Source of the DNA: a virus
Lineage: Duplodnaviria; Heunggongvirae; Uroviricota; Caudoviricetes
DNA length: 64,000 nucleotides
Reading direction: 5' to 3' (one strand)
IMG/VR virus record: IMGVR_UViG_3300036944_000513
Location: 37,644-101,643 of that record
Shown here: positions 1-64,000 of the stretch, piece by piece
How positions within the stretch are numbered: position 1 is the first letter of the stretch
Layout of the letters: each line of letters starts with the position of its first letter
The notes under the pieces: generated by a model
Database searches by the model: none
Seen by the model: only the letters and a program-made list of their open reading frames with translations
Told to the model about the DNA's origin: nothing
Made by a program: the position numbers and the translations under genes

Positions 1-683
1 ACGTCATCCATTCGTAAAACTCTAACTTCACCACCACCAGCACTTGTGGCAGCAACACGACTCATCCATTGTTCCAGATATTTAATCTTCTGAGTCAATG
101 CATTAATTTCTAACTTAGTAGTATCAAGTTCTTCTTCTACGTTATCATCTGCTCTGTCCGCAATAAACTTAGAAGCAACATCAACTAAAGTATCAATCTT
201 CTCAGGTACAACAGGCTCTACAATTTCTTCTACGGTATCAACAATAACTTCTTCTACGGGTAAACTAGTAAAGAACTCAGTTAATTCCTCTAATGAAGGC
301 GGTGTAGGATAAGAAATCTCTTTAGTTTCAACCAGAGGTACAATAACATCTTCAAATTCTAAATTAACAACATCACTTAAAGATGGTGGTTTTGGATAAG
401 AAGCCTTAGTTTCTTCTATAATCTGCACACGTTTAGCAGCAGTACCAAAGTCTTTAGAGAAATTGGAACGAATAGAAGATTTAAGTTTTTCTTGAATACT
501 ATTATAACGATCAATCTCAGCAACAATTTTAGGATCAGGAACTTCACCAAATTGCTTTGCTAGATTAACTAGTAGTATTTTTTCTTTGATGTTATCTTTA
601 ATGGACACGATGTAAAGGGAATTAGAATTAATTCTATATTTATTAGAATAGAAAACTCTAGAATCATCCTTTACACACCACAT
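1..683 (-). CDS. hypothetical protein, 3' end truncated by the window edge (acidic, PP/E-rich repeats)
   Basis: Open minus-strand frame from the ATG at 683 to position 1 with no stop. It has protein-like composition but is absent from the ORF track because it is incomplete. Confidence 0.45.
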   Translation of the reverse strand, partial: MWCVKDDSRVFYSNKYRINSNSLYIVSIKDNIKEKILLVNLAKQFGEVPDPKIVAEIDRYNSIQEKLKSSIRSNFSKDFGTAAKRVQIIEETKASYPKPPSLSDVVNLEFEDVIVPLVETKEISYPTPPSLEELTEFFTSLPVEEVIVDTVEEIVEPVVPEKIDTLVDVASKFIADRADDNVEEELDTTKLEINALTQKIKYLEQWMSRVAATSAGGGEVRVLRMDD

Positions 684-847
684 AGCGAATTTAACACAGG
701 TGTCAATACAAGTCAATACATAAAGCCCCATTGTCTTTCTATTTCATATAAAGCCTTTTTTTGACGATTTTTTTGGCGGGAAATTTTTTCCAGAAAATCG
801 AGTCCACCTCTTTTTTCAGATTTAAGGGGTAGGGTGCTAAATAAAGA

Positions 848-1441
848 ATGATTAAAACTGACCCTATAGCATACTCCGCATACCCACAGGATTGCCACCT
901 GTATAATAAACTAGCACTGTCACGCATCCTTGGCTATACATGTGGCACAGGACATATTCCTTATAGCGGAACATGGATTGTACGCCCAATAATCAATCTA
1001 GATGGAATGGGACTTGGTGCTGTTATAAAACACTATGAGTATGGTGAAAGTATACCAGAAGGAATGTTCTACAGTGAAGTCTTTAAAGGTAGACATATCA
1101 CGATAGACTATGAGAGAAAAGGCAATGTATGGAAACAAACAGATACATTTGAAGGATTCAATACGCCAGATAATCTAATCCAGTTTAGTCACTGGAAGCG
1201 CGTAGAATTCCCATACCATTTGCCGCTGCTATTACGCTCAGTAGAAGCAAAGCATATCAACATAGAAATTATAGATGGAAATATAATTGAAGTGCATCTA
1301 CGTAGAAATCCAGATCCAGTAATGTATGATGAATTTTGGCCCATCTGGTTAGAAGATCAGAAGCCATTTGATGGATATAAGAGAATCGTAGACGTAGAAG
1401 ATCACATTGGGAGACTTGGATTCTACGTGCCAGCTTCTTAG
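848..1441 (+). CDS. ATP-grasp-like protein (putative)
   Basis: 197 aa; the motif IVRPIINLDGMGLG resembles the ATP-grasp KPxxGSxGxGV loop and IIEVHLRRNP resembles the ATP-grasp E-x-N motif. It is the only plus-strand gene in the region and lies immediately upstream of the iteron array. Confidence 0.45.
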   Translation: MIKTDPIAYSAYPQDCHLYNKLALSRILGYTCGTGHIPYSGTWIVRPIINLDGMGLGAVIKHYEYGESIPEGMFYSEVFKGRHITIDYERKGNVWKQTDTFEGFNTPDNLIQFSHWKRVEFPYHLPLLLRSVEAKHINIEIIDGNIIEVHLRRNPDPVMYDEFWPIWLEDQKPFDGYKRIVDVEDHIGRLGFYVPAS

Positions 1442-1522
1442 AATTACTATGGTATTGGAGAGAAATTTACTATGGTATAGCAGAAAAGGGTGATGGGGAT
1501 AGACTTAGAAGCACCATAGGAT

Positions 1523-1600
1523 GGGCGTAGAGAAGGCGTAGAAGAGCCGCAGTATAGACGTAGAATTGACGTAGAATTGACGTAGAAGGTTTAGAAGTAT
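1523..1600. repeat. iteron-like array: seven 11-bp-periodic copies of (A/G)CGTAGAA
   Basis: gcgtagagaag gcgtagaagag ccgcagtatag acgtagaattg acgtagaattg acgtagaaggt ttagaagtata, in a 250-bp non-coding stretch. Confidence 0.7.
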
Positions 1601-1808
1601 AAAGGTTAAAAGATGTTAAAAATAGGGTGGCACTAAACCCGCCAAAAACGACCCCACCCCGAAATTTCAAAAATGCAGGAGGGTTGTCTTTTTGGCAACT
1701 ATTACCACAATAAAAACCCCACGACCTGTGGGGCTTCTACGTCTCTTTTTTACAACAAAATATATATTTTTTTCTGTTGTATTTTCACCACAGTTCTACG
1801 TTGTATTT

Positions 1809-2048
1809 TTACAACATAGCCTTGAGTTCAGCCTTAACGCGCCGCGCAGTCTCCCCACGGTACGTCCCAGCGTTACCCAGAAAATACGACACCACGGAGC
1901 GCCCAGAATCAAGGCCGTAGGCGTCACTGATGGACTCTAGCCCCATCATGGCATCAAGGTAGGGCTTGGCACTGTAGTGTACCTTAGCGCCCCAATCACG
2001 GCGAATCTCACGGGCAATCGTAGAAATGGTTCGGGAAATGGTTTGCAT
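1809..2048 (-). CDS. hypothetical protein (GC-rich)
   Basis: 79-aa ORF with ATG and an AGGAAC SD; local GC is clearly above the window average. Confidence 0.45.
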   Translation of the reverse strand: MQTISRTISTIAREIRRDWGAKVHYSAKPYLDAMMGLESISDAYGLDSGRSVVSYFLGNAGTYRGETARRVKAELKAML

Positions 2049-2087
2049 TTTATCGTTCCTAATATGGTTGTGAATATGGATTATCGT

Positions 2088-2396
2088 TTAGGCGCGAACA
2101 GTTTGCATATTGATAACTGAATTAAATTCGTTCATGAATGGTGTGTCATCAGTGGCCGACACTGTTTCATCATTCTCGCAGCCGAATGGTATAACCAAAG
2201 CCAACCCCACAGTTTTGCCCGCTGCGTCACGTATGGTCAATCCAGCTTCTTCTACGCTCTCAATGGCTTCAATGATGGCCTTGTAGTCGCTGCTACGCTT
2301 TGCGGCGTAGGCTTCGCCGTCATACACAGAAATGGTGAAATTACGCTCCAGAGCCATGTTGACCAGAGTGATGTAGGATTTTGGGAAGAATTTCAT
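2088..2396 (-). CDS. hypothetical protein (GC-rich)
   Basis: In-frame ATG at 2396 preceded by a PeSL-variant leader; 103 aa. Confidence 0.45.
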   Translation of the reverse strand: MKFFPKSYITLVNMALERNFTISVYDGEAYAAKRSSDYKAIIEAIESVEEAGLTIRDAAGKTVGLALVIPFGCENDETVSATDDTPFMNEFNSVINMQTVRA

Positions 2397-2475
2397 TTTG
2401 TAGTCCTTAGTGAGTAGAAGTCTAGTATAAGCGAAAAGCGATTCTTTGTGTAAATTATTTTGCAGTGTGTTGTAT

Positions 2476-2694
2476 TTACGCAACACACTCAGTGCGACGA
2501 TCAATATACCCTGCACCCTTACGAATCTCAGCAGCCCAGTCGCTGTTAAAAACAATGTCGCGGATTACAACCGAGTAGCCAGCAATTTTATGGTTGCAAT
2601 ATGCGTCAAATGCTTGATCGTAAGTATCAAATTCCATGATGCCGTTTTCAAGGGTTTCAACGCAGGCATAAGAGAGAAAGTAGTTGCAGATCAT
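2476..2694 (-). CDS. hypothetical protein
   Basis: 72-aa ORF with an ATG start downstream of a PeSL-variant cassette. Confidence 0.4.
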   Translation of the reverse strand: MICNYFLSYACVETLENGIMEFDTYDQAFDAYCNHKIAGYSVVIRDIVFNSDWAAEIRKGAGYIDRRTECVA

Positions 2695-2792
2695 TTTAGA
2701 GTTCCTTGTTGGTAGGACTCTAGTATATCAAAAAACAGCCCTTCTACGTAGAAATTTACAAATATATTTGCACTGTTGTTTCTACGTCACAC

Positions 2793-2996
2793 TCAAAAAT
2801 ATTCATTGACATTTGCCGAACGATCCCGTAACTTCTCAGCCTGCTTGATTCTACGTTTAAGCGCATCAATCTCAAAGTCAATACGTTTGTCTTTTTGGCG
2901 AATCTCATCACGTTGGTCAATGAGTGCATTCAGTTCGTCGTACAGTTCTTCAATGTTTTTCATAATGTTAATCGTTGTCAAGGTTGATAAGGTCAT
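2793..2996 (-). CDS. hypothetical coiled-coil protein
   Basis: 67 aa with charged heptad-like sequence. Confidence 0.35.
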   Translation of the reverse strand: MTLSTLTTINIMKNIEELYDELNALIDQRDEIRQKDKRIDFEIDALKRRIKQAEKLRDRSANVNEYF

Positions 2997-3348
2997 CTTT
3001 TGGTTCTACGTATGCAACAGGCTGATTCCACAGCAATTGCACAATGTTATCAGAATGTATACTATTTTGCGTACAGAAATCAATGGCAAGTTGTCTACGT
3101 ATAAACAAATGGGGAACAAAGTCACCCTGATGATTCCTAACAGTATAACCAGCAAATTTAATCATAGTATAAAACGTAGAAACCCATGGAATAATCCAGT
3201 GATAAAACCAGTGAATGCCACAAGTATAATTAGATCAGTGAATGACATAGTTACCATAAGTATAATATTAGAGTTTCTCATTATCGCCCACATGGCGATT
3301 ATTACATAGAGTCAATAGAATGTCAATAGAATCTTTGTAGTGTTGTAT

Positions 3349-3558
3349 TTACGCAACAGAGTCAATTTCGTATACTTCTTCGTCCTCGCAGCCAATCCAC
3401 GTAGAATTAATTGAAGGCCCACCAAAGCCGTGAACGTACTCAGTGGTGACATTGTATTCAGATTCGCCAGTACCAGCGAGTTCCATTGCTTCATGCTTAG
3501 AATCAGCTTCGACTTCGATTTCTACGACGAAATACTGACGAACAATATAAGTAGCCAT
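3349..3558 (-). CDS. hypothetical protein, MATY(I/Y)V...VEVEA(D/E)SK family
   Basis: In-frame ATG at 3558 (MATYIVRQYF...); paralogous to 9755..9946; preceded by a PeSL-variant leader. Confidence 0.5.
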   Translation of the reverse strand: MATYIVRQYFVVEIEVEADSKHEAMELAGTGESEYNVTTEYVHGFGGPSINSTWIGCEDEEVYEIDSVA

Positions 3559-3827
3559 TTTGATATCCTTTGTTGGTAGAATTACAGTATAACACAAAAG
3601 TCAATATTCAGCGTTGTTTTCGCGCAACATTTACGTAGAATAACCTGTCAAGCATTTCGTGGTATAAAAGAGACACATTGACGTAGAATCTTATATAAGT
3701 AATGGCTTATTCAATTGTTTAGTTAAATAGTTAAATAGTTTAATAAGCAAAGACTTATACTTCAAAAACGCCTTATTTATACTACTAAATTCTAGGCCCA
3801 TTTGCACAATTTACCACTTTCACCCAC

Positions 3828-4115
3828 TTATTCTACGTTATTGCCCCGAGTTTTCTTTTTACGAATATTTTCATATAATTTCCATAGTATCGCCCATAAT
3901 GGTAATTGCTTTTCTTTTTCTACGTAGTATTTTCCCTCAATGCCGCATGGATTCTGTGGTATTCTATACCCAAAAACATTTTCCCTATGGTCTGAGCACT
4001 TATAATATACTTTATTACCATTAACCGGATTAGAATACATTGCAGTATACTTGCATATTTCAGTACCGCCACTCATGGAATAATAATACTTACAGTTTAT
4101 ACAGAATTTGCTCAT
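3828..4115 (-). CDS. hypothetical Cys-rich protein
   Basis: 95 aa with multiple CxxC pairs; ATGA stop/start overlap with the upstream gene. Confidence 0.45.
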   Translation of the reverse strand: MSKFCINCKYYYSMSGGTEICKYTAMYSNPVNGNKVYYKCSDHRENVFGYRIPQNPCGIEGKYYVEKEKQLPLWAILWKLYENIRKKKTRGNNVE

Positions 4116-4714
4116 TTTATTCCCTTATAAAATACGTGTGCCCCAGCCGTTGCTACTAATGCGGTTTTATCCCCCCATTTTGGTTGCACGTATGTTGCAT
4201 GATAATGTAGTATTTTAGTTGATGCCAATGGTTCTACGCGCATACCTTCACGCATCATGCCTGTTGCAATGGTCATATAATAGTCTTGCTGCTTTGCTGA
4301 CCAATTGACCACTTTCTTTTCCAGTGTCCAAGAGAATTGTGCCTTAGCAAACACCACTTTGCACATGCTAGAACCCCAATTCCCGGCCTTTAAACGGTTG
4401 ATGTGTACCTGACCCACTGCATACTGGTCTTGGGGCTTCTGGTTGCCTGCTTCCCTGAATATAGAGTATGCCAGACACTTTACATCTTTATTTGTTTGTC
4501 CCTTGATTGGAGTATATCCGGGCTGTATATCATCATCAGTTATACTATGCAGTTTAGCTTTAACTGGTTTTTGTACCGGCTTTTTAAACATTGCATCTAA
4601 TTTGGCTGTGATATCTTTTGATAATGCAAATTCTTTTGCGGTTTCTGTCCACATAGCATTTGCTGTTGTGCATACTAATGCAGATAATAATACTGTTAAT
4701 TTAATAGTTATCAT
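4112..4714 (-). CDS. secreted SleB/CwlJ-like cell-wall hydrolase
   Basis: N-terminal signal peptide (MITIKLTVLLSALVCTTANA); motifs CLAYSIFREAG and GQVHINR are typical of the SleB (Hydrolase_2) family. Confidence 0.6.
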   Translation of the reverse strand: MITIKLTVLLSALVCTTANAMWTETAKEFALSKDITAKLDAMFKKPVQKPVKAKLHSITDDDIQPGYTPIKGQTNKDVKCLAYSIFREAGNQKPQDQYAVGQVHINRLKAGNWGSSMCKVVFAKAQFSWTLEKKVVNWSAKQQDYYMTIATGMMREGMRVEPLASTKILHYHATYVQPKWGDKTALVATAGAHVFYKGIK

Positions 4715-4952
4715 GGTTTTTTACCGCTTTATCCATATCATCATAGATTCGGTCATAATCTTCTTGAGTTATCTTTTTTTCTAACCACTTCGCTGGCTTT
4801 CCCTTTGTGGTCAGCACTTCAAAAGTATTATCATTGATATAGTCGCCGAATGAAGTAATCTCAATGATGCAGGGAATTCCTTGGATTTTAGAATCAAACG
4901 GTATCATTTGGTTATACTTTGAAAAACGATTTAATCTGATCTGATGCGGCAT
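4701..4952 (-). CDS. hypothetical protein
   Basis: 83-aa ORF. Confidence 0.4.
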   Translation of the reverse strand: MPHQIRLNRFSKYNQMIPFDSKIQGIPCIIEITSFGDYINDNTFEVLTTKGKPAKWLEKKITQEDYDRIYDDMDKAVKNHDNY

Positions 4953-5166
4953 TTAATACTGCACTATCGCCGCCTTCTACATCTTCCAAATTAGTATTGC
5001 GGACAATAGACGCGCATTGGGCAATGATTAACTCAGCGAATTTCTGAATTTGCTCTAATTGCGCTTGTTCTGTTTGAGTTAACGCATTAACCGTGCCATA
5101 GTGGTTCAGCGCGATGACTGACCCAAATTTGGCTTGTAGAGCAAGTTGTTTGATTTGCTGGTTCAT
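4912..5166 (-). CDS. MNxRIKELAEQAG / FAELIVKEC / FGVEE family small protein (paralog)
   Basis: In-frame ATG at 5166 directly after the PeSL leader ...CACTTCAAG-ATG; sequence MNQQIKQLALQAKFG...KFAELIIAQCA...SFFKV. Confidence 0.55.
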   Translation of the reverse strand: MNQQIKQLALQAKFGSVIALNHYGTVNALTQTEQAQLEQIQKFAELIIAQCASIVRNTNLEDVEGGDSAVLNAASDQIKSFFKV

Positions 5167-5257
5167 CTTGAAGTGTCTTTTCGTTGCGATAACTGATTGT
5201 AACCGATTTTCTGGGTGAAACACCAAAATATTTTTTAGTGTCTCTTTTTTACAACAG
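5167..5257 (-). promoter_or_regulatory. PeSL-like early promoter cassette
   Basis: Conserved TTGTTGCGATAACTGATTGTAACCGAT (plus strand; equals -10 TACAAT plus leader on the minus strand) and a TGTTGTAAAAAAGAGACAC box at the upstream stop codon. Confidence 0.6.
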
Positions 5258-5482
5258 TTATACTCCGAAAAACTCTTTGATTTTGTTTTGTACCTGAGTT
5301 GCTGCCGCATACGTCAATTCCGAATCTTCATCACGCAATACGTCCCTGACGCATTCAGTGGCGTGATTTATAATTAACTCAGCGAATTTATTACTGTCAA
5401 AGCCTGATGTAAGTAATTCACCGTTGATGCCGTGAATTTCAATCTGACATTGGTCAGCGAGTTCTTGGATTCTATTTTGCAT
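5258..5482 (-). CDS. MNxRIKELAEQAG / FAELIVKEC / FGVEE family small protein (paralog)
   Basis: MQNRIQELADQCQ...KFAELIINHATEC...EFFGV. Confidence 0.55.
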   Translation of the reverse strand: MQNRIQELADQCQIEIHGINGELLTSGFDSNKFAELIINHATECVRDVLRDEDSELTYAAATQVQNKIKEFFGV

Positions 5483-5483
5483 A

Positions 5484-5927
5484 TTAGTCCACGTAGAATT
5501 TAAATACTGCCAGAATGCGTGTGCCCGCTTTCATGCGTCCGGTATCAACTAATTGACCATTTTCGACTACCGTAGCATGACCGCGCACAATCACGATAAA
5601 CTTACCAAAAGGATTAGCTTCCATGAACGATTTGATGGTCATACTTTTGTCATGGAATACACCGCTGATTTTGCGATACTTTGCCCAAATCACAGTTTTT
5701 GCGCCGTAGAATTCGGTGCTGATTGCGCCGTTACGCTTATAGCATTCGATCACGTTTTCTATGGTCATACCGCGATTTTTGGTGCGGTATTTCATGGTAG
5801 CTTTGTGCGCTTCTGGGTACTCGATTTCCAGAGCATTTGCCAATGCACGAACTGTGCAGTCACGGGTTTCGCTGATGCCGTGAGAGGAAGGATTTTCACC
5901 GCGAGAGACTGGAGCAATGTAGGCCAT
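5484..5927 (-). CDS. hypothetical protein (GC-rich island)
   Basis: 147 aa; start directly after a PeSL cassette. Confidence 0.5.
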   Translation of the reverse strand: MAYIAPVSRGENPSSHGISETRDCTVRALANALEIEYPEAHKATMKYRTKNRGMTIENVIECYKRNGAISTEFYGAKTVIWAKYRKISGVFHDKSMTIKSFMEANPFGKFIVIVRGHATVVENGQLVDTGRMKAGTRILAVFKFYVD

Positions 5928-6019
5928 AATTCAGTACCGTTTTTTGTTGCGATAAGGTATTGTAACCGATTTTCGGGGTCTTTTTACAGTTTCCCCGAAA
6001 ATATTTCTAACCGTTGTTT
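5928..6019 (-). promoter_or_regulatory. PeSL-like early promoter cassette
   Basis: Box GTTGCTTAAAAACAAC overlaps the upstream stop codon; a 10-bp-stem hairpin ATTTTCGGGG/CCCCGAAAAT carries TGTAAAAA in its loop; -10 TACAAT; leader TTATCGCAACAAAAAAC. Confidence 0.65.
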
Positions 6020-6850
6020 TTAAGCAACTTCTGCAACTTCCACTTGCTTTTTGTACGATAAGCGAGTAATGATGGTCTGATTCACGCCATCATAGACATT
6101 GTGTTCTTTAACGCTGAATGAAGCGGTCTCAAATGCCTCATACGCGGGTTCGCCGTTAGTGGTGTACCAAGTCAACACATTGCCCTCTGCGGTCTCCAAT
6201 TTGACCACATAGCGCGTCAGAAAGGGGTAGAAATCAGTCTTACCAATTGCAAAGCAGGCGGTCACGCGAACCTGAGCATCTTTAACACGTTTGCCAATTT
6301 GACCAACGTGTTTGCTGTTGGCGCGTTGGGCTTCGATGCGCTCAGTGGCTGCAAAGCTGGACGCTACGGCGCTGGCGTGGCGGTCAGTCAATCGCCCCCA
6401 CAATGCCAAGCTGGCTTGCGAATCGAGCAAGAACTGATTGATGCCATTGTATGCGCGTAAACGCGCCACTAATGCCGCATTCCCATTGCGCCATTGCTCG
6501 GTGGCTTCCAAGCGAGTGTGCAGGCGCTCAAGGCGTTCTGCTGCCACTTTTGCAGCGCGTTGCTCACGGCGTACAACTGCACCAGCTTCGCGGCGGGATT
6601 TGATGTTGGCTTTGCGAACCGTATCAAAATCTTCAATCATTCCCGTTTTTTCTACGCAGTCGCAGCCAACATGAAAATGTGCGCCATCAGTGGATTTGAT
6701 TTGATACGCCCAGCGAATTCCAGTACCGCAATACTGACAAGCGCCACCGGCCTTAGATTCACCACCGGGCATAGTGAACACCATTTCTTCTACGCCAATG
6801 CACCGAAAAGGTGCTTTACCGAGACCAGCTTTTTCAAAGGGGTGTGTCAT
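6020..6850 (-). CDS. hypothetical Cys/His-rich (zinc-binding?) protein (GC-rich island)
   Basis: 276 aa with CQYCGTG...HFHVGCDC and an Arg/Ala-rich coiled middle; elevated GC. Confidence 0.5.
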   Translation of the reverse strand: MTHPFEKAGLGKAPFRCIGVEEMVFTMPGGESKAGGACQYCGTGIRWAYQIKSTDGAHFHVGCDCVEKTGMIEDFDTVRKANIKSRREAGAVVRREQRAAKVAAERLERLHTRLEATEQWRNGNAALVARLRAYNGINQFLLDSQASLALWGRLTDRHASAVASSFAATERIEAQRANSKHVGQIGKRVKDAQVRVTACFAIGKTDFYPFLTRYVVKLETAEGNVLTWYTTNGEPAYEAFETASFSVKEHNVYDGVNQTIITRLSYKKQVEVAEVA

Positions 6851-6924
6851 AATGTCAGTACCAATTTTGTTGCGATAAAGAATTGTAACCGATAAATCAG
6901 AGTAAAAGTGCAGTTGTAGTAAAT
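6851..6924 (-). promoter_or_regulatory. PeSL-like early promoter cassette
   Basis: AATTTTGTTGCGATAAAGAATTGTAACCGATAAATCAGAG...AAATTTACAACAA. Confidence 0.6.
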
Positions 6925-7227
6925 TTACAACAATTCTGCTGGAATATCAACTTCTTCGCCCAGCTTGGACGCTACGTAGCAGCGCATTGCTGCAATCAGG
7001 GGTGTGGGGCCGTCCTCTTGATACAGCGGTGTGTCAAGGTCTGTCGAGTCTTGCGTTGTAGCTGTCCAGCAGTCGTGCTTGGGGTGCGTCAGCACAATGA
7101 TCTCCCTTTCAATGATCGGGCCGCCGTGTGACCAATTGGTGGAGGGACTGAAATAGCCCCAAACATTCGCTTCGATCTTTGCCACCGCCCAGTCAAGGGC
7201 AATGTCTGTTAGTTCTGATGTTTTCAT
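6925..7227 (-). CDS. hypothetical protein (GC-rich island)
   Basis: 100-aa ORF. Confidence 0.5.
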   Translation of the reverse strand: MKTSELTDIALDWAVAKIEANVWGYFSPSTNWSHGGPIIEREIIVLTHPKHDCWTATTQDSTDLDTPLYQEDGPTPLIAAMRCYVASKLGEEVDIPAELL

Positions 7228-7328
7228 AATGTCAGTACCAATTTTGTTGCGATAACTGATTGTAAGCGATTTCCGAGACTTTTTTAACTTTTTTACAGAA
7301 ATATTTTTTCTGTTGTTTTTTTGCTACT
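7228..7328 (-). promoter_or_regulatory. PeSL-like early promoter cassette
   Basis: The same conserved core is present, with a G in place of C in the TTGTAACCGAT element (TTGTAAGCGAT). Confidence 0.6.
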
Positions 7329-7637
7329 TTAGAAATTGTAGTCGTAGAATCGGCGTGGAGCATCAGCAAGACCGAATTTGCGACCATTGGCGTCTTTCCA
7401 AGTACCAGCTTTATTCAAACGAATACGAACAACCGGATTATTTTCATTTTGGGAAATAACCCACTTTTGCTCATTCTGATTAGTACAATGACCAGCAAAG
7501 CCGCCAACAACCCAATTCAATTCTACGCTTGCGTCTTTTTCGGCGTCCATTTCACGCACTTCAACGCATTTGTCGCTGATCTTGCGAACTACTTCGTAAG
7601 GATAAACATCAGAGTAACCGTATTGATTTGCGTACAT
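7329..7637 (-). CDS. hypothetical protein
   Basis: 102-aa ORF; leader ...ACTTCAAA-ATG. Confidence 0.5.
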   Translation of the reverse strand: MYANQYGYSDVYPYEVVRKISDKCVEVREMDAEKDASVELNWVVGGFAGHCTNQNEQKWVISQNENNPVVRIRLNKAGTWKDANGRKFGLADAPRRFYDYNF

Positions 7638-7740
7638 TTTGAAGTCCAGTTTTGTTGCGATAACTGATTCTAGTTGATTTTCAACTCTTTTTTACAAAAA
7701 AATAAAAAATAATTTATTCTGTTGTATTTTTACAACAACC
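7638..7740 (-). promoter_or_regulatory. PeSL-like early promoter cassette
   Basis: TTGAAGTCCAGTTTTGTTGCGATAACTGATTCTAGTTGA...TGTTGTATTTTTACAACAA. Confidence 0.6.
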
Positions 7741-7850
7741 ATAAAAAAACACACTGTAAGAATTGCACCCCCCAAGTTCCTACGCTTGGTTACGTCTAGG
7801 GGTTACAGACCGATTCGGCAGTCCTGCAAGAAATGTGTTTTTGTATGTAA

Positions 7851-7883
7851 AGACCCCACGCCATGCAGGGTCTTTGTTTTTGT
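7851..7883. terminator. hairpin terminator (GC stem agaccc/gggtct plus T-run)
   Basis: agaccccacgccatgcagggtct followed by ttgtttttgtg, just downstream of the end of 7885..8151. Confidence 0.4.
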
Positions 7884-7884
7884 G

Positions 7885-8151
7885 TTATACAATCACTGCG
7901 AGTTGATTTTCCATTGCTACCGAAATGATAGCATCACGATCAATTGCGCGATAGCCTTTTTTGGTCATGTCGTAAACGATAACGAATTTGTCAGCGTCCA
8001 ATGTAGACTGACCACCACGCAAATCTTTTGTCACACCAGTGCGGCAATTCATTTTGCGAATGCTACCGTCTTTTTTAACGAAATTCACTGTGAGAAATTT
8101 GCCCTTAGAGTTAGCAATTGCGGATGCGAGAGAGCGGGATACTGCGTTCAT
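7885..8151 (-). CDS. hypothetical protein
   Basis: 88-aa ORF; PeSL leader upstream. Confidence 0.5.
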   Translation of the reverse strand: MNAVSRSLASAIANSKGKFLTVNFVKKDGSIRKMNCRTGVTKDLRGGQSTLDADKFVIVYDMTKKGYRAIDRDAIISVAMENQLAVIV

Positions 8152-8242
8152 TTTGAAGTCCTGTTTTGTTGTCGATAAGTAATTATAAGCGATTTCGGGG
8201 TCTTTTTACCGATTTCCCGAAAATAAATTTCTTTTGTTGTTT
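8152..8242 (-). promoter_or_regulatory. PeSL-like early promoter cassette
   Basis: TTGAAGTCCTGTTTTGTTGTCGATAAGTAATTATAAGCGAT...TTGTTGTTTTTAAGCAAC. Confidence 0.6.
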
Positions 8243-8440
8243 TTAAGCAACAGTCTCTTTGATAGTCACTTCTACGTCTTGTTTCAGTGCGCGAATCATG
8301 CAGTCCATTGCCACTCTGCCCGGAATTGCGTCGAGTTTACGATCAAATTGTCCGCTGTTAAGTTTGAGTTCGTCCACAATTCCAAATAAAATAGTCATTG
8401 CTTTGTGGGCTTCGATCAAGTCAAGTGAAGAAATTTTCAT
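8243..8440 (-). CDS. hypothetical protein
   Basis: In-frame ATG placed after the stop of the upstream gene; the longer track ORF overlaps 8451..8633. Confidence 0.3.
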   Translation of the reverse strand: MKISSLDLIEAHKAMTILFGIVDELKLNSGQFDRKLDAIPGRVAMDCMIRALKQDVEVTIKETVA

Positions 8441-8450
8441 TTTAGTCCAA

Positions 8451-8633
8451 TCAGCAAACTTGATGCAGTTTTTGGACTTCATCAAAATAAAAATCATACA
8501 GTTTAATGGCACTGCCCCAAACTGCCAGCTTCTTCGAATCATATTCGAATTGGTTGTTCCAAGTTTCCTCGTCATCCCACGTTGTGAGATCAACAACCTT
8601 GCCTTCGCGTAGATAGATGATGTAGTATTTCAT
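8451..8633 (-). CDS. hypothetical protein
   Basis: Canonical PeSL leader GGACTTCAAA-ATG at 8633; 60 aa. Confidence 0.5.
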   Translation of the reverse strand: MKYYIIYLREGKVVDLTTWDDEETWNNQFEYDSKKLAVWGSAIKLYDFYFDEVQKLHQVC

Positions 8634-8723
8634 TTTGAAGTCCTGTTTTGCCGTCGATAAGTAATTATAAGCGATTTTCAGGGAATTTTTAGAGTTCCCC
8701 GAAAATAAATTTAACTGTTGTTT
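8634..8723 (-). promoter_or_regulatory. PeSL-like early promoter cassette
   Basis: Conserved core plus hairpin CAGGGAA/TTCCCCG. Confidence 0.6.
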
Positions 8724-8987
8724 TTATGCAACTTCGTACATATAATTTTTAACGCTTGGGTCAAGTGCGATCAATTCTTTTACTGCGCCCATCAAAGCCT
8801 TATAATTCGCATTCACTTGGCTTGCAGACAATTCGCCGTCACAAGTGAGATTCTCAGGGCTCAAATCTGAATCAAGAGATTGTGCAATAGATTTGCGATC
8901 ATCCGCATTTTGAATACTAAGTTGCTTGGAACCAACCAATTTGGCAAATGCGTTCTTGCGGTCTACGTAGGCGGTGAGTTTAGACAT
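8724..8987 (-). CDS. hypothetical protein
   Basis: 87-aa ORF. Confidence 0.5.
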   Translation of the reverse strand: MSKLTAYVDRKNAFAKLVGSKQLSIQNADDRKSIAQSLDSDLSPENLTCDGELSASQVNANYKALMGAVKELIALDPSVKNYMYEVA

Positions 8988-9078
8988 TTTGCGAATCCGT
9001 TTTTTGTTGCGATAATGTATTCTAGTTGATTTTCAGGGAATTTTTACAGTTCCCCGAAAATAAATATTTCTGTTGTTT
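8988..9078 (-). promoter_or_regulatory. PeSL-like early promoter cassette
   Basis: Conserved core plus hairpin. Confidence 0.6.
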
Positions 9079-9486
9079 TTACGCCACAAGTTCGTATGGC
9101 TTGTCCCATTTGCCAATGTTTACGCCAACATACCAACCCACATCAAAGTAATCAGATTGAATGTCAGAACGATTATGATTGCCAACATTCATTGCTTGCA
9201 ATACTTCATTCAAAAACGCCACAGCTTCGCCATCAAACTGCTCATGATACCAGTAAGGATTAACGCCGATATATTTTATATCTTTATTATTGTGATAATT
9301 ATACTCAGGACGCTTTGATGTGACATTGACAAAGCTATTGATAAAGTCAATACTTCCAGCTTTGACATTCAATTGCAAGCTAGAATGATTGTCGATTGAC
9401 AACGTAGCCTTCACGCCGTACTTGGCGCAAATTGGCTTGATGACTGCTGCAATTTGCTTCTTTTTGATTTGGTCAATGTATGCCAT
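9079..9486 (-). CDS. hypothetical protein
   Basis: 135-aa ORF. Confidence 0.5.
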   Translation of the reverse strand: MAYIDQIKKKQIAAVIKPICAKYGVKATLSIDNHSSLQLNVKAGSIDFINSFVNVTSKRPEYNYHNNKDIKYIGVNPYWYHEQFDGEAVAFLNEVLQAMNVGNHNRSDIQSDYFDVGWYVGVNIGKWDKPYELVA

Positions 9487-9572
9487 TTTAAAGTTCCAGT
9501 TTTTGTTGCGATAAAGAATTATAACCGATAAATCAGAATAAAAACGCCATTGTGGCGAAAATACAACAAATC
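9487..9572 (-). promoter_or_regulatory. PeSL-like cassette with terminator hairpin followed by a TATAAT -10
   Basis: Minus-strand reading: GCCACAATGGC hairpin, then TTTTTATT, then GGTTATAAT, then leader TTATCGCAACAAAAACTGGAACTTTAAA-ATG. Confidence 0.6.
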
Positions 9573-9754
9573 TGTTTATGCGTCAAAAGTGTGGTAGCGT
9601 TTCTGTGTGTCATTGACCAAACGCTCATGTTCTGCTTTTTCCAATGATGATTTCAATTGTTTGAACAATTCCCGATTGAAGTAACTCATTTCTGCCAAAA
9701 AAGTATCCATTTCTTTTTTTGACAAGTTATTCAATTTGCGAATGATTTCTTCCA

Positions 9755-9946
9755 TTAGATTACATCCATATTAGAATTGACAACGATTGGGTCATCATAC
9801 TCATTGAGTTCCATTTGTGCGCCTGAATCACTATCATCAACGAAATCATATTCAATATCAAGAGCTTTATCAATTGCTTCTGCTTTTGATTCTGCTTCCA
9901 CTTCAACCCAAACCGTATAGGTGCGACCCACATAATATGTTGCCAT
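9755..9946 (-). CDS. hypothetical protein, MATY family paralog
   Basis: In-frame ATG (MATYYVGRTYTVWVEVEAESKAEA); paralog of 3349..3558. Confidence 0.45.
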   Translation of the reverse strand: MATYYVGRTYTVWVEVEAESKAEAIDKALDIEYDFVDDSDSGAQMELNEYDDPIVVNSNMDVI

Positions 9947-9965
9947 TTTTATATCTTTCAGTAAA

Positions 9966-10160
9966 TTAGCAAACTTCGCACATATCAATGGAAACTTCTT
10001 CCATGATATAACCTTTGGCAATGATTCTAGCGTCTGCTATGCTATCAGCGCAGCCAATCCAAGTAGTACCCCTAGCATCAGAATAAATCTCATACACCCA
10101 TGCAACATCATCATAGCTGCAATAGATTTGATAACCATCTAAATCAAGTAGTAAGAACAT
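9966..10160 (-). CDS. hypothetical protein
   Basis: 64 aa; PeSL leader upstream; shares a TWIGC motif with 3349..3558. Confidence 0.45.
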   Translation of the reverse strand: MFLLLDLDGYQIYCSYDDVAWVYEIYSDARGTTWIGCADSIADARIIAKGYIMEEVSIDMCEVC

Positions 10161-10234
10161 TTTGAAGTTCCAGTTTTTGTTGCGATAAGCTATTGTAACC
10201 GATAAATCAGGGTAAAAACGCTACTGTGGTAAAT
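10161..10234 (-). promoter_or_regulatory. PeSL-like early promoter cassette
   Basis: Conserved core. Confidence 0.6.
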
Positions 10235-10423
10235 TTACAACACCGTCAGAATTACTTCATCATTCAATTCAAATGGGCAATCCATTTCAGTTTGGAAAGC
10301 ATTGCCACCAGTTATAAAGATTGCTGTGGTATCGCCCGTCTTTTCAAAGTATTCACCAGAAAAGGGGTCAAAGAAAGTGTCACCCGTATTGAGTGTTTGG
10401 AATTGGGTCAGTGTATCGGTCAT
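10235..10423 (-). CDS. hypothetical protein
   Basis: In-frame ATG with an AGGGGG SD, placed after the stop of 10434..10688. Confidence 0.45.
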   Translation of the reverse strand: MTDTLTQFQTLNTGDTFFDPFSGEYFEKTGDTTAIFITGGNAFQTEMDCPFELNDEVILTVL

Positions 10424-10433
10424 GTGTTCCCCC

Positions 10434-10688
10434 TTAAATTTTGATGCCCGAATAGCTGAATACACGGCGCATTTCTGCGACTGTTTCGGCTTGCGCAATA
10501 CTTCCCAAAAGAGAATTCATATATCCGGTCATGTAGGCAAATTTATCTGATGGCTGACTTGTTGGGTGTGCTGCATCATACTCTTGCATTTTAGCTGCAA
10601 TGGCAGCGTTAACAATTTCACGGCGCTTTTGGGCGCGATCAATGGATTTGTTCAGTTTGTCATTGGTGGAGAATGCTGCTTTGGACAT
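10434..10688 (-). CDS. hypothetical protein
   Basis: 84-aa ORF after a PeSL cassette. Confidence 0.5.
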   Translation of the reverse strand: MSKAAFSTNDKLNKSIDRAQKRREIVNAAIAAKMQEYDAAHPTSQPSDKFAYMTGYMNSLLGSIAQAETVAEMRRVFSYSGIKI

Positions 10689-10792
10689 TTTAAACTTTCG
10701 TTTTTTGTTGCGATAACTGATTGTAACCGACTTCCAATGCTTTTTTCCAAAAAAACTAAAAATAACTTTCTTTGTTGTTTTTATGCAACAAG
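10689..10792 (-). promoter_or_regulatory. PeSL-like early promoter cassette
   Basis: Conserved core. Confidence 0.6.
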
Positions 10793-11134
10793 TTACGCAA
10801 AATTATAGTAAGCGAATTTTGTATTAACTACTTGCCCAATACCTTCAACGATTCGATTATAAACTTCCTTTTTGCTCATGTAATAAGCATAATCAGAATC
10901 AGATGGATTAAAATTCTGCCATTGATTATATCGTTGATTTTGGAGAATATCACGCACAAGTGAATGAGTATCGTAATAATCAATGAAACCATTAAGGTTA
11001 TAGTGAGCAATAAACCCACTTGCCAAATTGATAAATTTGTAACCCGTAGAATTCAGTTTTGTAATATCCTGCACAGCCTTGAGGACATTTGACACAATAA
11101 GGTCTTGCTGGCGCTGAGAGAGAGGTTCAATCAT
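10793..11134 (-). CDS. hypothetical protein
   Basis: 113-aa ORF. Confidence 0.5.
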   Translation of the reverse strand: MIEPLSQRQQDLIVSNVLKAVQDITKLNSTGYKFINLASGFIAHYNLNGFIDYYDTHSLVRDILQNQRYNQWQNFNPSDSDYAYYMSKKEVYNRIVEGIGQVVNTKFAYYNFA

Positions 11135-11219
11135 GATAAAGATTCCGTTTTGTTGTCGATAAAGTATTGTAACCGACTCTCAGCACTTTTTGTAAAAAAT
11201 CTTCTACGCTGTTGTTTTT
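11135..11219 (-). promoter_or_regulatory. PeSL-like early promoter cassette
   Basis: Conserved core (TTGTTGTCGATAAAGTATTGTAACCGAC). Confidence 0.6.
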
Positions 11220-11495
11220 TTACAACTGCACAGCAGCGTAATAATCGGCCAATGCTGCGTCCATACCAATGCCTTCTTCCCCTTCCCATACCCACACGAT
11301 ATCGGCGTCAGGTTCGGCGTTTAAACACTGTTCTTCGGCGTGATCTACATCTTCCGCCCAGCACTGAAACCCAAATGGAGAATCAGTTGCACACATAATG
11401 GATTCAATACGAAAGAGTACGATATAATTTTGCATTTGATTTTCCTGTTGCAGTTGATCTTGTTTGAATTGACGTTTTGAATTAAATCCGGTCAT
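11220..11495 (-). CDS. hypothetical acidic protein
   Basis: 91-aa ORF. Confidence 0.45.
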   Translation of the reverse strand: MTGFNSKRQFKQDQLQQENQMQNYIVLFRIESIMCATDSPFGFQCWAEDVDHAEEQCLNAEPDADIVWVWEGEEGIGMDAALADYYAAVQL

Positions 11496-11645
11496 TTACT
11501 TTTTTCCAATCTACTCATTGCAGTTTGTAATTGCTGCTCATACTTTTCAAGGTTTTCACCTAGTTGCAATATTGCACTCTGAGTTTCTTCGATGCACATT
11601 TTCCAATGTGCAATCTCTGCGTTTAGAATATCTGCGTCCATTATA

Positions 11646-12086
11646 TCACCAAGACGCCTGATACTCAAAATCGAATCCTTTGAGCAATGGATTATTAATT
11701 AGCGCAGTCAATTCATTTTTGGTGCGCTCCAATTCTTCAAAATAATAATCATCATACTCAGTTGAACCAAAAAAGAATCCTGAGCCAGTTGGTAGAATTT
11801 CTTCTGCTTTGCCTCGGTTTTCCAATACAGTTGCAATATCATTAATCAATTGCTCAATATTTTCTTGACTAACATTATATGGCGCACAATTATCTTCACC
11901 ATCTTGAACATTTTCCACAAACCAATTATGGATTGCGTTTGCCTTGCGCCAGTACATAGCGCGGACACTAATTTCTTTTACATCAAGTCCACCAAAAATT
12001 TCGCATACTGCTACGCGCTTTTCTGCGACTGCATCATCATATTCAGACAAATATTTCTTTGCGGTCAAGTACATATCCAAACCCAT
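11646..12086 (-). CDS. hypothetical protein
   Basis: 146-aa ORF. Confidence 0.5.
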   Translation of the reverse strand: MGLDMYLTAKKYLSEYDDAVAEKRVAVCEIFGGLDVKEISVRAMYWRKANAIHNWFVENVQDGEDNCAPYNVSQENIEQLINDIATVLENRGKAEEILPTGSGFFFGSTEYDDYYFEELERTKNELTALINNPLLKGFDFEYQASW

Positions 12087-12110
12087 AATATTCTCCTAGT
12101 TAAAATAAAA

Positions 12111-12377
12111 TTATACTGCTTTGTAGCTGTTATAGCTACGAATTTTGCTGCTTTTGTTGCTAGATTTCTCAACAAATTTTACACCAATGTTTCGCGTAGT
12201 CAACTCACGCGCCAACAATCCCAAATCACAATCTTCTTCCAAGTATACATGATTTTTGCGCTCATAACTGTAACGGCTGATTTTATTTGCAATGCCAAGA
12301 AAATCAATCACGCTGCGTTCAACTTTGCCCCATGCGTGGGCTGGGTCTTGGTATACTGTGATGGTCAAATTTTTCAT
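12111..12377 (-). CDS. hypothetical protein
   Basis: 88 aa; PeSL leader ACTTAAAA-ATG. Confidence 0.5.
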   Translation of the reverse strand: MKNLTITVYQDPAHAWGKVERSVIDFLGIANKISRYSYERKNHVYLEEDCDLGLLARELTTRNIGVKFVEKSSNKSSKIRSYNSYKAV

Positions 12378-12445
12378 TTTTAAGTCCAGTTTTTGTTGCG
12401 ATAACGTATTGTAACCGACTTCCGAAACTTTTTGTAGAAAATCTT
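12378..12445 (-). promoter_or_regulatory. PeSL-like early promoter cassette
   Basis: Conserved core. Confidence 0.6.
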
Positions 12446-12787
12446 TTAATCGTTGTTTTTACGCAACGCCACACGCTCTTTGAGTTCTTCGAGTTCAATT
12501 TCCAGCGCAGCATTTAGCATTTCGACAAATATTTTCAATTCCGTTTTTTTCATACATGCAACAACAACTTCCCCCATCATATCGGTGACTTTAATAGCAA
12601 CGCCATAATTTTCTTTTGTCCATGACGCTTCGATAATGCCATCACCCTCGGAATCTGTGATATAAACCCTTCGCTGAGTATTATCAGAATAATCTTCATC
12701 AATTTCATCTGTCATATCACAATATGATGTAAATCCCATTTCATCAGTAATAATCAATGGTGAAATCATTTCAATTAATTTTCTCAT
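12446..12787 (-). CDS. hypothetical protein
   Basis: 113 aa; ATGA overlap with the upstream family gene. Confidence 0.5.
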   Translation of the reverse strand: MRKLIEMISPLIITDEMGFTSYCDMTDEIDEDYSDNTQRRVYITDSEGDGIIEASWTKENYGVAIKVTDMMGEVVVACMKKTELKIFVEMLNAALEIELEELKERVALRKNND

Positions 12788-12993
12788 TCTTCAACTCCAA
12801 AATGTTCTAAAATACCACGGGGGCCGTCATATGCAAGTGTGGCGCATTCTTTAACAATCAATTCGGCAAACTTTTGATCATAAACATGAAGGAAAGTATA
12901 ATCTATTTCTCCGCCATCATCAAAAAAACTACCAAATTTTTCTTCGGTGTCATCCCACGCCTGTTCAGCAAGTTCTTTAATTCGTTCGTTCAT
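12784..12993 (-). CDS. MNERIKELAEQAG / FAELIVKEC / HFGVEE family small protein (paralog)
   Basis: MNERIKELAEQAWDD...KFAELIVKECATLAY...EHFGVEE. Confidence 0.6.
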   Translation of the reverse strand: MNERIKELAEQAWDDTEEKFGSFFDDGGEIDYTFLHVYDQKFAELIVKECATLAYDGPRGILEHFGVEE

Positions 12994-13002
12994 GCGCTTC
13001 CC

Positions 13003-13233
13003 CTAGTTTTTAACGGTGCGGCGCACAGTACAAAGACGATCATGCACAGTCTTTTCCACTTTTGCATCATTGACCATCATAAACCCGATAAACCCCGCCA
13101 AATAGCCAAGAGTCATTTCTGCAATATCATGATTGCTGGTCTCTGGACTACGATTCTTTTCGCGTTCTTTGAGGGTTTTAATCAACTCGGATGCCATTTG
13201 CAGACATTTATCGTCGTGGGACATTGTGGTCAT
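13003..13233 (-). CDS. hypothetical protein
   Basis: 76-aa ORF. Confidence 0.4.
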   Translation of the reverse strand: MTTMSHDDKCLQMASELIKTLKEREKNRSPETSNHDIAEMTLGYLAGFIGFMMVNDAKVEKTVHDRLCTVRRTVKN

Positions 13234-13234
13234 A

Positions 13235-13417
13235 TTAAGTATTCCATTCAGTTACTAGGGATTCTTTGAAGTCATCAAACAACTCATGGTTTTCCATTGC
13301 ATTGATGAGCATTGTACCATTTCCGATACTCATGTGTTCCATGATATACTCGGCATATTGGTCATCGAGTTCATATCGGTCATACATATCTTCAAATTGA
13401 TCTTCTGTCATGGTCAT
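13235..13417 (-). CDS. hypothetical acidic protein
   Basis: 60-aa ORF. Confidence 0.4.
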   Translation of the reverse strand: MTMTEDQFEDMYDRYELDDQYAEYIMEHMSIGNGTMLINAMENHELFDDFKESLVTEWNT

Positions 13418-13488
13418 CCTTTGTTGCTATGAAAGTATTGTAACCGATTTTTAGACTTTGTGCGCGTTTGTTGCGAATTTACAACAAC
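13418..13488 (-). promoter_or_regulatory. PeSL-like early promoter cassette (degenerate)
   Basis: GAAAGTATTGTAACCGATTTTTAG...GAATTTACAACAA. Confidence 0.5.
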
Positions 13489-13677
13489 TTAAATATATCC
13501 AATGTGGCGCTGAAATACCATGTCGTATACTTCAATGCACCGCTTATTGGTGATTTCATCATATGCAACATCTAAAATATATTCTTCGCAAGTATCTTTA
13601 TCAACCTTATCAATAAACTTATTTGCCAAATCAATAGTGGCAAAAAATGTAGTTGGGTGTGGCTTTACTTTAATCAT
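13489..13677 (-). CDS. hypothetical protein
   Basis: 62-aa ORF. Confidence 0.4.
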   Translation of the reverse strand: MIKVKPHPTTFFATIDLANKFIDKVDKDTCEEYILDVAYDEITNKRCIEVYDMVFQRHIGYI

Positions 13678-13830
13678 ATTCTGCTGGTGCGTAGTGGTCT
13701 TGAATATAATCCATTAGGTGGATAATACCATCAATCAATTCTACATTTGCCAATTGACCAGCAGGTGGATTGTCTGCCAATGATACAAGATATTGCTTTT
13801 GTACTTTAAACATTTCCCAATCAATATTCA

Positions 13831-14016
13831 TCATACAACTGCCCCATAATTTAGTGGATTAACATTATATGCAATTGCTTTATGAATTGCATTATTTAAA
13901 ACTTGATAAGTTCCAATTGCTTCACTGCATTCTGGATAATTGTCAAAAAGAGAAGTTGCTTCAATGCAAGCCGCCAGCAACTCGGATGCAATTTCTTCAA
14001 TGGTTGGAGTTTTCAT
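13831..14016 (-). CDS. hypothetical protein
   Basis: 61-aa ORF. Confidence 0.35.
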   Translation of the reverse strand: MKTPTIEEIASELLAACIEATSLFDNYPECSEAIGTYQVLNNAIHKAIAYNVNPLNYGAVV

Positions 14017-14309
14017 GTAATTATCTCTACTGTTTTTGGGTTGCCAGTCTCGCCGTCAAAGGTGATTTTGAGATTGTGTTCGTTGTATTGTTCTTCGCAA
14101 AAGCGCAGCCATTTGCCTTCATGGGCATAAGCATAAGAAACAATATCAGGTTTCGGCTCGGGCTTGATGCGGTAGTCTTGATATTCTTCCCATGTTGGTG
14201 CGGAACCTCCACATTCAACCCACTGTGCGCCGTATTTTTCCCAATATTCAATTTCAGCGCCATCTGCCCATGCTTTGATGAGGGCTGCGTGTTTGTGTGG
14301 TGTTTTCAT
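14013..14309 (-). CDS. hypothetical protein
   Basis: 98 aa; ATGA overlaps. Confidence 0.45.
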   Translation of the reverse strand: MKTPHKHAALIKAWADGAEIEYWEKYGAQWVECGGSAPTWEEYQDYRIKPEPKPDIVSYAYAHEGKWLRFCEEQYNEHNLKITFDGETGNPKTVEIIT

Positions 14310-14310
14310 A

Positions 14311-14571
14311 TTAATGTTGATTCAGTTGAATTTGATGTTGTGACCAAGTTCCTGCAATTCCGACTGTGCATTGATCTGCAATCCCCGCGCCGCCCTTGCT
14401 GTTTTCAAGCGCAGCCAATGCTTGCTGAATGCCAAGATTAACACTTGTAAAATCACCTACGCCATCACGAATTGCTTTTGCAGTAGTGTAAAAAGACACA
14501 CCATTGATAACTACCCGAAATTTTTGTGTTTGCTTAAATTTCATAACAGTCCTTCGTTGTTGATGTGTCAA
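14311..14571 (-). CDS. hypothetical protein
   Basis: 86-aa ORF. Confidence 0.4.
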   Translation of the reverse strand: MTHQQRRTVMKFKQTQKFRVVINGVSFYTTAKAIRDGVGDFTSVNLGIQQALAALENSKGGAGIADQCTVGIAGTWSQHQIQLNQH

Positions 14572-14622
14572 GTATACACGACTTTTTACTAAAAAACTGG
14601 CTTGTGGTAAAAATACAACAAA

Positions 14623-15549
14623 TTATGCACCAGCAGTCAAGACGTATTTTGCCAAGTTTTTCCAGTCGCCACCATCATCTTCTGCGCGAATTTTTACAGT
14701 AGAAATCAGTGAGCGCAAAGAAAGATTGTCAATTTTATCAGCAACTGATGTAATAAAATCTAGTGCGTCCATCTTGCATTCTAGCGAATACTCGGGCATA
14801 AAATCATCATCCAGCAAAATAGATTCCATGCGCTCAATTTTTTGTGCATCCGTCATGCCCACATCAACGCACATTGCCCGACTGCGAACAGCTTGGTCAA
14901 TTTGCTCGGGCATCATGTTACTGATAAAAATAACCGACCCAGTAAACAAAAAACTACGTGGCAAATCTTCATCTTTCATGTCGGCATTCCATGAAATGTA
15001 ACGCTCACCATAAGAGTCAAGCGCACCCTTCAATAGATTGAGTGCCTTAGAATCTTCCAATACGCTATCGCAGTCATCAAAGATCAAAGTCATTCCATTG
15101 CCCTCAAAAAGAGTGCGATACAATCCTTTTGCAGAACTATAACCCTTAATGAAACGATAACTATTTGAACTTTGAAGTTTGGTTCCTTCTTCAAATTTTG
15201 ATAGATCGCTAACATCTACCATGTTTTGTTTCTTTAACGCTTTGGTAACAGTATGCGTCTTGCCAAGTCCACCCTGACCAGTAATGATTGCTGATGCAAT
15301 AGTTTTCTTTGAAACCATTGTAACCATTTTGGAAACGAACTCGAATCGTTGCGTAATTGAAAACTCTGAGTTTACTTTTTCAGGGGCAACTTTTGTTTGC
15401 ATTTGATCGGCTGGAATGCTTGCACCCAGAGACAATACTTTGCTTTCTACGTGCTGGCGTGATGCCGACCACGATACAATTTTGCCATTAATAAAACCAT
15501 CGTAACGACCTTTTGCGTCATTATAAACTACTGTGCCATTCAATTGCAT
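14623..15549 (-). CDS. P-loop NTPase (AAA-type ATPase) with an N-terminal extra domain
   Basis: Walker A GQGGLGKTH and Walker B LIFDDCD; 308 aa. Confidence 0.6.
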   Translation of the reverse strand: MQLNGTVVYNDAKGRYDGFINGKIVSWSASRQHVESKVLSLGASIPADQMQTKVAPEKVNSEFSITQRFEFVSKMVTMVSKKTIASAIITGQGGLGKTHTVTKALKKQNMVDVSDLSKFEEGTKLQSSNSYRFIKGYSSAKGLYRTLFEGNGMTLIFDDCDSVLEDSKALNLLKGALDSYGERYISWNADMKDEDLPRSFLFTGSVIFISNMMPEQIDQAVRSRAMCVDVGMTDAQKIERMESILLDDDFMPEYSLECKMDALDFITSVADKIDNLSLRSLISTVKIRAEDDGGDWKNLAKYVLTAGA

Positions 15550-15782
15550 ACGATTCCTAAGTTGTTATGGATGAAGTATAACAGAAAAACAATAACCCTT
15601 TACTTAAAGGGGTCATAGGGAATAATGTTGTGTTTGCCTTTATATTTTGTAGCTGCTTTGATCTTCAATGCTTCGATGTGCTTGATGTTGTCTGCGTATG
15701 CGACTTTCTTTGCGCCAGCCAAAATTGCAATCATGTTTTCCCAAGGGGTCATTTTAAATCTCCAGTTGTTGATGATGAACGA

Positions 15783-15812
15783 ATTGTATCAGACTTCTAA
15801 TACCCAAGTCAA
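15783..15812 (-). promoter_or_regulatory. sigma70-type promoter (-35 TTGACT, 18 bp, -10 TACAAT)
   Basis: Read on the minus strand, immediately downstream of a terminator; it drives a 49-aa ORF and the ATPase gene. Confidence 0.5.
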
Positions 15813-15832
15813 GCGTAGGGGCATTACAAACA

Positions 15833-15868
15833 AAAAAGCCCAACTACGTGTGCGTTGGGCTTTTTCAT
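15833..15868. terminator. bidirectional rho-independent terminator
   Basis: aaaaaagcccaac-tacgtgtgcg-ttgggcttttt: an 8-bp GC stem flanked by an A-run and a T-run. Confidence 0.6.
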
Positions 15869-15881
15869 GGGCATACACTAA

Positions 15882-16082
15882 TCAATAGGTATCGTCGTAG
15901 TCATCCGAGTAGCTATCGGTATCCTCTGCCATTTCAGGGATAAAGTCATTGGACGCAAGCATATCTTGCACATCAGCAAGTGACATATACTTTAGACACG
16001 CCGTAAGCATATCTTCTGCGCTCACAATACCATCATTGACCAGTTCATGTGCCAAGTCGCGGGAATGTTGATTTTTTGCCAT
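15882..16082 (-). CDS. hypothetical acidic protein
   Basis: 66 aa; GGAG SD. Confidence 0.45.
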   Translation of the reverse strand: MAKNQHSRDLAHELVNDGIVSAEDMLTACLKYMSLADVQDMLASNDFIPEMAEDTDSYSDDYDDTY

Positions 16083-16110
16083 ATAGTTAGCTCCGGTGGT
16101 TGAAAATTAA

Positions 16111-16139
16111 ATTTTAAGGGAAAATCAAATCGGTGTCAA
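16111..16139 (-). promoter_or_regulatory. sigma70-type promoter (-35 TTGACA, 17 bp, -10 TAAAAT)
   Basis: The -35 element overlaps the stop of the upstream gene, within the recurring AAAAATGCTTGAC motif. Confidence 0.5.
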
Positions 16140-16486
16140 GCATTTTTGAAAGAAAGAATTTTTTCTGGCGACACTTCAATAAATTTGTAGTCATCAATTG
16201 ATTCTTCAAATTCAACTTCTTTTTCGGTACACTCTTTCATGTATGCTTCAACGAAATCGGGGGAAATCCAGCGAAATTGTTGACCATTAATCCATGCTTG
16301 CATTTCATAGACAAATTGCGTTTTCTTATCAAAAACGATTGTAAAAATTCGTTCATCGCTAAAATGGCTACCATTCCAAGAATCCAATGAATAAGCATTT
16401 GGGCCATATGAATTCCAATGATACTCACTTCCTTCGGTAATTTTGTAATCAATTGATTCAAACCAGTCTTTTAGCGTGGGGGTCAT
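16136..16486 (-). CDS. hypothetical protein
   Basis: 116-aa ORF. Confidence 0.5.
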   Translation of the reverse strand: MTPTLKDWFESIDYKITEGSEYHWNSYGPNAYSLDSWNGSHFSDERIFTIVFDKKTQFVYEMQAWINGQQFRWISPDFVEAYMKECTEKEVEFEESIDDYKFIEVSPEKILSFKNA

Positions 16487-16776
16487 TTCAAATTTCCTTT
16501 AATATTGTTAATTACATCATTTGCATCGGATAAATCGGAATAAAATACTGATTCATCCTGCAACTCTCCGAGAGAATTTTCATAGCGTCTTAGCAACTCC
16601 TGTGCATAGATAATATCGTCTGCATCTGCCTGAGCATACCATCGCTTAATTGTATCCGTGCTTGATTCAATGAGGAACTTTAAATTATCTGCATCGCGTG
16701 GATTCAAAATATGGTTCCTTAAAATATCGTTTTCCGAAATATTGTTTTTGAAAGTCAACGAAATATGGGTTATCAT
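16483..16776 (-). CDS. hypothetical protein
   Basis: 97-aa ORF. Confidence 0.5.
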   Translation of the reverse strand: MITHISLTFKNNISENDILRNHILNPRDADNLKFLIESSTDTIKRWYAQADADDIIYAQELLRRYENSLGELQDESVFYSDLSDANDVINNIKGNLK

Positions 16777-17002
16777 TTCTGATTACCGGTAATATCCGAC
16801 TTAAACAGCAATCCACACAAAAACATAATACCCCATGCTTGCAGCCACTCAATTTCATGAATGGATGGAATTGCGGGAACAAGACAGGCATTCCATAGCA
16901 GCATAATTGGATATGACATAATCAATCCAAGTACAACCATCAGCACAAGAATACCAAATAATTTTAAGAATAATTTCCATGATTTCTCCAGTTAAAAAAT
17001 AC

Positions 17003-17032
17003 AGTTTACCAAAATATCGTTTCGTTGTCAAG
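17003..17032 (-). promoter_or_regulatory. sigma70-type promoter (-35 TTGACA, 17 bp, -10 TAAACT)
   Basis: Immediately downstream of the macro-domain gene stop; followed by a GGAGA SD and an ATG. Confidence 0.5.
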
Positions 17033-17495
17033 CAAATTCTACGACAGTTACACTTCCAAAAAAATTACTTTCAATTTTTTCAGAAAATGATTCAAGTAGT
17101 GCCATGATTTTTTCTGAATCGCCGCCAGCCAATCCCATTCCAATCATTGGAAATCCAATCTTTTTATCGTTATAGCGAACAATAAGTTTATTGAGAATTT
17201 TTTCAAATGAATCATATTCAAAAAGGTCTTTCATATCATCGCCACGATTCATGCCATATTGAGTATATGCGTTAACGATAACCAAGTCATGCCAATTACC
17301 AATAGTATAGCAGCCAAGTTTATCGGTATCGCCCCATACACTATGCTGATCTGCTAACCAAGCATCGGGAAAATGCTCTTTAATTTGACGCGCAATGCCA
17401 CCGCCCATTGTATTAAAACAATTTGCGCCATGCACGATAACATCGAATCTACCCTCTTTTGCGAGAGCAATCAAATCACCTTTAATTTTATTCAT
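17028..17495 (-). CDS. macro-domain protein (ADP-ribose / ADP-ribose-1''-phosphate processing)
   Basis: GDLIALAKEGRFDVIVHGANCFNTMGGGIA matches the macro-domain GD...NAAN...GGGV signature. The in-frame ATG at 17495 was used, because the track start is TTG. Confidence 0.65.
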   Translation of the reverse strand: MNKIKGDLIALAKEGRFDVIVHGANCFNTMGGGIARQIKEHFPDAWLADQHSVWGDTDKLGCYTIGNWHDLVIVNAYTQYGMNRGDDMKDLFEYDSFEKILNKLIVRYNDKKIGFPMIGMGLAGGDSEKIMALLESFSEKIESNFFGSVTVVEFA

Positions 17496-17691
17496 CTTTA
17501 AGCTCAAATATTGATTTAATTAAATCCACGCATTCTTGTGGAGTTCCATCTGCAATTTTTACAACATTGCAAGCTATTATTGCATGATCTAAAATATTAA
17601 GTGCAAAATATTCAAGTTCTTCTACTTTAATCCATTTTCCACTGGTATCAGTAGGAACCAGTGAAATGTATTCTTTCAATTGTTTATTCAT
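17488..17691 (-). CDS. hypothetical protein
   Basis: 67-aa ORF. Confidence 0.4.
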   Translation of the reverse strand: MNKQLKEYISLVPTDTSGKWIKVEELEYFALNILDHAIIACNVVKIADGTPQECVDLIKSIFELKDE

Positions 17692-17698
17692 AATATCC

Positions 17699-18163
17699 TT
17701 AATTAATTATAATAATTTCTGAGTAACCTTCATCGGTGGTTGGCATCTGAAATTGAGAAATCATTGAGTCTACCACATTTTTTGGAATATGCTTTCCTGC
17801 CCGACCAGACAATCGTACATCCAATTCATCACGCCTTGGAGTAGGAAATACTACTGCAATATGAGTATATCGTTTCAACATATTGAATTTCTTTTTGCGA
17901 CTGGCAATTGTCGTAGAAGTTTGATCCCAAATAATATCTTTCCCTGTAATGCGCGCATTGATAACATCATCCATCATCAAATCAATTGCAGTTGGCATAT
18001 ATTCAGCAAACACTTCATTATAGGTAAGATCAAGTTTTTTTGCTTGGGCTTCAATATGATGGTCAGTTGAAATATAAACGTAATCCTTCGTGAGAGTTTG
18101 ATTCTTAACCCACGTAGATTTACCAGCAGCAGGGACACCAACTAACACGTATACTTTCAACAT
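17699..18163 (-). CDS. P-loop kinase (polynucleotide-kinase-like / AAA_33)
   Basis: VLVGVPAAGKST Walker A close to the N-terminus; 154 aa. Its size and position next to a phosphoesterase and an RNA ligase suggest a Pnk kinase-domain analogue. Confidence 0.55.
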   Translation of the reverse strand: MLKVYVLVGVPAAGKSTWVKNQTLTKDYVYISTDHHIEAQAKKLDLTYNEVFAEYMPTAIDLMMDDVINARITGKDIIWDQTSTTIASRKKKFNMLKRYTHIAVVFPTPRRDELDVRLSGRAGKHIPKNVVDSMISQFQMPTTDEGYSEIIIIN

Positions 18164-18171
18164 ACTTTCCT

Positions 18172-18717
18172 TTAATGATTATGACGTTTAATTTCGCCCT
18201 TTAATGCCATATCAATCGCCGTACTTAATTGAATTGGATAGCAATTATGATTATCCATACCAACATCAATGCAACGATATTGTTCCATTCCACTTTTGCC
18301 GCCATGCAAATGTCCATGAAAATGAACAGACCCACGATGCATCTGATCCCATTCGCATATGGGGTAATGAAACATTATAACTTTAGTTTTATCAATTGTC
18401 AACGAATAATAATCTTGAATTGCATCAAACTCATTGCAAAATGCTCTGTCGTTTATCAGTTTAACATCATGATTGCCACGAATCAAGGTTTTATTACCAT
18501 TGAGCCGCTTCAAATATCGTACTGCTTTTTCTGCATTACAAAAAGCCACATCACCCAAAATATAGGTATGGTCATTGGGCTGAACTACTGAGTTCCATCG
18601 CCGAATAATTTCTTCATCCATTTTATCCGCATCACCTTCGCCAAATGCCCGTGATACAGGACAAAAGCTCATGATGTTTTTATGCGAAAAATGAATATCG
18701 CTTGTAATAAAATCCAT
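18172..18717 (-). CDS. calcineurin-like metallophosphoesterase
   Basis: Motifs DIHFSH, GDVAF, GNHD and HGHLH. Confidence 0.65.
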   Translation of the reverse strand: MDFITSDIHFSHKNIMSFCPVSRAFGEGDADKMDEEIIRRWNSVVQPNDHTYILGDVAFCNAEKAVRYLKRLNGNKTLIRGNHDVKLINDRAFCNEFDAIQDYYSLTIDKTKVIMFHYPICEWDQMHRGSVHFHGHLHGGKSGMEQYRCIDVGMDNHNCYPIQLSTAIDMALKGEIKRHNH

Positions 18718-18728
18718 AACTATCTTTC

Positions 18729-19097
18729 TTATTTTTGCTCTAATGCCTTAAAAAGCATTTCCCATTTTTCGGCTGGAGTAATTGTACCCATTGCCATTTC
18801 CTTTAATACTTCTTTCATTTCTTCTGGATGTTTAAAGTAAATGTTTGCATAGGTGCAATCAAAATCATCATCATCATCGTAATCATACAAAGGATGCTCT
18901 GACATTTCATCAAAAACATCTTCATAATCCTCGCGGTTTCCACCGCCATTGCGGGTATGAATAACGATATGAGTATCGGTAACATAGGCATCACGATAAC
19001 GACCAAAGTCTCCTTGGGTCTTGCCAAGCAATTCAAGGAGAAATTGAGAATGGTCAAAATTCTCACCAAACAACATATTATACAAACTCATTTTCAA
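18729..19097 (-). CDS. hypothetical acidic protein
   Basis: 122-aa ORF. Confidence 0.45.
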   Translation of the reverse strand: MKMSLYNMLFGENFDHSQFLLELLGKTQGDFGRYRDAYVTDTHIVIHTRNGGGNREDYEDVFDEMSEHPLYDYDDDDDFDCTYANIYFKHPEEMKEVLKEMAMGTITPAEKWEMLFKALEQK

Positions 19098-19145
19098 TCC
19101 TCCAAAAAGTTACGAACCCAAGATAAACGCGAAAATTGCATTTTA

Positions 19146-19153
19146 TATAAATA
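19146..19153 (+). promoter_or_regulatory. T4-type late promoter box TATAAATA
   Basis: Exact TATAAATA about 95 nt upstream of the plus-strand homing endonuclease gene. Confidence 0.4.
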
Positions 19154-19247
19154 AGTATAGCACAACATTTTGTGCGTGTCAACAAAAATGTCCATCGCCG
19201 TACTGGTAATACGCATGGACTCTAACAGTTTAAAAGGAACTATCAGC

Positions 19248-19919
19248 ATGACTATTTATTGCGTCTATCTAACCATATACCGAGGAATAAGACTTCCCCC
19301 ATTTTACATTGGTTCAAGTTCAGTAGAAAAAGTTCAAACCGGCTATCATGGATCAGTATGTTCCAACGAGTATAAGTCTATTTGGAAATCGGAACTTAGA
19401 TTTAACTCTAACTTATTTGAAACAAAAATAATTTCCATTCATTCGAACAGAAAAGAAGCAACTCTTAAAGAACATACGCTTCAAAAGAAAGTCGATGCTG
19501 TTAAAAATCCTCTTTATATTAATAAATCATTTGCTGTATATGATGGTTTTACAGATATGGATCAGTCTGGCAAAAATAACCCAATGTATGGCACCTCCCG
19601 CACCGGAGAAGCAAATCCGTTTTATGGGCAAAAACACACAGAAGAAGCTATTGCTAAGATGAGAGGAAGAAAATGTTCAGATAAAAACAAAAGGTTATAT
19701 AGCAAACTCAAATCGGGCATTACTGACTCTGCGGAAACTAAACAAAAAAAGAGTATATCCAAAAAAGGGAAGCCGCCAAACAGTTCCAAAGTTCTCAACT
19801 TGATATTAAAACAGAAGTTTATCTGTATGCTTGATACTAAGAAAGAATATACCTATGTAAATGCTTGTCAACGGCTCCCTGAGATTAAACATCTTTTTTG
19901 GAAAAAAAAGTTAGTTTAA
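19248..19919 (+). CDS. GIY-YIG homing endonuclease (Seg-like, with NUMOD3 repeats)
   Basis: TIYCVYL...FYIGSS is a GIY-YIG signature; two NUMOD3-like NPMYG / NPFYGQKHTEE motifs. It is on the opposite strand to its neighbours, with an AAAGGAA SD before the ATG at 19248. Confidence 0.7.
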   Translation: MTIYCVYLTIYRGIRLPPFYIGSSSVEKVQTGYHGSVCSNEYKSIWKSELRFNSNLFETKIISIHSNRKEATLKEHTLQKKVDAVKNPLYINKSFAVYDGFTDMDQSGKNNPMYGTSRTGEANPFYGQKHTEEAIAKMRGRKCSDKNKRLYSKLKSGITDSAETKQKKSISKKGKPPNSSKVLNLILKQKFICMLDTKKEYTYVNACQRLPEIKHLFWKKKLV

Positions 19920-20810
19920 AAACTCTCGAACCCACTTCAATTTTTCTTGTTCAGTCTTTGTGGTGTATGCGTCAATATTTTCACGAATCGCAGAAAGCAA
20001 CGGGTAATATTCCTCATCAATTTGTTCTTTAAACTCCTTGGTGAGCAATTTTTCAGTTTTAGGATTGCGTGCTACCCATTTACTTACTAAATAGTAAGGG
20101 CTTTTAATTTTAAAAGACTGACTATCTTCTGTGTATGCAATGAATCCTTCGTGCTTAACCTTCTTTGATTCAGCAATCAATTCACCCACGGTCATACGAT
20201 AAGATTCTACCGGATGACATTTAATTGTATCCTCAGAAAATATCTTCCATACTACATCACAAACAAAGCCGTTAACCTTAGACTCCCATGAGTTTTCACG
20301 CCAGCCAAGAAAATACATTCCTGCTTTTTCTGGGACAATGTGTGGGTCACTTGGATGCACACATTCAAACATGAAAGTATGACCTTCATTGCTGGCAATA
20401 TTGATAACCCAATCCTCCCAGCACATATGCTTTAACATCATTTCTTTTGCATAGTCAACGTAATCGTTGGCAGTGCTTCCAGTGGTGGATATTAAAATAT
20501 CGTTATTGTGCCAAGTCATCGCAATCATAAAGCCATTAACTTTACGATATGCAATTACCGGAGTATCATCCGATAAAATAGGAGATTTATCTTCTACGCC
20601 ATAATTATAGATTTTCGTGAATGGGCGTGATATTACATTGAAATCTTTATCAATGATTGTACCACGACATTCCTCAAGAAAATCGTTCCATAAATTATCA
20701 TAAAATACTTTTTTAGAATATTTTAGTACAAAAATTCCATCACCGGCTGGCTTCATTGAAACCAGAGTTGGATTAGATTCTACGAAATGTTTTAGTGCAG
20801 CTTTGTTCAT
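19911..20810 (-). CDS. RNA ligase 1 (T4 RnlA-like)
   Basis: ECRGTIID / SRPFTKIYN / YRKVNGFM (motif I KxNG) / TTGS align with T4 Rnl1 ECRGIMF / SRPMEKFFN / KEDGSL / SKGS; HEGFIAY (motif IV) and FKIKSP (motif V). Confidence 0.6.
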   Translation of the reverse strand: MNKAALKHFVESNPTLVSMKPAGDGIFVLKYSKKVFYDNLWNDFLEECRGTIIDKDFNVISRPFTKIYNYGVEDKSPILSDDTPVIAYRKVNGFMIAMTWHNNDILISTTGSTANDYVDYAKEMMLKHMCWEDWVINIASNEGHTFMFECVHPSDPHIVPEKAGMYFLGWRENSWESKVNGFVCDVVWKIFSEDTIKCHPVESYRMTVGELIAESKKVKHEGFIAYTEDSQSFKIKSPYYLVSKWVARNPKTEKLLTKEFKEQIDEEYYPLLSAIRENIDAYTTKTEQEKLKWVREFLN

Positions 20811-20816
20811 GGATGC

Positions 20817-20845
20817 AGTATAACGTAGACTTTACTATGCGTCAA
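20817..20845 (-). promoter_or_regulatory. sigma70-type promoter (-35 TTGACG, 17 bp, -10 TATACT), near-leaderless
   Basis: The -35 overlaps the TGA stop of the upstream gene; the ATG of the ligase gene lies 6 nt after the -10. Confidence 0.45.
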
Positions 20846-21324
20846 GCATTTTTTGATTTTAGTTTGGCTTCGATGGCTCGGGCACGGCCCTCTGCTGTGA
20901 GGTAGCTATCTAAAATTTCATCGCGTTCCTCATCCGTCAGCCCTACCCACGGGCGCGGTTGTGGGGTGGTGTAGAGTTTGGTTCCCACAGGCAAATCCTT
21001 GAACAACATACCTTCATTTGGTCGATCCTCACCGACGTACTCAACGACGGCCACCGGCTCCTGCGCTGACCTCAATTCGTGGGGCGCATGTTGTTCAAGC
21101 CAAGCAGTGCCTAGCAGCGCCATTGCCTTAGCCTGTTCTATTGTGGTTGGCATTGAAATGCGGGCGACTGGCTGTGATAGCCCATCGGGGCGGTAGGCCA
21201 TATCACTGGATTTCCACTCTTGGCGCATACGCTGCTCCATTTCAATGCGGGTAAACTCATCATCTTCATCGTCTTTAGTCATTTTAAATCCAATATTAAA
21301 ATTTGTCAATCTGTCATTTATCAA
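20842..21324 (-). CDS. hypothetical protein (GC-rich island)
   Basis: 160 aa with clearly elevated GC. Confidence 0.45.
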   Translation of the reverse strand: MINDRLTNFNIGFKMTKDDEDDEFTRIEMEQRMRQEWKSSDMAYRPDGLSQPVARISMPTTIEQAKAMALLGTAWLEQHAPHELRSAQEPVAVVEYVGEDRPNEGMLFKDLPVGTKLYTTPQPRPWVGLTDEERDEILDSYLTAEGRARAIEAKLKSKNA

Positions 21325-21520
21325 ACTCGTCTGCTGGATAGTAACGACCCATCTTCAAGTCATCAATATCAACTTCCATGCGCAAAACATTTTCATGGCT
21401 AGATTCGTACATACACAGCAGCCATTCTACGCGCTCAACTACGCTTCCCTCGCGCCAGTCTTTGCTATCCTCAAATAGCTCAGTTGGCAGCAGTTTTTTG
21501 ATTCGGTCTAGTTCGTTCAT
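21314..21520 (-). CDS. hypothetical protein
   Basis: 68-aa ORF. Confidence 0.4.
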   Translation of the reverse strand: MNELDRIKKLLPTELFEDSKDWREGSVVERVEWLLCMYESSHENVLRMEVDIDDLKMGRYYPADEFDK

Positions 21521-21936
21521 TTTAAAAAAGAATTTCTAATTGCAACTGCATCATGGAGAGCATTATGTGGGATTCTTGACTCATATTCAATAGCAAGATT
21601 CAACTCAAAATTAATTTTTGTGGGCATCAAAATTCGTTCACCCGGCCCCGTAATCAAAGACTCACAGAAATATTTAATATCATCGGGCCAATCCGCAACA
21701 ATGGTGCATTTATTGAACATGAAAAGATAGGATGATAGTTTGGATTGGAACTCACCCCTTGAAAGTGGAACATGAAACATATGCGGCACGACATTATCCC
21801 GAACCCAAGGGTCAAGTTGATCTGTCATTTCCAACTCACAATAAAATACTGGAATATTTACATCTTCTGGCACAAGCGCCATAGACATTAGTTTACCACC
21901 AAATCCATTAAATTCTGTATCTAAAAATAGTTTCAT
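21517..21936 (-). CDS. DEDD-family 3'-5' exonuclease (DnaQ/RNase T-like)
   Basis: Exo I LDTEFNG and Exo III HNALHDA motifs. Confidence 0.6.
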   Translation of the reverse strand: MKLFLDTEFNGFGGKLMSMALVPEDVNIPVFYCELEMTDQLDPWVRDNVVPHMFHVPLSRGEFQSKLSSYLFMFNKCTIVADWPDDIKYFCESLITGPGERILMPTKINFELNLAIEYESRIPHNALHDAVAIRNSFLK

Positions 21937-22268
21937 TTTTCTATCCTATCATATTTAAATTTTTCATGCAACATAATAATATAATTTGCTTTAGCAAAAA
22001 CCCATGGATTTCGATGCGGAAGATGGTTTCCGGTTGCGCCAGTCCAATCTTTAAATTCCCAATCGTAAAAATCAATATTACAATCCTTTGGATTTTCTTT
22101 CTGCAAAGTTTCTAATTCATCTGCCCATTTTTGCCATAAGTGGTCACTCACTATTTCCGTATTCAGTTCATAGTAGATACATGAATGAATAAGCATTTGT
22201 GCCCTTCGCTGCCGTATCTTATCTTTAATGCTTTGCTGCATACTCATTTCAAAAATATCGACTATCAA
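21933..22268 (-). CDS. hypothetical protein
   Basis: 111-aa ORF. Confidence 0.45.
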   Translation of the reverse strand: MIVDIFEMSMQQSIKDKIRQRRAQMLIHSCIYYELNTEIVSDHLWQKWADELETLQKENPKDCNIDFYDWEFKDWTGATGNHLPHRNPWVFAKANYIIMLHEKFKYDRIEK

Positions 22269-22655
22269 TTAGTAAGACATATTTCCCATGCGATCAAATG
22301 CAGTTTCACCTTTAGTCTTTGCATTCAAAATATAAATATTTTTTACATTGTACCGCTTTTCGTTAACATCGTCAAGATAGACGTATGGATTAAGTTCCCA
22401 TTTACAGACTTTATTATAGTTTTTCTTTAGATCAGCGAGTTCTTCTGGGGGGAGTTGATAGTCCCAATCTTTACGATCAATGCATTGTTCTAAGCGACAT
22501 GATTCCAGCCAATATTTCTCAGTCATTTTTACAAGGTCAGATTCAGCCAACTCTGGGTTAATATCCATCCAGTCTCCAACCATGCCATTCCATAGTTTGA
22601 TTTCTGGGTCTCCTTTTAAGGAATTCAATATTTCAATCAATTTAGATTTCTTCAT
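22269..22655 (-). CDS. hypothetical protein
   Basis: 128-aa ORF. Confidence 0.45.
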   Translation of the reverse strand: MKKSKLIEILNSLKGDPEIKLWNGMVGDWMDINPELAESDLVKMTEKYWLESCRLEQCIDRKDWDYQLPPEELADLKKNYNKVCKWELNPYVYLDDVNEKRYNVKNIYILNAKTKGETAFDRMGNMSY

Positions 22656-22879
22656 TCTTCAACTCCGAAATGTTTATCAACCTCATCAAAGATATCATCA
22701 ATGTCTCGTTCAGGGTCATGAGGATTCATTTCCTCAATAACGCTTAAACATTCCTTCACAATCAACTCGGCGAATCTAACTTCTTTTGGCATATACGTCA
22801 GCATATCAAAATCATCAAGATTGCCCTGCCCATAAATCATACCTGCTTCTTTAGCAAGTTCTAAGATTCGTTTGTTCAT
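22652..22879 (-). CDS. MNxRIKELAEQAG / FAELIVKEC / HFGVEE family small protein (paralog)
   Basis: MNKRILELAKEAG...RFAELIVKECLS...KHFGVEE. Confidence 0.6.
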   Translation of the reverse strand: MNKRILELAKEAGMIYGQGNLDDFDMLTYMPKEVRFAELIVKECLSVIEEMNPHDPERDIDDIFDEVDKHFGVEE

Positions 22880-23385
22880 TTTTCAACTCCAATATATCGT
22901 TTAGCTTCTGCCATGAGAGTTGCATCGCCCTTAGTTAATACTTCAAGGAGCAATCTTTTTTCTTCAAGATATACAACTGCAAAGTTTGGGTCATACTGCA
23001 TAATACTTTTCGTATTACTAATCAAGTCTGCAAGTTTAACTGTTTGCGCTTCTGCTGGAGCATTGAAAATATACTCTCTGTCCATGCGCTTGCGAAATTC
23101 TCTGTTACCATATTCTGGTTTAGAGATATCGGTCAACCAACCAACCAATCCAGCAATAATACTGCCAAATTCTTGGGTAATAATTTCGTTGGTAACTTTA
23201 GTATCTTCTACAACATCATGCAGCCATGCAGCAGCAATCATATCAGGAGTGCCACCCACACGTTTTACGATGCTGGCAACTTCTGCTGGATGGACGATAT
23301 AAGGCGCACCAGTGTATTTCCTGCGCTGGTCAACGGCTGCGTGTGCAGCGGTGGCAAAAATCCTTGCCTTTTCCACTTTGTCCAT
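22876..23385 (-). CDS. HD-domain (p)ppGpp hydrolase-like protein (small alarmone hydrolase, RelA/SpoT HD family)
   Basis: ATAAHAAVDQRRKYTGAPYIVHP...AAWLHDVVEDT matches the SpoT/Mesh1 HD hydrolase signature. Confidence 0.65.
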   Translation of the reverse strand: MDKVEKARIFATAAHAAVDQRRKYTGAPYIVHPAEVASIVKRVGGTPDMIAAAWLHDVVEDTKVTNEIITQEFGSIIAGLVGWLTDISKPEYGNREFRKRMDREYIFNAPAEAQTVKLADLISNTKSIMQYDPNFAVVYLEEKRLLLEVLTKGDATLMAEAKRYIGVEK

Positions 23386-23416
23386 TACTATTCTCCATAT
23401 GAATGTCTATAAACGT

Positions 23417-23446
23417 AGTTTACAACAACATTGGAGTCTATGTCAA
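23417..23446 (-). promoter_or_regulatory. sigma70-type promoter (-35 TTGACA, 18 bp, -10 TAAACT)
   Basis: Upstream of the HD hydrolase gene; GGAGAA SD. Confidence 0.45.
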
Positions 23447-23568
23447 GCATTTCTTCTGGTGTTCTATAAGAAAATGCTTTATTTTGACTTTTCCACCACA
23501 ATTCTATTAAAGCATTGCTGCCAAGTAATGCTAATAGATACGGTTGCAATTTTTCTTTAATTGCAATA

Positions 23569-23814
23569 TTATTTCTGAGTATATTCTTTGCCATCAATAA
23601 TAACTGAGGTGGTGCGAGCTTTATTGCCCATTTGTACCGTAGTTGAACTTTCTGGGCAGCGACCAACGGTAATGCGGGAACCGGTGCCGTTGACTATCTC
23701 ATAAAACTTACAATCCTTTAGCTCATCAGGTACGGCAGGAAAGTTTATTTGTGTTGCGCTTGGTGTACATCCAACCAATAATGCTAGGGTTGATACTAAG
23801 ATAAATCGTTTCAT
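23569..23814 (-). CDS. lipoprotein (signal peptide with lipobox LVGC)
   Basis: MKRFILVSTLALLVGCTPS. Confidence 0.55.
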   Translation of the reverse strand: MKRFILVSTLALLVGCTPSATQINFPAVPDELKDCKFYEIVNGTGSRITVGRCPESSTTVQMGNKARTTSVIIDGKEYTQK

Positions 23815-23817
23815 TCT

Positions 23818-23940
23818 TCAACTCCAAAACATTTTTTTAACAAAACTAAAGATAATCATAAAAATTGTAAAGTAAGCAGCAACACCTATCATCAATAAAA
23901 ATAAAGTAGCCAACCAACCTGCTTTATCGCCTTCACTCAT
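23818..23940 (-). CDS. small membrane protein (40 aa, single TM)
   Basis: MSEGDKAGWLATLFLLMIGVAAYFTIFMIIFSFVKKMFWS; ATGA overlaps at both ends. Confidence 0.4.
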   Translation of the reverse strand: MSEGDKAGWLATLFLLMIGVAAYFTIFMIIFSFVKKMFWS

Positions 23941-24197
23941 TCTTCAACTCCGAAATGTTCTTTAATCCGATATGCTGACCAATTTGCCCCATGACCAAAC
24001 TCTGGACTACCATCTAACTCATCGCTTATATGAGCATGGCCTATTTCACTGCAAATTTTAGCACATTCTTTAACAATCAACTCGGCGAAATTTGCAATTT
24101 GATTCTCGCCCCAGAGCACATTTTCAGGCATACCATAACCTAGCGAACACTCTCTCATTCCAGCCTGTTCAGCCAGTTGTTTAATTCGTTCGTTCAT
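23937..24197 (-). CDS. MNERIKELAEQAG / FAELIVKEC / HFGVEE family small protein (paralog)
   Basis: MNERIKQLAEQAG...NFAELIVKECAKIC...EHFGVEE. Confidence 0.6.
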   Translation of the reverse strand: MNERIKQLAEQAGMRECSLGYGMPENVLWGENQIANFAELIVKECAKICSEIGHAHISDELDGSPEFGHGANWSAYRIKEHFGVEE

Positions 24198-24394
24198 ACC
24201 TTCGCCACCTGTTCAGGAAATTTCAAACATTCATCGGCAGAATAAGACCAACATTTATTAGTAAGTTTTATCTTCACCTTCATCGGCGTAAATCCAATAA
24301 TGACTCCCATTGACAACTCGTGTGTATAACCATTTTGCGGAATCAACACGATCTTGTCGCCTACTGCCAATTCTTTACCGGTTACGTCTTTCAT
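24194..24394 (-). CDS. hypothetical protein
   Basis: In-frame ATG at 24394 with an ATGA overlap to the upstream 57-aa ORF; the track start is TTG. Confidence 0.45.
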   Translation of the reverse strand: MKDVTGKELAVGDKIVLIPQNGYTHELSMGVIIGFTPMKVKIKLTNKCWSYSADECLKFPEQVAKV

Positions 24395-24564
24395 TCTTTT
24401 ACTCCCGTTTCCCAAAGACCATTACTAATCATCAAGCGCAACCAGTATGTAAACTTACGATTGCCAAACTTTCGGCGATACTTGTTTAGCATGGCCTTGG
24501 CTTCAACATACTCATTGCTATTGATAGCGTCCGCAATTCTTTCAACTGCTGTTTTGACTTTCAT
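24391..24564 (-). CDS. hypothetical small protein (57 aa)
   Basis: MKVKTAVERIADAINSNEYVEAKAML...; below the track's size cut-off; ATGA coupling at both ends. Confidence 0.4.
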   Translation of the reverse strand: MKVKTAVERIADAINSNEYVEAKAMLNKYRRKFGNRKFTYWLRLMISNGLWETGVKE

Positions 24565-24836
24565 TCTTCAACTCCGAAATGTTGTTTCATTTTGAATCGC
24601 AATATGTCACAAGCCGCTTCACCCTCTGTATAGATTTTCTTCATCTTAAGGTCTGTTTGTTCTTTTCGATTATTAAAGTATTGTGCTTCCAGTTCGGTTG
24701 CCATTCCCATACATTCTTTCACAATCAACTCGGCGAACTTTTCAGCAAAGTCTTTACTGTATGGAATAGTCACAGGATATCCATCAGGACTTTGATGTGA
24801 AGCCTGTTCAGCCAGTTCTAGAATTCGTTCATTCAT
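24561..24836 (-). CDS. MNERIKELAEQAG / FAELIVKEC / HFGVEE family small protein (paralog)
   Basis: MNERILELAEQAS...KFAELIVKECMG...QHFGVEE. Confidence 0.6.
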   Translation of the reverse strand: MNERILELAEQASHQSPDGYPVTIPYSKDFAEKFAELIVKECMGMATELEAQYFNNRKEQTDLKMKKIYTEGEAACDILRFKMKQHFGVEE

Positions 24837-24999
24837 TCTTCAACTCCGAAATGTTGTTTCAAGACCAACTTAAATTCAATCTCCGGCGTGAGCATTGGAT
24901 GCTCAACTTTGTCTTGGATTAGTTGGTGTCGCCCTTCGGTATTTGATCTACCAAGCAACACACCATTATAGTATACTTCCCACTCATAATTTTCGTAAA

Positions 25000-25239
25000 T
25001 CATTCCTCAACTCCGAAATGTTCTTTTACTCGTCTTGCCGCATTTTGAACAGCATTGGCGCTTTCAAATTCATCTTTATCCCAGTACCACTTTGATTCTT
25101 TAAGAATAGTGGTCATACATTCTGCCACAATCAACTCGGCGAACTTTTCTAATTCATTGTTACGAAATACAAGCCCGCTAATGCCTGCCCTTCGTCCAGC
25201 GCCAGCCTGTTCGGCAAGTTCTTGTATTCGTTCGTTCAT
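25000..25239 (-). CDS. MNERIKELAEQAG / FAELIVKEC / HFGVEE family small protein (paralog)
   Basis: MNERIQELAEQAGAG...KFAELIVAECMT...EHFGVEE. Confidence 0.6.
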   Translation of the reverse strand: MNERIQELAEQAGAGRRAGISGLVFRNNELEKFAELIVAECMTTILKESKWYWDKDEFESANAVQNAARRVKEHFGVEE

Positions 25240-25721
25240 TCAATCCGTTCCTCATATACAGTTGTTGGCGTATATGGGAATTCTACTGCAACTCGGCTCT
25301 CTCTGCAAGTAAAATGTGATTTACTTTTTACGCCTGTTTCTGGGTCGGTATACCAATCCCAAAAAACTTTACCGTCAATATCATATGCGCTGCCATCGGC
25401 ATCTTTAAAAACCCTACTGGCGCGTTTATTTTGATAGTGAGGTGTGCCATCGCCATACCCTGAAACATCTACCCATTCGTCATCTTCACCAGTAAGTGGG
25501 GTCAATGGATCAAATCTAAGGAGTTTTTCAAGCACATTAACAGCATAACTTGCAGAGAATCCAGAAAATCCAGAATTACTAAATACTAATATGATATTCA
25601 AAATAGATTCCCGCATCATGCGATTTATTTCATCGGGAGAATCTTCGGTCATTCCAATAATATCCAACTCTCGCTTACTAAATTCAATCATAAAACTATG
25701 CCCCATATAAAAATTAAACAT
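25236..25721 (-). CDS. hypothetical protein
   Basis: 161-aa ORF. Confidence 0.45.
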   Translation of the reverse strand: MFNFYMGHSFMIEFSKRELDIIGMTEDSPDEINRMMRESILNIILVFSNSGFSGFSASYAVNVLEKLLRFDPLTPLTGEDDEWVDVSGYGDGTPHYQNKRASRVFKDADGSAYDIDGKVFWDWYTDPETGVKSKSHFTCRESRVAVEFPYTPTTVYEERIE

Positions 25722-26642
25722 ACTTGCACGGATAGAACACCATATACCTATTTAATTGGCTGGTCAAACATGAATATATATTATTATGGTAGACGAACCG
25801 CAAAAAATTGTCATCCCAGTGATCTATTTGTGACTTATTATACATCATCAAAATATGTCTGTCAACATATAAAAGACCACGGAATCCCCGATATTATTAA
25901 AATTAGAAAAACATTTAATTCAATAAAAAAATGCATTCGTTGGGAAGAAAAAGTTTTAAAAAAATTAGATGCAAAAAATCATAAGCAATTTTTGAATCAC
26001 TCAAATGGGCCAAATGATTTTCATAGCACCAATAAAGTAGCAGTTAAAGATATGAATGGAAATATATTTTTTGTATATACAAATGATCCAAAATTTATAT
26101 CAAAAGAATACGTTGCACTATCAAAGGGAAGAAAATATTCTAAAGAAATTAATTCAAAAAAGGCGTGTGCAATTGGAAAGGTTGCGGTTAAAGATAAGGA
26201 TAATAATTATTTTCAAGTGTTAAAGACCGATCCCCGATATATTTCAGGAGAATTAATCCCAGTTGCAACTGGAAATAAAAGGACTAAAGATCAAAATAAA
26301 AATTGTGGAAAACATATGGTTGGATTTCTTCTTGCAAAAGATTTAAATGGGGATACACTAAAAGTAAAAAAAGATGATCCATTAATTATTTCCGGAGGTT
26401 TAATTCCAATTGGAACTAATATGCCAATGGCAAAAGATTTAAATGGAAAAATATTTAGAACTACGCGAGATGACCCAAGGTGGCTCACTGGAGAAATAAT
26501 AAACCCAAATACAGGAAAAAGTTTTAATAAGGGCATATCAAAACCAAAATTATTATGCCCACACTGCGATAAATTAATTGCAATTAATATGTTCAATAGG
26601 TATCACGGGGATGCATGCAAATTAAAATCAATATTTGAATAA
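25698..26642 (+). CDS. repeat protein, possible degenerate GIY-YIG-type homing endonuclease with five ~35-aa tandem repeats
   Basis: N-terminal YTYLIGWSNMNIYYYGRR (GIY...YIG-like spacing); five repeats of KD(L/M)NG......DP(R/K)(Y/F)ISGELIP..TG; opposite strand to its neighbours. Confidence 0.4.
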   Translation: MPHIKIKHTCTDRTPYTYLIGWSNMNIYYYGRRTAKNCHPSDLFVTYYTSSKYVCQHIKDHGIPDIIKIRKTFNSIKKCIRWEEKVLKKLDAKNHKQFLNHSNGPNDFHSTNKVAVKDMNGNIFFVYTNDPKFISKEYVALSKGRKYSKEINSKKACAIGKVAVKDKDNNYFQVLKTDPRYISGELIPVATGNKRTKDQNKNCGKHMVGFLLAKDLNGDTLKVKKDDPLIISGGLIPIGTNMPMAKDLNGKIFRTTRDDPRWLTGEIINPNTGKSFNKGISKPKLLCPHCDKLIAINMFNRYHGDACKLKSIFE

Positions 26643-26939
26643 TTATCCTTTTCTTTCATTCATATTGATTATATCAAGGTCTAAGTTTGGATGGACTTCA
26701 AACGAATCTTGAATATATTGTTCCAGTCTTTGAATCTCATTAGCAGCTTCTTCAAGCAAATCTGAAATACGATCAGGCTTACCTTCTTCTACGCTTTTAC
26801 GACTTTGAATCTGTCTGCGTATCTCTGCGCGTTTACGCAGACGAAATACTAGGCTTTGTTCTGAAACTGGCAAATGACTCTCATCTTTTAAAATATCGTT
26901 TGCCATATGTTCTTCAAAGCGATCAAATTCTTCCTTCAT
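26643..26939 (-). CDS. hypothetical protein
   Basis: 98-aa ORF. Confidence 0.4.
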   Translation of the reverse strand: MKEEFDRFEEHMANDILKDESHLPVSEQSLVFRLRKRAEIRRQIQSRKSVEEGKPDRISDLLEEAANEIQRLEQYIQDSFEVHPNLDLDIINMNERKG

Positions 26940-27138
26940 CTTTTTTCGCTAAAGAGTGGAGAAAGTGTTCATATACGCTACGTAAAATGAGATAAAGCAT
27001 TCCAATTAGTAGACCAAATATAATAAAATTGACTCCAAAATATTGAATTGCAGAACCAATCACCAATGAAAGCAAAAGCATCCCAAAAAACACCAGTGCA
27101 GTAAAAAACGCAGCAGTGAGTTTATCATTTTTAAACAT
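26923..27138 (-). CDS. small membrane protein
   Basis: 71 aa with two hydrophobic segments. Confidence 0.4.
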   Translation of the reverse strand: MFKNDKLTAAFFTALVFFGMLLLSLVIGSAIQYFGVNFIIFGLLIGMLYLILRSVYEHFLHSLAKKDEGRI

Positions 27139-27157
27139 AAAATATCCTTTATAAAAA

Positions 27158-27532
27158 TTAATCTAGGGTAACGTCAAACATTTTCTTTTCCATCGCATGC
27201 AACTGAACTCGCGCAGTTTCAACATCACTATCATATAGACTACGTTCAATATTTCGGAAGTCTTCCCTAAACTCTCCAAATATGGCTTCAATTACTTGGC
27301 GCTTGGTGCGCTGAACCGCCAACTCAATCGCATTATCATTTCTTATTATTGCAAGGTCATCAACCCAACATTGTGAACCTAGAGTAATTCCAATCCTATA
27401 TTGCGTCTGAGTCATGGCTTGCACTTCTGCAATATCTTCTCTTACAGAAAATACATCTTGAAATAGCCTTGTTTGTTTAAGTCGGCGGCGATCACCTTTA
27501 ATTGCCGTGATTGCGTTTACTACTTGGCTCAT
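27158..27532 (-). CDS. hypothetical protein
   Basis: 124-aa ORF. Confidence 0.45.
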   Translation of the reverse strand: MSQVVNAITAIKGDRRRLKQTRLFQDVFSVREDIAEVQAMTQTQYRIGITLGSQCWVDDLAIIRNDNAIELAVQRTKRQVIEAIFGEFREDFRNIERSLYDSDVETARVQLHAMEKKMFDVTLD

Positions 27533-27795
27533 ACTTTATCTTTCTCTTGAGTGAATACAATATCCCACATCTTATACTTGTCAATACAATCATTCAAATC
27601 AACATCAATAATAGTTGCATCTTGTTTCAAGATTTTATTGATATAACCAGCAGGTTCTCTGCTCATGTAGCAGTCATCATATTCGCGTTCATAAACGACA
27701 ACTTTACCAACCATATCCCGATACCACATGAGTGAATCGGAACACTGTTTGATTAGGATTGCTTTAATGAAAGATGAGTAGTTGTGAGTGGTCAT
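27529..27795 (-). CDS. hypothetical protein (leaderless mRNA predicted)
   Basis: The second ATG, at 27795, lies 6 nt downstream of the TACAAT -10; the first track ATG overlaps the -10 itself. Confidence 0.45.
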   Translation of the reverse strand: MTTHNYSSFIKAILIKQCSDSLMWYRDMVGKVVVYEREYDDCYMSREPAGYINKILKQDATIIDVDLNDCIDKYKMWDIVFTQEKDKV

Positions 27796-27801
27796 AATAT
27801 G

Positions 27802-27830
27802 ATTGTACCTCAAATATCGTTCTGTGTCAA
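27802..27830 (-). promoter_or_regulatory. sigma70-type promoter (-35 TTGACA, 17 bp, -10 TACAAT)
   Basis: Read on the minus strand. Confidence 0.5.
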
Positions 27831-28087
27831 GGAGTTTTTACCCAAGTGCAGCCAAGGCAAATTTTCATCATCCAGCGAATGAACCAGTTTGGTACTTTGC
27901 CTTCAACTGGCTGATATGTAATGCCGTTAGTGCCATCGCTGCCAAACAGGTGACACTTCCAGTTAGCGTGTTTTGGGGTTTCAAAGAAAGAATATTTGGC
28001 ATTTGATGGATCAATATAATGATCTGGGTAATGATCTGGGGTTTTAATATCTGCTGTAAAAAATTCGGGGGGTATACCAGTGGTCAT
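27827..28087 (-). CDS. hypothetical protein
   Basis: 86-aa ORF. Confidence 0.4.
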   Translation of the reverse strand: MTTGIPPEFFTADIKTPDHYPDHYIDPSNAKYSFFETPKHANWKCHLFGSDGTNGITYQPVEGKVPNWFIRWMMKICLGCTWVKTP

Positions 28088-28356
28088 AATTTTAATTCTG
28101 GGTTATCGTTCACCAACGCCAAAATTGCATGTGATGCAAACGTGACTTGTTCATGAGACAATTTTAGATTATATGCCATATCAATGATGTGCAATACTTC
28201 ATGATACAGTGCTAGGTTTTGAGATTGTTGAGTAATCTCCAAGTTAATGGAAATCTCTTGTTTATTGAAATCTGCTAAACCAAGAGTGCCATTCATTTCA
28301 GCGGAAGATTTATAAACAATATCATAAATCATTCCGCATATTTTTATATTTTTCAT
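28084..28356 (-). CDS. hypothetical protein
   Basis: 90-aa ORF. Confidence 0.4.
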   Translation of the reverse strand: MKNIKICGMIYDIVYKSSAEMNGTLGLADFNKQEISINLEITQQSQNLALYHEVLHIIDMAYNLKLSHEQVTFASHAILALVNDNPELKL

Positions 28357-28571
28357 AGTCTATCAAATTTAGTTGTTGCTCCATGATATAAATCATATTC
28401 TTTAATTGGAACCCATTCTTCAATTGGTTGTTTTCCATGAACATTGAGCAACAAGAATTTATGATTAGTTAAATCGGCATCTATCTTTTTTTTAATAGAT
28501 ACTTCTATCGTAATCGGATTTCCTTCGTTATCGGTTCTTGGGCCGAGCATTACAATATATTCAGTTGTCAT
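28353..28571 (-). CDS. hypothetical protein
   Basis: 72-aa ORF. Confidence 0.4.
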   Translation of the reverse strand: MTTEYIVMLGPRTDNEGNPITIEVSIKKKIDADLTNHKFLLLNVHGKQPIEEWVPIKEYDLYHGATTKFDRL

Positions 28572-28786
28572 TCTGTTATTCCGAAATTCTTTTTAATCAT
28601 AAACTTAGCAAAGTCAATATCACCATCTTCCATATATGACATACATTCTTTCACAATCAACTCGGCGAACTTTTCTTGAAAATCATCATCAAAAGAATAT
28701 TCATAATCTTCATCATCGCCTTCATTGGATTTATCCAAAGCATATTGTACAGCCTGTTTAGCATGTTCTTGAATTCGTGCGTTCAT
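28568..28786 (-). CDS. MNxRIKELAEQAG / FAELIVKEC family small protein (paralog, divergent C-terminus NFGITE)
   Basis: MNARIQEHAKQAV...KFAELIVKECMSYM. Confidence 0.55.
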   Translation of the reverse strand: MNARIQEHAKQAVQYALDKSNEGDDEDYEYSFDDDFQEKFAELIVKECMSYMEDGDIDFAKFMIKKNFGITE

Positions 28787-29049
28787 AGGTTTACTCCAAG
28801 TCGTTGCTGAATGCGTTTGTTGATGGCGTGTGCAGTGTTAATTGGTTCCGCTGTGTTAGTGTTTGCTCGACCTACCCATGTGGCGCAACTCATGCATTCC
28901 TGAACAATCAACTCGGCGAACTTTTCTAAGGCATCTTCGGTAAACTCAACTCCCATCTTGCCACTCTCATATTCTATGGTATATACACCCGGCATTAAAA
29001 GGGCAGTTTTATCGGCTAAAGATTTAATTCGTTTGTTCAATTGTATCAC
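28783..29049 (-). CDS. MNxRIKELAEQAG / FAELIVKEC family small protein (divergent paralog)
   Basis: LNKRIKSLADKTA...KFAELIVQECMS...RLGVNL. Confidence 0.5.
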   Translation of the reverse strand: MIQLNKRIKSLADKTALLMPGVYTIEYESGKMGVEFTEDALEKFAELIVQECMSCATWVGRANTNTAEPINTAHAINKRIQQRLGVNL

Positions 29050-29236
29050 CCCACGCTTTCTGGTATTTTTCCATCACATACTCTCGTTCCCAAAGACCAG
29101 CATACTTTTTTAGCAGCAACAGATATGCCTTCGTTTCTTCAACAGATAGGTATTGTTTCATATTTGTAAGCTGATACTCAATCTCCATCAGTACCACTTG
29201 CTCACGTTGATAATGTGATAATTGTAGTTCAAACAT
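29024..29236 (-). CDS. hypothetical protein
   Basis: 70-aa ORF. Confidence 0.35.
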   Translation of the reverse strand: MFELQLSHYQREQVVLMEIEYQLTNMKQYLSVEETKAYLLLLKKYAGLWEREYVMEKYQKAWGDTIEQTN

Positions 29237-29490
29237 TATTCTATATCTTCCAACTGATTACTGACCAACTCAAGCTGTGCAATTAAATCTTTGCAGAGCT
29301 GCTTGCTCATTGTGAATGTTGTATGGCCAAGATTGAGTGTCATATGCGTATCGATATCAGTTCTACCAATACTATACCATACTTCTGGCTCTTTTAGTTC
29401 TGGTTTAATATACTCAGTTGGTTCAGGCAAGTTATACTCGCGTCTATTGAAGAAATTCATCATTCGTTCTTTCATCTGGGTCTTTCTCAT
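29236..29490 (-). CDS. hypothetical protein
   Basis: 84-aa ORF. Confidence 0.4.
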   Translation of the reverse strand: MRKTQMKERMMNFFNRREYNLPEPTEYIKPELKEPEVWYSIGRTDIDTHMTLNLGHTTFTMSKQLCKDLIAQLELVSNQLEDIE

Positions 29491-29662
29491 AACAAGTTAA
29501 ACATACTGCATCATAACATGGGCCACCCATAGATGCAATAGCTCCACGACAATATTTGCATAAAATAAATGCCGCAGTTACAATATAACCGCGAGGTATT
29601 TCATATAAAGGATAAAATCCTTCTTCTCGCTCAGTATACCCGATTAGTTTGCGTTCGCTCAT
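29444..29662 (-). CDS. hypothetical Cys-rich protein
   Basis: 72 aa; CKYC...C...CLTC. Confidence 0.4.
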   Translation of the reverse strand: MSERKLIGYTEREEGFYPLYEIPRGYIVTAAFILCKYCRGAIASMGGPCYDAVCLTCYEKDPDERTNDEFLQ

Positions 29663-29830
29663 CGCAATTCTTCCAATGCTTTCTTTACATGCTTCTTTTT
29701 GTAGTGTGAAAAATATTTTATGATATCCTCATCAAACAGATAGTGAGGATTGCTAAGATTGTGCTCTCCAATAAACTCTTCTATCTCATCTTTTAGTTTA
29801 TCGAATTTCTCTTGCCTCATACTTCAATCC

Positions 29831-30151
29831 TTAAAAAGGGATGTCATCATCCATCATATCAACAAACACCACTGGCTCACGTTTAGGTGCAACATAGTCA
29901 ACATTATCAAAATTATTGAACACCTCTTGATATTCACCACGCAACCTATCTTGATTGTCTGACAGAATCTCTACTCGATCAAGTGAACTGAAGTCGCCCC
30001 CCGGTGCTCCGTAGATTGTGATCCATCCATCAATGTACTTGCCTTTCCAAGCACCATTGACGACCCAGAATTCAAATATGTCAAGATCAAAGTCTTCGGA
30101 TACATCGACCAACAGACTTGGATTGTCTTTGGTGCCTAGCATAAGTCTCAT
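29831..30151 (-). CDS. hypothetical protein
   Basis: 106-aa ORF. Confidence 0.45.
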   Translation of the reverse strand: MRLMLGTKDNPSLLVDVSEDFDLDIFEFWVVNGAWKGKYIDGWITIYGAPGGDFSSLDRVEILSDNQDRLRGEYQEVFNNFDNVDYVAPKREPVVFVDMMDDDIPF

Positions 30152-30387
30152 ACTTCATGCTCCCAGTATAATGGTTCTTGTTTTATAATTTTCCATTGAA
30201 GATTCCGGCGATAATATCCATCGCCATAATTCGTGGGAATATTTTTGTACTCTTCGGTTATTTCATAAGTCTCAAGCCAAACATAATACAATTCAGTGTC
30301 GATATAGAAATGCACTGGTAGCCAAGCGAACTTACGGCGAACTCGAATAGTGCCTTCTTTTTTATTTGATTCTGCTTTCCATTTCAT
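30148..30387 (-). CDS. hypothetical protein
   Basis: 79-aa ORF. Confidence 0.4.
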   Translation of the reverse strand: MKWKAESNKKEGTIRVRRKFAWLPVHFYIDTELYYVWLETYEITEEYKNIPTNYGDGYYRRNLQWKIIKQEPLYWEHEV

Positions 30388-30587
30388 CCCTCAACTCCAA
30401 AGTGCTTCTTGGCAGCATTCCAGCCGGTTTGGAAGGCATCCCATTCAACTTCATCATAACCAACCGCACCACTATGATGCCTTTGCCTATCGTAGAAGTC
30501 AGCCGTTAGCTTAGTCCACTCATCAAATGCATTACATTGTTCTTCGGTATCATAATCATCATTCTGATTTATCATGTTCAACCTCAA
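30384..30587 (-). CDS. hypothetical protein sharing only the family's C-terminal KHFGVEG tail
   Basis: The C-terminus KKHFGVEG resembles the HFGVEE tail, but the N-terminal and FAELIV motifs are absent. Confidence 0.4.
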   Translation of the reverse strand: MRLNMINQNDDYDTEEQCNAFDEWTKLTADFYDRQRHHSGAVGYDEVEWDAFQTGWNAAKKHFGVEG

Positions 30588-30753
30588 TCACTTCTGACCA
30601 AAATATATAAGATTCCGATTTACCAAACAGACCAAATTTGCCAAAATCAGATTGTAGTTTGGCGTGATCTTCACAATATGGCTGGCTTCCCTCAAGCTCA
30701 GTGAATCGAATGTGTTTAGCGGGTTTGGCGCATTCTACGCATACTATTACCAT
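30559..30753 (-). CDS. hypothetical zinc-ribbon protein
   Basis: CVEC...C.DH. Confidence 0.4.
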   Translation of the reverse strand: MVIVCVECAKPAKHIRFTELEGSQPYCEDHAKLQSDFGKFGLFGKSESYIFWSEVIEVEHDKSE

Positions 30754-30947
30754 GATGATTCATCCACAATGATTTTACTAATGGTCACTTCATCCCCATT
30801 TAGTTCAGTGGAAATATTGGCTTTAATAATAGAACCAATTCCAGAGGATGAATCAGTAGTAATTTCAACATAACTTACATGCGGATACTTATCCATGAAA
30901 CGTATAATTTCAATTAAGGCATCTTTTCTCAACGTAACTTCTTGCAT
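30747..30947 (-). CDS. hypothetical protein
   Basis: 66-aa ORF. Confidence 0.4.
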   Translation of the reverse strand: MQEVTLRKDALIEIIRFMDKYPHVSYVEITTDSSSGIGSIIKANISTELNGDEVTISKIIVDESSW

Positions 30948-30950
30948 ATA

Positions 30951-31235
30951 TTATTCCTGTGTTTCAGTTTTATATTTCTCATCTAATTGTTTAATATTGG
31001 TGAATCCAACTTTAAACAAAAAACTTTCGACTATTGTAAGCCAATGTGGAGTACCGTCGGAGCAAATTAATAGAGGGCCGTCAACATGATACCAATTGAT
31101 ATGTGGTTCACCATCTTCTGGATAACTAAACATTATTTGACCTAATCTTACGCCATACGATCTGAAATGTATCTGCTTTAAACAGCACTTCCCATCCAGC
31201 GGGAATATGTTCTGGAAAAAGACTACGAGTACCAT
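30951..31235 (-). CDS. hypothetical protein
   Basis: 94-aa ORF. Confidence 0.4.
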   Translation of the reverse strand: MVLVVFFQNIFPLDGKCCLKQIHFRSYGVRLGQIMFSYPEDGEPHINWYHVDGPLLICSDGTPHWLTIVESFLFKVGFTNIKQLDEKYKTETQE

Positions 31236-31253
31236 TACTATGTGTATATAATT

Positions 31254-31475
31254 TCATTTTCTATCCAATCCATTCCAACAGTTAATCAATTGCGCTTGGG
31301 CATTACGTATATTCCAGAAGTCAGCATTAAGGCACAAATCCATTCCGCAGTTCTCATCTTTCTCTTTAGTACATTCAATATAAAGAGTTTGCCAATCATG
31401 ATGAGCTTCCATTGTACCAGTTGCATCTAAAATTGCAGGCGACCCACACATCGGGCATGGCAATATTGAGTGCAT
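31254..31475 (-). CDS. Lar-like restriction-alleviation family protein (putative)
   Basis: An N-terminal LPCPMCGSPAIL resembling the CPFCG signature of Lar-family proteins, plus further Cys/His residues; 73 aa. Confidence 0.4.
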   Translation of the reverse strand: MHSILPCPMCGSPAILDATGTMEAHHDWQTLYIECTKEKDENCGMDLCLNADFWNIRNAQAQLINCWNGLDRK

Positions 31476-31699
31476 TATTTTACTTTGAACTGTTTTTTTA
31501 ATTCTTTAACATACACATCATACTGTTCGCCATTATCAATAGACCAGTATATACGGGCACATTTTCGTATAATCAACTCGGCGAACGTTTCCAAATCTTC
31601 TCCCCATGCTTCAACAAACACTCTCGTTGGTGTTTCAGTTGGGTCATAAGTAAATTCTAGTCCAGCTTGTTTAGCAAGTTCTTTAATTTGTTTGTTCAT
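31475..31699 (-). CDS. MNxRIKELAEQAG / FAELIVKEC family small protein (paralog)
   Basis: In-frame ATG at 31699 with an ATGA overlap to the upstream paralog; MNKQIKELAKQAGLEF...TFAELIIRKCARIY. Confidence 0.55.
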   Translation of the reverse strand: MNKQIKELAKQAGLEFTYDPTETPTRVFVEAWGEDLETFAELIIRKCARIYWSIDNGEQYDVYVKELKKQFKVK

Positions 31700-31899
31700 T
31701 CTTTGACTCCGAAATGTTCTACCAATGCAATATATGCCGTAGGACTTGCACACTTTTTAGCAACAACATCCATACATTCACCCACAATCAACTCAGCAAA
31801 CTTTTCAATTGCTGCGCGATCATATGCGTCCATTGTATCCCAACAACCGGCTGCTGTCAACCCCGCGTGATACATTAAATCTTCAATTTTTTTGTTCAT
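31696..31899 (-). CDS. MNxRIKELAEQAG / FAELIVKEC / HFGVKE family small protein (paralog)
   Basis: MNKKIEDLMYHAG...KFAELIVGECMD...EHFGVKE. Confidence 0.55.
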   Translation of the reverse strand: MNKKIEDLMYHAGLTAAGCWDTMDAYDRAAIEKFAELIVGECMDVVAKKCASPTAYIALVEHFGVKE

Positions 31900-32039
31900 C
31901 TTTCACGCTCATCATAAATAAAATTGCCAGCAGATATGTCCACATACTCCAATTGTAATTAATTACAACATAAGTAGTTCCTGCAACTATTGCAAAATTA
32001 TATAGTAAAACTCCGATAATTTCAACACTTTTCATAATA

Positions 32040-32507
32040 TTATTTTAGTTTAGATATTGGTAAATTGTAGCAATTACTTTTTACTTTAAAATTATTTGAT
32101 GGGTCAACTTGACCCTTGATTAAATATGTCGCATCACGATAATAGTTATCTTTTTTATAGACGCCCAGAAACCATCCGACATTGCGTTCTACGTTTACTC
32201 GAACAAATGCGTAATAATCGCAATCTTGTTTGGTATTAAGTTCTGCAACACTGCATTCATAATGTGGTAACGGCGCAACTGTTGTGCGCTTAGTTTTAAC
32301 ATCTACCTTGAATCCGGTTTTGCTAACTAAATCATAATCATATGTGTTAGTTATTTTGCCACCGATTATACTTAATGCAATTTCTTCACCTATGAATCCA
32401 GCAAGGTTGCCTTCGCCATCGGTAATACTATTTCGCAGAGTTCCCATTTCAAATGCCTTTGCCTTGGCATTTGAAATCATATTTGGGGTAATGGATACTT
32501 CAATCAT
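32040..32507 (-). CDS. hypothetical protein
   Basis: 155-aa ORF. Confidence 0.5.
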   Translation of the reverse strand: MIEVSITPNMISNAKAKAFEMGTLRNSITDGEGNLAGFIGEEIALSIIGGKITNTYDYDLVSKTGFKVDVKTKRTTVAPLPHYECSVAELNTKQDCDYYAFVRVNVERNVGWFLGVYKKDNYYRDATYLIKGQVDPSNNFKVKSNCYNLPISKLK

Positions 32508-32573
32508 TGGGTTATCGAAACGGACTTATTGACATTGCCGTTACGCACACCGCAGGGATTTATTGTGACAATC

Positions 32574-33371
32574 TTACTTGTTCATCATCAAAGCATTGAA
32601 GTTTGATGGCACAACAATTGTTTGTACTTTACCAGTCTTAATACCTTCTGAGATATTCAACATAGCTTGGGCTTGCATGAATGCAATTGAAGAACCGGAG
32701 TTGTTAGCTAGTGCAGCCATACGACGAGATTCGGCTTCGGCAGTTTTAACTTCAACTTCCTTTTGTTTCAGTTCGTTCTTAGCCTTCACCAATTCGTTAG
32801 CACTTGCTACAACTGAATCTGCGGGCACTACATTACGAATCAAAACCTGACTGATAGTGATAGAACCATCCAGCTTTTCTTCGGTGAGGTTACGGACAAT
32901 TTCTTCCTTGATAAAGTTTTCCATATCGGAACGAGCATCTGCCATATCCAAGGCTTCGTATTTACGCGCTGCCTTGTAAATGGAGTTACGAGCATTTTGT
33001 ACAATGTAGTTATACATCACATAGGTATCACCTTTGGCTTCGGCATGGAAGCTCTTGTTCTTGGTGGAGTAAAGTTCAGCCACTTGTTGTGGGTTGATAT
33101 TATAAACAACCACCGCATCAAAGTCTTTCATGGTGGAGTTGTCTTTAGCAACCGGAGTCATGTTCTCCAAAACTACATTAACATCTTTGATAGGGAAAGT
33201 TAGCACATTACCAATCAATTCTTGATTAAAAGACCCCGGCAAGAGTTCACCACTTTGAACTTGCTTATCAAAACCAACACGAACACCAACTTGGCCGGTT
33301 TCAATACGAGTACATGCGGAAGTCAAAGCAACGGCAGCAACAACCAAAAACAATTTTACAAAACGATTCAT
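32574..33371 (-). CDS. SPFH/band-7 domain lipoprotein (HflK/C-prohibitin-like)
   Basis: Signal peptide with lipobox LTSAC, an SPFH-domain-like region, and a C-terminal coiled coil (KAKNELKQKEVEVKTAEAESRR). Confidence 0.55.
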   Translation of the reverse strand: MNRFVKLFLVVAAVALTSACTRIETGQVGVRVGFDKQVQSGELLPGSFNQELIGNVLTFPIKDVNVVLENMTPVAKDNSTMKDFDAVVVYNINPQQVAELYSTKNKSFHAEAKGDTYVMYNYIVQNARNSIYKAARKYEALDMADARSDMENFIKEEIVRNLTEEKLDGSITISQVLIRNVVPADSVVASANELVKAKNELKQKEVEVKTAEAESRRMAALANNSGSSIAFMQAQAMLNISEGIKTGKVQTIVVPSNFNALMMNK

Positions 33372-33383
33372 TTCAAATTTCCT

Positions 33384-33560
33384 TTAGAATAAATTAACAA
33401 TAACAAACAAAATTACAAACGCAATGGATGCGAACACAGTAGCTTTAAACAGTGCTATTAAAACAAAAGCACGTTCTTCCTTACCTGCTTGCGACCACAT
33501 ATTATATGTGAAAGCAATAACCACGATCAACACTGAAAAAATAAAAGCCATACCAATCAT
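33384..33560 (-). CDS. small two-TM membrane protein (NfeD/YqiJ-like partner of the SPFH protein?)
   Basis: 58 aa: MIGMAFIFSVLIVVIAFTYNMW...FVILFVIVNLF; GGAGAA SD; located immediately upstream of the SPFH gene. Confidence 0.4.
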   Translation of the reverse strand: MIGMAFIFSVLIVVIAFTYNMWSQAGKEERAFVLIALFKATVFASIAFVILFVIVNLF

Positions 33561-33561
33561 A

Positions 33562-34101
33562 TTACTTTTCTCCTTTTGCTAAAATTAGATTTTTACCAGT
33601 CTGCCAAATGCATTCTTCCAGAATTAAACCTTGTTTTACCGTTCCATCACATAAAATATGATATAAAGATTGAACAGTAATTTCAAATTCAACTCCCCGT
33701 GGATCTAAAATTTTAAACAATTTATTTCCACGATAACGATTCACTGTGTCAATCAATTTAAATCCACTGAGAGGAACATTATCCCATATTCGGGGAGCAT
33801 AGTCAAGCTCAATTGGTCTATCAAACTTAATTTCATTGCGTTGGCGAGTAACGGAGTCATATGCAAATGTTGATCCCCTTTCCCACCATTCGTTTCCATT
33901 TTTATATGCAGTTCCAGTATAAGCCCAATGCATTTGCGTTTCTTTACGCGCAGCATCGGTTTTTTTATTTGGTTCATGTGGATGAAGAAACCCAAAATTA
34001 TGGGATTCTTCATTATATGTATTCCAATCACCTTTAATTGGATAACTACGCTCAGAACGATTCTTTGAAACTACAAATATTTTATCTGGAATTTTAGTCA
34101 T
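33562..34101 (-). CDS. hypothetical protein
   Basis: 179 aa; ATGA overlap with the ligase gene. Confidence 0.5.
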   Translation of the reverse strand: MTKIPDKIFVVSKNRSERSYPIKGDWNTYNEESHNFGFLHPHEPNKKTDAARKETQMHWAYTGTAYKNGNEWWERGSTFAYDSVTRQRNEIKFDRPIELDYAPRIWDNVPLSGFKLIDTVNRYRGNKLFKILDPRGVEFEITVQSLYHILCDGTVKQGLILEECIWQTGKNLILAKGEK

Positions 34102-35144
34102 TGCGTTTCTCCAAGCAAATATTTGTTGCTGATGCTTTTAAAAGTCATTCCCCCCGCAACATGCTTAAACACAATACCTTCACGCTCCACACTAGGATTC
34201 AGTTTAGACTTATCCTCCGCCCATTGTAGAATTTCTTCCACTGAACCAACGCCAAGGTCTTTATCTACAAACAATACGGGGACATGAAGTAGTTCAAGAG
34301 AATCTACAAAATGACGCCTTACTGCTGGCTCAAAATATTTGCCGCTATTGATATGGTAGCAATCAAATACGCGAAACTCTGGCTTAGATAGCTTATAGAT
34401 ATTACCCTGAATTCCGGGGCCAATCAATTCACCTTGAATAGCAATATCATATGGCAAAGACATAATCTTTTCCTTAATATTGTTTTCAATTGCAGCTTTC
34501 CAGAATGCGTTATTCTCATCTTCCTTCAAGTCAAGATTGCGTGAGCATACACCAAATGTATCACCAATCTTATATACAGTCATCGAAGAGCCTTCCAGCT
34601 TTTCAGTGACTTCAAAGTGCATAGTCTTACATGCTGCAATTTCTTTGGTAAGATTTTGGGCACGTTCTTGATCGGTCTTAGGAATCAGTGATGGGAAGTT
34701 ACCCTTTGCCATGCCAGCCAACTGAGCATTCATAGGCTTTTCCCACTTTTGAATGCCAAGCAGTTCAGATACATCTTGCTCCATAGTAACTGTCCATTTG
34801 TGCGGGCTACCGTTGGCGTCAATGCCATGGATGAAGTTGCCAACTGATGTTTGATAAACCGGTAGCAACAGACCCTGAGACAATTGACCGCGCAACTTTA
34901 CAGTACGCAGACGTTCGCCTTTCACTCCATCGTATTCCCGTGGTTCTTTGCCTTTGCTAAGAAAAGGCGCCAACGCTGTAGGCACCCATGAATCGATCTC
35001 CAAATAAACTGCAAGCTCTCCAACATTATATTCGCCTTTTTTAACAACAACTTTCCAACCACCCACGGTTGCGCATTCAATAGCATCTGCACCCTCGATA
35101 GGATTCAGTGCATCAATCTTTCTAATAGTAGCTAATTTTCTCAT
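34098..35144 (-). CDS. RNA ligase, Rnl2/DraRnl-type (second RNA ligase)
   Basis: N-terminal MRKLATIRKIDALNPIEGADAIECATVGGWKVVVKKGE resembles the N-domain of DraRnl-type ligases; motif-I-like EVTEKLEGSSM (KxxG[ST]). Confidence 0.5.
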   Translation of the reverse strand: MRKLATIRKIDALNPIEGADAIECATVGGWKVVVKKGEYNVGELAVYLEIDSWVPTALAPFLSKGKEPREYDGVKGERLRTVKLRGQLSQGLLLPVYQTSVGNFIHGIDANGSPHKWTVTMEQDVSELLGIQKWEKPMNAQLAGMAKGNFPSLIPKTDQERAQNLTKEIAACKTMHFEVTEKLEGSSMTVYKIGDTFGVCSRNLDLKEDENNAFWKAAIENNIKEKIMSLPYDIAIQGELIGPGIQGNIYKLSKPEFRVFDCYHINSGKYFEPAVRRHFVDSLELLHVPVLFVDKDLGVGSVEEILQWAEDKSKLNPSVEREGIVFKHVAGGMTFKSISNKYLLGETQ

Positions 35145-35351
35145 AATATAATCCTCAATAACAAATCATGATGCAAGTATAACACATTCAATAAAAAAAG
35201 CAACTGGCTTGTTGCATTTATACCACACTAAAATGGTGCATCTTCTAATTCATTCCAGTTAATAGGTTCTGGCTTATCTGGAAAATATGGTACATGCTCA
35301 AGTTTTTCTGGCAACTTAGACGGAAAAGGCCATGTAACTTTTTTCGGAACT

Positions 35352-35579
35352 TCATTCATATTTGACTCCCAATGTAGCTGGATTGTGATCTAACAACAAT
35401 GTTTCTCCATCTTCATAGAGAGTTGCATCTTCATCATCAATTGTAACATACAAATCAGAGTGAAGCAACTCATAATCCTTGAAGCTAAAAGTTTTTTCGG
35501 TATAAACACGAAAGAAATATTTACCGCCCATTGTGCGAATTAAATGACCGGAAACGCCATTTGCCGATTTAATTTTCAT
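35352..35579 (-). CDS. hypothetical protein
   Basis: In-frame ATG at 35579; the track start is GTG. Confidence 0.4.
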   Translation of the reverse strand: MKIKSANGVSGHLIRTMGGKYFFRVYTEKTFSFKDYELLHSDLYVTIDDEDATLYEDGETLLLDHNPATLGVKYE

Positions 35580-35745
35580 CTGGTTGTTCCTCACTGAACC
35601 AGAAAACTATACGGGCAAATGCTGCCGTGATAGAAACATAGCAAAATGCTTCAAAAAATAAAGCTGGATTATGCCATGCATAGTTTCCACTGAAAATGAA
35701 TAATATTACTGCGGAAAGCCATACGCTAATTGGGATACTTTTCAT
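35569..35745 (-). CDS. small membrane protein (58 aa)
   Basis: MKSIPISVWLSAVILFIFSGNYAWHNPALFFEAFCYVSITAAFARIVFWF; below the track cut-off. Confidence 0.4.
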   Translation of the reverse strand: MKSIPISVWLSAVILFIFSGNYAWHNPALFFEAFCYVSITAAFARIVFWFSEEQPDEN

Positions 35746-35748
35746 AAT

Positions 35749-36168
35749 TTAATTCCTGTTAAGATAATCAACTGCCTTCATCACGCCTTCAAGTGTATCA
35801 CCAAGAGACCCAATAGATTTATTACAATCATCGCATAACCAGCCCCTGAATGTTTTAGTAATCGGGTCATGATCTAGAACAAGTCCCCGTATTCTTCTAT
35901 TCGGATTTGCATTTGGGCCACTGTTTGGGGCTTTGCCACAACACTCGCACACACTTGTTTTTGGTGGCGCGGTTAGTCTAATTTTCTCTACTTCTTTACT
36001 TCGCGTTTTAATGCATACCCGGCATCGAGTATCATGCCCATCGGAAATATGTGAATGCTTTGGAAAATCAGTTAACGGCTTATCTTCTTTACAGTATATG
36101 CAGGATTTGGTTGTAACTTCATGTTCTCCAAATACTGTATTAACTTTCAACTGCGCCACCAATAACAT
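35749..36168 (-). CDS. endonuclease VII-family protein (T4 gp49-like Holliday-junction resolvase)
   Basis: LVLDHDPITKTFRGWLCDDCNKSIGSLGD matches the EndoVII signature (LDHDH...RGLLC..CN...G), with an N-terminal Cys cluster. Confidence 0.6.
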   Translation of the reverse strand: MLLVAQLKVNTVFGEHEVTTKSCIYCKEDKPLTDFPKHSHISDGHDTRCRVCIKTRSKEVEKIRLTAPPKTSVCECCGKAPNSGPNANPNRRIRGLVLDHDPITKTFRGWLCDDCNKSIGSLGDTLEGVMKAVDYLNRN

Positions 36169-36649
36169 GATATTTCAACTTAGCTGCTTGATATGCTTCA
36201 CTGGCTAGTTCTGGGGTTTCATAGTGACCAAGGCAAATATCCTTGCCATTCAACATAATTCGTGCCCGCCAAGAACGAGATTTATATTTAGACACACCCA
36301 AATATCCAGATTTTGCTAAAATCTTGTTGATATTAAATTGATTTTCCTGATTGGTAACATCCCGCAAATTACTGAGTTTATTATTTGATCTATTTCCGTC
36401 AATATGATCAATATGATTGGTAGGCCATTTTCCATAAGTAAATAGCCAAGCCAAACGATGGGCGCGATAACTTTTAAAATTAAACTTAATACCAATATAC
36501 CCACGGCTTAAACTACCAATAATATCACCCACTTTAGATTTAGATTTCAATTTAACTTTAATCCAAGTAAAATGACCCGTCTCTGGGTCATAAGACAAAT
36601 ATTGTTTCATTTCTTCCAACAGAGCCGTAACATCATCAACTTTATCCAT
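36140..36649 (-). CDS. HNH homing endonuclease with an AP2 DNA-binding domain
   Basis: HRLAWLFTYGKWPTNHIDHIDGNRSNNKLSNLR (HNH) and GYLGVSKYKSRSWRARI (AP2-like). The in-frame ATG at 36649 has a GGGGGA SD. Confidence 0.6.
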   Translation of the reverse strand: MDKVDDVTALLEEMKQYLSYDPETGHFTWIKVKLKSKSKVGDIIGSLSRGYIGIKFNFKSYRAHRLAWLFTYGKWPTNHIDHIDGNRSNNKLSNLRDVTNQENQFNINKILAKSGYLGVSKYKSRSWRARIMLNGKDICLGHYETPELASEAYQAAKLKYHVIGGAVES

Positions 36650-36712
36650 GCGTCCCCCAATTTTATAAGATTCCAAAGTGTATACTAATTTTACCCGATT
36701 GTCAACTACTTT

Positions 36713-37075
36713 TTAGAAATCGTTATCAACTTCCCATATGCTTCCATCTGCAACATAGGTTGATGGTTCAACATCATAGCCAAGTTCCGGTAACATAAAA
36801 AAATCTTCCGCTGTAATTTCTTCCGCATCAAGTTCAGGATTCAGCCCAAATAATCTTTCGTTTTTAATTATCTGTGTCACTTTCCATTTATGCAATTCAA
36901 CTTCTGGCGTATCCTTTGCCATGTATTCAGTCTGCTTCTTTGAAAAATTAGCTTTCTGTTCATCTGACCAAGTTCTTGAAGCATTGGAGCAAGATTTTGA
37001 ACAAAATGGCCCACGCTGACGGTGCATCAGACTACAAGTAGGACAAGGTTTTTCTAATTTTTTTCTGCGGCCCAT
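36713..37075 (-). CDS. hypothetical zinc-finger protein
   Basis: CPTC...C.KSCSN. Confidence 0.45.
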   Translation of the reverse strand: MGRRKKLEKPCPTCSLMHRQRGPFCSKSCSNASRTWSDEQKANFSKKQTEYMAKDTPEVELHKWKVTQIIKNERLFGLNPELDAEEITAEDFFMLPELGYDVEPSTYVADGSIWEVDNDF

Positions 37076-37292
37076 ATTATTTCTCTATGCAAAAAGCGCC
37101 GAGTGGCGCTTTGTTTTATTCCTCTGTTTCAATTATTCCTTCATCCTCAAGATATTCTATCGTATCTTGAACTCCCTTTACGTGACCAGCTTTGTAACAT
37201 GCATAACATGCTCCGAGCATTAGAAAAATTTGGCCCATATCTAACCAAGAAAAGACATTTTGTGACATTGGTATATTCCTTATATTTTTTTA

Positions 37293-37934
37293 TTATCTTG
37301 CATGGGGCAACCACTTGGTTACTTGTTCTAGCAAGTTTGGCTTTACTGCACTCCACCCTTCCTTTTTAAAAGATTGTTTGTAATAGTTATATGAATTGAG
37401 TTTTCGCTTTTTATCTATGTTATTTAACACTTCATACGGGTCTTGGTTTTTATAATAAAATTTTATCTCCATTGCAATATCATGTCCACGCGCATCCATT
37501 TCATCTGGGTCAATTAAGTATTCAAGCGTATCTTTTTCAGATACTTCATAATTTAAATATAGCTTCTTAAAATTGATTTTCTGAATTGGTTCTCTGCGTT
37601 TAACTCTTTTCCATTGGTCTGAGTGTATTGTTTCATGTTGTATTGTCTGGGATATAGAAAAATGAAACTCTTTAAATTTAGTTGGGGGTAATCTAAGATC
37701 ATCTACATGTTCTGAAAAAAATAAAACTACATGTCTAATGTTTCTATAAGAATCATATACTCCCCCAACTGCATATTCATCTGGGGGAAGATTTATCTTT
37801 TGGAAATTAAACTTCAATGTTTCACTGCCCAATTCAGACTTGAGTAGTTTAACTATTTTTTTATATGAATTTGTCCCAATTAATTCTGGTTTAATATTAC
37901 GAATTCCTTCGTTTATTTTATCAGCAAAATGCAT
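37293..37934 (-). CDS. hypothetical protein
   Basis: 213-aa ORF. Confidence 0.5.
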   Translation of the reverse strand: MHFADKINEGIRNIKPELIGTNSYKKIVKLLKSELGSETLKFNFQKINLPPDEYAVGGVYDSYRNIRHVVLFFSEHVDDLRLPPTKFKEFHFSISQTIQHETIHSDQWKRVKRREPIQKINFKKLYLNYEVSEKDTLEYLIDPDEMDARGHDIAMEIKFYYKNQDPYEVLNNIDKKRKLNSYNYYKQSFKKEGWSAVKPNLLEQVTKWLPHAR

Positions 37935-37988
37935 ATAGTTCTCCCAAACTTTATAAACTTATTTATCGCTTATAAAGTTTAGGAGAAT

Positions 37989-39392
37989 TTAAAACTTAAT
38001 CCCAGAGAAATCTGCCGCTGGTTTGCGACCAAAATCTAATTGACTATTGTGTTCCTTTGCAATTGGCTTTTCTGGCAGTGGTTGCCCAGAATCGGTCAAT
38101 CCTTTTTGTGCATCCGGCTCCAGATCATACAATTTCATTTTTGCTCTATCAATCCCAAGAACAAATCGCTTATAACTATTTGGATCACCATAACGATTTT
38201 TCAATTGCTTAACCATAATCTGATTCATTGCATCCAATTCCTCTGATGCAATCAATGCAAACATCAAGTCAGCAGTAGCAGGGAGTCCAAACGATTCTGA
38301 GGTATCAGTCAATTCAACATCGGTGTTACCATAGCCACCACGAGTAGTTTGTGTAGCACTTAGAATTGGGACATTCATTTCAACCGCAAGTCCCCGCAAT
38401 TCTTCTGCAATGGATTTAATAATGGTGTAACTGTTTACGTTTGATCCACCTTTAAATCTAGAACTGGTACAAATGTTCAAATAGTCAACAATAATAATAT
38501 CTGGCTTAAATGATCGCTTCATGGACAATTCTGTTAGAAGACCTTTGAAGTGTCCAACGTGAGCACCAGCAGTTGGATATTCCTTGATAATCAATCTGCC
38601 TTCGGTTTTATTGCGAATCTTCTCAATTCTACTATCAAATACTTCCCGTGGAATTTCTCTCAACTGATCTAATGTAATATTCATTAGATTGGCATCAATA
38701 CGTTCTGCAATGCGTTCCTCTGCCATTTCAAGGGTAATGTATAGAACATTTCTTCCTTGCGTCAAACAGGCTGCTGCTTGGTGACACATGAATAGAGATT
38801 TTCCTGCACCAGTTCCAGCAAGAATAATATTAAGGGTTTTGTTTGGCATTCCCCCGTTAGTAATCTTGTTCAACAACTCCAAGTCAAATGGAATTCTGGT
38901 TGTTAACTTGTGGTAGAAATCGTAACGACTTTCGGCATTATCAATATAATCGTGTCCAATATTTGTATCAAAGCAAACACTGAGTGCAGCTTGTAGAATT
39001 GATGGAATTCCATCTTTAGATGCAGTGGAATTCTTTTCGTCAATGAGACTAATTGATTCTAAAATTGCATTGTATAATGCCTTATCTTTGCAGAATTTTT
39101 CGCTCTCGACAATCAACCACTCCAAATTATTATCAGTTGGCTCCAGTTGATGAATGATATCCACTACTTGCGCATATTGCATCTCTGCAATCTTTTTATC
39201 ATTTTGAACTGAAATAATCAACGCATCTTGGTCAGGCAATGCATTATATTGATTTATAAAATGAACAATTTTATCAAACACTACCTTCTCATTACTATCA
39301 CTAAAATACTCCCGTGTTAAAAATGGGAGTACCTTTCTCATGTAAATTTCGTTATTAACTAGATTCGCTAAAATTACCTGTTCGATTTTCAT
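37989..39392 (-). CDS. 41: replicative DNA helicase gp41 (DnaB-like)
   Basis: N-terminus MKIEQVILANLVNNEIYMRKVLPFL aligns with T4 gp41 MVEIILSHLIFDQAYFSKVWPYM; Walker A AGTGAGKS; length 467 aa. Confidence 0.9.
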   Translation of the reverse strand: MKIEQVILANLVNNEIYMRKVLPFLTREYFSDSNEKVVFDKIVHFINQYNALPDQDALIISVQNDKKIAEMQYAQVVDIIHQLEPTDNNLEWLIVESEKFCKDKALYNAILESISLIDEKNSTASKDGIPSILQAALSVCFDTNIGHDYIDNAESRYDFYHKLTTRIPFDLELLNKITNGGMPNKTLNIILAGTGAGKSLFMCHQAAACLTQGRNVLYITLEMAEERIAERIDANLMNITLDQLREIPREVFDSRIEKIRNKTEGRLIIKEYPTAGAHVGHFKGLLTELSMKRSFKPDIIIVDYLNICTSSRFKGGSNVNSYTIIKSIAEELRGLAVEMNVPILSATQTTRGGYGNTDVELTDTSESFGLPATADLMFALIASEELDAMNQIMVKQLKNRYGDPNSYKRFVLGIDRAKMKLYDLEPDAQKGLTDSGQPLPEKPIAKEHNSQLDFGRKPAADFSGIKF

Positions 39393-39672
39393 GCTCTTTA
39401 ACTACCTCTTTAATCAGTGTTGCAACTATGTCTTGTAAGATATATTGGAATTCAGTATCAGCATAAATGCTTTCATCAATTCCTTCTGGCTTGTTTACAA
39501 CATGGTAGTTTAGTTGCACTTCATTATCATCGCCAAAGTCAAGTTGTTGAATTTGGATAATTGTTCCATTAAATTTACCCGCAGCCGTTAAAGTTACTCC
39601 CCAATCAGTTTCGCTTACATACCACGGCTCAAAGTTTTCAGACATTTTTAAGTTCATCATCCAGTTCCTCAT
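39355..39672 (-). CDS. hypothetical protein at the T4 gene-40 position
   Basis: 105-aa ORF between gene 41 and uvsX; the start is probably the internal MSENF (39645); no recognisable similarity. Confidence 0.4.
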   Translation of the reverse strand: MRNWMMNLKMSENFEPWYVSETDWGVTLTAAGKFNGTIIQIQQLDFGDDNEVQLNYHVVNKPEGIDESIYADTEFQYILQDIVATLIKEVVKEHENRTGNFSESS

Positions 39673-40729
39673 CGGTCATAGTTCCACCACTTTCAATTTC
39701 TTCATTAATCATCAATCCGCCGTTACTTAGCTGGTATTTTTGTTTAACAAACTCATTAAATCTTTTATCAGCAAGGATAGAAGTCCAGAAATCAGATGTG
39801 TTCGTATCTGCTTCACGATATTTCTTTGCTTCCATTTCTCCGGTTTCCAAATCTACTTTTGAATACCAACCATTGCTTGGCTTTATGACATGCTTTGATT
39901 CAAGAGCAATGTCAAGTAAGCCAGACCACTTGCTGATGCCACCATTATAAGATAGAGAGACAGGTATTTTAGATTTTTCTTTAACATAGCGAGATTTTTC
40001 TACATTGATAATAAAATTGTAACCAGTAACTTCTGTGCCATCTTTTTCTTGCTGGCGACCAAGAATAAAAATATTGTCTGCGCTGTAATAACTTCCAGTG
40101 CCACCACCAACAACATCTTTTGCATATAGCTCAAGAGTTTTATAGGTATGGTTCACCACAATCATTGGAATATCCTTCAATGATAGATGCGGAGTTATCA
40201 TGCGAAACAATGACTTAACTTGTTTTGCTCGGGACATGTCTGCAACAGATTTCCCATCCATTGCATCATCAACTTCCTTCTTGGATGCAAGATTGCCAAT
40301 AGAGTCGATGACAATGATTAGATTATCTCCGCGCTGAACTTCACTTAGCTGCTTCATGATATCAAACTTCAACTGTTCAATGTCGGTGAGCGGCGTATGC
40401 AAAACCCTGCTTGTATCAATTCCAAATGCATCAAAATAACTTTGTGGAGTTCCAAACTCCGAATCATAGAATAGCAATGCTGCTTCTGGGTACTTGTCCA
40501 AATAAGACTTTGCCATCAACAACGAGAACCCGGTCTTAAAGTGTTTTGATGGGCCAGCCCACATAGTAAGTCCCGGAGTCAATCCACCATCCAATTTACC
40601 AGACAATGCAACATTGATGATTGGAATTGATGTTGGAATCATATCCTTCTGATTGAAGAACTTTGACTTTGATAGAATGGCAGAATCCTTGATGCTGCTA
40701 TTCTTTTTAATTTTATCTAGTATGCTCAT
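39638..40729 (-). CDS. uvsX: UvsX recombinase (RecA-like)
   Basis: Close alignment to T4 UvsX throughout, for example VNHTYETQE / GGGTG / FIINVEKSR. Confidence 0.9.
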   Translation of the reverse strand: MSILDKIKKNSSIKDSAILSKSKFFNQKDMIPTSIPIINVALSGKLDGGLTPGLTMWAGPSKHFKTGFSLLMAKSYLDKYPEAALLFYDSEFGTPQSYFDAFGIDTSRVLHTPLTDIEQLKFDIMKQLSEVQRGDNLIIVIDSIGNLASKKEVDDAMDGKSVADMSRAKQVKSLFRMITPHLSLKDIPMIVVNHTYKTLELYAKDVVGGGTGSYYSADNIFILGRQQEKDGTEVTGYNFIINVEKSRYVKEKSKIPVSLSYNGGISKWSGLLDIALESKHVIKPSNGWYSKVDLETGEMEAKKYREADTNTSDFWTSILADKRFNEFVKQKYQLSNGGLMINEEIESGGTMTDEELDDELKNV

Positions 40730-40780
40730 AATTTTCCTATAAAGCTGAATTCTAACTGACTATTATAAAAAATGCAATAC

Positions 40781-41221
40781 TTAATCGCACCAGCTTTTCT
40801 TCGCATCGCCATAATATTCTCTAGCATATCCTTTTTTGATTAGCATTTCGCGTAGACTTTTTCCATCAAGAAAAACATCACCTAAAACTCTGCCGCCGTA
40901 CTTATCCCAATCAATAATGACAATCTCGGTTTTTTTACTATCACGGATAGTTTGCTTGGTAAACTCAGTCGCAGTTTGCCCCAATGTATTTTCCTTTGGA
41001 CACTTTGCTCTAAATCCTTTTTCTGGTGTATCGACACCAAATACTCGAATAGATAATTCTTTCTTCAATGGCTCTGGTAGAAAGTTTGCTTGAAATGCAA
41101 CAGTATCCCCATCAATTACGCGGGTCAAAGGATAGTCATATGTTACTCCATCTTTTTGCTTTTGTGCAAATGCAGATGTTGCCAATACGGCAAGTAAGAT
41201 AAATGTTAGTAATTTTTTCAT
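40781..41221 (-). CDS. secreted thermonuclease (staphylococcal-nuclease/SNase-like)
   Basis: Signal peptide MKKLLTFILLAVLATSAFA; SNase-like RVIDGDTV...VFGVDTPE...YGRVLGDV. Confidence 0.6.
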   Translation of the reverse strand: MKKLLTFILLAVLATSAFAQKQKDGVTYDYPLTRVIDGDTVAFQANFLPEPLKKELSIRVFGVDTPEKGFRAKCPKENTLGQTATEFTKQTIRDSKKTEIVIIDWDKYGGRVLGDVFLDGKSLREMLIKKGYAREYYGDAKKSWCD

Positions 41222-41409
41222 TCTGATAATCCTTTAATTAAATTTTGTATTTCTTCTTGGGTTAGATAGTATTTTTGTACCGTAGGTGCATCTTTTAATC
41301 CCAAATTTTCAGAGATTAATTTAACCTCTTTAATATTGAATTTTGGTATTTCACTGACTACCATTGTAAAACGGTATGCTGGGGTTTCACTGATAATAAA
41401 ATGTTTCAT
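41218..41409 (-). CDS. hypothetical protein
   Basis: 63-aa ORF coupled to its neighbours. Confidence 0.4.
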   Translation of the reverse strand: MKHFIISETPAYRFTMVVSEIPKFNIKEVKLISENLGLKDAPTVQKYYLTQEEIQNLIKGLSE

Positions 41410-43898
41410 GTAAATAATCCTTCAAGGGTTGCTTTGGGTTTGGCTGACCATTTGATGCCTTCCAAAATGGTGTTCAATGGTTCAATGAATGATTTTTCAA
41501 ACATCAAATCATAATCAATATATTTGTGAATATCGAATTCTGCGGGTATGTTATTTATAAATGCAATGCAGTTTTCTCCAATAGTATTTGGCTCTCTCAA
41601 GTAAATAAACTTAACTTTACTCCCTTCTTTAATTTCCTCATAAGTCATATCTAGCTTATGCTTCTTTAGATGGAAATTATAAAGCAATGATCCCCTTACA
41701 TGAATCGGAGTTGCTTTTTTGTATATCATTGAAGAATCGGTATACTTCATCAATCCATTAACGCCACGGGGAAATGCAATATTCTCAGGAGTCATTTTCA
41801 TATACTCAGCTTCAAACTTGGAGATATATTTCTGCAATTCGCTTTCGGTGGATGTTAAAGCCAGATTAACTGCCTTTTTTAACCCTTTACGGATTGGCTC
41901 AGGCGTAGACGATCTAACAATCTCCAATCCCATGACCTTCAATTTTGGTTCAGCGTATTGCACACCTTCATTGTTATAAACATTTAATGCGTATCGTTTC
42001 TTTGCTACCCAAATTCCTCTATCCGCAATTGCTTCGCGCTTAAAGAAAATCTTATTCTCAAATGCATTAGTATTATTTGCAAGTTTCTGACATGCAATAT
42101 TCAATTGCTTCTCAATCTTTTCTTTGCAAATCTTATCAAGAATTTCAATGATCTTTTCTTTGCTGGCATCTTTATAATACTTATCAACCAATGGGCCAAA
42201 TGTTACATAGCATGAATCGGTGTCTGAGTAGAATACATAATCGAACCCAACAGTACCACAGACACCATTCAAATAGTCATTCAATGCCGCAGCAACTTCA
42301 CGAATGATATATTGCCCAGTCATTGTAATACCTTCTGCGATATATGAATCATAGAATCTAAAGTATTCATTGGAGAATGCCCCGAACAATGAGTTAAGCA
42401 AAATCTTGTATGCCATTTGCTTATTATTGAACTTGGAAATCTCATTCAAATACTTTTTGTCCTTAGTATCCTCATACTTAGTCTGTGACGCAAGCATCAG
42501 CTTCTTTGCAGTCTGCCTATTACCAAATAGCTTTGCAGTAATCTCTGGAAACAATCCTTGCTTATCTCTGGAATAGCATCGACCATTTGACGCCATTGCA
42601 TAATCAACTTCTGTTAAGTCACTTAGATCAACATTATTTTTCAATAGCTGTTCAACGGTAATATCAAAGTGTTTAGTATAATTAGGAATTAATGTCTCGG
42701 GAGACATATTATATTGCATAATAATACTTGGATACAAACTTGTTGCATCAAATGATACTACCCAATCATACTGACCGGGAACTGGAGTCTGAACATATGC
42801 ACCAACAATGCTGCGAGAAGGCTTGTGATCCTTCTGCGGAATCATGATATTCTGTTTCCATAGGTGATTATATAAAATACAATCCCACGTTCTAACCGCA
42901 GAAAAGATATCCACGAAATTGCACTTGGCATCATATGCCATAGTCATAATCAAGTCAATAAGACGCATCTTATCTTCAAGTTGATCGACTCGTTCAACGT
43001 CAACAATATTGTATTCTACGAATAGATTCCAATCTTTTGTATAGAATTCCTTGAATGTGGAATATGGATTTTCAAGTTTACCTGCCCCCAATTCAAGTTT
43101 TGCAATATGATCTAGCTTATAACTTTCTTGCACGTTATAAGTAAACTTCTTATACAATTGCAGATAGTCTAGAATAGAAATGCCAAAAATATCATAAACG
43201 ATATCAATGGATTTTCCGCGTTCTATTTCTCTACGATTAACATTTTTCCACGGTGACAATCTATTAAGAAAATCTTTTCCAAGCATCTTCTCAATTCTGG
43301 CACATAAATAGCCAATGTCAAATAGTTCAACATTCCAGCCAGTGACAATATGCGGATAATCTCCCTCAAAGAACTCAATGACGCGCTTCAATAAACCAAT
43401 TTCACTGTGGCAGTTAATATATGTTTTATTCGGGTGAGTTTGCTCATATGGCTTTATGCCAAATGTAGTAATAGCCTTGGATACATTATCCTGAATAGAT
43501 ACCAGAATAACTTCTTCCATGGGGTCGGAAACATCGGGAAACCCATGCTCGACAGTAGTTTCAATATCGAGTGTCCAGATTTTCATCTGTGACGAATCAT
43601 ATTCTATTTCTTCGGGGAAAGTCTCGGTGATGTACTGATATGCGTAATTAGTATTCCCAAAGACTGGGAAGTTAGAAACTTCGCTGTACGTTTTCACATA
43701 TTCTTTGGCATCATTGATATCCGTAAACTTAATAGAATCAAGAGTATCGCCAAAAAGTGATTTGTATTTTGTTTGTTCTTTTGTTTTAACAAACAGGCTT
43801 GGGCGAAAGCCTACCTTTTCATGGACTTGCTTTCCTTCATTGATTCCGCGAACAAGAATCTTGTTTCCATACTGTATGACTGACGTATAAAATCGCAT
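41406..43898 (-). CDS. 43: DNA polymerase gp43 (family B, with 3'-5' exonuclease domain)
   Basis: Exo I DIETT; polymerase motifs DFTSLYPSI and YGDTDS-like (YSDTDSCYV); N- and C-termini align to T4 gp43. The start was moved to MRFY (AAGGA SD) at 43898. Confidence 0.9.
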   Translation of the reverse strand: MRFYTSVIQYGNKILVRGINEGKQVHEKVGFRPSLFVKTKEQTKYKSLFGDTLDSIKFTDINDAKEYVKTYSEVSNFPVFGNTNYAYQYITETFPEEIEYDSSQMKIWTLDIETTVEHGFPDVSDPMEEVILVSIQDNVSKAITTFGIKPYEQTHPNKTYINCHSEIGLLKRVIEFFEGDYPHIVTGWNVELFDIGYLCARIEKMLGKDFLNRLSPWKNVNRREIERGKSIDIVYDIFGISILDYLQLYKKFTYNVQESYKLDHIAKLELGAGKLENPYSTFKEFYTKDWNLFVEYNIVDVERVDQLEDKMRLIDLIMTMAYDAKCNFVDIFSAVRTWDCILYNHLWKQNIMIPQKDHKPSRSIVGAYVQTPVPGQYDWVVSFDATSLYPSIIMQYNMSPETLIPNYTKHFDITVEQLLKNNVDLSDLTEVDYAMASNGRCYSRDKQGLFPEITAKLFGNRQTAKKLMLASQTKYEDTKDKKYLNEISKFNNKQMAYKILLNSLFGAFSNEYFRFYDSYIAEGITMTGQYIIREVAAALNDYLNGVCGTVGFDYVFYSDTDSCYVTFGPLVDKYYKDASKEKIIEILDKICKEKIEKQLNIACQKLANNTNAFENKIFFKREAIADRGIWVAKKRYALNVYNNEGVQYAEPKLKVMGLEIVRSSTPEPIRKGLKKAVNLALTSTESELQKYISKFEAEYMKMTPENIAFPRGVNGLMKYTDSSMIYKKATPIHVRGSLLYNFHLKKHKLDMTYEEIKEGSKVKFIYLREPNTIGENCIAFINNIPAEFDIHKYIDYDLMFEKSFIEPLNTILEGIKWSAKPKATLEGLFT

Positions 43899-43946
43899 AA
43901 TATCCTTAGACTCAAATTCATATCTTACCACACCCCAACACGAATG

Positions 43947-44774
43947 TCAACTGATCGCACATGGAAATACCAATTCCTGAACAATTTCTTCTGCGGAGTA
44001 GCTGCTATAATAGCCCAAGTTTTTAAGTTTAGAATTATCCATGTACATTGACTTCACCTGTACAATTTTATGGAAGTCTGCCTGCGGAATATTCTTGATC
44101 TGAGATGTTGACAATGATATTTTTTTAGCATATCTAATAATATCACCAAAGTTCACTGGAATCCCATTGCCAACATTATAAATTGTATTATACTCGCCAA
44201 CAGTTACAATCATGTTGATTGCTCTACACAAGTCTGATACATGAATATAATCACGATAAAAATCACCGTTATCGTATAATTCAATATCTCTATTTGCGCT
44301 AATTTCATTAACAAGATATGTTAATGCATTTTTCTTTTTCGATACTTTTTTATCGTTTCCACCAACTACATTTGCAAATCTCAAAATGCGATACTTTATA
44401 TTAAAGGTTTCGCAGTATGAGATAAGCAACTGTTCAGCGGTGCGTTTGGTGATGGAATAAAATCCTTTTGGATTACATGGTGATGTTTCTTTTGCTGGCA
44501 ATTCGGTATCACCATAAACAAACCATGAACTAACAAAATTGAAAACTGTGTCAGGATTATCCTTACACTTTTCTAATACTCGCATGAGAGTTGTTAGATT
44601 AGTTTCAATATCTATAAAAGGATTTGTTGAAACCGAATAGTTATCAACTGTAGAAATCATGTATAAAATATCATTTAACTTTGGGGTCAAATCATTTCTA
44701 TCATTGACGATGCACATATACTTAGAAGCATATGCTGAACCAACATACCCCTTTCCACCAAACACATTAATCAT
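43947..44774 (-). CDS. NAD(P)-dependent SDR epimerase/reductase (nucleotide-sugar modifying)
   Basis: GGKGYVG Rossmann motif and a YSITK catalytic YxxxK. Confidence 0.55.
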   Translation of the reverse strand: MINVFGGKGYVGSAYASKYMCIVNDRNDLTPKLNDILYMISTVDNYSVSTNPFIDIETNLTTLMRVLEKCKDNPDTVFNFVSSWFVYGDTELPAKETSPCNPKGFYSITKRTAEQLLISYCETFNIKYRILRFANVVGGNDKKVSKKKNALTYLVNEISANRDIELYDNGDFYRDYIHVSDLCRAINMIVTVGEYNTIYNVGNGIPVNFGDIIRYAKKISLSTSQIKNIPQADFHKIVQVKSMYMDNSKLKNLGYYSSYSAEEIVQELVFPCAIS

Positions 44775-44783
44775 AATAAAATC

Positions 44784-45038
44784 TTATTGGTTAATAAATT
44801 CCATAAATGCAGTTTTAGTCATTCCACCAATCTTACGATGAGTCTCGACTCCATTTTCATCAAGTAAAACCAATGCAGGAATACTTCTGATATTGAATTT
44901 ATTTGCCATTTCAGTATTTTCGTCAATGTCAATATTTTCAAGTTCTACTGGCAACTCTTGAGAAATTCCGGCAATAGTATCTGACAACATTTTACATGGT
45001 TGGCACCATGTTGCATGGAACTTTAAAACTTTTTTCAT
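44784..45038 (-). CDS. thioredoxin-like protein
   Basis: WCQPCK active site; in-frame ATG with an ATGA overlap to the upstream gene. Confidence 0.65.
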   Translation of the reverse strand: MKKVLKFHATWCQPCKMLSDTIAGISQELPVELENIDIDENTEMANKFNIRSIPALVLLDENGVETHRKIGGMTKTAFMEFINQ

Positions 45039-45481
45039 ATCTTTTCCTCTATAATTTTTACATAATCGCTGCAAATAGCATAGCAATTGGTGGGTAACTT
45101 TTTAAATTCTGGATCATTCCATTCGGGTAAAACTGCAATGCTTTTTTGTGTCAACTCTTTATTTGGATATGCCCATATCCATTTATGGCTGGTTATAACA
45201 TAATCGTCATTTTGATGCCAAAAATAATTGTAGGAAGTATCGGTTAGCCAACGTAATGCGCCCAAGTTTTTTGCATGTATCCAAAATCCAATATCGTTTA
45301 AAAACTCCATTGATATTGGATATGTTGGTTCATCATGCCCCAAATAAAGTTCGGAGTGTATTACCCATAAATCTATTTCACAATCAAACCCAAGTTTTCT
45401 TGCTAACAAAATTTGTGCTGGGCTATTTTCTATGGCGGGATTTGGGCCATCAATTAAGCCACGATGGGCAATCAATTTCAT
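45035..45481 (-). CDS. glycerophosphodiester phosphodiesterase-like (GDPD) protein
   Basis: N-terminal IAHRG...EN...E.D..., characteristic of GP-PDE. Confidence 0.5.
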   Translation of the reverse strand: MKLIAHRGLIDGPNPAIENSPAQILLARKLGFDCEIDLWVIHSELYLGHDEPTYPISMEFLNDIGFWIHAKNLGALRWLTDTSYNYFWHQNDDYVITSHKWIWAYPNKELTQKSIAVLPEWNDPEFKKLPTNCYAICSDYVKIIEEKI

Positions 45482-46845
45482 TTTGTATTATTTAAGAAAT
45501 AATTCAAATCCTCTGGAGTACCAATTCCCCACATATTTTCAATTTCTTTGATTCTAATCTTTTTATTATCTTCAATTGCTTCATTGAAAACTGGACACAC
45601 ATAAAATTCATTGTTGACCCGAATATTTTTCTCGATCATTTTTTCCGCATATTTTACATAATCCGAGCCCTTAGACCAATAATATACCCCAACGGTTGCA
45701 TTATCGGAGATTGGTTTTTTCTCTGCAACTTCTGCGACAAACCCATCATCGCCAAGTCTTGCATAACTCCATTTTGGATGAGTGGATTTAAATGTTAACA
45801 TACCAGCATCTATTCCATCTGCTTTAAATGCATACATTACATTGTTGCTGTTCCATTCAATATACTGGTCACTGTTTGCAATGACAAGTGGATCATCGTT
45901 ATCAATCAAATCCTTTGCCAACAAAGTAGTACACGCTGCACCCTCAGTTATCCCATCCAATTGAACAATTTTACAATTTGGAGCAATTAGATTAAGCAAA
46001 TATTGCAAATTATACTTTTCATAATGTGATTTTTGAACTAAGAAAATATAGTTTGCTTGGATATTGAGATTCTCAACAACCACCTGAATCATCGGCTTAC
46101 CTCTAACATCAATTAAAGGCTTTGGAAATGTGTAGCCCTGAGTCTGGAATCTAGAGCCAGCCCCCGCCATAGGAATTAGCACATTTAACTTACTATCTTT
46201 CCATGGAATGGAAGTATTAACAGAATTTTTCATATCATTTATTTTATTAAATATTTTCTCAAATGTAACATCATGGCTATTTTCAACTGCCAATAAATTA
46301 GCGCCGCTATTTAATGCGCCTTCTCTTCCAATGTGACTATCTTCTACGATAATAGTATCTTTGGGCAATACATGCAATGCAGTCATACATTTCCAGTACA
46401 TTTCTGGATATGGTTTTGGGTGTTTAACGTCCTGATTACTTACAAAATAATCAACATACTCAATTACACCAATTTTTAGTAAACTTAATTTTACTGTTTC
46501 TCTGATGCTATTACTTGCAACGGCAATTAAATATCCGGCACTTTTAGCATACTTAAATATATCAATTAATTTTTTATCTATTGGAAAATTAGAAATCAAT
46601 TCCAATGTTGCAGATTGCTTCATTTCCCAAATTAAATTGTGGGAAGAGCTTGGCAATCCTTTTAACTTTGTTAAAATTTCTAATTTTTTAGTAGTATTTA
46701 ATCCATCATATGTAGAAAGATGTTCTTCTCTAGTAATTATATACTTCTCATCAATTTTAGCCAATGACATATTGAGTGTTTGGTAATGTAATTCTCTGCT
46801 TTCGATTAGAACTCCATCCAAATCAAATATTATAAGTTTATTCAT
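45478..46845 (-). CDS. bifunctional HAD-family phosphatase / sugar-phosphate nucleotidyltransferase
   Basis: N-terminal FDLDGVLIES (HAD motif I, beta-PGM-like); C-terminal LIPMAGAGSRF...PKPLIDVRGKPMI (NTP-transferase G-x-G-x-R motif). Confidence 0.6.
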   Translation of the reverse strand: MNKLIIFDLDGVLIESRELHYQTLNMSLAKIDEKYIITREEHLSTYDGLNTTKKLEILTKLKGLPSSSHNLIWEMKQSATLELISNFPIDKKLIDIFKYAKSAGYLIAVASNSIRETVKLSLLKIGVIEYVDYFVSNQDVKHPKPYPEMYWKCMTALHVLPKDTIIVEDSHIGREGALNSGANLLAVENSHDVTFEKIFNKINDMKNSVNTSIPWKDSKLNVLIPMAGAGSRFQTQGYTFPKPLIDVRGKPMIQVVVENLNIQANYIFLVQKSHYEKYNLQYLLNLIAPNCKIVQLDGITEGAACTTLLAKDLIDNDDPLVIANSDQYIEWNSNNVMYAFKADGIDAGMLTFKSTHPKWSYARLGDDGFVAEVAEKKPISDNATVGVYYWSKGSDYVKYAEKMIEKNIRVNNEFYVCPVFNEAIEDNKKIRIKEIENMWGIGTPEDLNYFLNNTK

Positions 46846-46851
46846 AATTAA

Positions 46852-47595
46852 TTATCTATGTAATGCCAATAGACGCATAGGATATCCAATAATATTATCG
46901 GTAGCGAATCTTTTAGCAAAAGTTGCAAATTTATATTTCTCTGGAATTGGGTCATCAATATCTTTATAAACATGATTTACATCATCAAACATATTGCTAG
47001 TCCATTCAAGGTATTTAGGATTAAATACTAATAGATTATCATCAAATGTTTTTCCATCAAAATCTACTCGTTGAGTATATAATTTATTCGGGTCAATTGT
47101 ATTTAAATTGGGAAGATCCCAAATCTGTGAATCATATCGTGTCATAACAACCGCATCATATTTAACCGAATTTTCAATTGAATATTTTTCAACTAGTTTT
47201 GATGCCTGCGAAATAGAATATAGTTGAGATAAAACATTACTATGATTAACTGTCCCAGCAGTCCACCACAAAGTTTTTGTTAAATTTTCATCGTGATATT
47301 TTTTAATCTCAGTATCATATTCAAATATTCTAGGCGGTTCAATCGTTAATATTTTAGGACGAAATACACTATTCAATACTAAAATTGAATCAGATAATTC
47401 GACTGGAACTTTTGAAATCTGTGACCAAGTAGAATTGACATATGTTTTATTCTTTCCAGACCACCATACATGCCCAAACACATCAGTATTATATTTTGAT
47501 AATATCTCATGATGCAATGTATTAACTACACTCCCATATTCAGGAGTATTGCTAACATGTCTAGCTTGCCCATAAAATAGTAGAGCAACTCTCAT
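46852..47595 (-). CDS. hypothetical protein (associated with the sugar locus)
   Basis: 247-aa ORF. Confidence 0.45.
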   Translation of the reverse strand: MRVALLFYGQARHVSNTPEYGSVVNTLHHEILSKYNTDVFGHVWWSGKNKTYVNSTWSQISKVPVELSDSILVLNSVFRPKILTIEPPRIFEYDTEIKKYHDENLTKTLWWTAGTVNHSNVLSQLYSISQASKLVEKYSIENSVKYDAVVMTRYDSQIWDLPNLNTIDPNKLYTQRVDFDGKTFDDNLLVFNPKYLEWTSNMFDDVNHVYKDIDDPIPEKYKFATFAKRFATDNIIGYPMRLLALHR

Positions 47596-47598
47596 ATG

Positions 47599-47892
47599 TT
47601 AGAGTTTACCGCCAACGATCTGAATGCCAGAACCAAAAATTCCGTTATATTGATTGTAAATTTCTTCGATGATATCGCCTTGCCAAATCACATGATTGGC
47701 TGAGATTTCAATTGAGTGGTCTTTGGTATATGGGCCATATGGAACCATTCCCATTGCTTGCTGTCCCGGCTGATCGCGGGATGGTACATATGCTAATGCG
47801 ACTGGCTTATCAATTCGCATTCTGTTATCTGGCAATGGAGTAACATCACCGATAATTTCTTCGCCGCTAATCAATTTAGTAATTTTAATCAT
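47599..47892 (-). CDS. hypothetical protein
   Basis: 97-aa ORF. Confidence 0.45.
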   Translation of the reverse strand: MIKITKLISGEEIIGDVTPLPDNRMRIDKPVALAYVPSRDQPGQQAMGMVPYGPYTKDHSIEISANHVIWQGDIIEEIYNQYNGIFGSGIQIVGGKL

Positions 47893-48101
47893 TTCATCAA
47901 TTCCTCTAATAATTCAAACGCTACATCTTCATTGTAGCACATTTTAAACATAATAATATTGCTATTACTATCTACGCATAACACTAATACTTGATCGCCA
48001 TAGGTGCTAACTTTTAAAATCCGAGAGCCATATCTAATAGCCCTCAGATCACAAAATTCTATGTGCTCACGCGCATTAGTCTTTTTTGGATACAAATCCA
48101 T
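47889..48101 (-). CDS. hypothetical protein
   Basis: 70-aa ORF. Confidence 0.4.
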   Translation of the reverse strand: MDLYPKKTNAREHIEFCDLRAIRYGSRILKVSTYGDQVLVLCVDSNSNIIMFKMCYNEDVAFELLEELMK

Positions 48102-48312
48102 ACATTTCTGTGGCTTTTTTAGTCAACTCATCAATTGAATATTGTGCTGGCGTAAAATCTTTCCATGTTTCAGCGGTGACTTTTCCGGCACTCAATGCAA
48201 CATCATATGCACGTTGTGCAAATTGCATATTGATTTCTTGTTGACGATCCATATAATCTTTAGCCATTGCCAAGATATCGGTACGAATTTCGAATGGGTT
48301 TTTATTTGACAT
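48076..48312 (-). CDS. hypothetical protein
   Basis: 78-aa ORF. Confidence 0.4.
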   Translation of the reverse strand: MSNKNPFEIRTDILAMAKDYMDRQQEINMQFAQRAYDVALSAGKVTAETWKDFTPAQYSIDELTKKATEMYGFVSKKD

Positions 48313-48555
48313 ATTTTTCCTTGTGTAGTGTGTTGTGATTATAGACCAAATTGTCTATTATGTCGATTCTTTTCATATTGATTTATCCAATATTCCACTT
48401 CATGAGTGGTAGTTGGATGCTTACTCGCAATGTATAGCTCAAGGTTATACTGTGAGTTCTGGTCTGGAAATATTTTATTGAATAATTCCGATAGATATTT
48501 TAACATGGTAATGTTTCTTTCTGTGATGTGTGTGTGATGTGTACGACATAGATAT

Positions 48556-49023
48556 TTATGCCTTAGTGGATTCAGTCAACAACTGTTTTTTAGATGTTGG
48601 CTTATAGTCACTAACTCCAATAGAAATTTTGCGTGGCTTCTTTTCTTCTGGTATAATCTTCTCGACATTGATTACGAGAATACCATTAGTCAATTCAGCA
48701 CTATTCACGACTACATGTTCTGCTAGTCTGAATGAACGCGAAAATTTGCGGGAAGAAATCCCTCTATGGGCATATGTTCTAGTATCTTCTTTTTCACCTG
48801 ATACAACCAAAGAATCATTTTCAACCTGAATGGTTAAATCTGATTCGGCAAATCCAGCAACAGCTAATTCAATAGCAAATTGGTTTTCACCAAGTTCTAT
48901 GATATTGTGTGGGGGATATGTTTCTTTTGCTGCGGTTGCAGATGATATTCGTTCAATTTCTTGGAACAATTGTTCAAAGCCGACGAATGAAGAACGTGGA
49001 ACGTAAAAATGATCTCTAGTCAT
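48556..49023 (-). CDS. small heat-shock protein (Hsp20/alpha-crystallin family)
   Basis: Alpha-crystallin-domain pattern FAIELAVAGF...L.I..........V.GE; 155 aa. Confidence 0.65.
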   Translation of the reverse strand: MTRDHFYVPRSSFVGFEQLFQEIERISSATAAKETYPPHNIIELGENQFAIELAVAGFAESDLTIQVENDSLVVSGEKEDTRTYAHRGISSRKFSRSFRLAEHVVVNSAELTNGILVINVEKIIPEEKKPRKISIGVSDYKPTSKKQLLTESTKA

Positions 49024-49120
49024 GAGAATCTCCTTAAAAGCAAGATTAAAAATGCCACCCCGAAGGCATGGCGGTAAATTCCAGCTTACTGTATACTGGG
49101 ATAGATATAAATTATACCCA

Positions 49121-49723
49121 TCAGATATGCTGAATTGTTCTTTTCAGCATTTTATTTATATTGACATAATCATCAATATAAAGATTTTTTCTCTGCGTAT
49201 TATTTACGCCTTCATCTAAATTAACTAACCAACCACCAAATGATACTAATCCAAATATATCAATGAGTTTTGATTCTAGACATAATGCTTCTTTTTCGGT
49301 AAGAGATGTTTTTAATATTTTTATTTGAATCTCTTTGCCGGATTTTTCTATCATTTGTCGCTTTTTACGATGACCATCATTGCGATTTATATTGTATGCC
49401 CGATCACCTTCGCCTTTACCGACATAAAATGGCAAATGCTCTATTCCCAATGTTGAAGCAAATGCAATTTTACCATTGGCATCTGCTTTCAATTTAAAAA
49501 ATGGATCGCAATGAACATAAACATAAAATTTTCTTTCATCAGACGATTCAATATCATTATAAAGATGAGCTATATCATATTCATGGATATAATTACATGA
49601 ATCAAAAACAGATGAATGCATTTTTTTCTGCACTTTATCTACTACTATTAATTGATTTAGCCGTCGATCTATTTTAGATCGCAGCGCCTTTAAATGTTCT
49701 ATCGAATCCCAATCTATATGCAT
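49121..49723 (-). CDS. GIY-YIG homing endonuclease (free-standing)
   Basis: FYVYVHCDP...PFYVGKGEGDR is a GIY-YIG signature; conserved E and N residues occur downstream. Confidence 0.6.
   Translation of the reverse strand: MHIDWDSIEHLKALRSKIDRRLNQLIVVDKVQKKMHSSVFDSCNYIHEYDIAHLYNDIESSDERKFYVYVHCDPFFKLKADANGKIAFASTLGIEHLPFYVGKGEGDRAYNINRNDGHRKKRQMIEKSGKEIQIKILKTSLTEKEALCLESKLIDIFGLVSFGGWLVNLDEGVNNTQRKNLYIDDYVNINKMLKRTIQHI
49153..49160 (-). promoter_or_regulatory. T4-type late promoter box TATAAATA (minus strand)
   Basis: Exact box about 130 nt upstream of the sHSP start, embedded in the 3' end of the endonuclease gene. Confidence 0.35.
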
Positions 49724-49985
49724 ACAGCTTCCTTTAAGAAACCGGTTACAAATCCGGTGATGCCTTATCGGAGCATCTGCTCGATTTTCCCGCTATATGT
49801 TAATCAAGTGGCGTTGATATTTTTTTACGTTACATATAGTACAACGGACGCCTGAAATTGCCATTGCTGGCAGCTTCTAACCGTTAGCATCAAACGGCCC
49901 CAAGGTAGGGTGAATCGGCACCGCTGGATAATTTTACTAGCCTTCAACGGTATGCTAGTTCCCATCCCTGAGAATATTTAACTAT

Positions 49986-50273
49986 TTAGCAATTCCACTT
50001 TTTCAGTGCCAATGCTTTGCGGGTCGGTTTCCCGTTTTCATCCTTCATTGGCCCATCTACGCCACTCATACGGGCACAAAAGGATTTACGGCGATTATAT
50101 GCCTTACTTCCTTTTTTCAACTCCGACGGCGGTGTAGTAACTGCCATTTTTAAATTTCCACCAGTTTCTCTATTATAAGCATCAACGCCTTTTTGCGTCA
50201 ACCCACCCTCAGAGGACTTATGCCCCTTAGAGTCGATTGCATATTCTGTAATGAATTCTTTAAAACTTTGCAT
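49986..50273 (-). CDS. hypothetical basic protein
   Basis: 95-aa ORF between regA and the endonuclease. Confidence 0.45.
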   Translation of the reverse strand: MQSFKEFITEYAIDSKGHKSSEGGLTQKGVDAYNRETGGNLKMAVTTPPSELKKGSKAYNRRKSFCARMSGVDGPMKDENGKPTRKALALKKWNC

Positions 50274-50283
50274 AGTGGATTAT

Positions 50284-50721
50284 TTATACTGAATCTTGTT
50301 TCTTTTTACCAATATTATATTTAGTTTCAAGTGTCCAATCATATTTTTCTTTGAAAGAAATAACTTTGATCTGGGATAATGGAGCAGTATCTTCAAAATC
50401 CTTTGCATCAATAATGGTGATTAATCCCCAATCAACGAGCAATTTTGCAATTGTATTTCTACGTTGAATGTCATTCTCAGCCAAATCAGCAACTTTTCCA
50501 TCAAGCGCAAAAAGTTCTTTAAAGTGAACAATAAAGTAGCGACCTTGTTTATGTAAAATATGGCAAGACTGAAATAAAGTCTTATCCTTACGAGAAGCTA
50601 CACCAATTCTAGTAAGCGTTTCACGCACCTTTAAGAAATCATCTGGTTCTTTTAATACTATTTCCAACGGCTTATAGCCGGGGAAATTAATGTGAAATAC
50701 ATCATCTGCCATTACGTCCAC
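50284..50721 (-). CDS. regA: RegA translational repressor
   Basis: LKEPDDFLKVRETLTRIGVASRKDKTLFQSCHILHKQGRYFIVHFKE aligns closely with T4 RegA. Confidence 0.9.
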   Translation of the reverse strand: MDVMADDVFHINFPGYKPLEIVLKEPDDFLKVRETLTRIGVASRKDKTLFQSCHILHKQGRYFIVHFKELFALDGKVADLAENDIQRRNTIAKLLVDWGLITIIDAKDFEDTAPLSQIKVISFKEKYDWTLETKYNIGKKKQDSV

Positions 50722-51151
50722 CCTTTATTGTTTTTATTCTCAAATTATCTAATTCTTGGTCATTGAATAATGGCAAAATTTGGCGAGCTTTTTCAGTGCT
50801 ATAACCATAATATTCCTTTATCACATCAATTCCATCTAGTTTTTCAGCCTTGATCCATTTGTTGAATCTTTTCTTAGCTCTCAAACTATTTATAAGAAAT
50901 AGAAATTTGAATTTATTATCAATATGGGGACGAGAATTCATCTCATTTGCATAAATTACAGTGTCATTTCCAAACGACAATCCTCGATTAACCAAGTAAG
51001 AATTGTACTGTTTTTCTGACCAGTCATCTACAATTAAGTTTTCCTTTGTAAAATGGATTGCATTAATGAAATCAAATGGGCTGATTGCTACTTCTTTTAC
51101 CTTTTCTACGGTATATTCTTTAACGGGCAATTCCCCAAATAAGGTATTCAT
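50702..51151 (-). CDS. 62: clamp-loader small subunit gp62
   Basis: Position between gene 44 and regA; RAKKRFNKWIK...LRIKTIKGG aligns with T4 gp62 PRGKRYGKWAK...LVLKELKG. Confidence 0.75.
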   Translation of the reverse strand: MNTLFGELPVKEYTVEKVKEVAISPFDFINAIHFTKENLIVDDWSEKQYNSYLVNRGLSFGNDTVIYANEMNSRPHIDNKFKFLFLINSLRAKKRFNKWIKAEKLDGIDVIKEYYGYSTEKARQILPLFNDQELDNLRIKTIKGGRNGR

Positions 51152-52092
51152 TTTTTAAACGAGCATCTAGCCATAATTTCAGTTAAACATGCGACCAAGT
51201 TAATTTCTTGATCTGATACGAATGCACTTTTATATGAGTAATCTGCCAGTATAAGAATTAGCTGTGGAATCTCTGCGACTTCTGTTGTGAGGGTATCATA
51301 CAACTTTCTAAAAATTGCGGATGGCTCACTGTCGATATTATTAACTACCCACCCACGCATCTTTTTCCAGTCCTTTTCCCGCAGAGAAGCAATCAATTCA
51401 TTGATATTTGTATCTGCCATATTAACAAGGATTCCCTCATCAATAACGCCAGATGAAGAATATCGTTGCAACTCATTAAGAATTCGACGATAATCTGGGA
51501 AATGCTTCTCAACGACCTTCGCAACTACCTTTTGGTCAAATTGAATTCCTTGGTGAGTTAGAATGCCACATGCACGTTTAAAGAATTGACCGGCAATCTT
51601 TGGCTTATCTTCTTTTAGTAATTTAAACTCAATTACTGCACAGCGAGAATGCAATGCAGGAATGATTCTGTGTTTGTAATTACAAGTTAAAATAAAGCGG
51701 CAGTTTGACGAGAATTCTTCAATAAATGCACGTAGTGCTGGCTGAAATGAATTGGGATTCAGATAGTCAGCTTCATCTAAAATTACGACCTTTGGATTTC
51801 CACTGAATGATACAGTGGATGCAAACTGCTTAATTTTTGTACGTAGAACATCAATGCCAGATTCCTCTGATCCATTGATAATCATGTAGTCAGTATTCAA
51901 TTCTTCACATAATGCACGAGCAACAGTGGTTTTACCCATTCCTGCACCGCCACACAAGAGCATATTCTGAATCTCGCCCTTCTCCAGCATTTCCTTAAAG
52001 ATATGCTTTTGATCTGCTGGCAAAACGCAGTCATCAATTGTGCGTGGACGAAATTTCTCTACCCACAAAAACTCTTCTTCACGAATATCCAT
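51148..52092 (-). CDS. 44: clamp-loader ATPase gp44 (RFC-like AAA+)
   Basis: GGAGMGKTT Walker A; DEAD-like VVILDEAD; SRC-like motif; conserved gene order. Confidence 0.9.
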   Translation of the reverse strand: MDIREEEFLWVEKFRPRTIDDCVLPADQKHIFKEMLEKGEIQNMLLCGGAGMGKTTVARALCEELNTDYMIINGSEESGIDVLRTKIKQFASTVSFSGNPKVVILDEADYLNPNSFQPALRAFIEEFSSNCRFILTCNYKHRIIPALHSRCAVIEFKLLKEDKPKIAGQFFKRACGILTHQGIQFDQKVVAKVVEKHFPDYRRILNELQRYSSSGVIDEGILVNMADTNINELIASLREKDWKKMRGWVVNNIDSEPSAIFRKLYDTLTTEVAEIPQLILILADYSYKSAFVSDQEINLVACLTEIMARCSFKK

Positions 52093-52110
52093 AATAATAT
52101 AATTTCCAAA

Positions 52111-52767
52111 TTAGATTGAAGAATCGGGTTCCATCGCAATAAAGTATTCAAGTTCCTTTGCAGAATTTTTAAAGTGCAGTAGTTTCTTTTTGGATACAGT
52201 CACAGTATATGCACCGGGAATAATCTTAAAGTTCTCAACTGCAACATGGCACTCAAAGTCGTTTTCTGCATCGCCAATAGTTTTGCGATATGTATTTGCA
52301 GTGTCGTTCTTTTTGTCGCCAACAACCAATACAACTTTTTCATCGCTGGACACGATGGAAATTGTTGGTGCTGCTGTAATTGCAGCCGCTTTCATAAGCA
52401 TATTAACTTCTTCTGCCGACAACTTAAATTCAAAGTAAGAATCCAATTCAATGGTCTTATCTGGTGCAGCAACAATAACATTCAAGTTAGAGTAGAAATA
52501 TTCAAATTTGCCATTATCTTTGGAGATAGTCAATGATTTTGCACCGAAGTCTACGTTTTGATTTTCCATCAATGTAAGCAAAGCAAGCAATGAATTAAGA
52601 TCATAGATTGCGACTTCCATTGGAAAATCTTCTGCAACAGTTGCTTTAGCAAAGATGTTTTTAGCAGTGCTAATTGTGGAAAGGGATTTGCCCTTACGGA
52701 TAAGAATGTTACCATTGATGGAGGCAAAATTCTTTAGGATTTGGATTGTTTCAGTGCTGATTTGCAT
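52111..52767 (-). CDS. 45: sliding clamp gp45
   Basis: Size (218 aa), position and the N-terminal MQISTETIQILKNFASING resemble T4 gp45. Confidence 0.8.
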   Translation of the reverse strand: MQISTETIQILKNFASINGNILIRKGKSLSTISTAKNIFAKATVAEDFPMEVAIYDLNSLLALLTLMENQNVDFGAKSLTISKDNGKFEYFYSNLNVIVAAPDKTIELDSYFEFKLSAEEVNMLMKAAAITAAPTISIVSSDEKVVLVVGDKKNDTANTYRKTIGDAENDFECHVAVENFKIIPGAYTVTVSKKKLLHFKNSAKELEYFIAMEPDSSI

Positions 52768-52783
52768 AATATAATTCTCTTAG

Positions 52784-53083
52784 TTAAACGGGGTGATAGT
52801 CTACGGTTTTTGTTTTGTGCTCTTCATCATGAACATGCAATAGCATGATTGCATAGTGTAACACCTTTAAAATGTCTTTTCTATTTGCACCTTCTTTTTT
52901 ACCATATCTTTGTGCATATTTCATGACATTACCAACAGTAAATCCAACTCCATGCCCAGAGTCAATGATAAACTCCGTTGCTTGAAATTTATCCTGTGAG
53001 TAATGTTCGCCATATGTTTTATCAATATATTCAGTCAATTCTTTGAGTAATTTGTCCTCATTGTATTTGTATTTTATAGCCAT
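52784..53083 (-). CDS. DUF3310-family phage protein
   Basis: GFTVGNVMKYAQRYGKKEG matches the DUF3310 signature. Confidence 0.5.
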   Translation of the reverse strand: MAIKYKYNEDKLLKELTEYIDKTYGEHYSQDKFQATEFIIDSGHGVGFTVGNVMKYAQRYGKKEGANRKDILKVLHYAIMLLHVHDEEHKTKTVDYHPV

Positions 53084-53096
53084 AATAAAAGTTCTT

Positions 53097-53792
53097 TCAA
53101 GTATTTAAAAGCGATTGGCATTTTTCATAAAAACGCTTTTGATTTCCGGGCATTCTGATTTGGAAATTATGATAAGACATTTCTCCAATAGAATCATTGC
53201 CATACGTTGTTCCAATGCCATATACTGGCATGCCATCGGCTAGGGGCCAATTGGGAGCTTCTCTGGGAGCAGCTTCAAATTTGATGGGCATAAACAACTC
53301 AATAGGTATATTACACTCTTCTGCCTTAAAAGTCAATTCTTCTGCCATATCTCCGCGATAAGTTTCTCTAAAAGATGGGCGACCAATTTTATTATAAGTT
53401 TCCATACTAAATGCAATCAAACTTGGAGCAGCAAATACGTGTTGATTATTTTGAATATGATTTGATCGTTGAGCATTACCAATTAAAATTCCTGATGCAG
53501 ATTGGGTGGCGAGGTAATCCAATGTTTTATCGGACAATGGAACACAATCAATATCAAGAATGATAATATTATCATATCCCATATCGTCTCTGGAATCATT
53601 AAGTTTAATAAATTCATCTACTCCATCTCCATTGTTATCAACCGTGGGCATTGGGCATTGCACCCGAATATGTGGAAATTTAGATACATTAAATTTTTCA
53701 ACCACCTGTCGTTGAGCCTCAACTGTTGCCTCATGAATGTTTGGCATAAAAAATGATACGATGCAAGTTCTCATGTGTTTTCTTCTTTCCAT
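53097..53792 (-). CDS. putative GT-A-fold glycosyltransferase (DxD motif)
   Basis: IIILDIDCVP is DxD-like; 231 aa. The start may instead be the second ATG, at 53774. Confidence 0.4.
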   Translation of the reverse strand: MERRKHMRTCIVSFFMPNIHEATVEAQRQVVEKFNVSKFPHIRVQCPMPTVDNNGDGVDEFIKLNDSRDDMGYDNIIILDIDCVPLSDKTLDYLATQSASGILIGNAQRSNHIQNNQHVFAAPSLIAFSMETYNKIGRPSFRETYRGDMAEELTFKAEECNIPIELFMPIKFEAAPREAPNWPLADGMPVYGIGTTYGNDSIGEMSYHNFQIRMPGNQKRFYEKCQSLLNT

Positions 53793-54619
53793 TGTTTAAT
53801 GTGTTCAATAACGTCAATTTTTGGGTTCCAGTTAGGAACATTATTCTTTGTACAAATTGTATCTTGCAACTCATACTTTCTATCCTCGATAAGCTGCAAT
53901 GGATGGGTAAATGCTCTAGCCAATTCCATAATAGATACATTTTTACCGGTTCCAAGATGATATGCATCTTCATAATCAGTAACATTAACTAAAATGTTCA
54001 ATGCGTCAACTGTATCTTCGACTGAGGTAAAATCGCGTTTACGAGTACCATCGCCAACAATTGTAAGTGGCTTATTTTCCAATACTAGCTGCTTGAATTT
54101 TCTAATGACGGTGGTATGTTCTCCGAGATCTTTTTCTCTCATTGAACCATATACGTTGTAGAATTTAACCAGACTATTTTGAATTTTGAATACTGTGCGA
54201 TAGAATTCTAATAGATAATCACACATATATTTTGAGAACGTATATGGATTATTGAATCTATCGGTAAATTCGGTAGTAGAAGATGACGCAAAGAATAAAT
54301 GACCTGAGCCAGTACGTCTAATATATTCACATAATGCAACAGTGCTGTTGTAATTATTTAATAGAGTTTCCTCTGTATATTCAAACGATCTAACAATTCT
54401 GGCACAGTTTGCAAGATGAAAAATCTTATCATACTTATAATCAAACTTGTGGCAAAACTCATCAACGCCCATTACAAAGGTTATGGCTTTATCATTTCTA
54501 TTTTCGAGTTTACCTGTGCTAATATTATCGACTACATGAACTTCATGTCCGCCATCAATAAATTTATCAACAAGATGACTTCCAACAAAGCCAAGCCCAC
54601 CTGTCACTAAAATTTTCAT
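53771..54619 (-). CDS. NAD-dependent sugar epimerase/dehydratase (SDR extended family)
   Basis: MKILVTGGLGFVGSHLV (GxxGxxG) and a YxxxK motif (YTFSK). Confidence 0.7.
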   Translation of the reverse strand: MKILVTGGLGFVGSHLVDKFIDGGHEVHVVDNISTGKLENRNDKAITFVMGVDEFCHKFDYKYDKIFHLANCARIVRSFEYTEETLLNNYNSTVALCEYIRRTGSGHLFFASSSTTEFTDRFNNPYTFSKYMCDYLLEFYRTVFKIQNSLVKFYNVYGSMREKDLGEHTTVIRKFKQLVLENKPLTIVGDGTRKRDFTSVEDTVDALNILVNVTDYEDAYHLGTGKNVSIMELARAFTHPLQLIEDRKYELQDTICTKNNVPNWNPKIDVIEHIKQWKEENT

Positions 54620-55368
54620 TATTTACTTTCTTTCACCCAAGGTAATTTGCCGTTTAAATAATTCGACATTACCTTATTACCATTTATAAAAAATTCTTTT
54701 TGCACAGAATTTGGAGTATTACCTGCTCGGTAATTAACTGAGTATTTATACGTAGAATCAAAATCCAGATACTTATTACTCAAGAAATTATAAATTGCCC
54801 TATCAATTTCCATGACTCCCGGCTGTCTAAATTTCCTATACCAAATTGGCGACATTTCTATTGCAATATTTTTTGGAATAATGTAACAATTTACATCAAC
54901 AAAAAAGTCATTTGAATTTATAACAGTATGCCATTGCCCAAGACTTTCACAGTTATCTTGGCACAAGAAATTGCTATCTGCATCAATGATGTTTCTAAGG
55001 GAATATGCCCATACATTAGGCTTCTTAGTCACTGCATGTACCATTGATGCTACGTGGCCTCTTTCTAACGTGTTATCGTCATCCAGATAGATGACATAAT
55101 CACCTTTCATTAGATAAGTACACGCACCATAAATTCGATGCCCATTGTATCCATCTTCGCCAACTGAATATGGCAAAATAATGAATTCAGTATTTGCGTT
55201 ACCATACTTATAGATAGCGCTCATGGCATCGCCTTGGCGGTGTTTACCATCAACTACTACCAGATGTTGTATGTTCTTATATGTTTGCTCTGCAACGCTT
55301 TTAAGAGTGTACTCCAGAAATTTGGAGCCAGTGGTCGCAGTTATAATTGTTACTAATGGTTCAGACAT
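54619..55368 (-). CDS. family 2 glycosyltransferase
   Basis: TIITATTGSKFLEYTLKSVAEQTY...VVVDG...YLDDDN (GT2 DxD). Confidence 0.65.
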   Translation of the reverse strand: MSEPLVTIITATTGSKFLEYTLKSVAEQTYKNIQHLVVVDGKHRQGDAMSAIYKYGNANTEFIILPYSVGEDGYNGHRIYGACTYLMKGDYVIYLDDDNTLERGHVASMVHAVTKKPNVWAYSLRNIIDADSNFLCQDNCESLGQWHTVINSNDFFVDVNCYIIPKNIAIEMSPIWYRKFRQPGVMEIDRAIYNFLSNKYLDFDSTYKYSVNYRAGNTPNSVQKEFFINGNKVMSNYLNGKLPWVKESK

Positions 55369-56074
55369 TTGATTTATATCCCTTTATCATTCTATCATCA
55401 AAGACCCAAAGATGGTCTATATCATATTTTTTTCTGTAATGCCAAATATCAGGCTCAGAAATTTCAAGTCGCGGCGTAACTGGTTTGGTATGCTTTACTG
55501 GATACTTATCAATGAATGCAACCCAGCCACCTAACTCAGTTCTACCAGTATAAGATTCTAGCACCCATTGCCAAGAATATTCTAATCCATATCCCATACT
55601 ATATGGAGCAGTATCAAAGTCAAATACGCAATTAGCAAATGCTTTTTGCGAGAAAAATGGACACATGATTTCAACAGTATTAGTTATCCTAAAATCATAT
55701 CCTTCATGTTTCAATGTCTGGGGATGCGATATGTAACTATCATGAGTCAAAGTTGGCTGGCATAAATCAAATTTATGATACTTTGCCATTTTAAAAATAT
55801 TGTCTATTGTTTCTGGCGTAGTTTCAATATCATCATCAATATTTCCAATAAACTCATACTTAGAATATATTTCAGGAGTTATATGACGCTTCATCAATGG
55901 GAATTTATATCCCTTGTCTTTTATTACCCACTTTGCTTTATTAATAACTTCGGGTGAGTAATCCGCATCATCATAAATCAATAAAAAAACATCAAAGTTG
56001 TATTGAGAATAATCTCCCCACTTTTGATGTAATGCATCTTTACCGCAACATATTACTAGTAAATTTGGCTTCAT
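55361..56074 (-). CDS. putative nucleotide-diphospho-sugar transferase-like protein
   Basis: LLIYDDAD and GNIDDD acidic motifs; 237 aa. Confidence 0.4.
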   Translation of the reverse strand: MKPNLLVICCGKDALHQKWGDYSQYNFDVFLLIYDDADYSPEVINKAKWVIKDKGYKFPLMKRHITPEIYSKYEFIGNIDDDIETTPETIDNIFKMAKYHKFDLCQPTLTHDSYISHPQTLKHEGYDFRITNTVEIMCPFFSQKAFANCVFDFDTAPYSMGYGLEYSWQWVLESYTGRTELGGWVAFIDKYPVKHTKPVTPRLEISEPDIWHYRKKYDIDHLWVFDDRMIKGYKSNV

Positions 56075-57069
56075 AAAAATACATCCTTAAATTTGCTCAT
56101 TACCAACTCAGGGGAGAATGATTTAACTCTTTTACTCCATTCAATATTAGTCATGCTAGGCAACTCTTGAATTTTATCAATTAAATTTGATTCTTCATAA
56201 AGAAGTCCAGAGTTATTTAACATCAAAAGATGATTTAAGTCATGTCCACCATTAAATGCTAATATCGGCTTATTTAAGTATAGAAATTCTGCAATGGATA
56301 GTCCAAAAGATTCGCCCCGCATTCTAGCATGAATTCCCGCATCGCATGAATTGATAATATCAGTTTTTAATTGAACATCATGAATCTCTTGCGTAAATTT
56401 TACATTTGGATGATTTATCCATGGAGCAGTGCCAATAAACAAGAATACAAATTTATCGGTTTTAGATACCAAATATTCAATTTGCTTTTTAACAAACTCA
56501 ATATCAAAAGTATAATATCCACCAATTCTACCAATTAAAAATTGATCAGGTCTTACGCCAAGCATATCTCTATAATTCTTGGTTGGCTCCGGCAACTTTA
56601 CAATATGTGGAACATATGGAACTTTTTGTTTTGTGATAGAATATACATGCCTAGATAGCCATTCTGAAATATATGCATACCTATCTCCATGCGGCTCAAA
56701 TTCTTGAAACACGCAATGCACAGCAGTCTTGGCAGTATTAATAACTTTCTCATCAAATGCATCATATGGAAGTTCTTGTGCTTTGCAACCAGCCTTAATA
56801 AAATATGCAAGATCGAGATTTTCTTTCTCGCATATGTTACTAACTTCTCTGAATGCATGATCGCCATTATAACCAATAACTTCAAATTCTTCTTTGAATT
56901 TATCTATTACTGCTTGCTCGTTGCCTTCATCTTTTACATATTTGTGATTAGAATTATATAAGATTACGCTTTCATTCCCCAATATTTCTTGGTTATATCT
57001 AGCGTAATCTCGTACTGCAACAGCAACACCTCTATAATTTAGAGTATGTGTATGAAACAGAACTTTCAT
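56071..57069 (-). CDS. GT-B glycosyltransferase (GT4-like)
   Basis: The C-terminal GESFGLSIAEFLYLNKPILA matches the GT4 E-x7-E region. Confidence 0.55.
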   Translation of the reverse strand: MKVLFHTHTLNYRGVAVAVRDYARYNQEILGNESVILYNSNHKYVKDEGNEQAVIDKFKEEFEVIGYNGDHAFREVSNICEKENLDLAYFIKAGCKAQELPYDAFDEKVINTAKTAVHCVFQEFEPHGDRYAYISEWLSRHVYSITKQKVPYVPHIVKLPEPTKNYRDMLGVRPDQFLIGRIGGYYTFDIEFVKKQIEYLVSKTDKFVFLFIGTAPWINHPNVKFTQEIHDVQLKTDIINSCDAGIHARMRGESFGLSIAEFLYLNKPILAFNGGHDLNHLLMLNNSGLLYEESNLIDKIQELPSMTNIEWSKRVKSFSPELVMSKFKDVFL

Positions 57070-58361
57070 CAGTTATCCCATTTTTCCAATACAGACTCGA
57101 TATATGAAAATACCGCATCATTATAATGAGGTGGGCAACCAACAAAGAATACATGACTCAATGCCCGATTTGCATTTGGATATTTTGTATAGTCATCTAG
57201 ATGTTTGTAACCGGGATGCATTAGAATATTGCCAGCAAAATAGTTGCGAGTTTGAATCTTATTTGCTTCTAAGTGTTTTTGCAAACGTTCTTTTTGAATT
57301 TGGCTACGGCAAATAATAGGAACTCCAAACCAACTTGGATCAGCTAGATCATGATGTGATGCAACACGAATTCCGTTGACATGATTAGTCAAAATACTTT
57401 GAAACTTAATTTTATTCTCTCGGCGAGACTTGTCAACAATTTCCATTTTGTCAAGTTGTGCCAATCCGATGGAACCTTGCATATCCAATGGCTTTAGATT
57501 GTATCCCATGTTTGTAAATAGATACTTGTGGTCAATGACGCCCTCATAGCCATCAAGCCACTTATCAAAGCGTTTGCCGCATGTGCCACATGGCAATAGA
57601 TTATTAGCACCTACGCAGTAGCAATCACGACCCCACCATGCAATGCTTCTAACAGTATTCATGAAATCTGCATCATTGGAGCAAATCATTCCACCTTCAC
57701 CCGTAGTAATATGATGAGCAGGATAGAACGAAGTTGTCCATGCAGTATAATATTCAGTTAGAAATTCACCATTCCAGCGTGAACCAAGACTATCGCAGTT
57801 ATCACCAATCAACATGATATCATGGTCAAATGCAAGTTGTTGCAAATAATCCATATCAGGAGGATTGCCCAATACTGGAGACACGAAAATAGCTACAGTT
57901 TTATCAGTAATCTTTTCTGCAATCTTTGTTACATCAAAGTTTAATGTATTGAGTTCAATATCAACGAATACTGGAGTAAGATTGTTTTGTGCAATTGGCG
58001 CAATTGTAGTTGGGAATCCAACGGGAGAAACAATAATCTCTGCACCATCTTCCCATTTATAGAATTTTTTAAGTGCAGTAATAAGCACTAGATTGGCTGA
58101 ACTGCCAGAGTTAACCATGTGTGCATGTTCGACATTGAACATGGTAGCAAACTTCTCTTGAAACTTCTGAACTTGTTCACCTGATGGCAACCATGCACCA
58201 GTTAGAAAAGTCTTCATTGCACCATAAATTTCATTATGATCCCACAATGGGCCAGCATAATAAACGGGACTTACTCCGGGAACAAATGTTTCTTGATTGT
58301 AGGTGTATGGAGGCTTAACAGTTTTGCTAATTTCCATGAGAATTTCATCTAGATTTTCCAT
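57069..58361 (-). CDS. DegT/DnrJ/EryC1-family PLP-dependent enzyme (CDP-4-keto-6-deoxyglucose 3-dehydrase DdhC/RfbH-like)
   Basis: 430 aa with N-terminal region and overall length typical of E1 dehydrases and sugar aminotransferases; SGSSANL. Confidence 0.6.
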   Translation of the reverse strand: MENLDEILMEISKTVKPPYTYNQETFVPGVSPVYYAGPLWDHNEIYGAMKTFLTGAWLPSGEQVQKFQEKFATMFNVEHAHMVNSGSSANLVLITALKKFYKWEDGAEIIVSPVGFPTTIAPIAQNNLTPVFVDIELNTLNFDVTKIAEKITDKTVAIFVSPVLGNPPDMDYLQQLAFDHDIMLIGDNCDSLGSRWNGEFLTEYYTAWTTSFYPAHHITTGEGGMICSNDADFMNTVRSIAWWGRDCYCVGANNLLPCGTCGKRFDKWLDGYEGVIDHKYLFTNMGYNLKPLDMQGSIGLAQLDKMEIVDKSRRENKIKFQSILTNHVNGIRVASHHDLADPSWFGVPIICRSQIQKERLQKHLEANKIQTRNYFAGNILMHPGYKHLDDYTKYPNANRALSHVFFVGCPPHYNDAVFSYIESVLEKWDN

Positions 58362-58439
58362 AATTTTTCATTCTGTAGTCAAAGGGGGTTAATGTAAGCG
58401 TCAATTATAATATAGCTTTAATATAATATCAATACATAT

Positions 58440-58634
58440 TTATATTCTTCCAAGTAGCCAATCTAACATTTCGTCTTCTTGGAGCGCGTAGCCTTGGTCT
58501 TGGTAATATTCTTTACAGTCTTTGCAGTAGTGACCGTATTTGGAGGTGCGATTTTTGTTTTCGTCGAACGATTTGATAGAGAGATAAAAGCCGCCCCCTT
58601 CTTTGATATCGTGACCACAGGTTCCAGTGAGCAT
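58440..58634 (-). CDS. hypothetical Cys-rich protein
   Basis: CGHD...YCKDCKEYY. Confidence 0.4.
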   Translation of the reverse strand: MLTGTCGHDIKEGGGFYLSIKSFDENKNRTSKYGHYCKDCKEYYQDQGYALQEDEMLDWLLGRI

Positions 58635-58819
58635 GAATGATAATCCTCGTATTCTTGTTTTGTTATTTTCTTATACGTGGTATTATTTATCCATTCTATG
58701 CTTTCATTAGTTCTTAGCATACTGGTCAACTCAAATCCTCTACAATAAAGATCATGGGTGAATCCATGTTTCCATACTGTAGTTAAACAAATATAATCGT
58801 CGCGGGTAACACTATCCAT
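58463..58819 (-). CDS. hypothetical protein (frame conflict with 58440..58634; possible frameshift)
   Basis: The in-frame ATG at 58819 avoids overlap with the tRNA. The N-terminal half looks protein-like, whereas the C-terminal half is low-complexity and overlaps the Cys-rich ORF in another frame. Confidence 0.3.
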   Translation of the reverse strand: MDSVTRDDYICLTTVWKHGFTHDLYCRGFELTSMLRTNESIEWINNTTYKKITKQEYEDYHSCSLEPVVTISKKGAAFISLSNRSTKTKIAPPNTVTTAKTVKNITKTKATRSKKTKC

Positions 58820-58837
58820 ATTATTTTTATTATATTT

Positions 58838-58912
58838 TGGTCCGGGATGACGGAATCGAACCGCCATTTAGGGAGTAGAAATCCCCTGTATTATCCATTA
58901 TACGAATCCCAG
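58838..58912 (-). tRNA. tRNA-Arg (anticodon UCU)
   Basis: 75-nt cloverleaf: 7-bp acceptor stem, GTAT/ATAC D-stem, anticodon loop TT-TCT-AC, T-arm GGCGG-TTCGATT-CCGTC, encoded CCA. Confidence 0.85.
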
Positions 58913-58967
58913 ATAATTTATTCCGCTTACGTTTATGCGGAAACACCTAAGTGTTCGTGGGGTCTAA

Positions 58968-59213
58968 TTACTTAGAAAATACGTCTGCACCAAACATTTT
59001 GTATGCCAATGCAACCGCAGTTGTGCTATCACCGAGTTGGTAAAAAGTTCCGGTCTTGGTTTTGGTGGTATAGATTGCGTGACCCTCTGAGCGGAGTTCG
59101 CTAATGCGACCATGAACGGAATGACTTCCACCCGCAGCAACCATCGATACCAATTTAGCAGCACTAACTTGTTTACCGCTCTTCAAGACTTTCAAAATTT
59201 TTGCTTTAAGCAT
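58968..59213 (-). CDS. hypothetical winged-helix-like DNA-binding protein
   Basis: 81 aa; an HTH-like segment AAKLVSMVAAGGSHSVHGRISELRSEGH. Confidence 0.4.
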   Translation of the reverse strand: MLKAKILKVLKSGKQVSAAKLVSMVAAGGSHSVHGRISELRSEGHAIYTTKTKTGTFYQLGDSTTAVALAYKMFGADVFSK

Positions 59214-59270
59214 AATATAACTCCATAAAATAAATTAAAAAATATGCAGTAGCTACCGCATGCTCACATT

Positions 59271-59477
59271 CTACAACAATTCATCTTCATTGTCAAGAGA
59301 AATTTTATCTAAAGTTGATTTTAATTTATCTCGGTAGTCCATCCCACCAGTTTTAATTTGTAATCTTATAGGATGCAATAACACATTTACTAACTTATTT
59401 GAAAAATCTTCTAACACAATGTTAGCATCTTTTCCGTTCTTTAATTGTATTATTGCCTTCTCTATATGATTACTCAT
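59271..59477 (-). CDS. hypothetical protein
   Basis: 68-aa ORF. Confidence 0.4.
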   Translation of the reverse strand: MSNHIEKAIIQLKNGKDANIVLEDFSNKLVNVLLHPIRLQIKTGGMDYRDKLKSTLDKISLDNEDELL

Positions 59478-59667
59478 TCAATAGAGTTTTATTTGCTGGG
59501 ATTGAATTTTCTGGCATAGTTTCAGTCAATGGCTTATATTGAGTATTGTCAATATATTCAACCATTACTTCTTTTCCAAAAATTTCATTCCATCGTGTAG
59601 CATATTCTAAATTAGAAACGCTAAATGGTCTAGGAGAACTGCCTTTTCCGCCGTCTGATGTTGCCAT
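59470..59667 (-). CDS. hypothetical protein
   Basis: 65-aa ORF. Confidence 0.4.
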   Translation of the reverse strand: MATSDGGKGSSPRPFSVSNLEYATRWNEIFGKEVMVEYIDNTQYKPLTETMPENSIPANKTLLNE

Positions 59668-59683
59668 ATAATTACCTTAAAAA

Positions 59684-59760
59684 TGGTGCGACTTGTTGGG
59701 CTCGAACCAACGACCAATCGATTATGAGTCGAATGCTCTGACCAACTGAGCTAAAGTCGC
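59684..59760 (-). tRNA. tRNA-Met (anticodon CAU; elongator-type, or a lysidine-modified tRNA-Ile2)
   Basis: 77-nt cloverleaf: acceptor GCGACTT/AAGTCGC, D-arm GCTC/GAGC, anticodon loop CT-CAT-AA, T-arm GTTGG-TTCGAGC-CCAAC, encoded CCA. Confidence 0.85.
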
Positions 59761-59805
59761 ATAGAGAACCAGTCCGTACCAAATGAGGCAGAGGGACTAG
59801 CCGTG

Positions 59806-60300
59806 TTAAACTGCTGCTTCTGCTTGCTCCTGTTCAGCCAGAATACGTTTCAATCTATCAGCACAGAAGCTGGCTGCGGGAGCATCTGGTTTAACCATTG
59901 GTGTCATGTTACATGTACCTTTGATATAACCAATTGCTTGCTGAACCACGCAAGAGCTTCCATGCTCATCGGATTTGTTCAAATCCAAATGAACTTCTAC
60001 GTGACGATCTTCAAGAACATCTTGCAATTCTTGGAACAATTCAGAAACTTTATAGACTTCTGACATTAAACGCAAAGCTGGCTTAGATTTTTTGTGGTCG
60101 TAGTCAATTTCACGTTGAACATAACCAAAAATCTTGCAACCATGTTTGCCATCAATATGAACAACTACCGCCAAAGCATAGTCCGCATACCAAACTCCAT
60201 CAATGCGGATTCTTTCCGAATCTGCCCCAAGATAGATTTTTGTTTCTGGCCCCTGTGCCAAGATGAACTCTTTAGTTTTAGCTATGTCGAAGGTTTTCAT
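59806..60300 (-). CDS. conserved hypothetical protein (possible RNase-H-like fold)
   Basis: In-frame ATG at 60300 (the track start is TTG); 165 aa; KIYLGADSERIRIDGVWYADYALAVVVHIDG. Confidence 0.45.
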   Translation of the reverse strand: MKTFDIAKTKEFILAQGPETKIYLGADSERIRIDGVWYADYALAVVVHIDGKHGCKIFGYVQREIDYDHKKSKPALRLMSEVYKVSELFQELQDVLEDRHVEVHLDLNKSDEHGSSCVVQQAIGYIKGTCNMTPMVKPDAPAASFCADRLKRILAEQEQAEAAV

Positions 60301-60331
60301 TTCATGTACCAATGTAGTTAATGTGTGACGG

Positions 60332-60360
60332 ATTGTACCATCGTTTTTCAATGTTGTCAA
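60332..60360 (-). promoter_or_regulatory. sigma70-type promoter (-35 TTGACA, 17 bp, -10 TACAAT)
   Basis: Read on the minus strand, upstream of 59806..60300. Confidence 0.45.
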
Positions 60361-60399
60361 GCATTACATGTATTTATACGACTTTGAAGATAAAAAACA

Positions 60400-60407
60400 T
60401 ATAAATA
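60400..60407 (+). promoter_or_regulatory. T4-type late promoter box TATAAATA
   Basis: Exact box in the divergent intergenic region, heading the plus-strand block 60495..64000. A second box lies on the minus strand at 60371..60378. Confidence 0.45.
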
Positions 60408-60494
60408 TAGGGAATAAGTAAAATTAAATTATAGTGATTGCAGATTTATACTATTGGTTGATTATATCATCTAATCCATTAAATCCGCCCTATA

Positions 60495-60713
60495 ATGTTT
60501 GCACATATTCTAGCATTTCAGCTTTCATCTGTCCACGTTTTACCATATGAAAATTATAATCATTGGTCAAAATTAAAGGAAGTCTGCGAAAGTAAATCGT
60601 CAATCAATGGTAAACCAGTAACCTATTCCGCAAATGAATATGTTAAATCTGGTAGTGGAAATTCGTTCGTTATTTGCAGATGGGCATTAGTGCCATTAAA
60701 GGATAAAAAATGA
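60495..60713 (+). CDS. hypothetical protein
   Basis: 72 aa; ATGA coupling to the next gene. Confidence 0.4.
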   Translation: MFAHILAFQLSSVHVLPYENYNHWSKLKEVCESKSSINGKPVTYSANEYVKSGSGNSFVICRWALVPLKDKK

Positions 60714-61201
60714 TAGATCCATTTACCGCTTTCGCTATGGCTCAGGGGGCAGTTAAAGGAATTAAGGCAGCAATTGCATTGGGCAAAGATGTTAAAGGTC
60801 TTATAGACGATTTTAGCAAGTTTTATTCAAGTGCAGATGCGGTGCATGCGGCAAGCACCAAAATGAAAATTGATAATATCGGGAAAACCGATGCCCAAAT
60901 AAGTTCAGATGCTTTAAAAATTGCAATGGCATCTAAAGCATTAAGAGAGCATGAGAAAGAATTAAAGGATATTTTATTTTGGTCAGGTAATGCGCCGGTA
61001 TGGGAAGAAATGATGGCAGAGCGCACACGTATGACCAAAGAACGTAATGCAGCAGAAAAAGCAATTGCTGATAAGAAGCAAAAAGATAGAGAAGCAATGT
61101 ACAATTTATTCATGAATATGTTAATTTTTATTGCATGCGTTGCACTCTCTGCGCCTATTATATGGCTAACTTTTTATGTAATAACGAATCGAGGATTTTA
61201 A
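60710..61201 (+). CDS. hypothetical protein with a C-terminal TM anchor
   Basis: AAGGA SD; C-terminal LIFIACVALSAPIIWLTFYVI. Confidence 0.5.
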   Translation: MIDPFTAFAMAQGAVKGIKAAIALGKDVKGLIDDFSKFYSSADAVHAASTKMKIDNIGKTDAQISSDALKIAMASKALREHEKELKDILFWSGNAPVWEEMMAERTRMTKERNAAEKAIADKKQKDREAMYNLFMNMLIFIACVALSAPIIWLTFYVITNRGF

Positions 61202-61202
61202 A

Positions 61203-61811
61203 GTGGCAATATATATGCAAATTGGTGCGGGGGCAGGGGACAGAGATTCTAGATTAGATTTCAGAGACGGATTTACTGAGTTAGTTAAAAAACAAGATAA
61301 AAGTACAATTGATAAAATAATTTTAATCGAGCCCAATTTAACAAATATTCCAGAATTAACCGTATGCTGGAAAGATTATCCACAGGCAGTTATTTATCAA
61401 ATTGGTATATGTCTAGAATCTGCAATGGAAAAGTCTATAACATTTTTTTATGTAGAAGAAGATGCGCCACATTTTCAAGTATTTTCCATGAATAAAGAAC
61501 ATGTCCAAAAACACTATCCAGATAAAGAAATTAAATCAAAAATTGTTCAATGCAAAACGTTAATAGAATTTTTAAATGAAAATTTAAATGGGGCGTCTAT
61601 TGATACATTGGCAATAGACATTGAAGGAATAGACGCCGAATTAGTTTTAGAAACAGATTGGACTAAAATAGATTGCAGATATATTTCCATTGAGCATTTA
61701 CATTTAGGAGATAATTCAGAAAAAGTAAAACAGAAATTGATAGATGCGGGATACAAATATAATGGAGATGGAATAGATCATAAAGGGTATGATTGGTCAT
61801 TTATAAAATAA
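61203..61811 (+). CDS. FkbM-family methyltransferase
   Basis: MQIGAGAGD (SAM-binding glycine loop) and AIDIEGIDAELVL (the FkbM DIEG.E motif); GTG start with a GAGGAT SD. Confidence 0.6.
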   Translation: MAIYMQIGAGAGDRDSRLDFRDGFTELVKKQDKSTIDKIILIEPNLTNIPELTVCWKDYPQAVIYQIGICLESAMEKSITFFYVEEDAPHFQVFSMNKEHVQKHYPDKEIKSKIVQCKTLIEFLNENLNGASIDTLAIDIEGIDAELVLETDWTKIDCRYISIEHLHLGDNSEKVKQKLIDAGYKYNGDGIDHKGYDWSFIK

Positions 61812-61829
61812 ATAATAAAGGATTTTAGA

Positions 61830-62624
61830 GTGAAAAAATATAAAACAATTTTTATATCGGATATCCATTTAGGAACGCGGGATTGTAAAGCAGATAAATT
61901 AATTAATTTCTTAAAAAATAATAGCTGTGAAACATTATATCTAGTCGGGGATATTATTGATGCTTGGAGAATACAGCAAAATAAATGGCAGTGGAAACAA
62001 AGTCACACCAATGTAGTTAGAAGTATACTTAATCATGCTAAAAAGGGAACTAAAATCATTTATGTGACAGGGAATCACGATGAGTTTCTAAGACCACTTA
62101 TTCCTTATAGCATTGGATTTGGTAATGTAGAGATATTAAATCAAGTCACACATGTGGGAGTGGATGGTAAAAAATATCTCGTAATACACGGTGATTTATT
62201 TGATGGCATTACTAAACTGGCTCCGTGGATATCTTTCCTTGGAGATAAAGCGTATGACTTTATTTTAGGAGTTAATAATAAATACAACTGGATTCGCCAT
62301 AAATTTGGATTTGGATATTTTAGTATCAGTCGATATCTAAAGCATAAAGTAAAAACTGCGGTTGATTTTATTTTTAAATTTGAAGAAAATCTTACTAAGT
62401 ATTGTAAGAAACGTGGATTTGATGGCGTGATTTGTGGGCATATTCATCATGCTGAAATAAAAGAAATCGATGGAATTGCTTATATGAATGATGGTGATTG
62501 GGTTGAATCTTGTACCGCTTTGGTAGAACACCATGACGGAAGATGGGAAATTATTACTTGGACATTGGAAAAAGATAATGAAAAGAATTCTAATAATAAC
62601 GGACAATCTACCGGGCCAAATTAA
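61830..62624 (+). CDS. LpxH-family metallophosphoesterase (UDP-2,3-diacylglucosamine pyrophosphatase-like)
   Basis: FISDIHLG, LYLVGDIIDAWRI, YVTGNHDEF, LVIHGDLFDG, ICGHIHHAEIKEI and DGDWVESCTALV track the E. coli LpxH motif order (FIADLHLC, LYILGDLFEAWIGDD, FIHGNRDFL, LIMHGDTL, LIHGHTHRPAVHEL, GAWHTEG). Confidence 0.6.
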   Translation: MKKYKTIFISDIHLGTRDCKADKLINFLKNNSCETLYLVGDIIDAWRIQQNKWQWKQSHTNVVRSILNHAKKGTKIIYVTGNHDEFLRPLIPYSIGFGNVEILNQVTHVGVDGKKYLVIHGDLFDGITKLAPWISFLGDKAYDFILGVNNKYNWIRHKFGFGYFSISRYLKHKVKTAVDFIFKFEENLTKYCKKRGFDGVICGHIHHAEIKEIDGIAYMNDGDWVESCTALVEHHDGRWEIITWTLEKDNEKNSNNNGQSTGPN

Positions 62625-63579
62625 TGGCGTAGTTACTACATTTAGCAATATTGAACGCATCGCTAAGGAAGATGGGTATGAATTTTTTTATATCAATCCT
62701 GAGCAATTTACATATATAAATGCATATGGATATCCAGAAGTAAAATTATCTTTCCCATGGAGAATTGGGAAGAAAATCAGGGAAATAAATCCAGATTATA
62801 TTCATATAGCAACTGAGGGGCCAATAGGTCTGGCTGCAAGTCTATGGTGCTGGAAATATGATTATAAGTTTAATACCAGCTATCACACAAAATTTCCCGA
62901 ATTTTTAAAAGAAGTTTATGGAATACCGACATGGATAACATATCGGTATGTCAAGTGGTTTCATAGACATTCTGGCAAAGTATTAACAACGACTCAGACA
63001 ATGGTCGATGATTTACATGCACATGGATTTAAAACAAATATAATCCCATGGACACGCGGAGTTGACAGAAATATATTTAGAAGCGAGTTACGAAACGTAG
63101 AGAAAGTACATCCACCCGTATTATTAAGTGTTGGCAGAATAAGTAAAGAAAAGGGGCTCGATGATTTTTGTGAATTGAAATATCCAAAGGCAAAAAAGAT
63201 TATAGTTGGTGATGGGCCATATCGCAATGAATTGCAAGAAAAGTATCCAGACATAGAATTTGTTGGAACTAAAACTGGCGTAGAACTTGCAACTTATTAC
63301 GCAAATGCTGATGTGTTTGTATTTACTAGTAAACATGATACATTTGGGATAGTGATGATAGAAGCATTGGCAGTCGGCACACCAGTGGCGGCATATCCTG
63401 TTGCTGGCCCAAAAGATATTATACAGAATAGAAAGACTGGATATATGCACAGTGATTTAAAGTATGCGGTGAAACAGTCTCTTAGTATAAATAGAAAATT
63501 GATTGAATCCGAAAGTTTAAAATGGTCTTGGGATAATTGCTGGAAAATATTTAAAGAAAATTTAATAAAGGTAAAATAA
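62578..63579 (+). CDS. GT4-family glycosyltransferase
   Basis: N-terminal KRILIITDNLPGQINGVVTTFSNI is typical of GT4 (SqdX- and glycolipid-synthase-like); the C-terminus has E-x7-E (TFGIVMIEALAVGTPV). Confidence 0.65.
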   Translation: MKRILIITDNLPGQINGVVTTFSNIERIAKEDGYEFFYINPEQFTYINAYGYPEVKLSFPWRIGKKIREINPDYIHIATEGPIGLAASLWCWKYDYKFNTSYHTKFPEFLKEVYGIPTWITYRYVKWFHRHSGKVLTTTQTMVDDLHAHGFKTNIIPWTRGVDRNIFRSELRNVEKVHPPVLLSVGRISKEKGLDDFCELKYPKAKKIIVGDGPYRNELQEKYPDIEFVGTKTGVELATYYANADVFVFTSKHDTFGIVMIEALAVGTPVAAYPVAGPKDIIQNRKTGYMHSDLKYAVKQSLSINRKLIESESLKWSWDNCWKIFKENLIKVK

Positions 63580-63932
63580 TGGCAGAAAAAACAGCAGAAT
63601 CAGCACACGAAAAAGGTGCATTTATAGAGAAATTATTATTTGCTCTATTACCATTGTTAGTAGGATCAGTTGGATATTTAATATCTGCACTGGGCGCATT
63701 ACAGCACGATGTAACTATTCTAAATCAAAAAGTAAGTCTTGTTGTCACAACAGATAACAAACAAGCTAGTAACACTGGTGCAGAACTTGCACGTGAAAAA
63801 TTACGTCAAGATTTAGAAAAAGAAATCCAAAAGAACCGCGATATGATTGGTGAAAATCGTCAGCACATTGCTATTTTAGAGGAAAAAATAGGTGCTTCGA
63901 AAAAAATAGGATCAATATCTAGTAAGGATTGA
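63579..63932 (+). CDS. membrane-anchored coiled-coil protein
   Basis: TM segment LLFALLPLLVGSVGYLISALGAL followed by coiled-coil sequence; TAATG overlap. Confidence 0.45.
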   Translation: MAEKTAESAHEKGAFIEKLLFALLPLLVGSVGYLISALGALQHDVTILNQKVSLVVTTDNKQASNTGAELAREKLRQDLEKEIQKNRDMIGENRQHIAILEEKIGASKKIGSISSKD

Positions 63933-63934
63933 GA

Positions 63935-64000
63935 ATGACAGAAGAAAAATTATCACGCAGCGAACGTGAAGCAAAGATCAAAGATAAAGCGGGATGGGTA
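63935..64000 (+). CDS. hypothetical protein (5' fragment, runs off the window end)
   Basis: ATG with an AAGGA SD; the frame stays open to the end of the window. Confidence 0.35.
   Translation, partial: MTEEKLSRSEREAKIKDKAGWV

What the first reader, a model, noticed from the sequence alone, without database searches (positions are those of the whole stretch)
53097..58361. Six-gene glycan biosynthesis locus downstream of gene 45
Immediately after the gp45 and DUF3310 genes lie six consecutive genes. They encode a putative GT-A glycosyltransferase, an SDR epimerase/dehydratase, a GT2, a further nucleotide-sugar-transferase-like protein, a GT4-like GT-B enzyme, and a DegT/DdhC-family PLP enzyme of the type that makes 3-deoxy or amino sugars. 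This position corresponds to where T4 places its DNA alpha-glucosyltransferase, in the region downstream of gene 45. No dCMP hydroxymethylase or beta-gt is seen at the usual uvsX-43 location. The locus could specify an unusual DNA hypermodification sugar (a deoxy or amino hexose rather than glucose). Alternatively it could glycosylate virion proteins or remodel host surface polysaccharide.
Basis: inference. Interest (0 to 1): 0.65.

Follow-up and report, generated by a model that had tools for sequence, protein, structure and literature searches.

The report
Phage sugar-building gene island
A T4-like aquatic phage carries a real six-gene operon, plus a second cluster 6 kb away, that should make a rare 3,6-dideoxy sugar and assemble it into a glycan; this kind of island is already known in such phages, nothing here points to DNA as the target, and the target remains unknown.

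Summary
Six overlapping minus-strand genes at 53097-58361 encode an E1/DdhC-type 3-dehydratase, a GT4-like GT-B enzyme, two Pfam-poor GT-A glycosyltransferases, a GT2 and an SDR. All six are under purifying selection as strong as gp44 and gp45.

The locus is larger than reported. E1's usual partner, a short SDR next to E1 in 76 of 80 viral loci, lies at 43947-44774. It sits beside a HAD-mutase/nucleotidyltransferase fusion next to gp43.

Relatives carry different sugar cassettes at the same two sites. The GT2 and GT-A pair (g3 and g1) is a clade-wide core, better conserved than the DNA polymerase.

The DNA-hypermodification reading is not supported:
- No thymidylate-synthase homologue, dCTPase, TET/MT, or alpha-gt/beta-gt relative was found in the window.
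- None was found in 2 Mb of related loci either.

No flippase, polymerase or any membrane protein occurs in the islands.

The best reading is a soluble NDP-3,6-dideoxyhexose and oligosaccharide assembly module acting on a conserved non-DNA acceptor. Virion protein is slightly favoured over host envelope glycan. This is a new member of a known kind, the "LPS-like" gene clusters of cyano- and pelagimyophages.

The parts
57069..58361 (-). g6: E1/DdhC/RfbH-type PMP-dependent, Fe-S NDP-4-keto-6-deoxyhexose 3-dehydratase (430 aa)
   Evidence: Pfam DegT 1.8e-69. NCBIfam RfbH scores 367 bits, below the 423 cut-off. PDB 3bcx E1 matches at 1.4e-71. 'FYPAHH' places His at the PLP-Lys position. Cys189, 247, 249 and 261 are invariant, and Cys258 is present in 79 of 81 phage homologues.
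56071..57069 (-). g5: GT-B, GT4-like glycosyltransferase (332 aa)
   Evidence: Its own Pfam hits are 22-24 bits, just under the cut-off. PF00534 is matched by 25 of 30 family members. E253-x7-E261 is invariant. More than 690 homologues were found, some on 160-kb phage-size contigs. The family profile finds no PDB sequence.
55361..56074 (-). g4: DUF707, GT-A-fold glycosyltransferase (237 aa)
54619..55368 (-). g3: GT2 glycosyltransferase (249 aa), a clade-wide core gene
   Evidence: Pfam PF00535 1.9e-08. Homologues of 44-56% identity occur in 60 of 80 loci that carry g1.
53771..54619 (-). g2: compact extended SDR (282 aa); candidate 4,6-dehydratase or epimerase, role unresolved
   Evidence: Pfam Epimerase 4e-34. 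Best PDB relatives are UDP-hexose 4-epimerases. It has an S-T-T-E motif and YxxxK, with an unusually short Ser-to-Tyr spacing.
53097..53774 (-). g1: glycosyltransferase of a new GT-A family (225 aa from the ATGA overlap; the ORF runs to 53792), a clade-wide core gene
58404..58444 (-). Candidate promoters in the 78-nt gap upstream of g6: TTGATA-17-TATAAT and a T4-late-like TATAAATA
   Evidence: The sigma-70 match is 11 of 12 at 58432-58404. TATAAATA lies at 58437-58444. Neither motif class is enriched over shuffles, so the argument rests on position only.
43947..44774 (-). SDR275: short SDR and the usual partner of E1; candidate 4-ketoreductase that finishes the 3,6-dideoxy sugar
   Evidence: Homologues of 60-67% identity sit immediately downstream of E1 in close relatives. 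An SDR of this blastp family lies next to E1 in 76 of 80 viral loci and in 26 bacterial loci. It has an RmlB-like scaffold, but the T-D-E catalytic pair reads S-W-F.
45478..46845 (-). Fusion of a HAD (beta-phosphoglucomutase family) domain and a sugar-1-phosphate nucleotidylyltransferase (455 aa)
   Evidence: Pfam HAD_2 1.6e-26 and NTP_transferase 2.8e-10. NCBIfam bPGM family and RmlA-long. In L181 and L185 it lies in one island with a g1 homologue.
45035..45481 (-). 148-aa protein of unknown function that travels with the fusion gene
   Evidence: No family hit. A homologue (phmmer 1.2e-41; 47% identity) lies between the fusion gene and g1 in L181 and L185.
46852..47595 (-). 247-aa protein of unknown function; weak relatives occur in other glycan islands
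   Evidence: No Pfam or NCBIfam hit. Weak phmmer hits (1.7e-07 to 6e-05) fall on island genes beside g1 or E1. hhalign finds no link to g1 or g4.

Best explanation
This is a phage-encoded, entirely soluble glycan factory, split over two sites of the replication gene module.

**Proposed pathway**
1. The HAD-mutase/nucleotidyltransferase fusion (45478-46845) charges a hexose phosphate onto a nucleotide. This step is inferred.
2. A 4,6-dehydratase makes the NDP-4-keto-6-deoxyhexose. The enzyme is either g2 or a host enzyme, and this is unresolved.
3. g6 removes the 3-hydroxyl. It is an E1-type enzyme with PMP and a [2Fe-2S] cluster. The enzyme class is shown. The electron donor is not encoded nearby, so g6 probably uses general cellular ferredoxin or flavodoxin reductases, as SpnQ-type homologues do.
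4. The short SDR at 43947-44774 reduces the 4-keto group to give an NDP-3,6-dideoxyhexose. This is inferred from its constant pairing with E1.
5. Four glycosyltransferases (g5 GT-B; g4, g3 and g1 GT-A) build an oligosaccharide.

**Modularity**
g3 and g1 are the conserved core of the system across the phage clade. The sugar-making and extra transferase genes are swapped between relatives like serotype cassettes.

**Acceptor**
The acceptor is not DNA. It is most likely a macromolecule common to the whole clade. My ranking is:
- the phage's own virion proteins, about 40%;
- a host envelope glycan or lipid-linked intermediate, about 35%;
- DNA, about 7%;
- something else, the remainder.
For: **Enzyme identities.** The E1 catalytic His and four of the Cys are invariant in 81 phage homologues, and a fifth Cys is in 79 of 81.

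**Operon structure and selection.** The genes overlap, and dN/dS is 0.03-0.07.

**E1-SDR pairing.** The pair is adjacent in 76 of 80 viral loci and in 26 bacterial loci. In the closest relatives the pair is adjacent, and it is either beside gp45 or on the gp43 side.

**Link between the two clusters.** Cluster B genes lie in one island with g1 in L181 and L185.

**Variable cassettes at fixed sites.** L133 and L134 carry an aminotransferase, acetyltransferase, SDR and GT2-methyltransferase island before gp45. L135 and L136 carry FkbM, a deacetylase, PhyH and two GT2 genes before gp43. L048 has 14 or more genes.

**Core status of g3 and g1.** g1 lies 1.4-3 kb upstream of gp43 in 68 of 80 loci. 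g3 is present in 60 of 80. Their identity is 44-56%, against 41-44% for gp43.

**Solubility.** No predicted membrane span occurs in any window cluster gene, and no multi-span protein occurs in the islands of four relatives.

**Apparent phage specificity of g1.** No NCBIfam, Pfam or PDB sequence match exists. The best viral structural match is a cyanophage S-SRM01 protein.

**Precedents from giant viruses.** Soluble, early-expressed capsid-glycosylating transferases and clade-specific glycogene clusters are described in giant viruses.
Against: - No 4,6-dehydratase is firmly identified.
- No E3-type reductase or ferredoxin was found in the window, nor as a frequent neighbour elsewhere.
- g6 scores below NCBIfam's RfbH equivalog cut-off, so the nucleotide and sugar specificity are open.
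- The locus lies among replication genes, not structural genes. Virion glycosylation has never been shown for a T4-like phage (one search found nothing).
- 3,6-dideoxyhexoses are best known from LPS O-antigens.
- The published view of such clusters in cyano- and pelagimyophages is host surface modification.
- The conservation of g1 and g3 could equally reflect a universal host acceptor.
- Only 64 kb of the genome was seen.
Confidence: 0.4

Rival explanations
1. Host envelope remodelling (the classical 'LPS auxiliary metabolic gene' reading). The phage enzymes act at the cytoplasmic face on host undecaprenyl-linked O-antigen, capsule or EPS units. They add a dideoxyhexose-containing side chain. 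The host flippase, polymerase and ligase then export it. This changes the cell surface, blocking superinfection or keeping progeny from adsorbing to debris.
For: - RfbH, GT2 and GT4 enzyme types are typical of O-antigen clusters.
- 3,6-dideoxyhexoses are classically O-antigen sugars.
- The same reading is given in the literature for pelagimyophage and cyanomyophage clusters.
- Isolated Kyanoviridae (S-B05, S-H68) carry roughly 20-gene clusters with an E1 homologue, RmlB and RmlC-like genes and GT11.
- A sigma-70-like promoter fits early expression.
- A neighbouring LpxH-like and glycolipid-synthase-like pair suggests an envelope theme.
Against: - No initiating phosphoglycosyltransferase, Wzx, Wzy, ABC transporter or WaaL was found. 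No multi-span membrane protein occurs in the window clusters or in the islands of four relatives, and none appeared among the conserved neighbour families scanned.
- g1 and g3 are more conserved than the DNA polymerase across the clade. That is unexpected if acceptors were host-specific O-units.
- g1 has no detectable cellular family.
Confidence: 0.35
2. DNA hypermodification. The transferases glycosylate a modified base in phage DNA with a deoxy-sugar-containing glycan, protecting it from restriction and CRISPR.
For: - The cluster lies within the replication module, and the core g3-g1 pair usually lies just upstream of the DNA polymerase gene.
- Known phage DNA glycans can be mono- to trisaccharides built by several transferases related to LPS enzymes.
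- Cassette diversification would suit an arms race with modification-dependent nucleases.
Against: - Every described pathway needs a base handle, made by a thymidylate-synthase homologue or by an MT plus TET pair. These are usually clustered with a dCTPase, a kinase and GT-B transferases.
- None of these is in the window.
- T4 gp42, gp56, alpha-gt, beta-gt and Dam find nothing in the window or in 2.0 Mb of related loci.
- Relatives carry an ordinary dCMP deaminase and dUTPase.
- Sugar O-methyltransferases, an N-acetyltransferase and a deacetylase in sister islands are tailoring steps typical of surface glycans.
- Three of the four transferases are GT-A.
Confidence: 0.07
3. The glycan is attached to a small molecule or glycolipid, or the E1-SDR pair simply diverts host NDP-sugar pools, rather than decorating a macromolecule.
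For: - Some E1-bearing viral contigs hold only the E1-SDR pair with no transferase nearby (L032, L033).
- Others carry dehydroquinate-synthase-like and kinase-like genes (by inspection of the sequences only) or a Trp halogenase.
- E1 homologues also serve natural-product deoxysugar pathways (PDB 9wvy hit).
Against: - Four transferases in one translationally coupled operon point to an oligosaccharide.
- No aglycone pathway is evident in the window.
Confidence: 0.12

Closest known systems
Salmonella/Yersinia 3,6-dideoxyhexose pathway (ddhA-D/rfbFGHI plus abe/prt)
   Same: The E1-type 3-dehydratase has the diagnostic His-for-Lys change and the Cys cluster. In relatives it is followed by a short SDR, as rfbH is followed by abe or prt. 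A sugar-1-phosphate nucleotidylyltransferase is present.
   Different: There is no E3 (DdhD/RfbI) reductase and no recognisable CDP-glucose 4,6-dehydratase. The nucleotidyltransferase is fused to a HAD mutase-like domain. In this phage the genes are split over two sites. g6 falls below the RfbH equivalog cut-off, so the nucleotide carrier is unknown.
'LPS / cell-wall synthesis and modification' gene clusters of cyanomyoviruses and pelagimyophages (P-SSM2, S-SCSM1, S-SCSM2R, S-B05, S-H68; PMC7029224, PMC12801897)
   Same: These are T4-like aquatic phages. They carry hypervariable islands of nucleotide-sugar enzymes and glycosyltransferases. An E1 homologue of 54% identity is present in S-B05 and S-H68. 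The function has not been tested experimentally.
   Different: In the pelagimyophages the islands are described mostly within the host-recognition (tail-fibre) region, and in S-B05 the cluster lies beside an annotated endosialidase. Here they lie at two fixed sites inside the replication module. They are anchored by a conserved GT2 plus novel GT-A pair that isolated cyanophages largely lack (only S-SRM01, at 25%).
Virion glycosylation systems of chloroviruses, mimiviruses and mycobacteriophages
   Different: No glycosylated virion protein is known for any T4-like phage. The locus is not next to structural genes. The fold match is generic GT-A at 8-13% identity.
Phage DNA glycosylation clusters (T4 alpha-gt/beta-gt; RB69/DLP3 arabinosyl-5hoC; MT/TET-dependent glycan BGCs)
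   Same: They sit among early or replication genes of T4-like phages. They can include sugar-nucleotide synthesis genes and several transferases.
   Different: There is no thymidylate-synthase homologue, dCTPase, nucleotide kinase, MT or TET. No homology to alpha-gt or beta-gt exists. The transferases here are mostly GT-A rather than GT-B.

Membership tests
E1 / DdhC / RfbH NDP-4-keto-6-deoxyhexose 3-dehydratase | DegT/AAT type-I fold with full-length similarity to solved E1 | tested here: met
   PDB 3bcx matches at 1.4e-71 over residues 25-426. Pfam DegT 1.8e-69.
E1 / DdhC / RfbH NDP-4-keto-6-deoxyhexose 3-dehydratase | His replaces the Schiff-base Lys (E1 His220), which marks a PMP-dependent dehydratase rather than an aminotransferase | tested here: met
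   'FYPAHHIT' aligns with E1 'FYPAHHIT', and with 'FYPAKHIT' of the H220K mutant 3bb8. The His is present in 81 of 81 phage homologues.
E1 / DdhC / RfbH NDP-4-keto-6-deoxyhexose 3-dehydratase | Cysteine set for the [2Fe-2S] cluster (distinguishes E1 from ColD) | tested here: met
   Cys189, 247, 249 and 261 are invariant, and Cys258 is in 79 of 81. The window reads RDCYC...C..C against E1's RDCYC...C...C. Cluster binding itself was not tested.
E1 / DdhC / RfbH NDP-4-keto-6-deoxyhexose 3-dehydratase | Reaches NCBIfam RfbH equivalog cut-off | tested here: not met
   367 bits against a cut-off of 423. It is a relative, not a certified equivalog, so CDP specificity is unproven.
E1 / DdhC / RfbH NDP-4-keto-6-deoxyhexose 3-dehydratase | Dedicated E3 (DdhD/AscD) iron-sulfur flavoprotein reductase partner | tested here: not met
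   No Fer2, FAD_binding_6 or NAD_binding_1 protein was found in the window. None appears among frequent neighbours in viral or bacterial loci.
Complete 3,6-dideoxyhexose pathway | NDP-hexose 4,6-dehydratase | tested here: inconclusive
   g2 keeps an S-T-T-E motif like the T-x-E of GMD and UXS, but has a shortened substrate loop and its best hits are 4-epimerases. SDR275 has S-W-F in place of T-D-E. A host enzyme may supply the intermediate.
Complete 3,6-dideoxyhexose pathway | 4-ketoreductase (abe/prt-like short SDR) adjacent to E1 | tested here: inconclusive
   A roughly 275-aa SDR follows E1 in 76 of 80 viral loci and 26 bacterial loci. In this window it lies about 12 kb away, at 43947-44774. 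Its activity is untested.
Phage DNA glycosylation / hypermodification cluster | Enzyme that creates the base handle (dCMP hydroxymethylase, 5hodCMP synthase, dUMP hydroxymethylase, or C5-MT plus TET/JBP) | tested here: not met
   No Thymidylat_synt, TET or MT domain was found in the window. T4 gp42 tblastn gives E > 1 in the window and no hit in 166 related loci, 2.0 Mb. The rest of the genome was not available.
Phage DNA glycosylation / hypermodification cluster | dCTPase or other exclusion of the canonical nucleotide, and homology to known DNA glycosyltransferases | tested here: not met
   T4 gp56, alpha-gt and beta-gt give no significant hit.
O-antigen / capsule biosynthesis gene cluster | Nucleotide-sugar genes plus several glycosyltransferases in one operon | tested here: met
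O-antigen / capsule biosynthesis gene cluster | Initiating phosphoglycosyltransferase and export/polymerisation genes (Wzx/Wzy or ABC transporter, WaaL) | tested here: not met
   No predicted transmembrane protein occurs in either window cluster, and no multi-span protein occurs in the islands of L048, L005, L046 or L081. None appears among the conserved island families scanned.
Virus-encoded virion glycosylation system | Soluble virus-encoded transferases, with glycan genes varying by clade | tested here: met
   compared with the giant-virus review.
Virus-encoded virion glycosylation system | Glycan demonstrably attached to capsid or tail proteins | not testable with these tools
   This needs purified virions. 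The structural genes are outside the window.
GT-A fold glycosyltransferases (g1, g4) | Rossmann-like GT-A fold with a DxD metal/nucleotide motif | tested here: met
GT4 (GT-B, retaining) glycosyltransferases (g5) | Glycos_transf_1 domain and EX7E motif | tested here: inconclusive
   Its own scores of 22.5 and 23.6 bits fall below the cut-offs of 26.4 and 27. 25 of 30 family members hit PF00534 at E <= 1e-3. E253-x7-E261 is invariant. The family profile finds no PDB sequence, and no structure model was made.

The most novel reading that the evidence does not exclude
A large clade of aquatic T4-like phages decorates its own virions with phage-made oligosaccharides, here containing a 3,6-dideoxyhexose. 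The priming transferases g3 and g1 are conserved core genes. The sugar cassettes are exchanged between lineages, giving phage 'serotypes' analogous to bacterial O-antigens and to the clade-specific glycans of giant viruses. An even more radical variant is the same glycan placed on DNA through an unknown base handle. That variant is not strictly excluded, because only 64 kb of the genome was seen, but I put it at about 7%.
Probability: 0.35. Interest if true: 0.75.

Novelty: new member of a known kind. Interest (0 to 1): 0.45.

Why it matters
Clusters of "LPS-like" genes have been noted in marine T4-like phages since the first cyanophage genomes were sequenced. Their target has never been determined.

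This locus makes the question more testable in three ways:
- It defines a minimal conserved pair of transferases, g3 and g1.
- It defines a portable two-enzyme dideoxy-sugar module, E1 plus a short SDR, found in more than 500 IMG/VR stretches.
- It documents a pattern of cassette exchange at fixed genomic sites.

The outcomes would have different consequences:
- If the acceptor is the virion, this would be the first glycan coat on a T4-like phage. It would be a new axis of phage diversity, bearing on grazing, adsorption and defence evasion.
- If the acceptor is the host envelope, this would be direct evidence for surface remodelling by lytic phages.

g1 is also a well-populated glycosyltransferase family that no profile library (Pfam, NCBIfam, PHROGs) or solved structure searched here covers.

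Tried and rejected
- **DNA similarity to known phages.** Megablast of the locus and of 44-53 kb against 50,697 phage records found no match. The phage is known only from metagenomes. Its closest DNA polymerases are cyanomyovirus ones at 49%.
- **Sequence searches for g1 and g5.** PDB sequence searches with g1 and g5 singly, and with family profiles, gave nothing. Only structure prediction placed g1.
- **The 247-aa protein.** hhalign against the g1 and g4 profiles, and of g1 against g4, found no relationship. u247 and u148 remain unassigned.
- **Search for an E3 reductase or ferredoxin.** This covered the window, including ORFs of 55-94 aa, and neighbour families. Nothing was found.
- **ORFs not scanned.** Eight plus-strand shadow ORFs (for example 2776-3309 and 11850-12383) were left out of the Pfam scans because they look non-coding.
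- **Promoter and terminator scans.** Counts were no higher than in shuffles. Only the position of the hits upstream of g6 is suggestive.
- **Host inference from E1.** The nearest cellular E1 genes (55-62% identity) are spread over Bacteroidota, cyanobacteria, Fibrobacteria, Bdellovibrionota and even an archaeal MAG, so there is no host signal.
- **Cluster-member names.** These added nothing.
- **Unavailable resources.** The afdb50 fold library was unavailable. Freeman 2023 and the Cell Reports version of Pyle 2024 were not held.
- **Positional homology with T4 alpha-gt.** Considered and rejected as meaningful evidence.

Full report
**1. The observation**

The six ORFs are at the stated coordinates, all on the minus strand. 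In transcription order they are:

| Gene | Coordinates | Length | Assignment |
|---|---|---|---|
| g6 | 57069-58361 | 430 aa | E1-type 3-dehydratase |
| g5 | 56071-57069 | 332 aa | GT4-like GT-B glycosyltransferase |
| g4 | 55361-56074 | 237 aa | DUF707, GT-A fold |
| g3 | 54619-55368 | 249 aa | GT2 |
| g2 | 53771-54619 | 282 aa | extended SDR |
| g1 | 53097-53792 | 231 aa | new GT-A family |

DUF3310 (52784-53083), gp45, gp44, gp62 and regA follow on the same strand.

Successive genes overlap by 1-8 nt (TGATG, ATGA, TAATG). The ATGA overlap with g2 puts the likely start of g1 at 53774, giving 225 aa. That is also how g1 was called on a related contig.

A 26-kb ENA metagenome contig (L132) has the same genes in the same order at 89-95% amino-acid identity. 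dN/dS is 0.03-0.07 for all six genes. The replication genes gp45 and gp44 give 0.030 and 0.025. These are real, constrained genes in one operon.

A 78-nt gap upstream of g6 holds TTGATA-17-TATAAT and a TATAAATA. Neither motif class is enriched over shuffles in this AT-rich DNA.

**2. What each gene is**

*g6.*
- It is a DegT-fold enzyme (1.8e-69). Its best solved relative is the Yersinia E1 dehydrase (3bcx, 1.4e-71).
- Where aminotransferases have the PLP lysine, g6 reads FYPAHHIT, exactly as E1 does. The engineered H220K mutant 3bb8 reads FYPAKHIT.
- It also has the RDCYC...C..C cysteines.
- In 81 phage homologues the His and four Cys are invariant, and a fifth Cys is present in 79.
- So g6 is a PMP- and Fe-S-type 3-dehydratase and not an amino-sugar enzyme.
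- It scores 367 bits against NCBIfam RfbH, below the cut-off of 423. The nucleotide carrier is therefore open.

*g3 and g2.* g3 is a GT2 and g2 an extended SDR.

*g1.*
- It has no hit in Pfam, NCBIfam, PHROGs or PDB sequences.
- It has more than 400 homologues.
- It has a conserved DxD motif (D82 invariant, D80 in at least 90%).

*g5.*
- It is just below the Pfam cut-offs itself.
- 25 of 30 family members match Glycos_transf_1, and E253-x7-E261 is invariant. EX7E is the GT4 hallmark by my own knowledge.
- Its family profile finds no PDB sequence.

**3. The locus is bigger than reported**

Between gp43 and the Hsp20 gene lies a second cluster:
- a 275-aa SDR (43947-44774);
- a thioredoxin;
- a 148-aa unknown protein;
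- a 455-aa fusion of a beta-phosphoglucomutase-family HAD domain with a sugar-1-phosphate nucleotidylyltransferase (45478-46845);
- a 247-aa unknown protein.

*Link through the SDR.* E1 homologues occur in 524 IMG/VR stretches. In 76 of the 80 loci fetched, E1 has beside it an SDR of the same blastp family as the window's 275-aa SDR, at a median of 178 nt downstream. Close relatives carry a homologue of 60-67% identity immediately after E1. The same pairing holds in 26 bacterial loci. This mirrors rfbH followed by abe or prt in Salmonella (own knowledge).

*Position of the pair in close relatives.* In L048 the adjacent E1-SDR pair sits beside DUF3310 and gp45. In L005, L032 and L033 it sits on the gp43 side. 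Only in this window's sub-lineage are the two genes separated.

*Link through the fusion gene.* In L181 and L185 the HAD-NTP fusion, the 148-aa gene and a weak relative of the 247-aa gene lie in one island with g1.

I therefore treat 43947-47595 as part of the same system.

**4. Proposed chemistry**

1. Hexose phosphate to NDP-hexose, by the fusion protein. This is inferred.
2. NDP-hexose to NDP-4-keto-6-deoxyhexose.
   - g2 keeps an S-T-T-E motif resembling the T-x-E of GMD and UXS-type enzymes. However, it has a shortened loop, and its best matches are epimerases.
   - SDR275 has S-W-F where RmlB has T-D-E, so it is not a dehydratase.
   - A host enzyme may supply this intermediate.
3. 3-deoxygenation by g6.
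4. 4-keto reduction by SDR275.

No E3-type reductase or ferredoxin is present in the window. The search included ORFs down to 55 aa. None appears among frequent neighbours either. E1 homologues such as SpnQ work with general cellular reductases (own knowledge), which would explain the absence.

**5. Comparative picture**

The phage is a T4-like myovirus without close sequenced relatives. Its DNA polymerase is 49% identical to those of cyanomyoviruses.

Related metagenomic phages carry glycan islands at the same two sites, but with different content:
- L133 and L134 have, before gp45: a distant g1 relative (31%), a g5 homologue (56%), an acetyltransferase, a true DegT aminotransferase, an SDR, a GT2-methyltransferase fusion and further GT2 genes.
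- L135 and L136 have, before gp43: an FkbM methyltransferase, a polysaccharide deacetylase, PhyH, two GT2 genes and a g1 homologue.
- L048 has an island of 14 or more genes.
- Other recurrent island families are rhamnosyl-O-methyltransferase-like and FkbM methyltransferases, 2OG oxygenases and GT2 enzymes.

Against this variability, two genes are constant:
- g1 is found 1.4-3 kb upstream of gp43 in 68 of 80 loci.
- g3 accompanies it in 60 of 80.
- Both are 44-56% identical to the window proteins, whereas gp43 in the same loci is only 41-44% identical.

None of the window cluster proteins has a predicted membrane span. The islands of four relatives contain no multi-span protein, no flippase, no polymerase and no initiating transferase.

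**6. What is the acceptor?**

*DNA.*
- All described phage DNA-glycan systems start from a base handle. This is made by a thymidylate-synthase homologue or by a methyltransferase plus TET pair. It is usually clustered with a dCTPase, a kinase and GT-B transferases.
- None of these is in the window.
- T4 gp42, gp56, alpha-gt, beta-gt and Dam give no tblastn hit in the window (E > 0.1) or in 166 related loci totalling 2.0 Mb. gp43 (3e-135) and gp45 (8e-14) are recovered as controls.
- The positional analogy with T4 alpha-gt is weak. In T4, genes 47, 46 and rpbA separate alpha-gt from gene 45, and the core pair normally lies beside gene 43.
- O-methyl, N-acetyl and deacetylase tailoring in sister islands is typical of surface glycans.
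- I rate DNA at about 7%. It cannot be set to zero because only 64 kb of the genome was seen.

*Host envelope.*
- This is the standard reading for such clusters in pelagimyophages and cyanomyophages.
- It fits the enzyme families and the known occurrence of 3,6-dideoxyhexoses.
- The complete lack of membrane machinery, the above-polymerase conservation of g1 and g3, and the absence of a cellular family for g1 all argue against it.

*Virion protein.*
- This fits the soluble enzymes, a conserved acceptor, and clade-specific cassettes.
- Giant viruses offer a precedent. Their capsid-glycosylating transferases are soluble and early-expressed, and their glycogene clusters are clade-specific.
- Mycobacteriophages offer another, as cited.
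- It is unprecedented for T4-like phages, and the locus is not beside structural genes.

I favour virion protein only slightly, at about 40% against about 35% for host envelope.

**7. Novelty**

- rfbH/ddhC is already listed among viral auxiliary metabolic genes.
- An E1 homologue is annotated in cyanophage S-H68, within a roughly 20-gene sugar cluster shared with S-B05.
- LPS-like clusters are well described in these phage groups.

The locus is therefore a new member of a known kind. Four points add something:
- the split pathway;
- the portable E1-SDR module;
- the conserved g3-g1 core at a fixed site in the replication module;
- g1 as a populous GT-A family that no profile library or solved structure searched here covers.

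**8. Verdict**

Interest is moderate.

Noticed in passing
window 61203-63579 (+): An FkbM methyltransferase (61203-61811) is followed by an LpxH-like metallophosphoesterase (61830-62624) and a GT4 (62533-63579). The GT4's best NCBIfam hits are glycolipid synthases (GlcN-phosphatidylglycerol synthase, monoglucosyl-diacylglycerol synthase). The pair looks like a PlcP/Agt-type phospholipid-to-glycolipid remodelling module carried by the phage. A 68% homologue of the phosphoesterase lies in related locus L005.
   Followed up: partly
window 58838-58912 (-) and 59684-59760 (-): tRNA-Arg(TCT) and tRNA-Met(CAT) genes lie just upstream of the glycan operon. The 134-aa ORF at 58463-58867 overlaps the tRNA-Arg gene, so at least its 5' part is probably not coding.
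   Followed up: partly
window about 21300-31900 (-), also 5258-5482: Ten or more small ORFs (about 55-95 aa) form a paralogous family. They share a C-terminal '...KFAELIVKEC...(K)HFGVEE' signature and have no Pfam match. This is an expanded gene family of unknown function.
   Followed up: no
window 25236-25721 (-) and 22876-23385 (-): There is a strong match to the Thoeris inhibitor Tad3 family (PF25185, 8.8e-36), with an HD-domain protein nearby. This indicates an anti-defence gene in the early region.
   Followed up: no
window 6001-7000: GC content is 0.49, against about 0.36 for the rest of the window. The patch coincides with a 276-aa ORF (6020-6850) that has no family match. It may be a recent foreign insertion.
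   Followed up: no
window 40781-41409 (-): T4 has imm, gene 42, beta-gt and segA between gene 43 and uvsX. This phage has only a 63-aa ORF and a staphylococcal-nuclease-like gene there.
   Followed up: yes
window 60360-60500: This is the strand-switch region between the minus-strand early block and a plus-strand block. It has TATAAATA motifs facing both ways (60371-60378 on the minus strand, 60400-60407 on the plus strand) and an 11-of-12 sigma-70-like match.
   Followed up: no
window 31254-31475 (-); 34098-35144 (-); 32574-33371 (-); 19170-19919 (+): Other genes noted: a weak Lar-like restriction-alleviation hit, an RNA ligase with a PHA02142 OB domain, an SPFH/Band-7 protein, and a NUMOD3 homing-endonuclease-like ORF on the opposite strand.
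   Followed up: no
loci L088 and 7 other bacterial loci (L082-L131 set): In 8 bacterial genomes the E1 homologue is followed directly by a roughly 577-aa protein that looks, by inspection only (not scanned against a family library), like an acetolactate-synthase/YerE-type thiamine-diphosphate enzyme. This suggests branched-chain (yersiniose-type) dideoxy sugars in those organisms. It is absent from the phage loci.
   Followed up: no

What the first reader, a model, noticed from the sequence alone, without database searches (positions are those of the whole stretch)
60400..63579. Late-promoter-driven plus-strand operon: FkbM methyltransferase, LpxH-like pyrophosphatase and GT4 glycosyltransferase
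After the two tRNAs the coding strand switches. A TATAAATA late-promoter box (60400) heads five coupled genes. These include an FkbM-family methyltransferase, a protein whose six metallophosphoesterase motifs follow E. coli LpxH (UDP-2,3-diacylglucosamine hydrolase) in order and spacing, and a GT4 glycosyltransferase whose N-terminus resembles glycolipid and sulfolipid synthases. An LpxH-like UDP-sugar pyrophosphatase paired with a lipid-type GT4 and a methyltransferase in a phage is unusual. It could consume or modify host UDP-diacyl-glucosamine or lipid A precursors, or build a methylated glycolipid or glycan during late infection.
Basis: partly seen in the sequence, partly recalled or inferred. 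Interest (0 to 1): 0.65.

Follow-up and report, generated by a model that had tools for sequence, protein, structure and literature searches.

The report
Phage-borne phospholipid-to-glycolipid remodelling cassette
A T4-like phage carries the bacterial two-gene kit (phospholipase PlcP plus glycosyltransferase Agt) that swaps phosphorus-containing membrane lipids for sugar lipids; databases mislabel the first gene as the lipid A enzyme LpxH, and this kit appears not to have been described in phages.

Summary
TATAAATA sits at 60400, followed by tightly coupled plus-strand genes that include an FkbM methyltransferase, an LpxH-like metallophosphoesterase and a GT4 glycosyltransferase.

The interpretation needs correcting. 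The phosphoesterase is not LpxH. It scores 46 and 54 bits against curated LpxH models with cut-offs of 190 and 134. It has GNHD where LpxH has GNRD, and it is 19% identical to E. coli LpxH. It is 56% identical to P. aeruginosa PlcP and 46% to S. meliloti PlcP.

The GT4 is 38% identical over its full length to P. aeruginosa Agt1 and keeps the residues shown to be essential in the SAR11 enzyme GTcp. In 64 of 80 bacterial loci, and 28 of 80 viral loci, the two genes are adjacent in this order. That is the known plcP-agt lipid-renovation operon: phospholipid to diacylglycerol to glycolipid.

Sister phages have the same operon without these two genes, so they form an inserted cassette. FkbM is resident and probably serves the neighbouring sugar cluster.

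Viral PlcP genes are numerous (at least 573 IMG/VR hits). Twenty-seven of the 80 best loci carry a Pho-box-like repeat upstream, and some lie next to pstS. This window has no such box. I found no paper describing phage PlcP.

The parts
60371..60378 (-). TATAAATA box facing the minus-strand RNaseH-like gene
   Evidence: Conserved in sister phages L171 and L173. Function not shown.
60400..60407 (+). TATAAATA box (candidate T4-type late promoter) 88 nt upstream of orf72
   Evidence: Conserved in L171 and L173. The motif is not enriched in the window (12 found, 7.9 expected). No sigma-70-like site heads the operon.
60495..60713 (+). orf72, resident phage gene of unknown function
   Evidence: No family hits. 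Present as a 72-aa gene in sister phages.
60710..61201 (+). orf163, membrane protein with a C-terminal hydrophobic segment at 128-160 (phrog_32327)
   Evidence: Homologues lie near PlcP in 15 of 80 viral loci. Present in sister phages.
61203..61811 (+). FkbM-family methyltransferase (GTG at 61203, or ATG at 61215 as called in public gene sets). Resident gene, probably a sugar or glycan O-methyltransferase.
   Evidence: Pfam PF05050 46.6 bits. An 84%-identical copy occupies the same position in sister phages that lack the cassette. Bacterial homologues at about 50% identity sit in a flagellin-glycosylation island and a deoxysugar cluster.
61807..61814 (+). AATAAATA motif overlapping the FkbM stop codon, 16 nt before the PlcP start
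   Evidence: Read. An ATAAATA motif also lies 11-24 nt before the PlcP start in many viral relatives. The sister phage has AAATAAAC at this site. Function not shown.
61845..63941 (+). Segment (PlcP, Agt, orf117) that replaces a 385-nt segment holding an unrelated 123-aa signal-peptide ORF in sister phages
   Evidence: blastn of the window against L171: 82-87% identity up to 61844 and again from 63942, with nothing between. orf117 and L171 orf123 are unrelated.
61830..62624 (+). PlcP-type Mn-dependent phospholipase C (metallophosphoesterase, LpxH-like fold with helical cap at residues 122-194)
62578..63579 (+). Agt/GTcp-type GT4 diacylglycerol glycosyltransferase (333 aa)
   Evidence: Pfam Glyco_transf_4 plus Glycos_transf_1. 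38% identical over its full length to P. aeruginosa Agt1. Motifs GRISKEKG and FTSKHDTFG and the His, Thr-Arg and Trp residues are conserved. Syntenic with plcP in 64 of 80 bacterial loci.
63486..63493 (+). Second + strand TATAAATA, inside the 3' end of the GT4 gene and 86 nt before orf117
   Evidence: Function not shown.
63579..63932 (+). orf117, small membrane and coiled-coil protein (hydrophobic segment 13-41)
   Evidence: 91%-identical copies lie next to DUF4337 and PlcP in L101 and L165.
63935..64000 (+). 5' end of a DUF4337 gene (runs off the window)
   Evidence: Translation MTEEKLSRSEREAKIKDKAGWV. 91% nucleotide identity to the start of the L171 DUF4337 gene.

Best explanation
Window 61830-63579 is a two-gene lipid-renovation cassette acquired by a T4-like phage.

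**Proposed mechanism.**
- Gene 1 is a PlcP-type Mn-dependent phospholipase C. It cleaves host membrane glycerophospholipids (PE, PG or PC) into diacylglycerol plus a phosphorylated head group.
- Gene 2 is an Agt/GTcp-type GT4. It transfers glucose or glucuronic acid from a UDP-sugar to that diacylglycerol, giving MGDG or GADG.
- The net effect during infection is that phosphorus locked in host phospholipids is released, most plausibly to feed phage DNA synthesis. Phosphorus-free glycolipids keep the membrane intact until lysis.

**Shown here:** family membership of both proteins by sequence, motifs, fold and conserved synteny; cassette insertion relative to sister phages; purifying selection; Pho-box and pstS linkage in viral relatives.

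**Inferred:** the enzymatic activities in this phage, the phosphorus-scavenging benefit, and the timing of expression. Here the pair has no Pho box and is read with the upstream resident genes, possibly from the TATAAATA box at 60400.

The FkbM methyltransferase and the small membrane proteins are resident phage genes, not part of the lipid pathway.
For: **PlcP identity.**
- 56% identity to P. aeruginosa PlcP (E 6e-99). That locus has the PA3219-PA3218-cyclase layout.
- 46% identity to S. meliloti PlcP, next to sinI/sinR.
- Those two references are 47% identical to each other, matching the published 46% (PMC8528852).

**Not LpxH.**
- NCBIfam LpxH equivalogs score 54 and 46 bits against cut-offs of 134 and 190. 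E. coli LpxH scores 363 and 389.
- 19% identity to E. coli LpxH. The window has GNHD where E. coli, P. aeruginosa and K. pneumoniae LpxH have GNRD.

**Agt identity.**
- 38% full-length identity to Agt1.
- All residues found essential in GTcp are present: the His/Asp dyad with Asp in place of the usual GT4 Glu, motifs of the GRVAxEKN and FPSxTDTFG type, and the Thr-Arg and Trp residues that bind diacylglycerol (PMC8231724).

**Synteny.**
- The GT4 homologue lies directly downstream on the same strand in 64 of 80 bacterial loci. These include genera listed as plcP+agt carriers in PMC4796936 Table S2.
- The same holds in 28 of 80 viral loci.

**Cassette.** Sister phages lack exactly these genes.

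**Constraint.** Against viral relatives, pN is 0.14-0.17 (PlcP) and 0.27-0.31 (GT4), while pS is 0.73-0.89, which is saturated.

**Link to phosphorus.**
- A Pho-box-like repeat TGTMAY-N5-TGYMAY lies 38-61 nt upstream of PlcP in 27 of 80 viral loci, against 0.05 expected.
- Of the other 18 hits in 800 kb, 4 precede pstS genes.
- Phage Mosig has its PlcP gene divergent from pstS.
- There is precedent for host PhoB control of cyanophage pstS (PMC10976474).
Against: - No biochemical or expression data exist for this phage.
- The window has no Pho-box-like repeat anywhere, so phosphate control is not shown for this copy.
- The TATAAATA box is not statistically enriched.
- The cap region of the model has only moderate confidence (pLDDT 63-86).
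- The GT4 is only 37-45% identical to bacterial Agt homologues, and its sugar donor is unknown.
- The host is unknown, and so is whether it already owns plcP-agt.
- The P. aeruginosa and S. meliloti references are orthologues in other strains than those studied.
- The key-residue list for PlcP (Wei et al. 2018) could not be read.
- The NJ trees carry no support values.
Confidence: 0.75

Rival explanations
1. Same enzymology (PlcP makes diacylglycerol, Agt makes glycolipid), but a different benefit. The phage changes envelope lipid composition to alter receptors or membrane properties. That could block superinfection, stop progeny adsorbing to debris, or prepare lysis, rather than yield phosphorus.
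For: - This copy has no Pho box.
- It sits among small membrane-protein genes (orf163, orf117, DUF4337) that recur next to PlcP in other phages.
- It may be transcribed from a late-type box.
- Published work links host lipid renovation to phage receptors and attachment (PMC9804370; PMC9938194).
Against: - Many viral relatives carry Pho-box-like repeats, and some have pstS next to PlcP. That points to phosphorus stress as the selective context for the family.
- No direct evidence exists for exclusion.
Confidence: 0.15
2. One reading: an LpxH-type UDP-2,3-diacylglucosamine pyrophosphatase that consumes or diverts host lipid A precursors, coupled to a lipid-type GT4.
For: - LpxH is the closest solved structure, with a helical cap at the same position.
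- The motif order is collinear.
- Databases name the whole family LpxH.
Against: - It fails both curated LpxH equivalog models by 80-145 bits, while E. coli LpxH passes.
- It has GNHD rather than GNRD.
- It is 19% identical to E. coli LpxH but 46-56% identical to characterised PlcPs.
- Published PlcP phylogenies use LpxH as the outgroup (PMC9239053).
- Bacterial homologues pair with agt, not with lipid A genes.
- From my own knowledge: Caulobacter and other Alphaproteobacteria use LpxI for this step.
Confidence: 0.04
3. FkbM, the phosphoesterase and the GT4 form one pathway that builds a methylated glycolipid or glycan.
For: The three genes are adjacent and translationally coupled. The phage also carries nucleotide-sugar genes.
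Against: - Sister phages keep FkbM at the same place without the other two genes.
- None of 80 bacterial and 80 viral PlcP loci has an FkbM homologue.
- FkbM's bacterial homologues lie in protein-glycosylation and deoxysugar clusters.
Confidence: 0.04
4. The cassette is a recent, functionless passenger in a hypervariable region.
For: It lies in a region that differs between close relatives. Its usual Pho-box promoter is missing.
Against: - Both ORFs are intact with all catalytic residues.
- Synonymous sites are saturated while pN stays at 0.14-0.31.
- The genes are tightly fitted into the operon by overlaps.
- The viral copies form one clade in NJ trees, with the window branching deepest.
Confidence: 0.02

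Closest known systems
PlcP-Agt lipid-renovation operon of Proteobacteria (P. aeruginosa PA3219-PA3218; SAR11 HTCC7211 PB7211_983 and PB7211_960; S. meliloti SMc00171; A. tumefaciens Atu2297)
   Same: - The two families occur in the same order and on the same strand, overlapping or nearly so.
- Identity is 56% and 46% to PlcP and 38% to Agt1.
- The catalytic and substrate-binding residues are the same.
- Many viral relatives keep a Pho-box-type element upstream.
   Different: - It is encoded by a lytic T4-like phage.
- This copy has no Pho box and is embedded in a phage operon behind resident genes.
- Activity and sugar donor are untested.
LpxH (UDP-2,3-diacylglucosamine diphosphatase; PDB 5b49, 5k8k)
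   Different: - 17-24% identity.
- GNHD instead of GNRD.
- Far below the curated LpxH thresholds.
- Partnered with a diacylglycerol glycosyltransferase rather than lipid A genes.
Pho-regulon auxiliary genes of cyanophages and pelagiphages (pstS, phoA with Pho boxes)
   Same: These are host-derived phosphorus-stress genes carried by T4-like phages. Viral PlcP relatives carry Pho-box-like repeats, and several sit next to pstS.
   Different: These genes mobilise phosphorus from the cell's own membrane instead of importing it. The window copy lacks the box.
'UDP-2,3-diacylglucosamine hydrolase' genes of Pelagibacter phage Mosig (Mosig_00120) and Synechococcus phage S-SRM01
   Same: The same family (50% and 38% identity), also in T4-like Kyanoviridae. 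In Mosig the gene is divergent from pstS.
   Different: No Agt-type GT4 follows them. The genome papers I could read do not discuss them.

Membership tests
LpxH (UDP-2,3-diacylglucosamine diphosphatase) | Reaches the curated score of the NCBIfam equivalog models TIGR01854 and NF003743 | tested here: not met
   Window: 46.2 bits (cut-off 190.35) and 54.1 bits (cut-off 134). E. coli LpxH control: 388.9 and 362.9 bits.
LpxH (UDP-2,3-diacylglucosamine diphosphatase) | GNRD in the third metallophosphoesterase motif (Arg in place of the usual His) | tested here: not met
   The window has GNHDEF. E. coli, P. aeruginosa and K. pneumoniae LpxH have GNRDF. That this Arg is a family signature is from my own knowledge.
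LpxH (UDP-2,3-diacylglucosamine diphosphatase) | Calcineurin-like fold with a helical lipid-binding cap between motifs IV and V | tested here: met
LpxH (UDP-2,3-diacylglucosamine diphosphatase) | Hydrolyses UDP-2,3-diacylglucosamine to lipid X | not testable with these tools
   Needs an enzyme assay or complementation.
PlcP (phospholipase C of lipid remodelling) | Close sequence relationship to experimentally characterised PlcPs, which are 46-51% identical to one another | tested here: met
   56% to P. aeruginosa PlcP and 46% to S. meliloti PlcP, nearly full length. Those references are 47% identical to each other. Published values are 46-51%. The references are orthologues identified by gene context in other strains.
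PlcP (phospholipase C of lipid remodelling) | Intact dinuclear metal site (the enzyme is Mn-dependent) | tested here: met
   D11, H13, D41, N82, H83, H120, H204 and H206 are invariant across 52 viral and bacterial homologues.
PlcP (phospholipase C of lipid remodelling) | Frequently forms an operon with a glycolipid glycosyltransferase (agt) | tested here: met
   In the window the genes overlap by 47 nt. The pairing occurs in 64 of 80 bacterial and 28 of 80 viral loci. Another 49 viral loci have a GT2/GT21-like gene instead.
PlcP (phospholipase C of lipid remodelling) | Pho box upstream (PhoB-dependent induction) | tested here: not met
   No TGTMAY-N5-TGTMAY repeat, even with one mismatch, occurs near the operon. 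It is present in 27 of 80 viral relatives.
PlcP (phospholipase C of lipid remodelling) | Releases diacylglycerol from glycerophospholipids | not testable with these tools
   Needs an assay or lipidomics.
Agt/GTcp clade of GT4 (diacylglycerol glucosyl/glucuronosyl transferase) | GT-B GT4 architecture, about 334 aa | tested here: met
   333 aa. Pfam Glyco_transf_4 57 bits and Glycos_transf_1 82 bits.
Agt/GTcp clade of GT4 (diacylglycerol glucosyl/glucuronosyl transferase) | Motifs GRVAxEKN and FPSxTDTFG, with Asp replacing the canonical GT4 Glu; His/Asp dyad; diacylglycerol-binding Thr-Arg and Trp | tested here: met
   GRISKEKG, FTSKHDTFG, SYHTK, WTRG and SWDNCW are present and conserved in the alignment with agt-position homologues. 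GTcp itself could not be aligned directly.
Agt/GTcp clade of GT4 (diacylglycerol glucosyl/glucuronosyl transferase) | More than 25% identity to clade members (other GT4s fall below 25%) | tested here: met
   38% to P. aeruginosa Agt1. 37-45% to 64 bacterial agt-position genes, including Labrenzia and Roseibium. Solved GT4 structures match only the C-terminal domain.
Agt/GTcp clade of GT4 (diacylglycerol glucosyl/glucuronosyl transferase) | Makes MGDG or GADG from diacylglycerol and a UDP-sugar | not testable with these tools
   Needs heterologous expression and lipid mass spectrometry.
FkbM methyltransferase family | Matches the family profile above its curated threshold | tested here: inconclusive
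   Pfam PF05050 scores 46.6 bits, above its cut-off of 22.7. NCBIfam TIGR01444 scores 24.6 bits, below its cut-off of 37.7.
T4-type late promoter | TATAAATA upstream of late genes, more frequent than chance | tested here: inconclusive
   An exact box lies at 60400 and is conserved in sister phages. The window total is 12 against 7.9 +/- 2.7 expected. The late sigma factor and transcripts were not examined.

The most novel reading that the evidence does not exclude
Large aquatic phages carry their own membrane lipid-renovation pathway. They convert host phospholipids into glycolipids during infection to mine membrane phosphorus for DNA synthesis. In many of these phages the pathway is wired to the host PhoB regulator through Pho boxes. 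In this phage it has been uncoupled from phosphate sensing and hard-wired into the phage's own transcription programme. This would be a new class of auxiliary metabolic gene, currently hidden under the 'LpxH / LPS biosynthesis' label in virome surveys.
Probability: 0.5. Interest if true: 0.8.

Novelty: new member of a known kind. Interest (0 to 1): 0.66.

Why it matters
Lipid renovation (PlcP-Agt) is a major way in which marine and freshwater bacteria lower their phosphorus quota. Phosphorus is also the element phage replication demands most.

A phage-encoded version would add a new route to the known phage phosphorus toolkit (pstS, phoA, phoH). It would take phosphorus from the host's own membrane rather than from the water.

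It would also change the lipid make-up of infected cells, which matters for lipid-based field measurements.

Virome studies that list 'lpxH' under lipopolysaccharide biosynthesis (for example PMC10653327, in surface oligotrophic water) may be counting this gene. That would alter how those surveys are read.

The Pho-box-like repeats in front of the viral genes give a directly testable case of host PhoB control outside cyanophages.

Tried and rejected
- **Nucleotide similarity.** megablast of 60300-64000 against isolated phages found nothing.
- **Longer source contig.** Exact look-ups for one gave only 1-3 kb contigs, so the genes downstream of the window end are known only from sister phages.
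- **PlcP key residues.** The PlcP biochemistry paper (Wei et al. 2018) is not held. PlcP-specific key residues beyond the metal ligands could not be checked.
- **TATAAATA enrichment.** The test was negative.
- **Pho-box pattern on bacteria.** My strict pattern finds only 4 of 80 bacterial loci. It also misses the published P. aeruginosa box, CTGTCAC-N4-GTTTCAC. The low bacterial count therefore reflects the pattern, not absence.
- **LpxH function.** Rejected on curated thresholds, motif and identity.
- **FkbM in the lipid pathway.** Rejected on comparative grounds.
- **orf117 and sister-phage orf123 as homologues.** Rejected.
- **GT4 structure.** Not predicted, because no permitted homologue set was left for an alignment.
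- **Literature.** Searches for phage-encoded PlcP found no paper. The library does not hold most subscription journals.


Full report
**What the window is.** The window is the replication region of a T4-like myovirus.
- On the minus strand it encodes a family B DNA polymerase, a DnaB-like helicase, UvsX, two RNA ligases, the gp45 clamp, the gp44/gp62 clamp loader and RegA.
- Its clamp loader is 57-59% identical to those of the OM43 phage Melnitz and the pelagimyophages HTVC008M and Mosig.
- Between the clamp gene and two tRNA genes lies a sugar cluster: an RfbH-like PLP enzyme, an epimerase/dehydratase, a GT2, DUF707 and a GT1-like gene. The tRNAs are tRNA-Arg(tct) at 58838-58912 and tRNA-Met at 59684-59760.
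- Further nucleotide-sugar genes lie at 43.9-46.8 kb.

**The observation.** After an RNaseH-like gene the coding strand switches.
- TATAAATA lies at 60400-60407. A second copy on the other strand at 60371-60378 faces the RNaseH-like gene.
- The plus-strand genes are orf72, orf163, FkbM, a metallophosphoesterase and a GT4, joined by overlaps or gaps of at most 18 nt.
- The GT4 starts at the ATG at 62578 (MKRILIITDN...), not at 62533, judging from all homologues.
- There is no terminator-like site on the plus strand and no sigma-70-like site at the head of the block.
- TATAAATA occurs 12 times in the window against 7.9 +/- 2.7 expected, so the motif alone does not establish a late promoter.
- The whole intergenic region, both boxes included, is 87% conserved in sister phages.

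**The phosphoesterase is PlcP, not LpxH.** It does look like LpxH.
- The alignment with E. coli LpxH is collinear.
- The AlphaFold model has mean pLDDT 81.6 and pTM 0.76. It places a helical insertion at residues 122-194 between the HGD and GHIHH motifs.

It nevertheless fails as a member of the LpxH family.
- It scores 46 and 54 bits on the two curated NCBIfam LpxH equivalogs, whose cut-offs are 190 and 134. E. coli LpxH scores 389 and 363.
- It is 19% identical to E. coli LpxH.
- It has GNHDE where the E. coli, P. aeruginosa and K. pneumoniae enzymes have GNRD.

PLSDB holds chromosomal pieces mislabelled as plasmids, and these gave reference sequences.
- A P. aeruginosa locus has the layout phosphoesterase, glycosyltransferase, adenylate cyclase, matching PA3219-PA3218-PA3217.
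- An S. meliloti locus lies next to sinI/sinR, matching SMc00171.
- The window protein is 56% identical to the first (E 6e-99) and 46% to the second (E 1e-88).
- The two references are 47% identical to each other, in line with the 46% published for PA3219 against S. meliloti PlcP (PMC8528852).
- Published PlcP phylogenies use LpxH as the outgroup (PMC9239053).

**The GT4 is Agt.**
- It is 38% identical over its full length to P. aeruginosa Agt1 (E 2e-83). Agt1 makes MGDG when expressed in E. coli (PMC8528852).
- The SAR11 enzyme GTcp and its relatives form a GT4 clade that is less than 25% identical to other GT4s. The clade is defined by a His/Asp dyad with Asp replacing the usual Glu, by the motifs GRVAxEKN and FPSxTDTFG, and by diacylglycerol-binding Thr-Arg and Trp (PMC8231724).
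- The window protein has GRISKEKG, FTSKHDTFG, SYHTK, WTRG and SWDNCW at the corresponding places. All are conserved in an alignment with bacterial and viral genes that sit downstream of plcP.
- Solved GT4 structures match only the C-terminal nucleotide-sugar domain.

**Conserved synteny.**
- A scan of one genome per species returned 599 relatives. The best 80 are 48-60% identical and come from Alpha-, Beta- and Gammaproteobacteria.
- In 64 of these 80, a full-length homologue of the window GT4 (37-45% identity in nearly all) lies directly downstream on the same strand.
- This is the 'type 2' plcP-agt arrangement of Sebastian et al. Their Table S2 lists Caulobacter, Labrenzia, Roseibium, Nitrobacter and P. 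aeruginosa among the carriers (PMC4796936). The same genera appear in my loci.
- No bacterial locus has a homologue of FkbM, orf72 or orf117.

**The pair is an inserted cassette.**
- FkbM has an 84%-identical homologue on three metagenomic contigs (L171-L173). These share 82-87% nucleotide identity and gene order with window 56001-61844.
- In them FkbM is followed by an unrelated 123-aa signal-peptide ORF, then DUF4337 and an autotransporter-like gene.
- Window 61845-63941 (PlcP, Agt, orf117) replaces 385 nt there.
- FkbM is therefore resident. Its bacterial homologues (about 50% identity) lie in a flagellin-glycosylation island and a deoxysugar cluster. That fits the phage's own sugar genes better than a lipid role.

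**The gene in other viruses.**
- Among isolated phages only Mosig (50%), S-SRM01 (38%) and a few metagenomic records have the gene. No isolated phage has a close relative of the GT4.
- In IMG/VR at least 573 stretches encode a relative. The best 80 are 74-80% identical.
- Of these 80, 28 have the Agt-type GT4 downstream (51-63% identity), four of them after a RimK-like ATP-grasp gene. Another 49 have a GT2 of about 240 aa that also matches Pfam Glyco_transf_21.
- In NJ trees the viral PlcP and GT4 sequences each form one clade, with the window copy branching deepest. Methylotenera and then Hyphomonas are nearest to the PlcP clade (no support values).
- Against viral relatives synonymous sites are saturated (pS 0.73-0.89), while pN is 0.14-0.17 for PlcP and 0.27-0.31 for the GT4. 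Both genes have been kept under purifying selection in viral genomes.

**Link to phosphorus.**
- Upstream of the viral PlcP genes there is a direct repeat such as TGTAATC-N4-TGTAATC or TGTAACA-N4-TGTAACA. It has the 7+4+7 layout of a Pho box (consensus CTGTCAT-N4-CTGTCAT).
- About 10 nt further on comes an ATAAATA or TAAATA element close to the start codon.
- A strict pattern hits 38-61 nt upstream of PlcP in 27 of 80 loci, where 0.05 hits are expected from the rest of the 800 kb.
- Of the 18 other hits, four precede pstS genes, three precede PlcP at a longer distance, and three precede an unknown protein of 214-232 aa.
- In Mosig the PlcP gene is divergent from pstS. The intergenic region holds TTAACA-N5-TTAACA followed by AATAAATA. 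This is suggestive only.
- Host PhoB control of phage pstS through Pho boxes is documented for cyanophages (PMC10976474).
- The window itself has no such repeat.

**Most likely mechanism.**
- PlcP cleaves host glycerophospholipids to diacylglycerol and a phosphorylated head group.
- Agt glycosylates the diacylglycerol with a UDP-sugar.
- Phosphorus is freed for nucleotide synthesis while the bilayer is maintained.
- The family assignments are well supported. The activities, the benefit and the timing are inferred.
- If the operon is late, that coincides with DNA replication in T4-type phages, so late timing would not contradict a phosphorus-supply role.
- The main rival keeps the enzymology but proposes envelope remodelling for exclusion or lysis.

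**Novelty.** The pathway is well known in bacteria. I found no paper that mentions PlcP in a phage. The pelagimyophage, Mosig and S-SRM01 papers do not discuss the gene. Virome surveys list 'lpxH' under LPS biosynthesis. The library lacks most subscription journals, so absence of a report is not proof.

Noticed in passing
L087-L166 (IMG/VR loci), 38-61 nt upstream of the PlcP start; e.g. L136, L087, L092: A Pho-box-like direct repeat (TGTAAYN-N4-TGTAAY) is followed after about 10 nt by ATAAATA or TAAATA, only 5-18 nt before the ATG. The downstream element fits the T4-type late core (NATAAATA) better than a sigma-70 -10 hexamer, and the leader would be very short. I did not resolve whether this is a PhoB-dependent promoter, a late promoter or a hybrid.
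   Followed up: partly
L159:7803-8447, L143, L110 (IMG/VR): An unknown protein of 214-232 aa (MRFEDLAVRLVAVEAKL...) is preceded by the same Pho-box-like repeat and lies just downstream of the PlcP-glycosyltransferase pair. It has no Pfam hit. It is a candidate further member of a phage Pho regulon.
   Followed up: partly
L087:5627-6340 and 48 other IMG/VR loci; L003:6907-7626: In most viral relatives the gene after PlcP is not Agt. It is a GT2 of about 240 aa that also passes the Pfam Glyco_transf_21 cut-off (26.5 bits against 21.7). This may be a different glycolipid synthase partnered with PlcP.
   Followed up: partly
L100:1970-2857 and three other viral loci: A RimK-like ATP-grasp gene is inserted between PlcP and the Agt-type GT4.
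   Followed up: no
window 53097-58361 (-) and 43947-46845 (-): The phage has its own nucleotide-sugar and glycan module: an RfbH-like PLP enzyme (NCBIfam RfbH 367 bits, cut-off 423), two epimerase/dehydratase genes, a HAD-nucleotidyltransferase fusion, a GT2, DUF707 and a GT1-like gene. TATAAATA lies at 58437-58444 (-), 76 nt upstream of the RfbH-like gene. FkbM probably belongs to this module.
   Followed up: partly
L171:7600-9840 (sister phage): A 747-aa protein with an autotransporter beta-domain follows DUF4337 in the sister phages. The same gene probably lies just beyond the end of the window.
   Followed up: no
window 60710-61201, 63579-63932, 63935-64000; L101, L165, L153: The small membrane-protein genes orf163, orf117 and DUF4337 recur next to PlcP in other viral contigs, in different orders (L165: orf117-DUF4337-PlcP-GT4). 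Either this is a shared hotspot for insertions or there is a functional link to the membrane.
   Followed up: partly
L003 / L090 (359-kb contig, also in IMG/VR): A very large viral contig carries PlcP-GT2 beside an IF-1-like gene, Fe/Mn superoxide dismutase, a LysM-chitinase-like gene and NifU/IscA-type Fe-S assembly genes.
   Followed up: no
L133, L136, L139 (IMG/VR), upstream of PlcP: Porin or OmpA-like outer-membrane protein genes with signal peptides lie directly upstream of PlcP on contigs classed as viral. These are either phage-borne porins or host fragments in the collection.
   Followed up: no
window 32574-33371 (-), 19911-20810 (-), 34098-35144 (-): An SPFH/Band 7 membrane protein and two different RNA ligases (T4 Rnl1-like, and an RNA_ligase with an OB-fold domain) sit in the replication module.
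   Followed up: no
L179 (CP090106.1) and L178 (NZ_CP137508.1) in the plasmid collection: The 3.72-Mb S. meliloti record labelled pSymB carries the sinI/sinR region, which I know as chromosomal (SMc locus tags) in strain 1021. The 96-kb P. aeruginosa 'plasmid' carries the gene layout of the chromosomal PA3217-PA3219 region. Both look like mislabelled chromosomal sequence.
   Followed up: no
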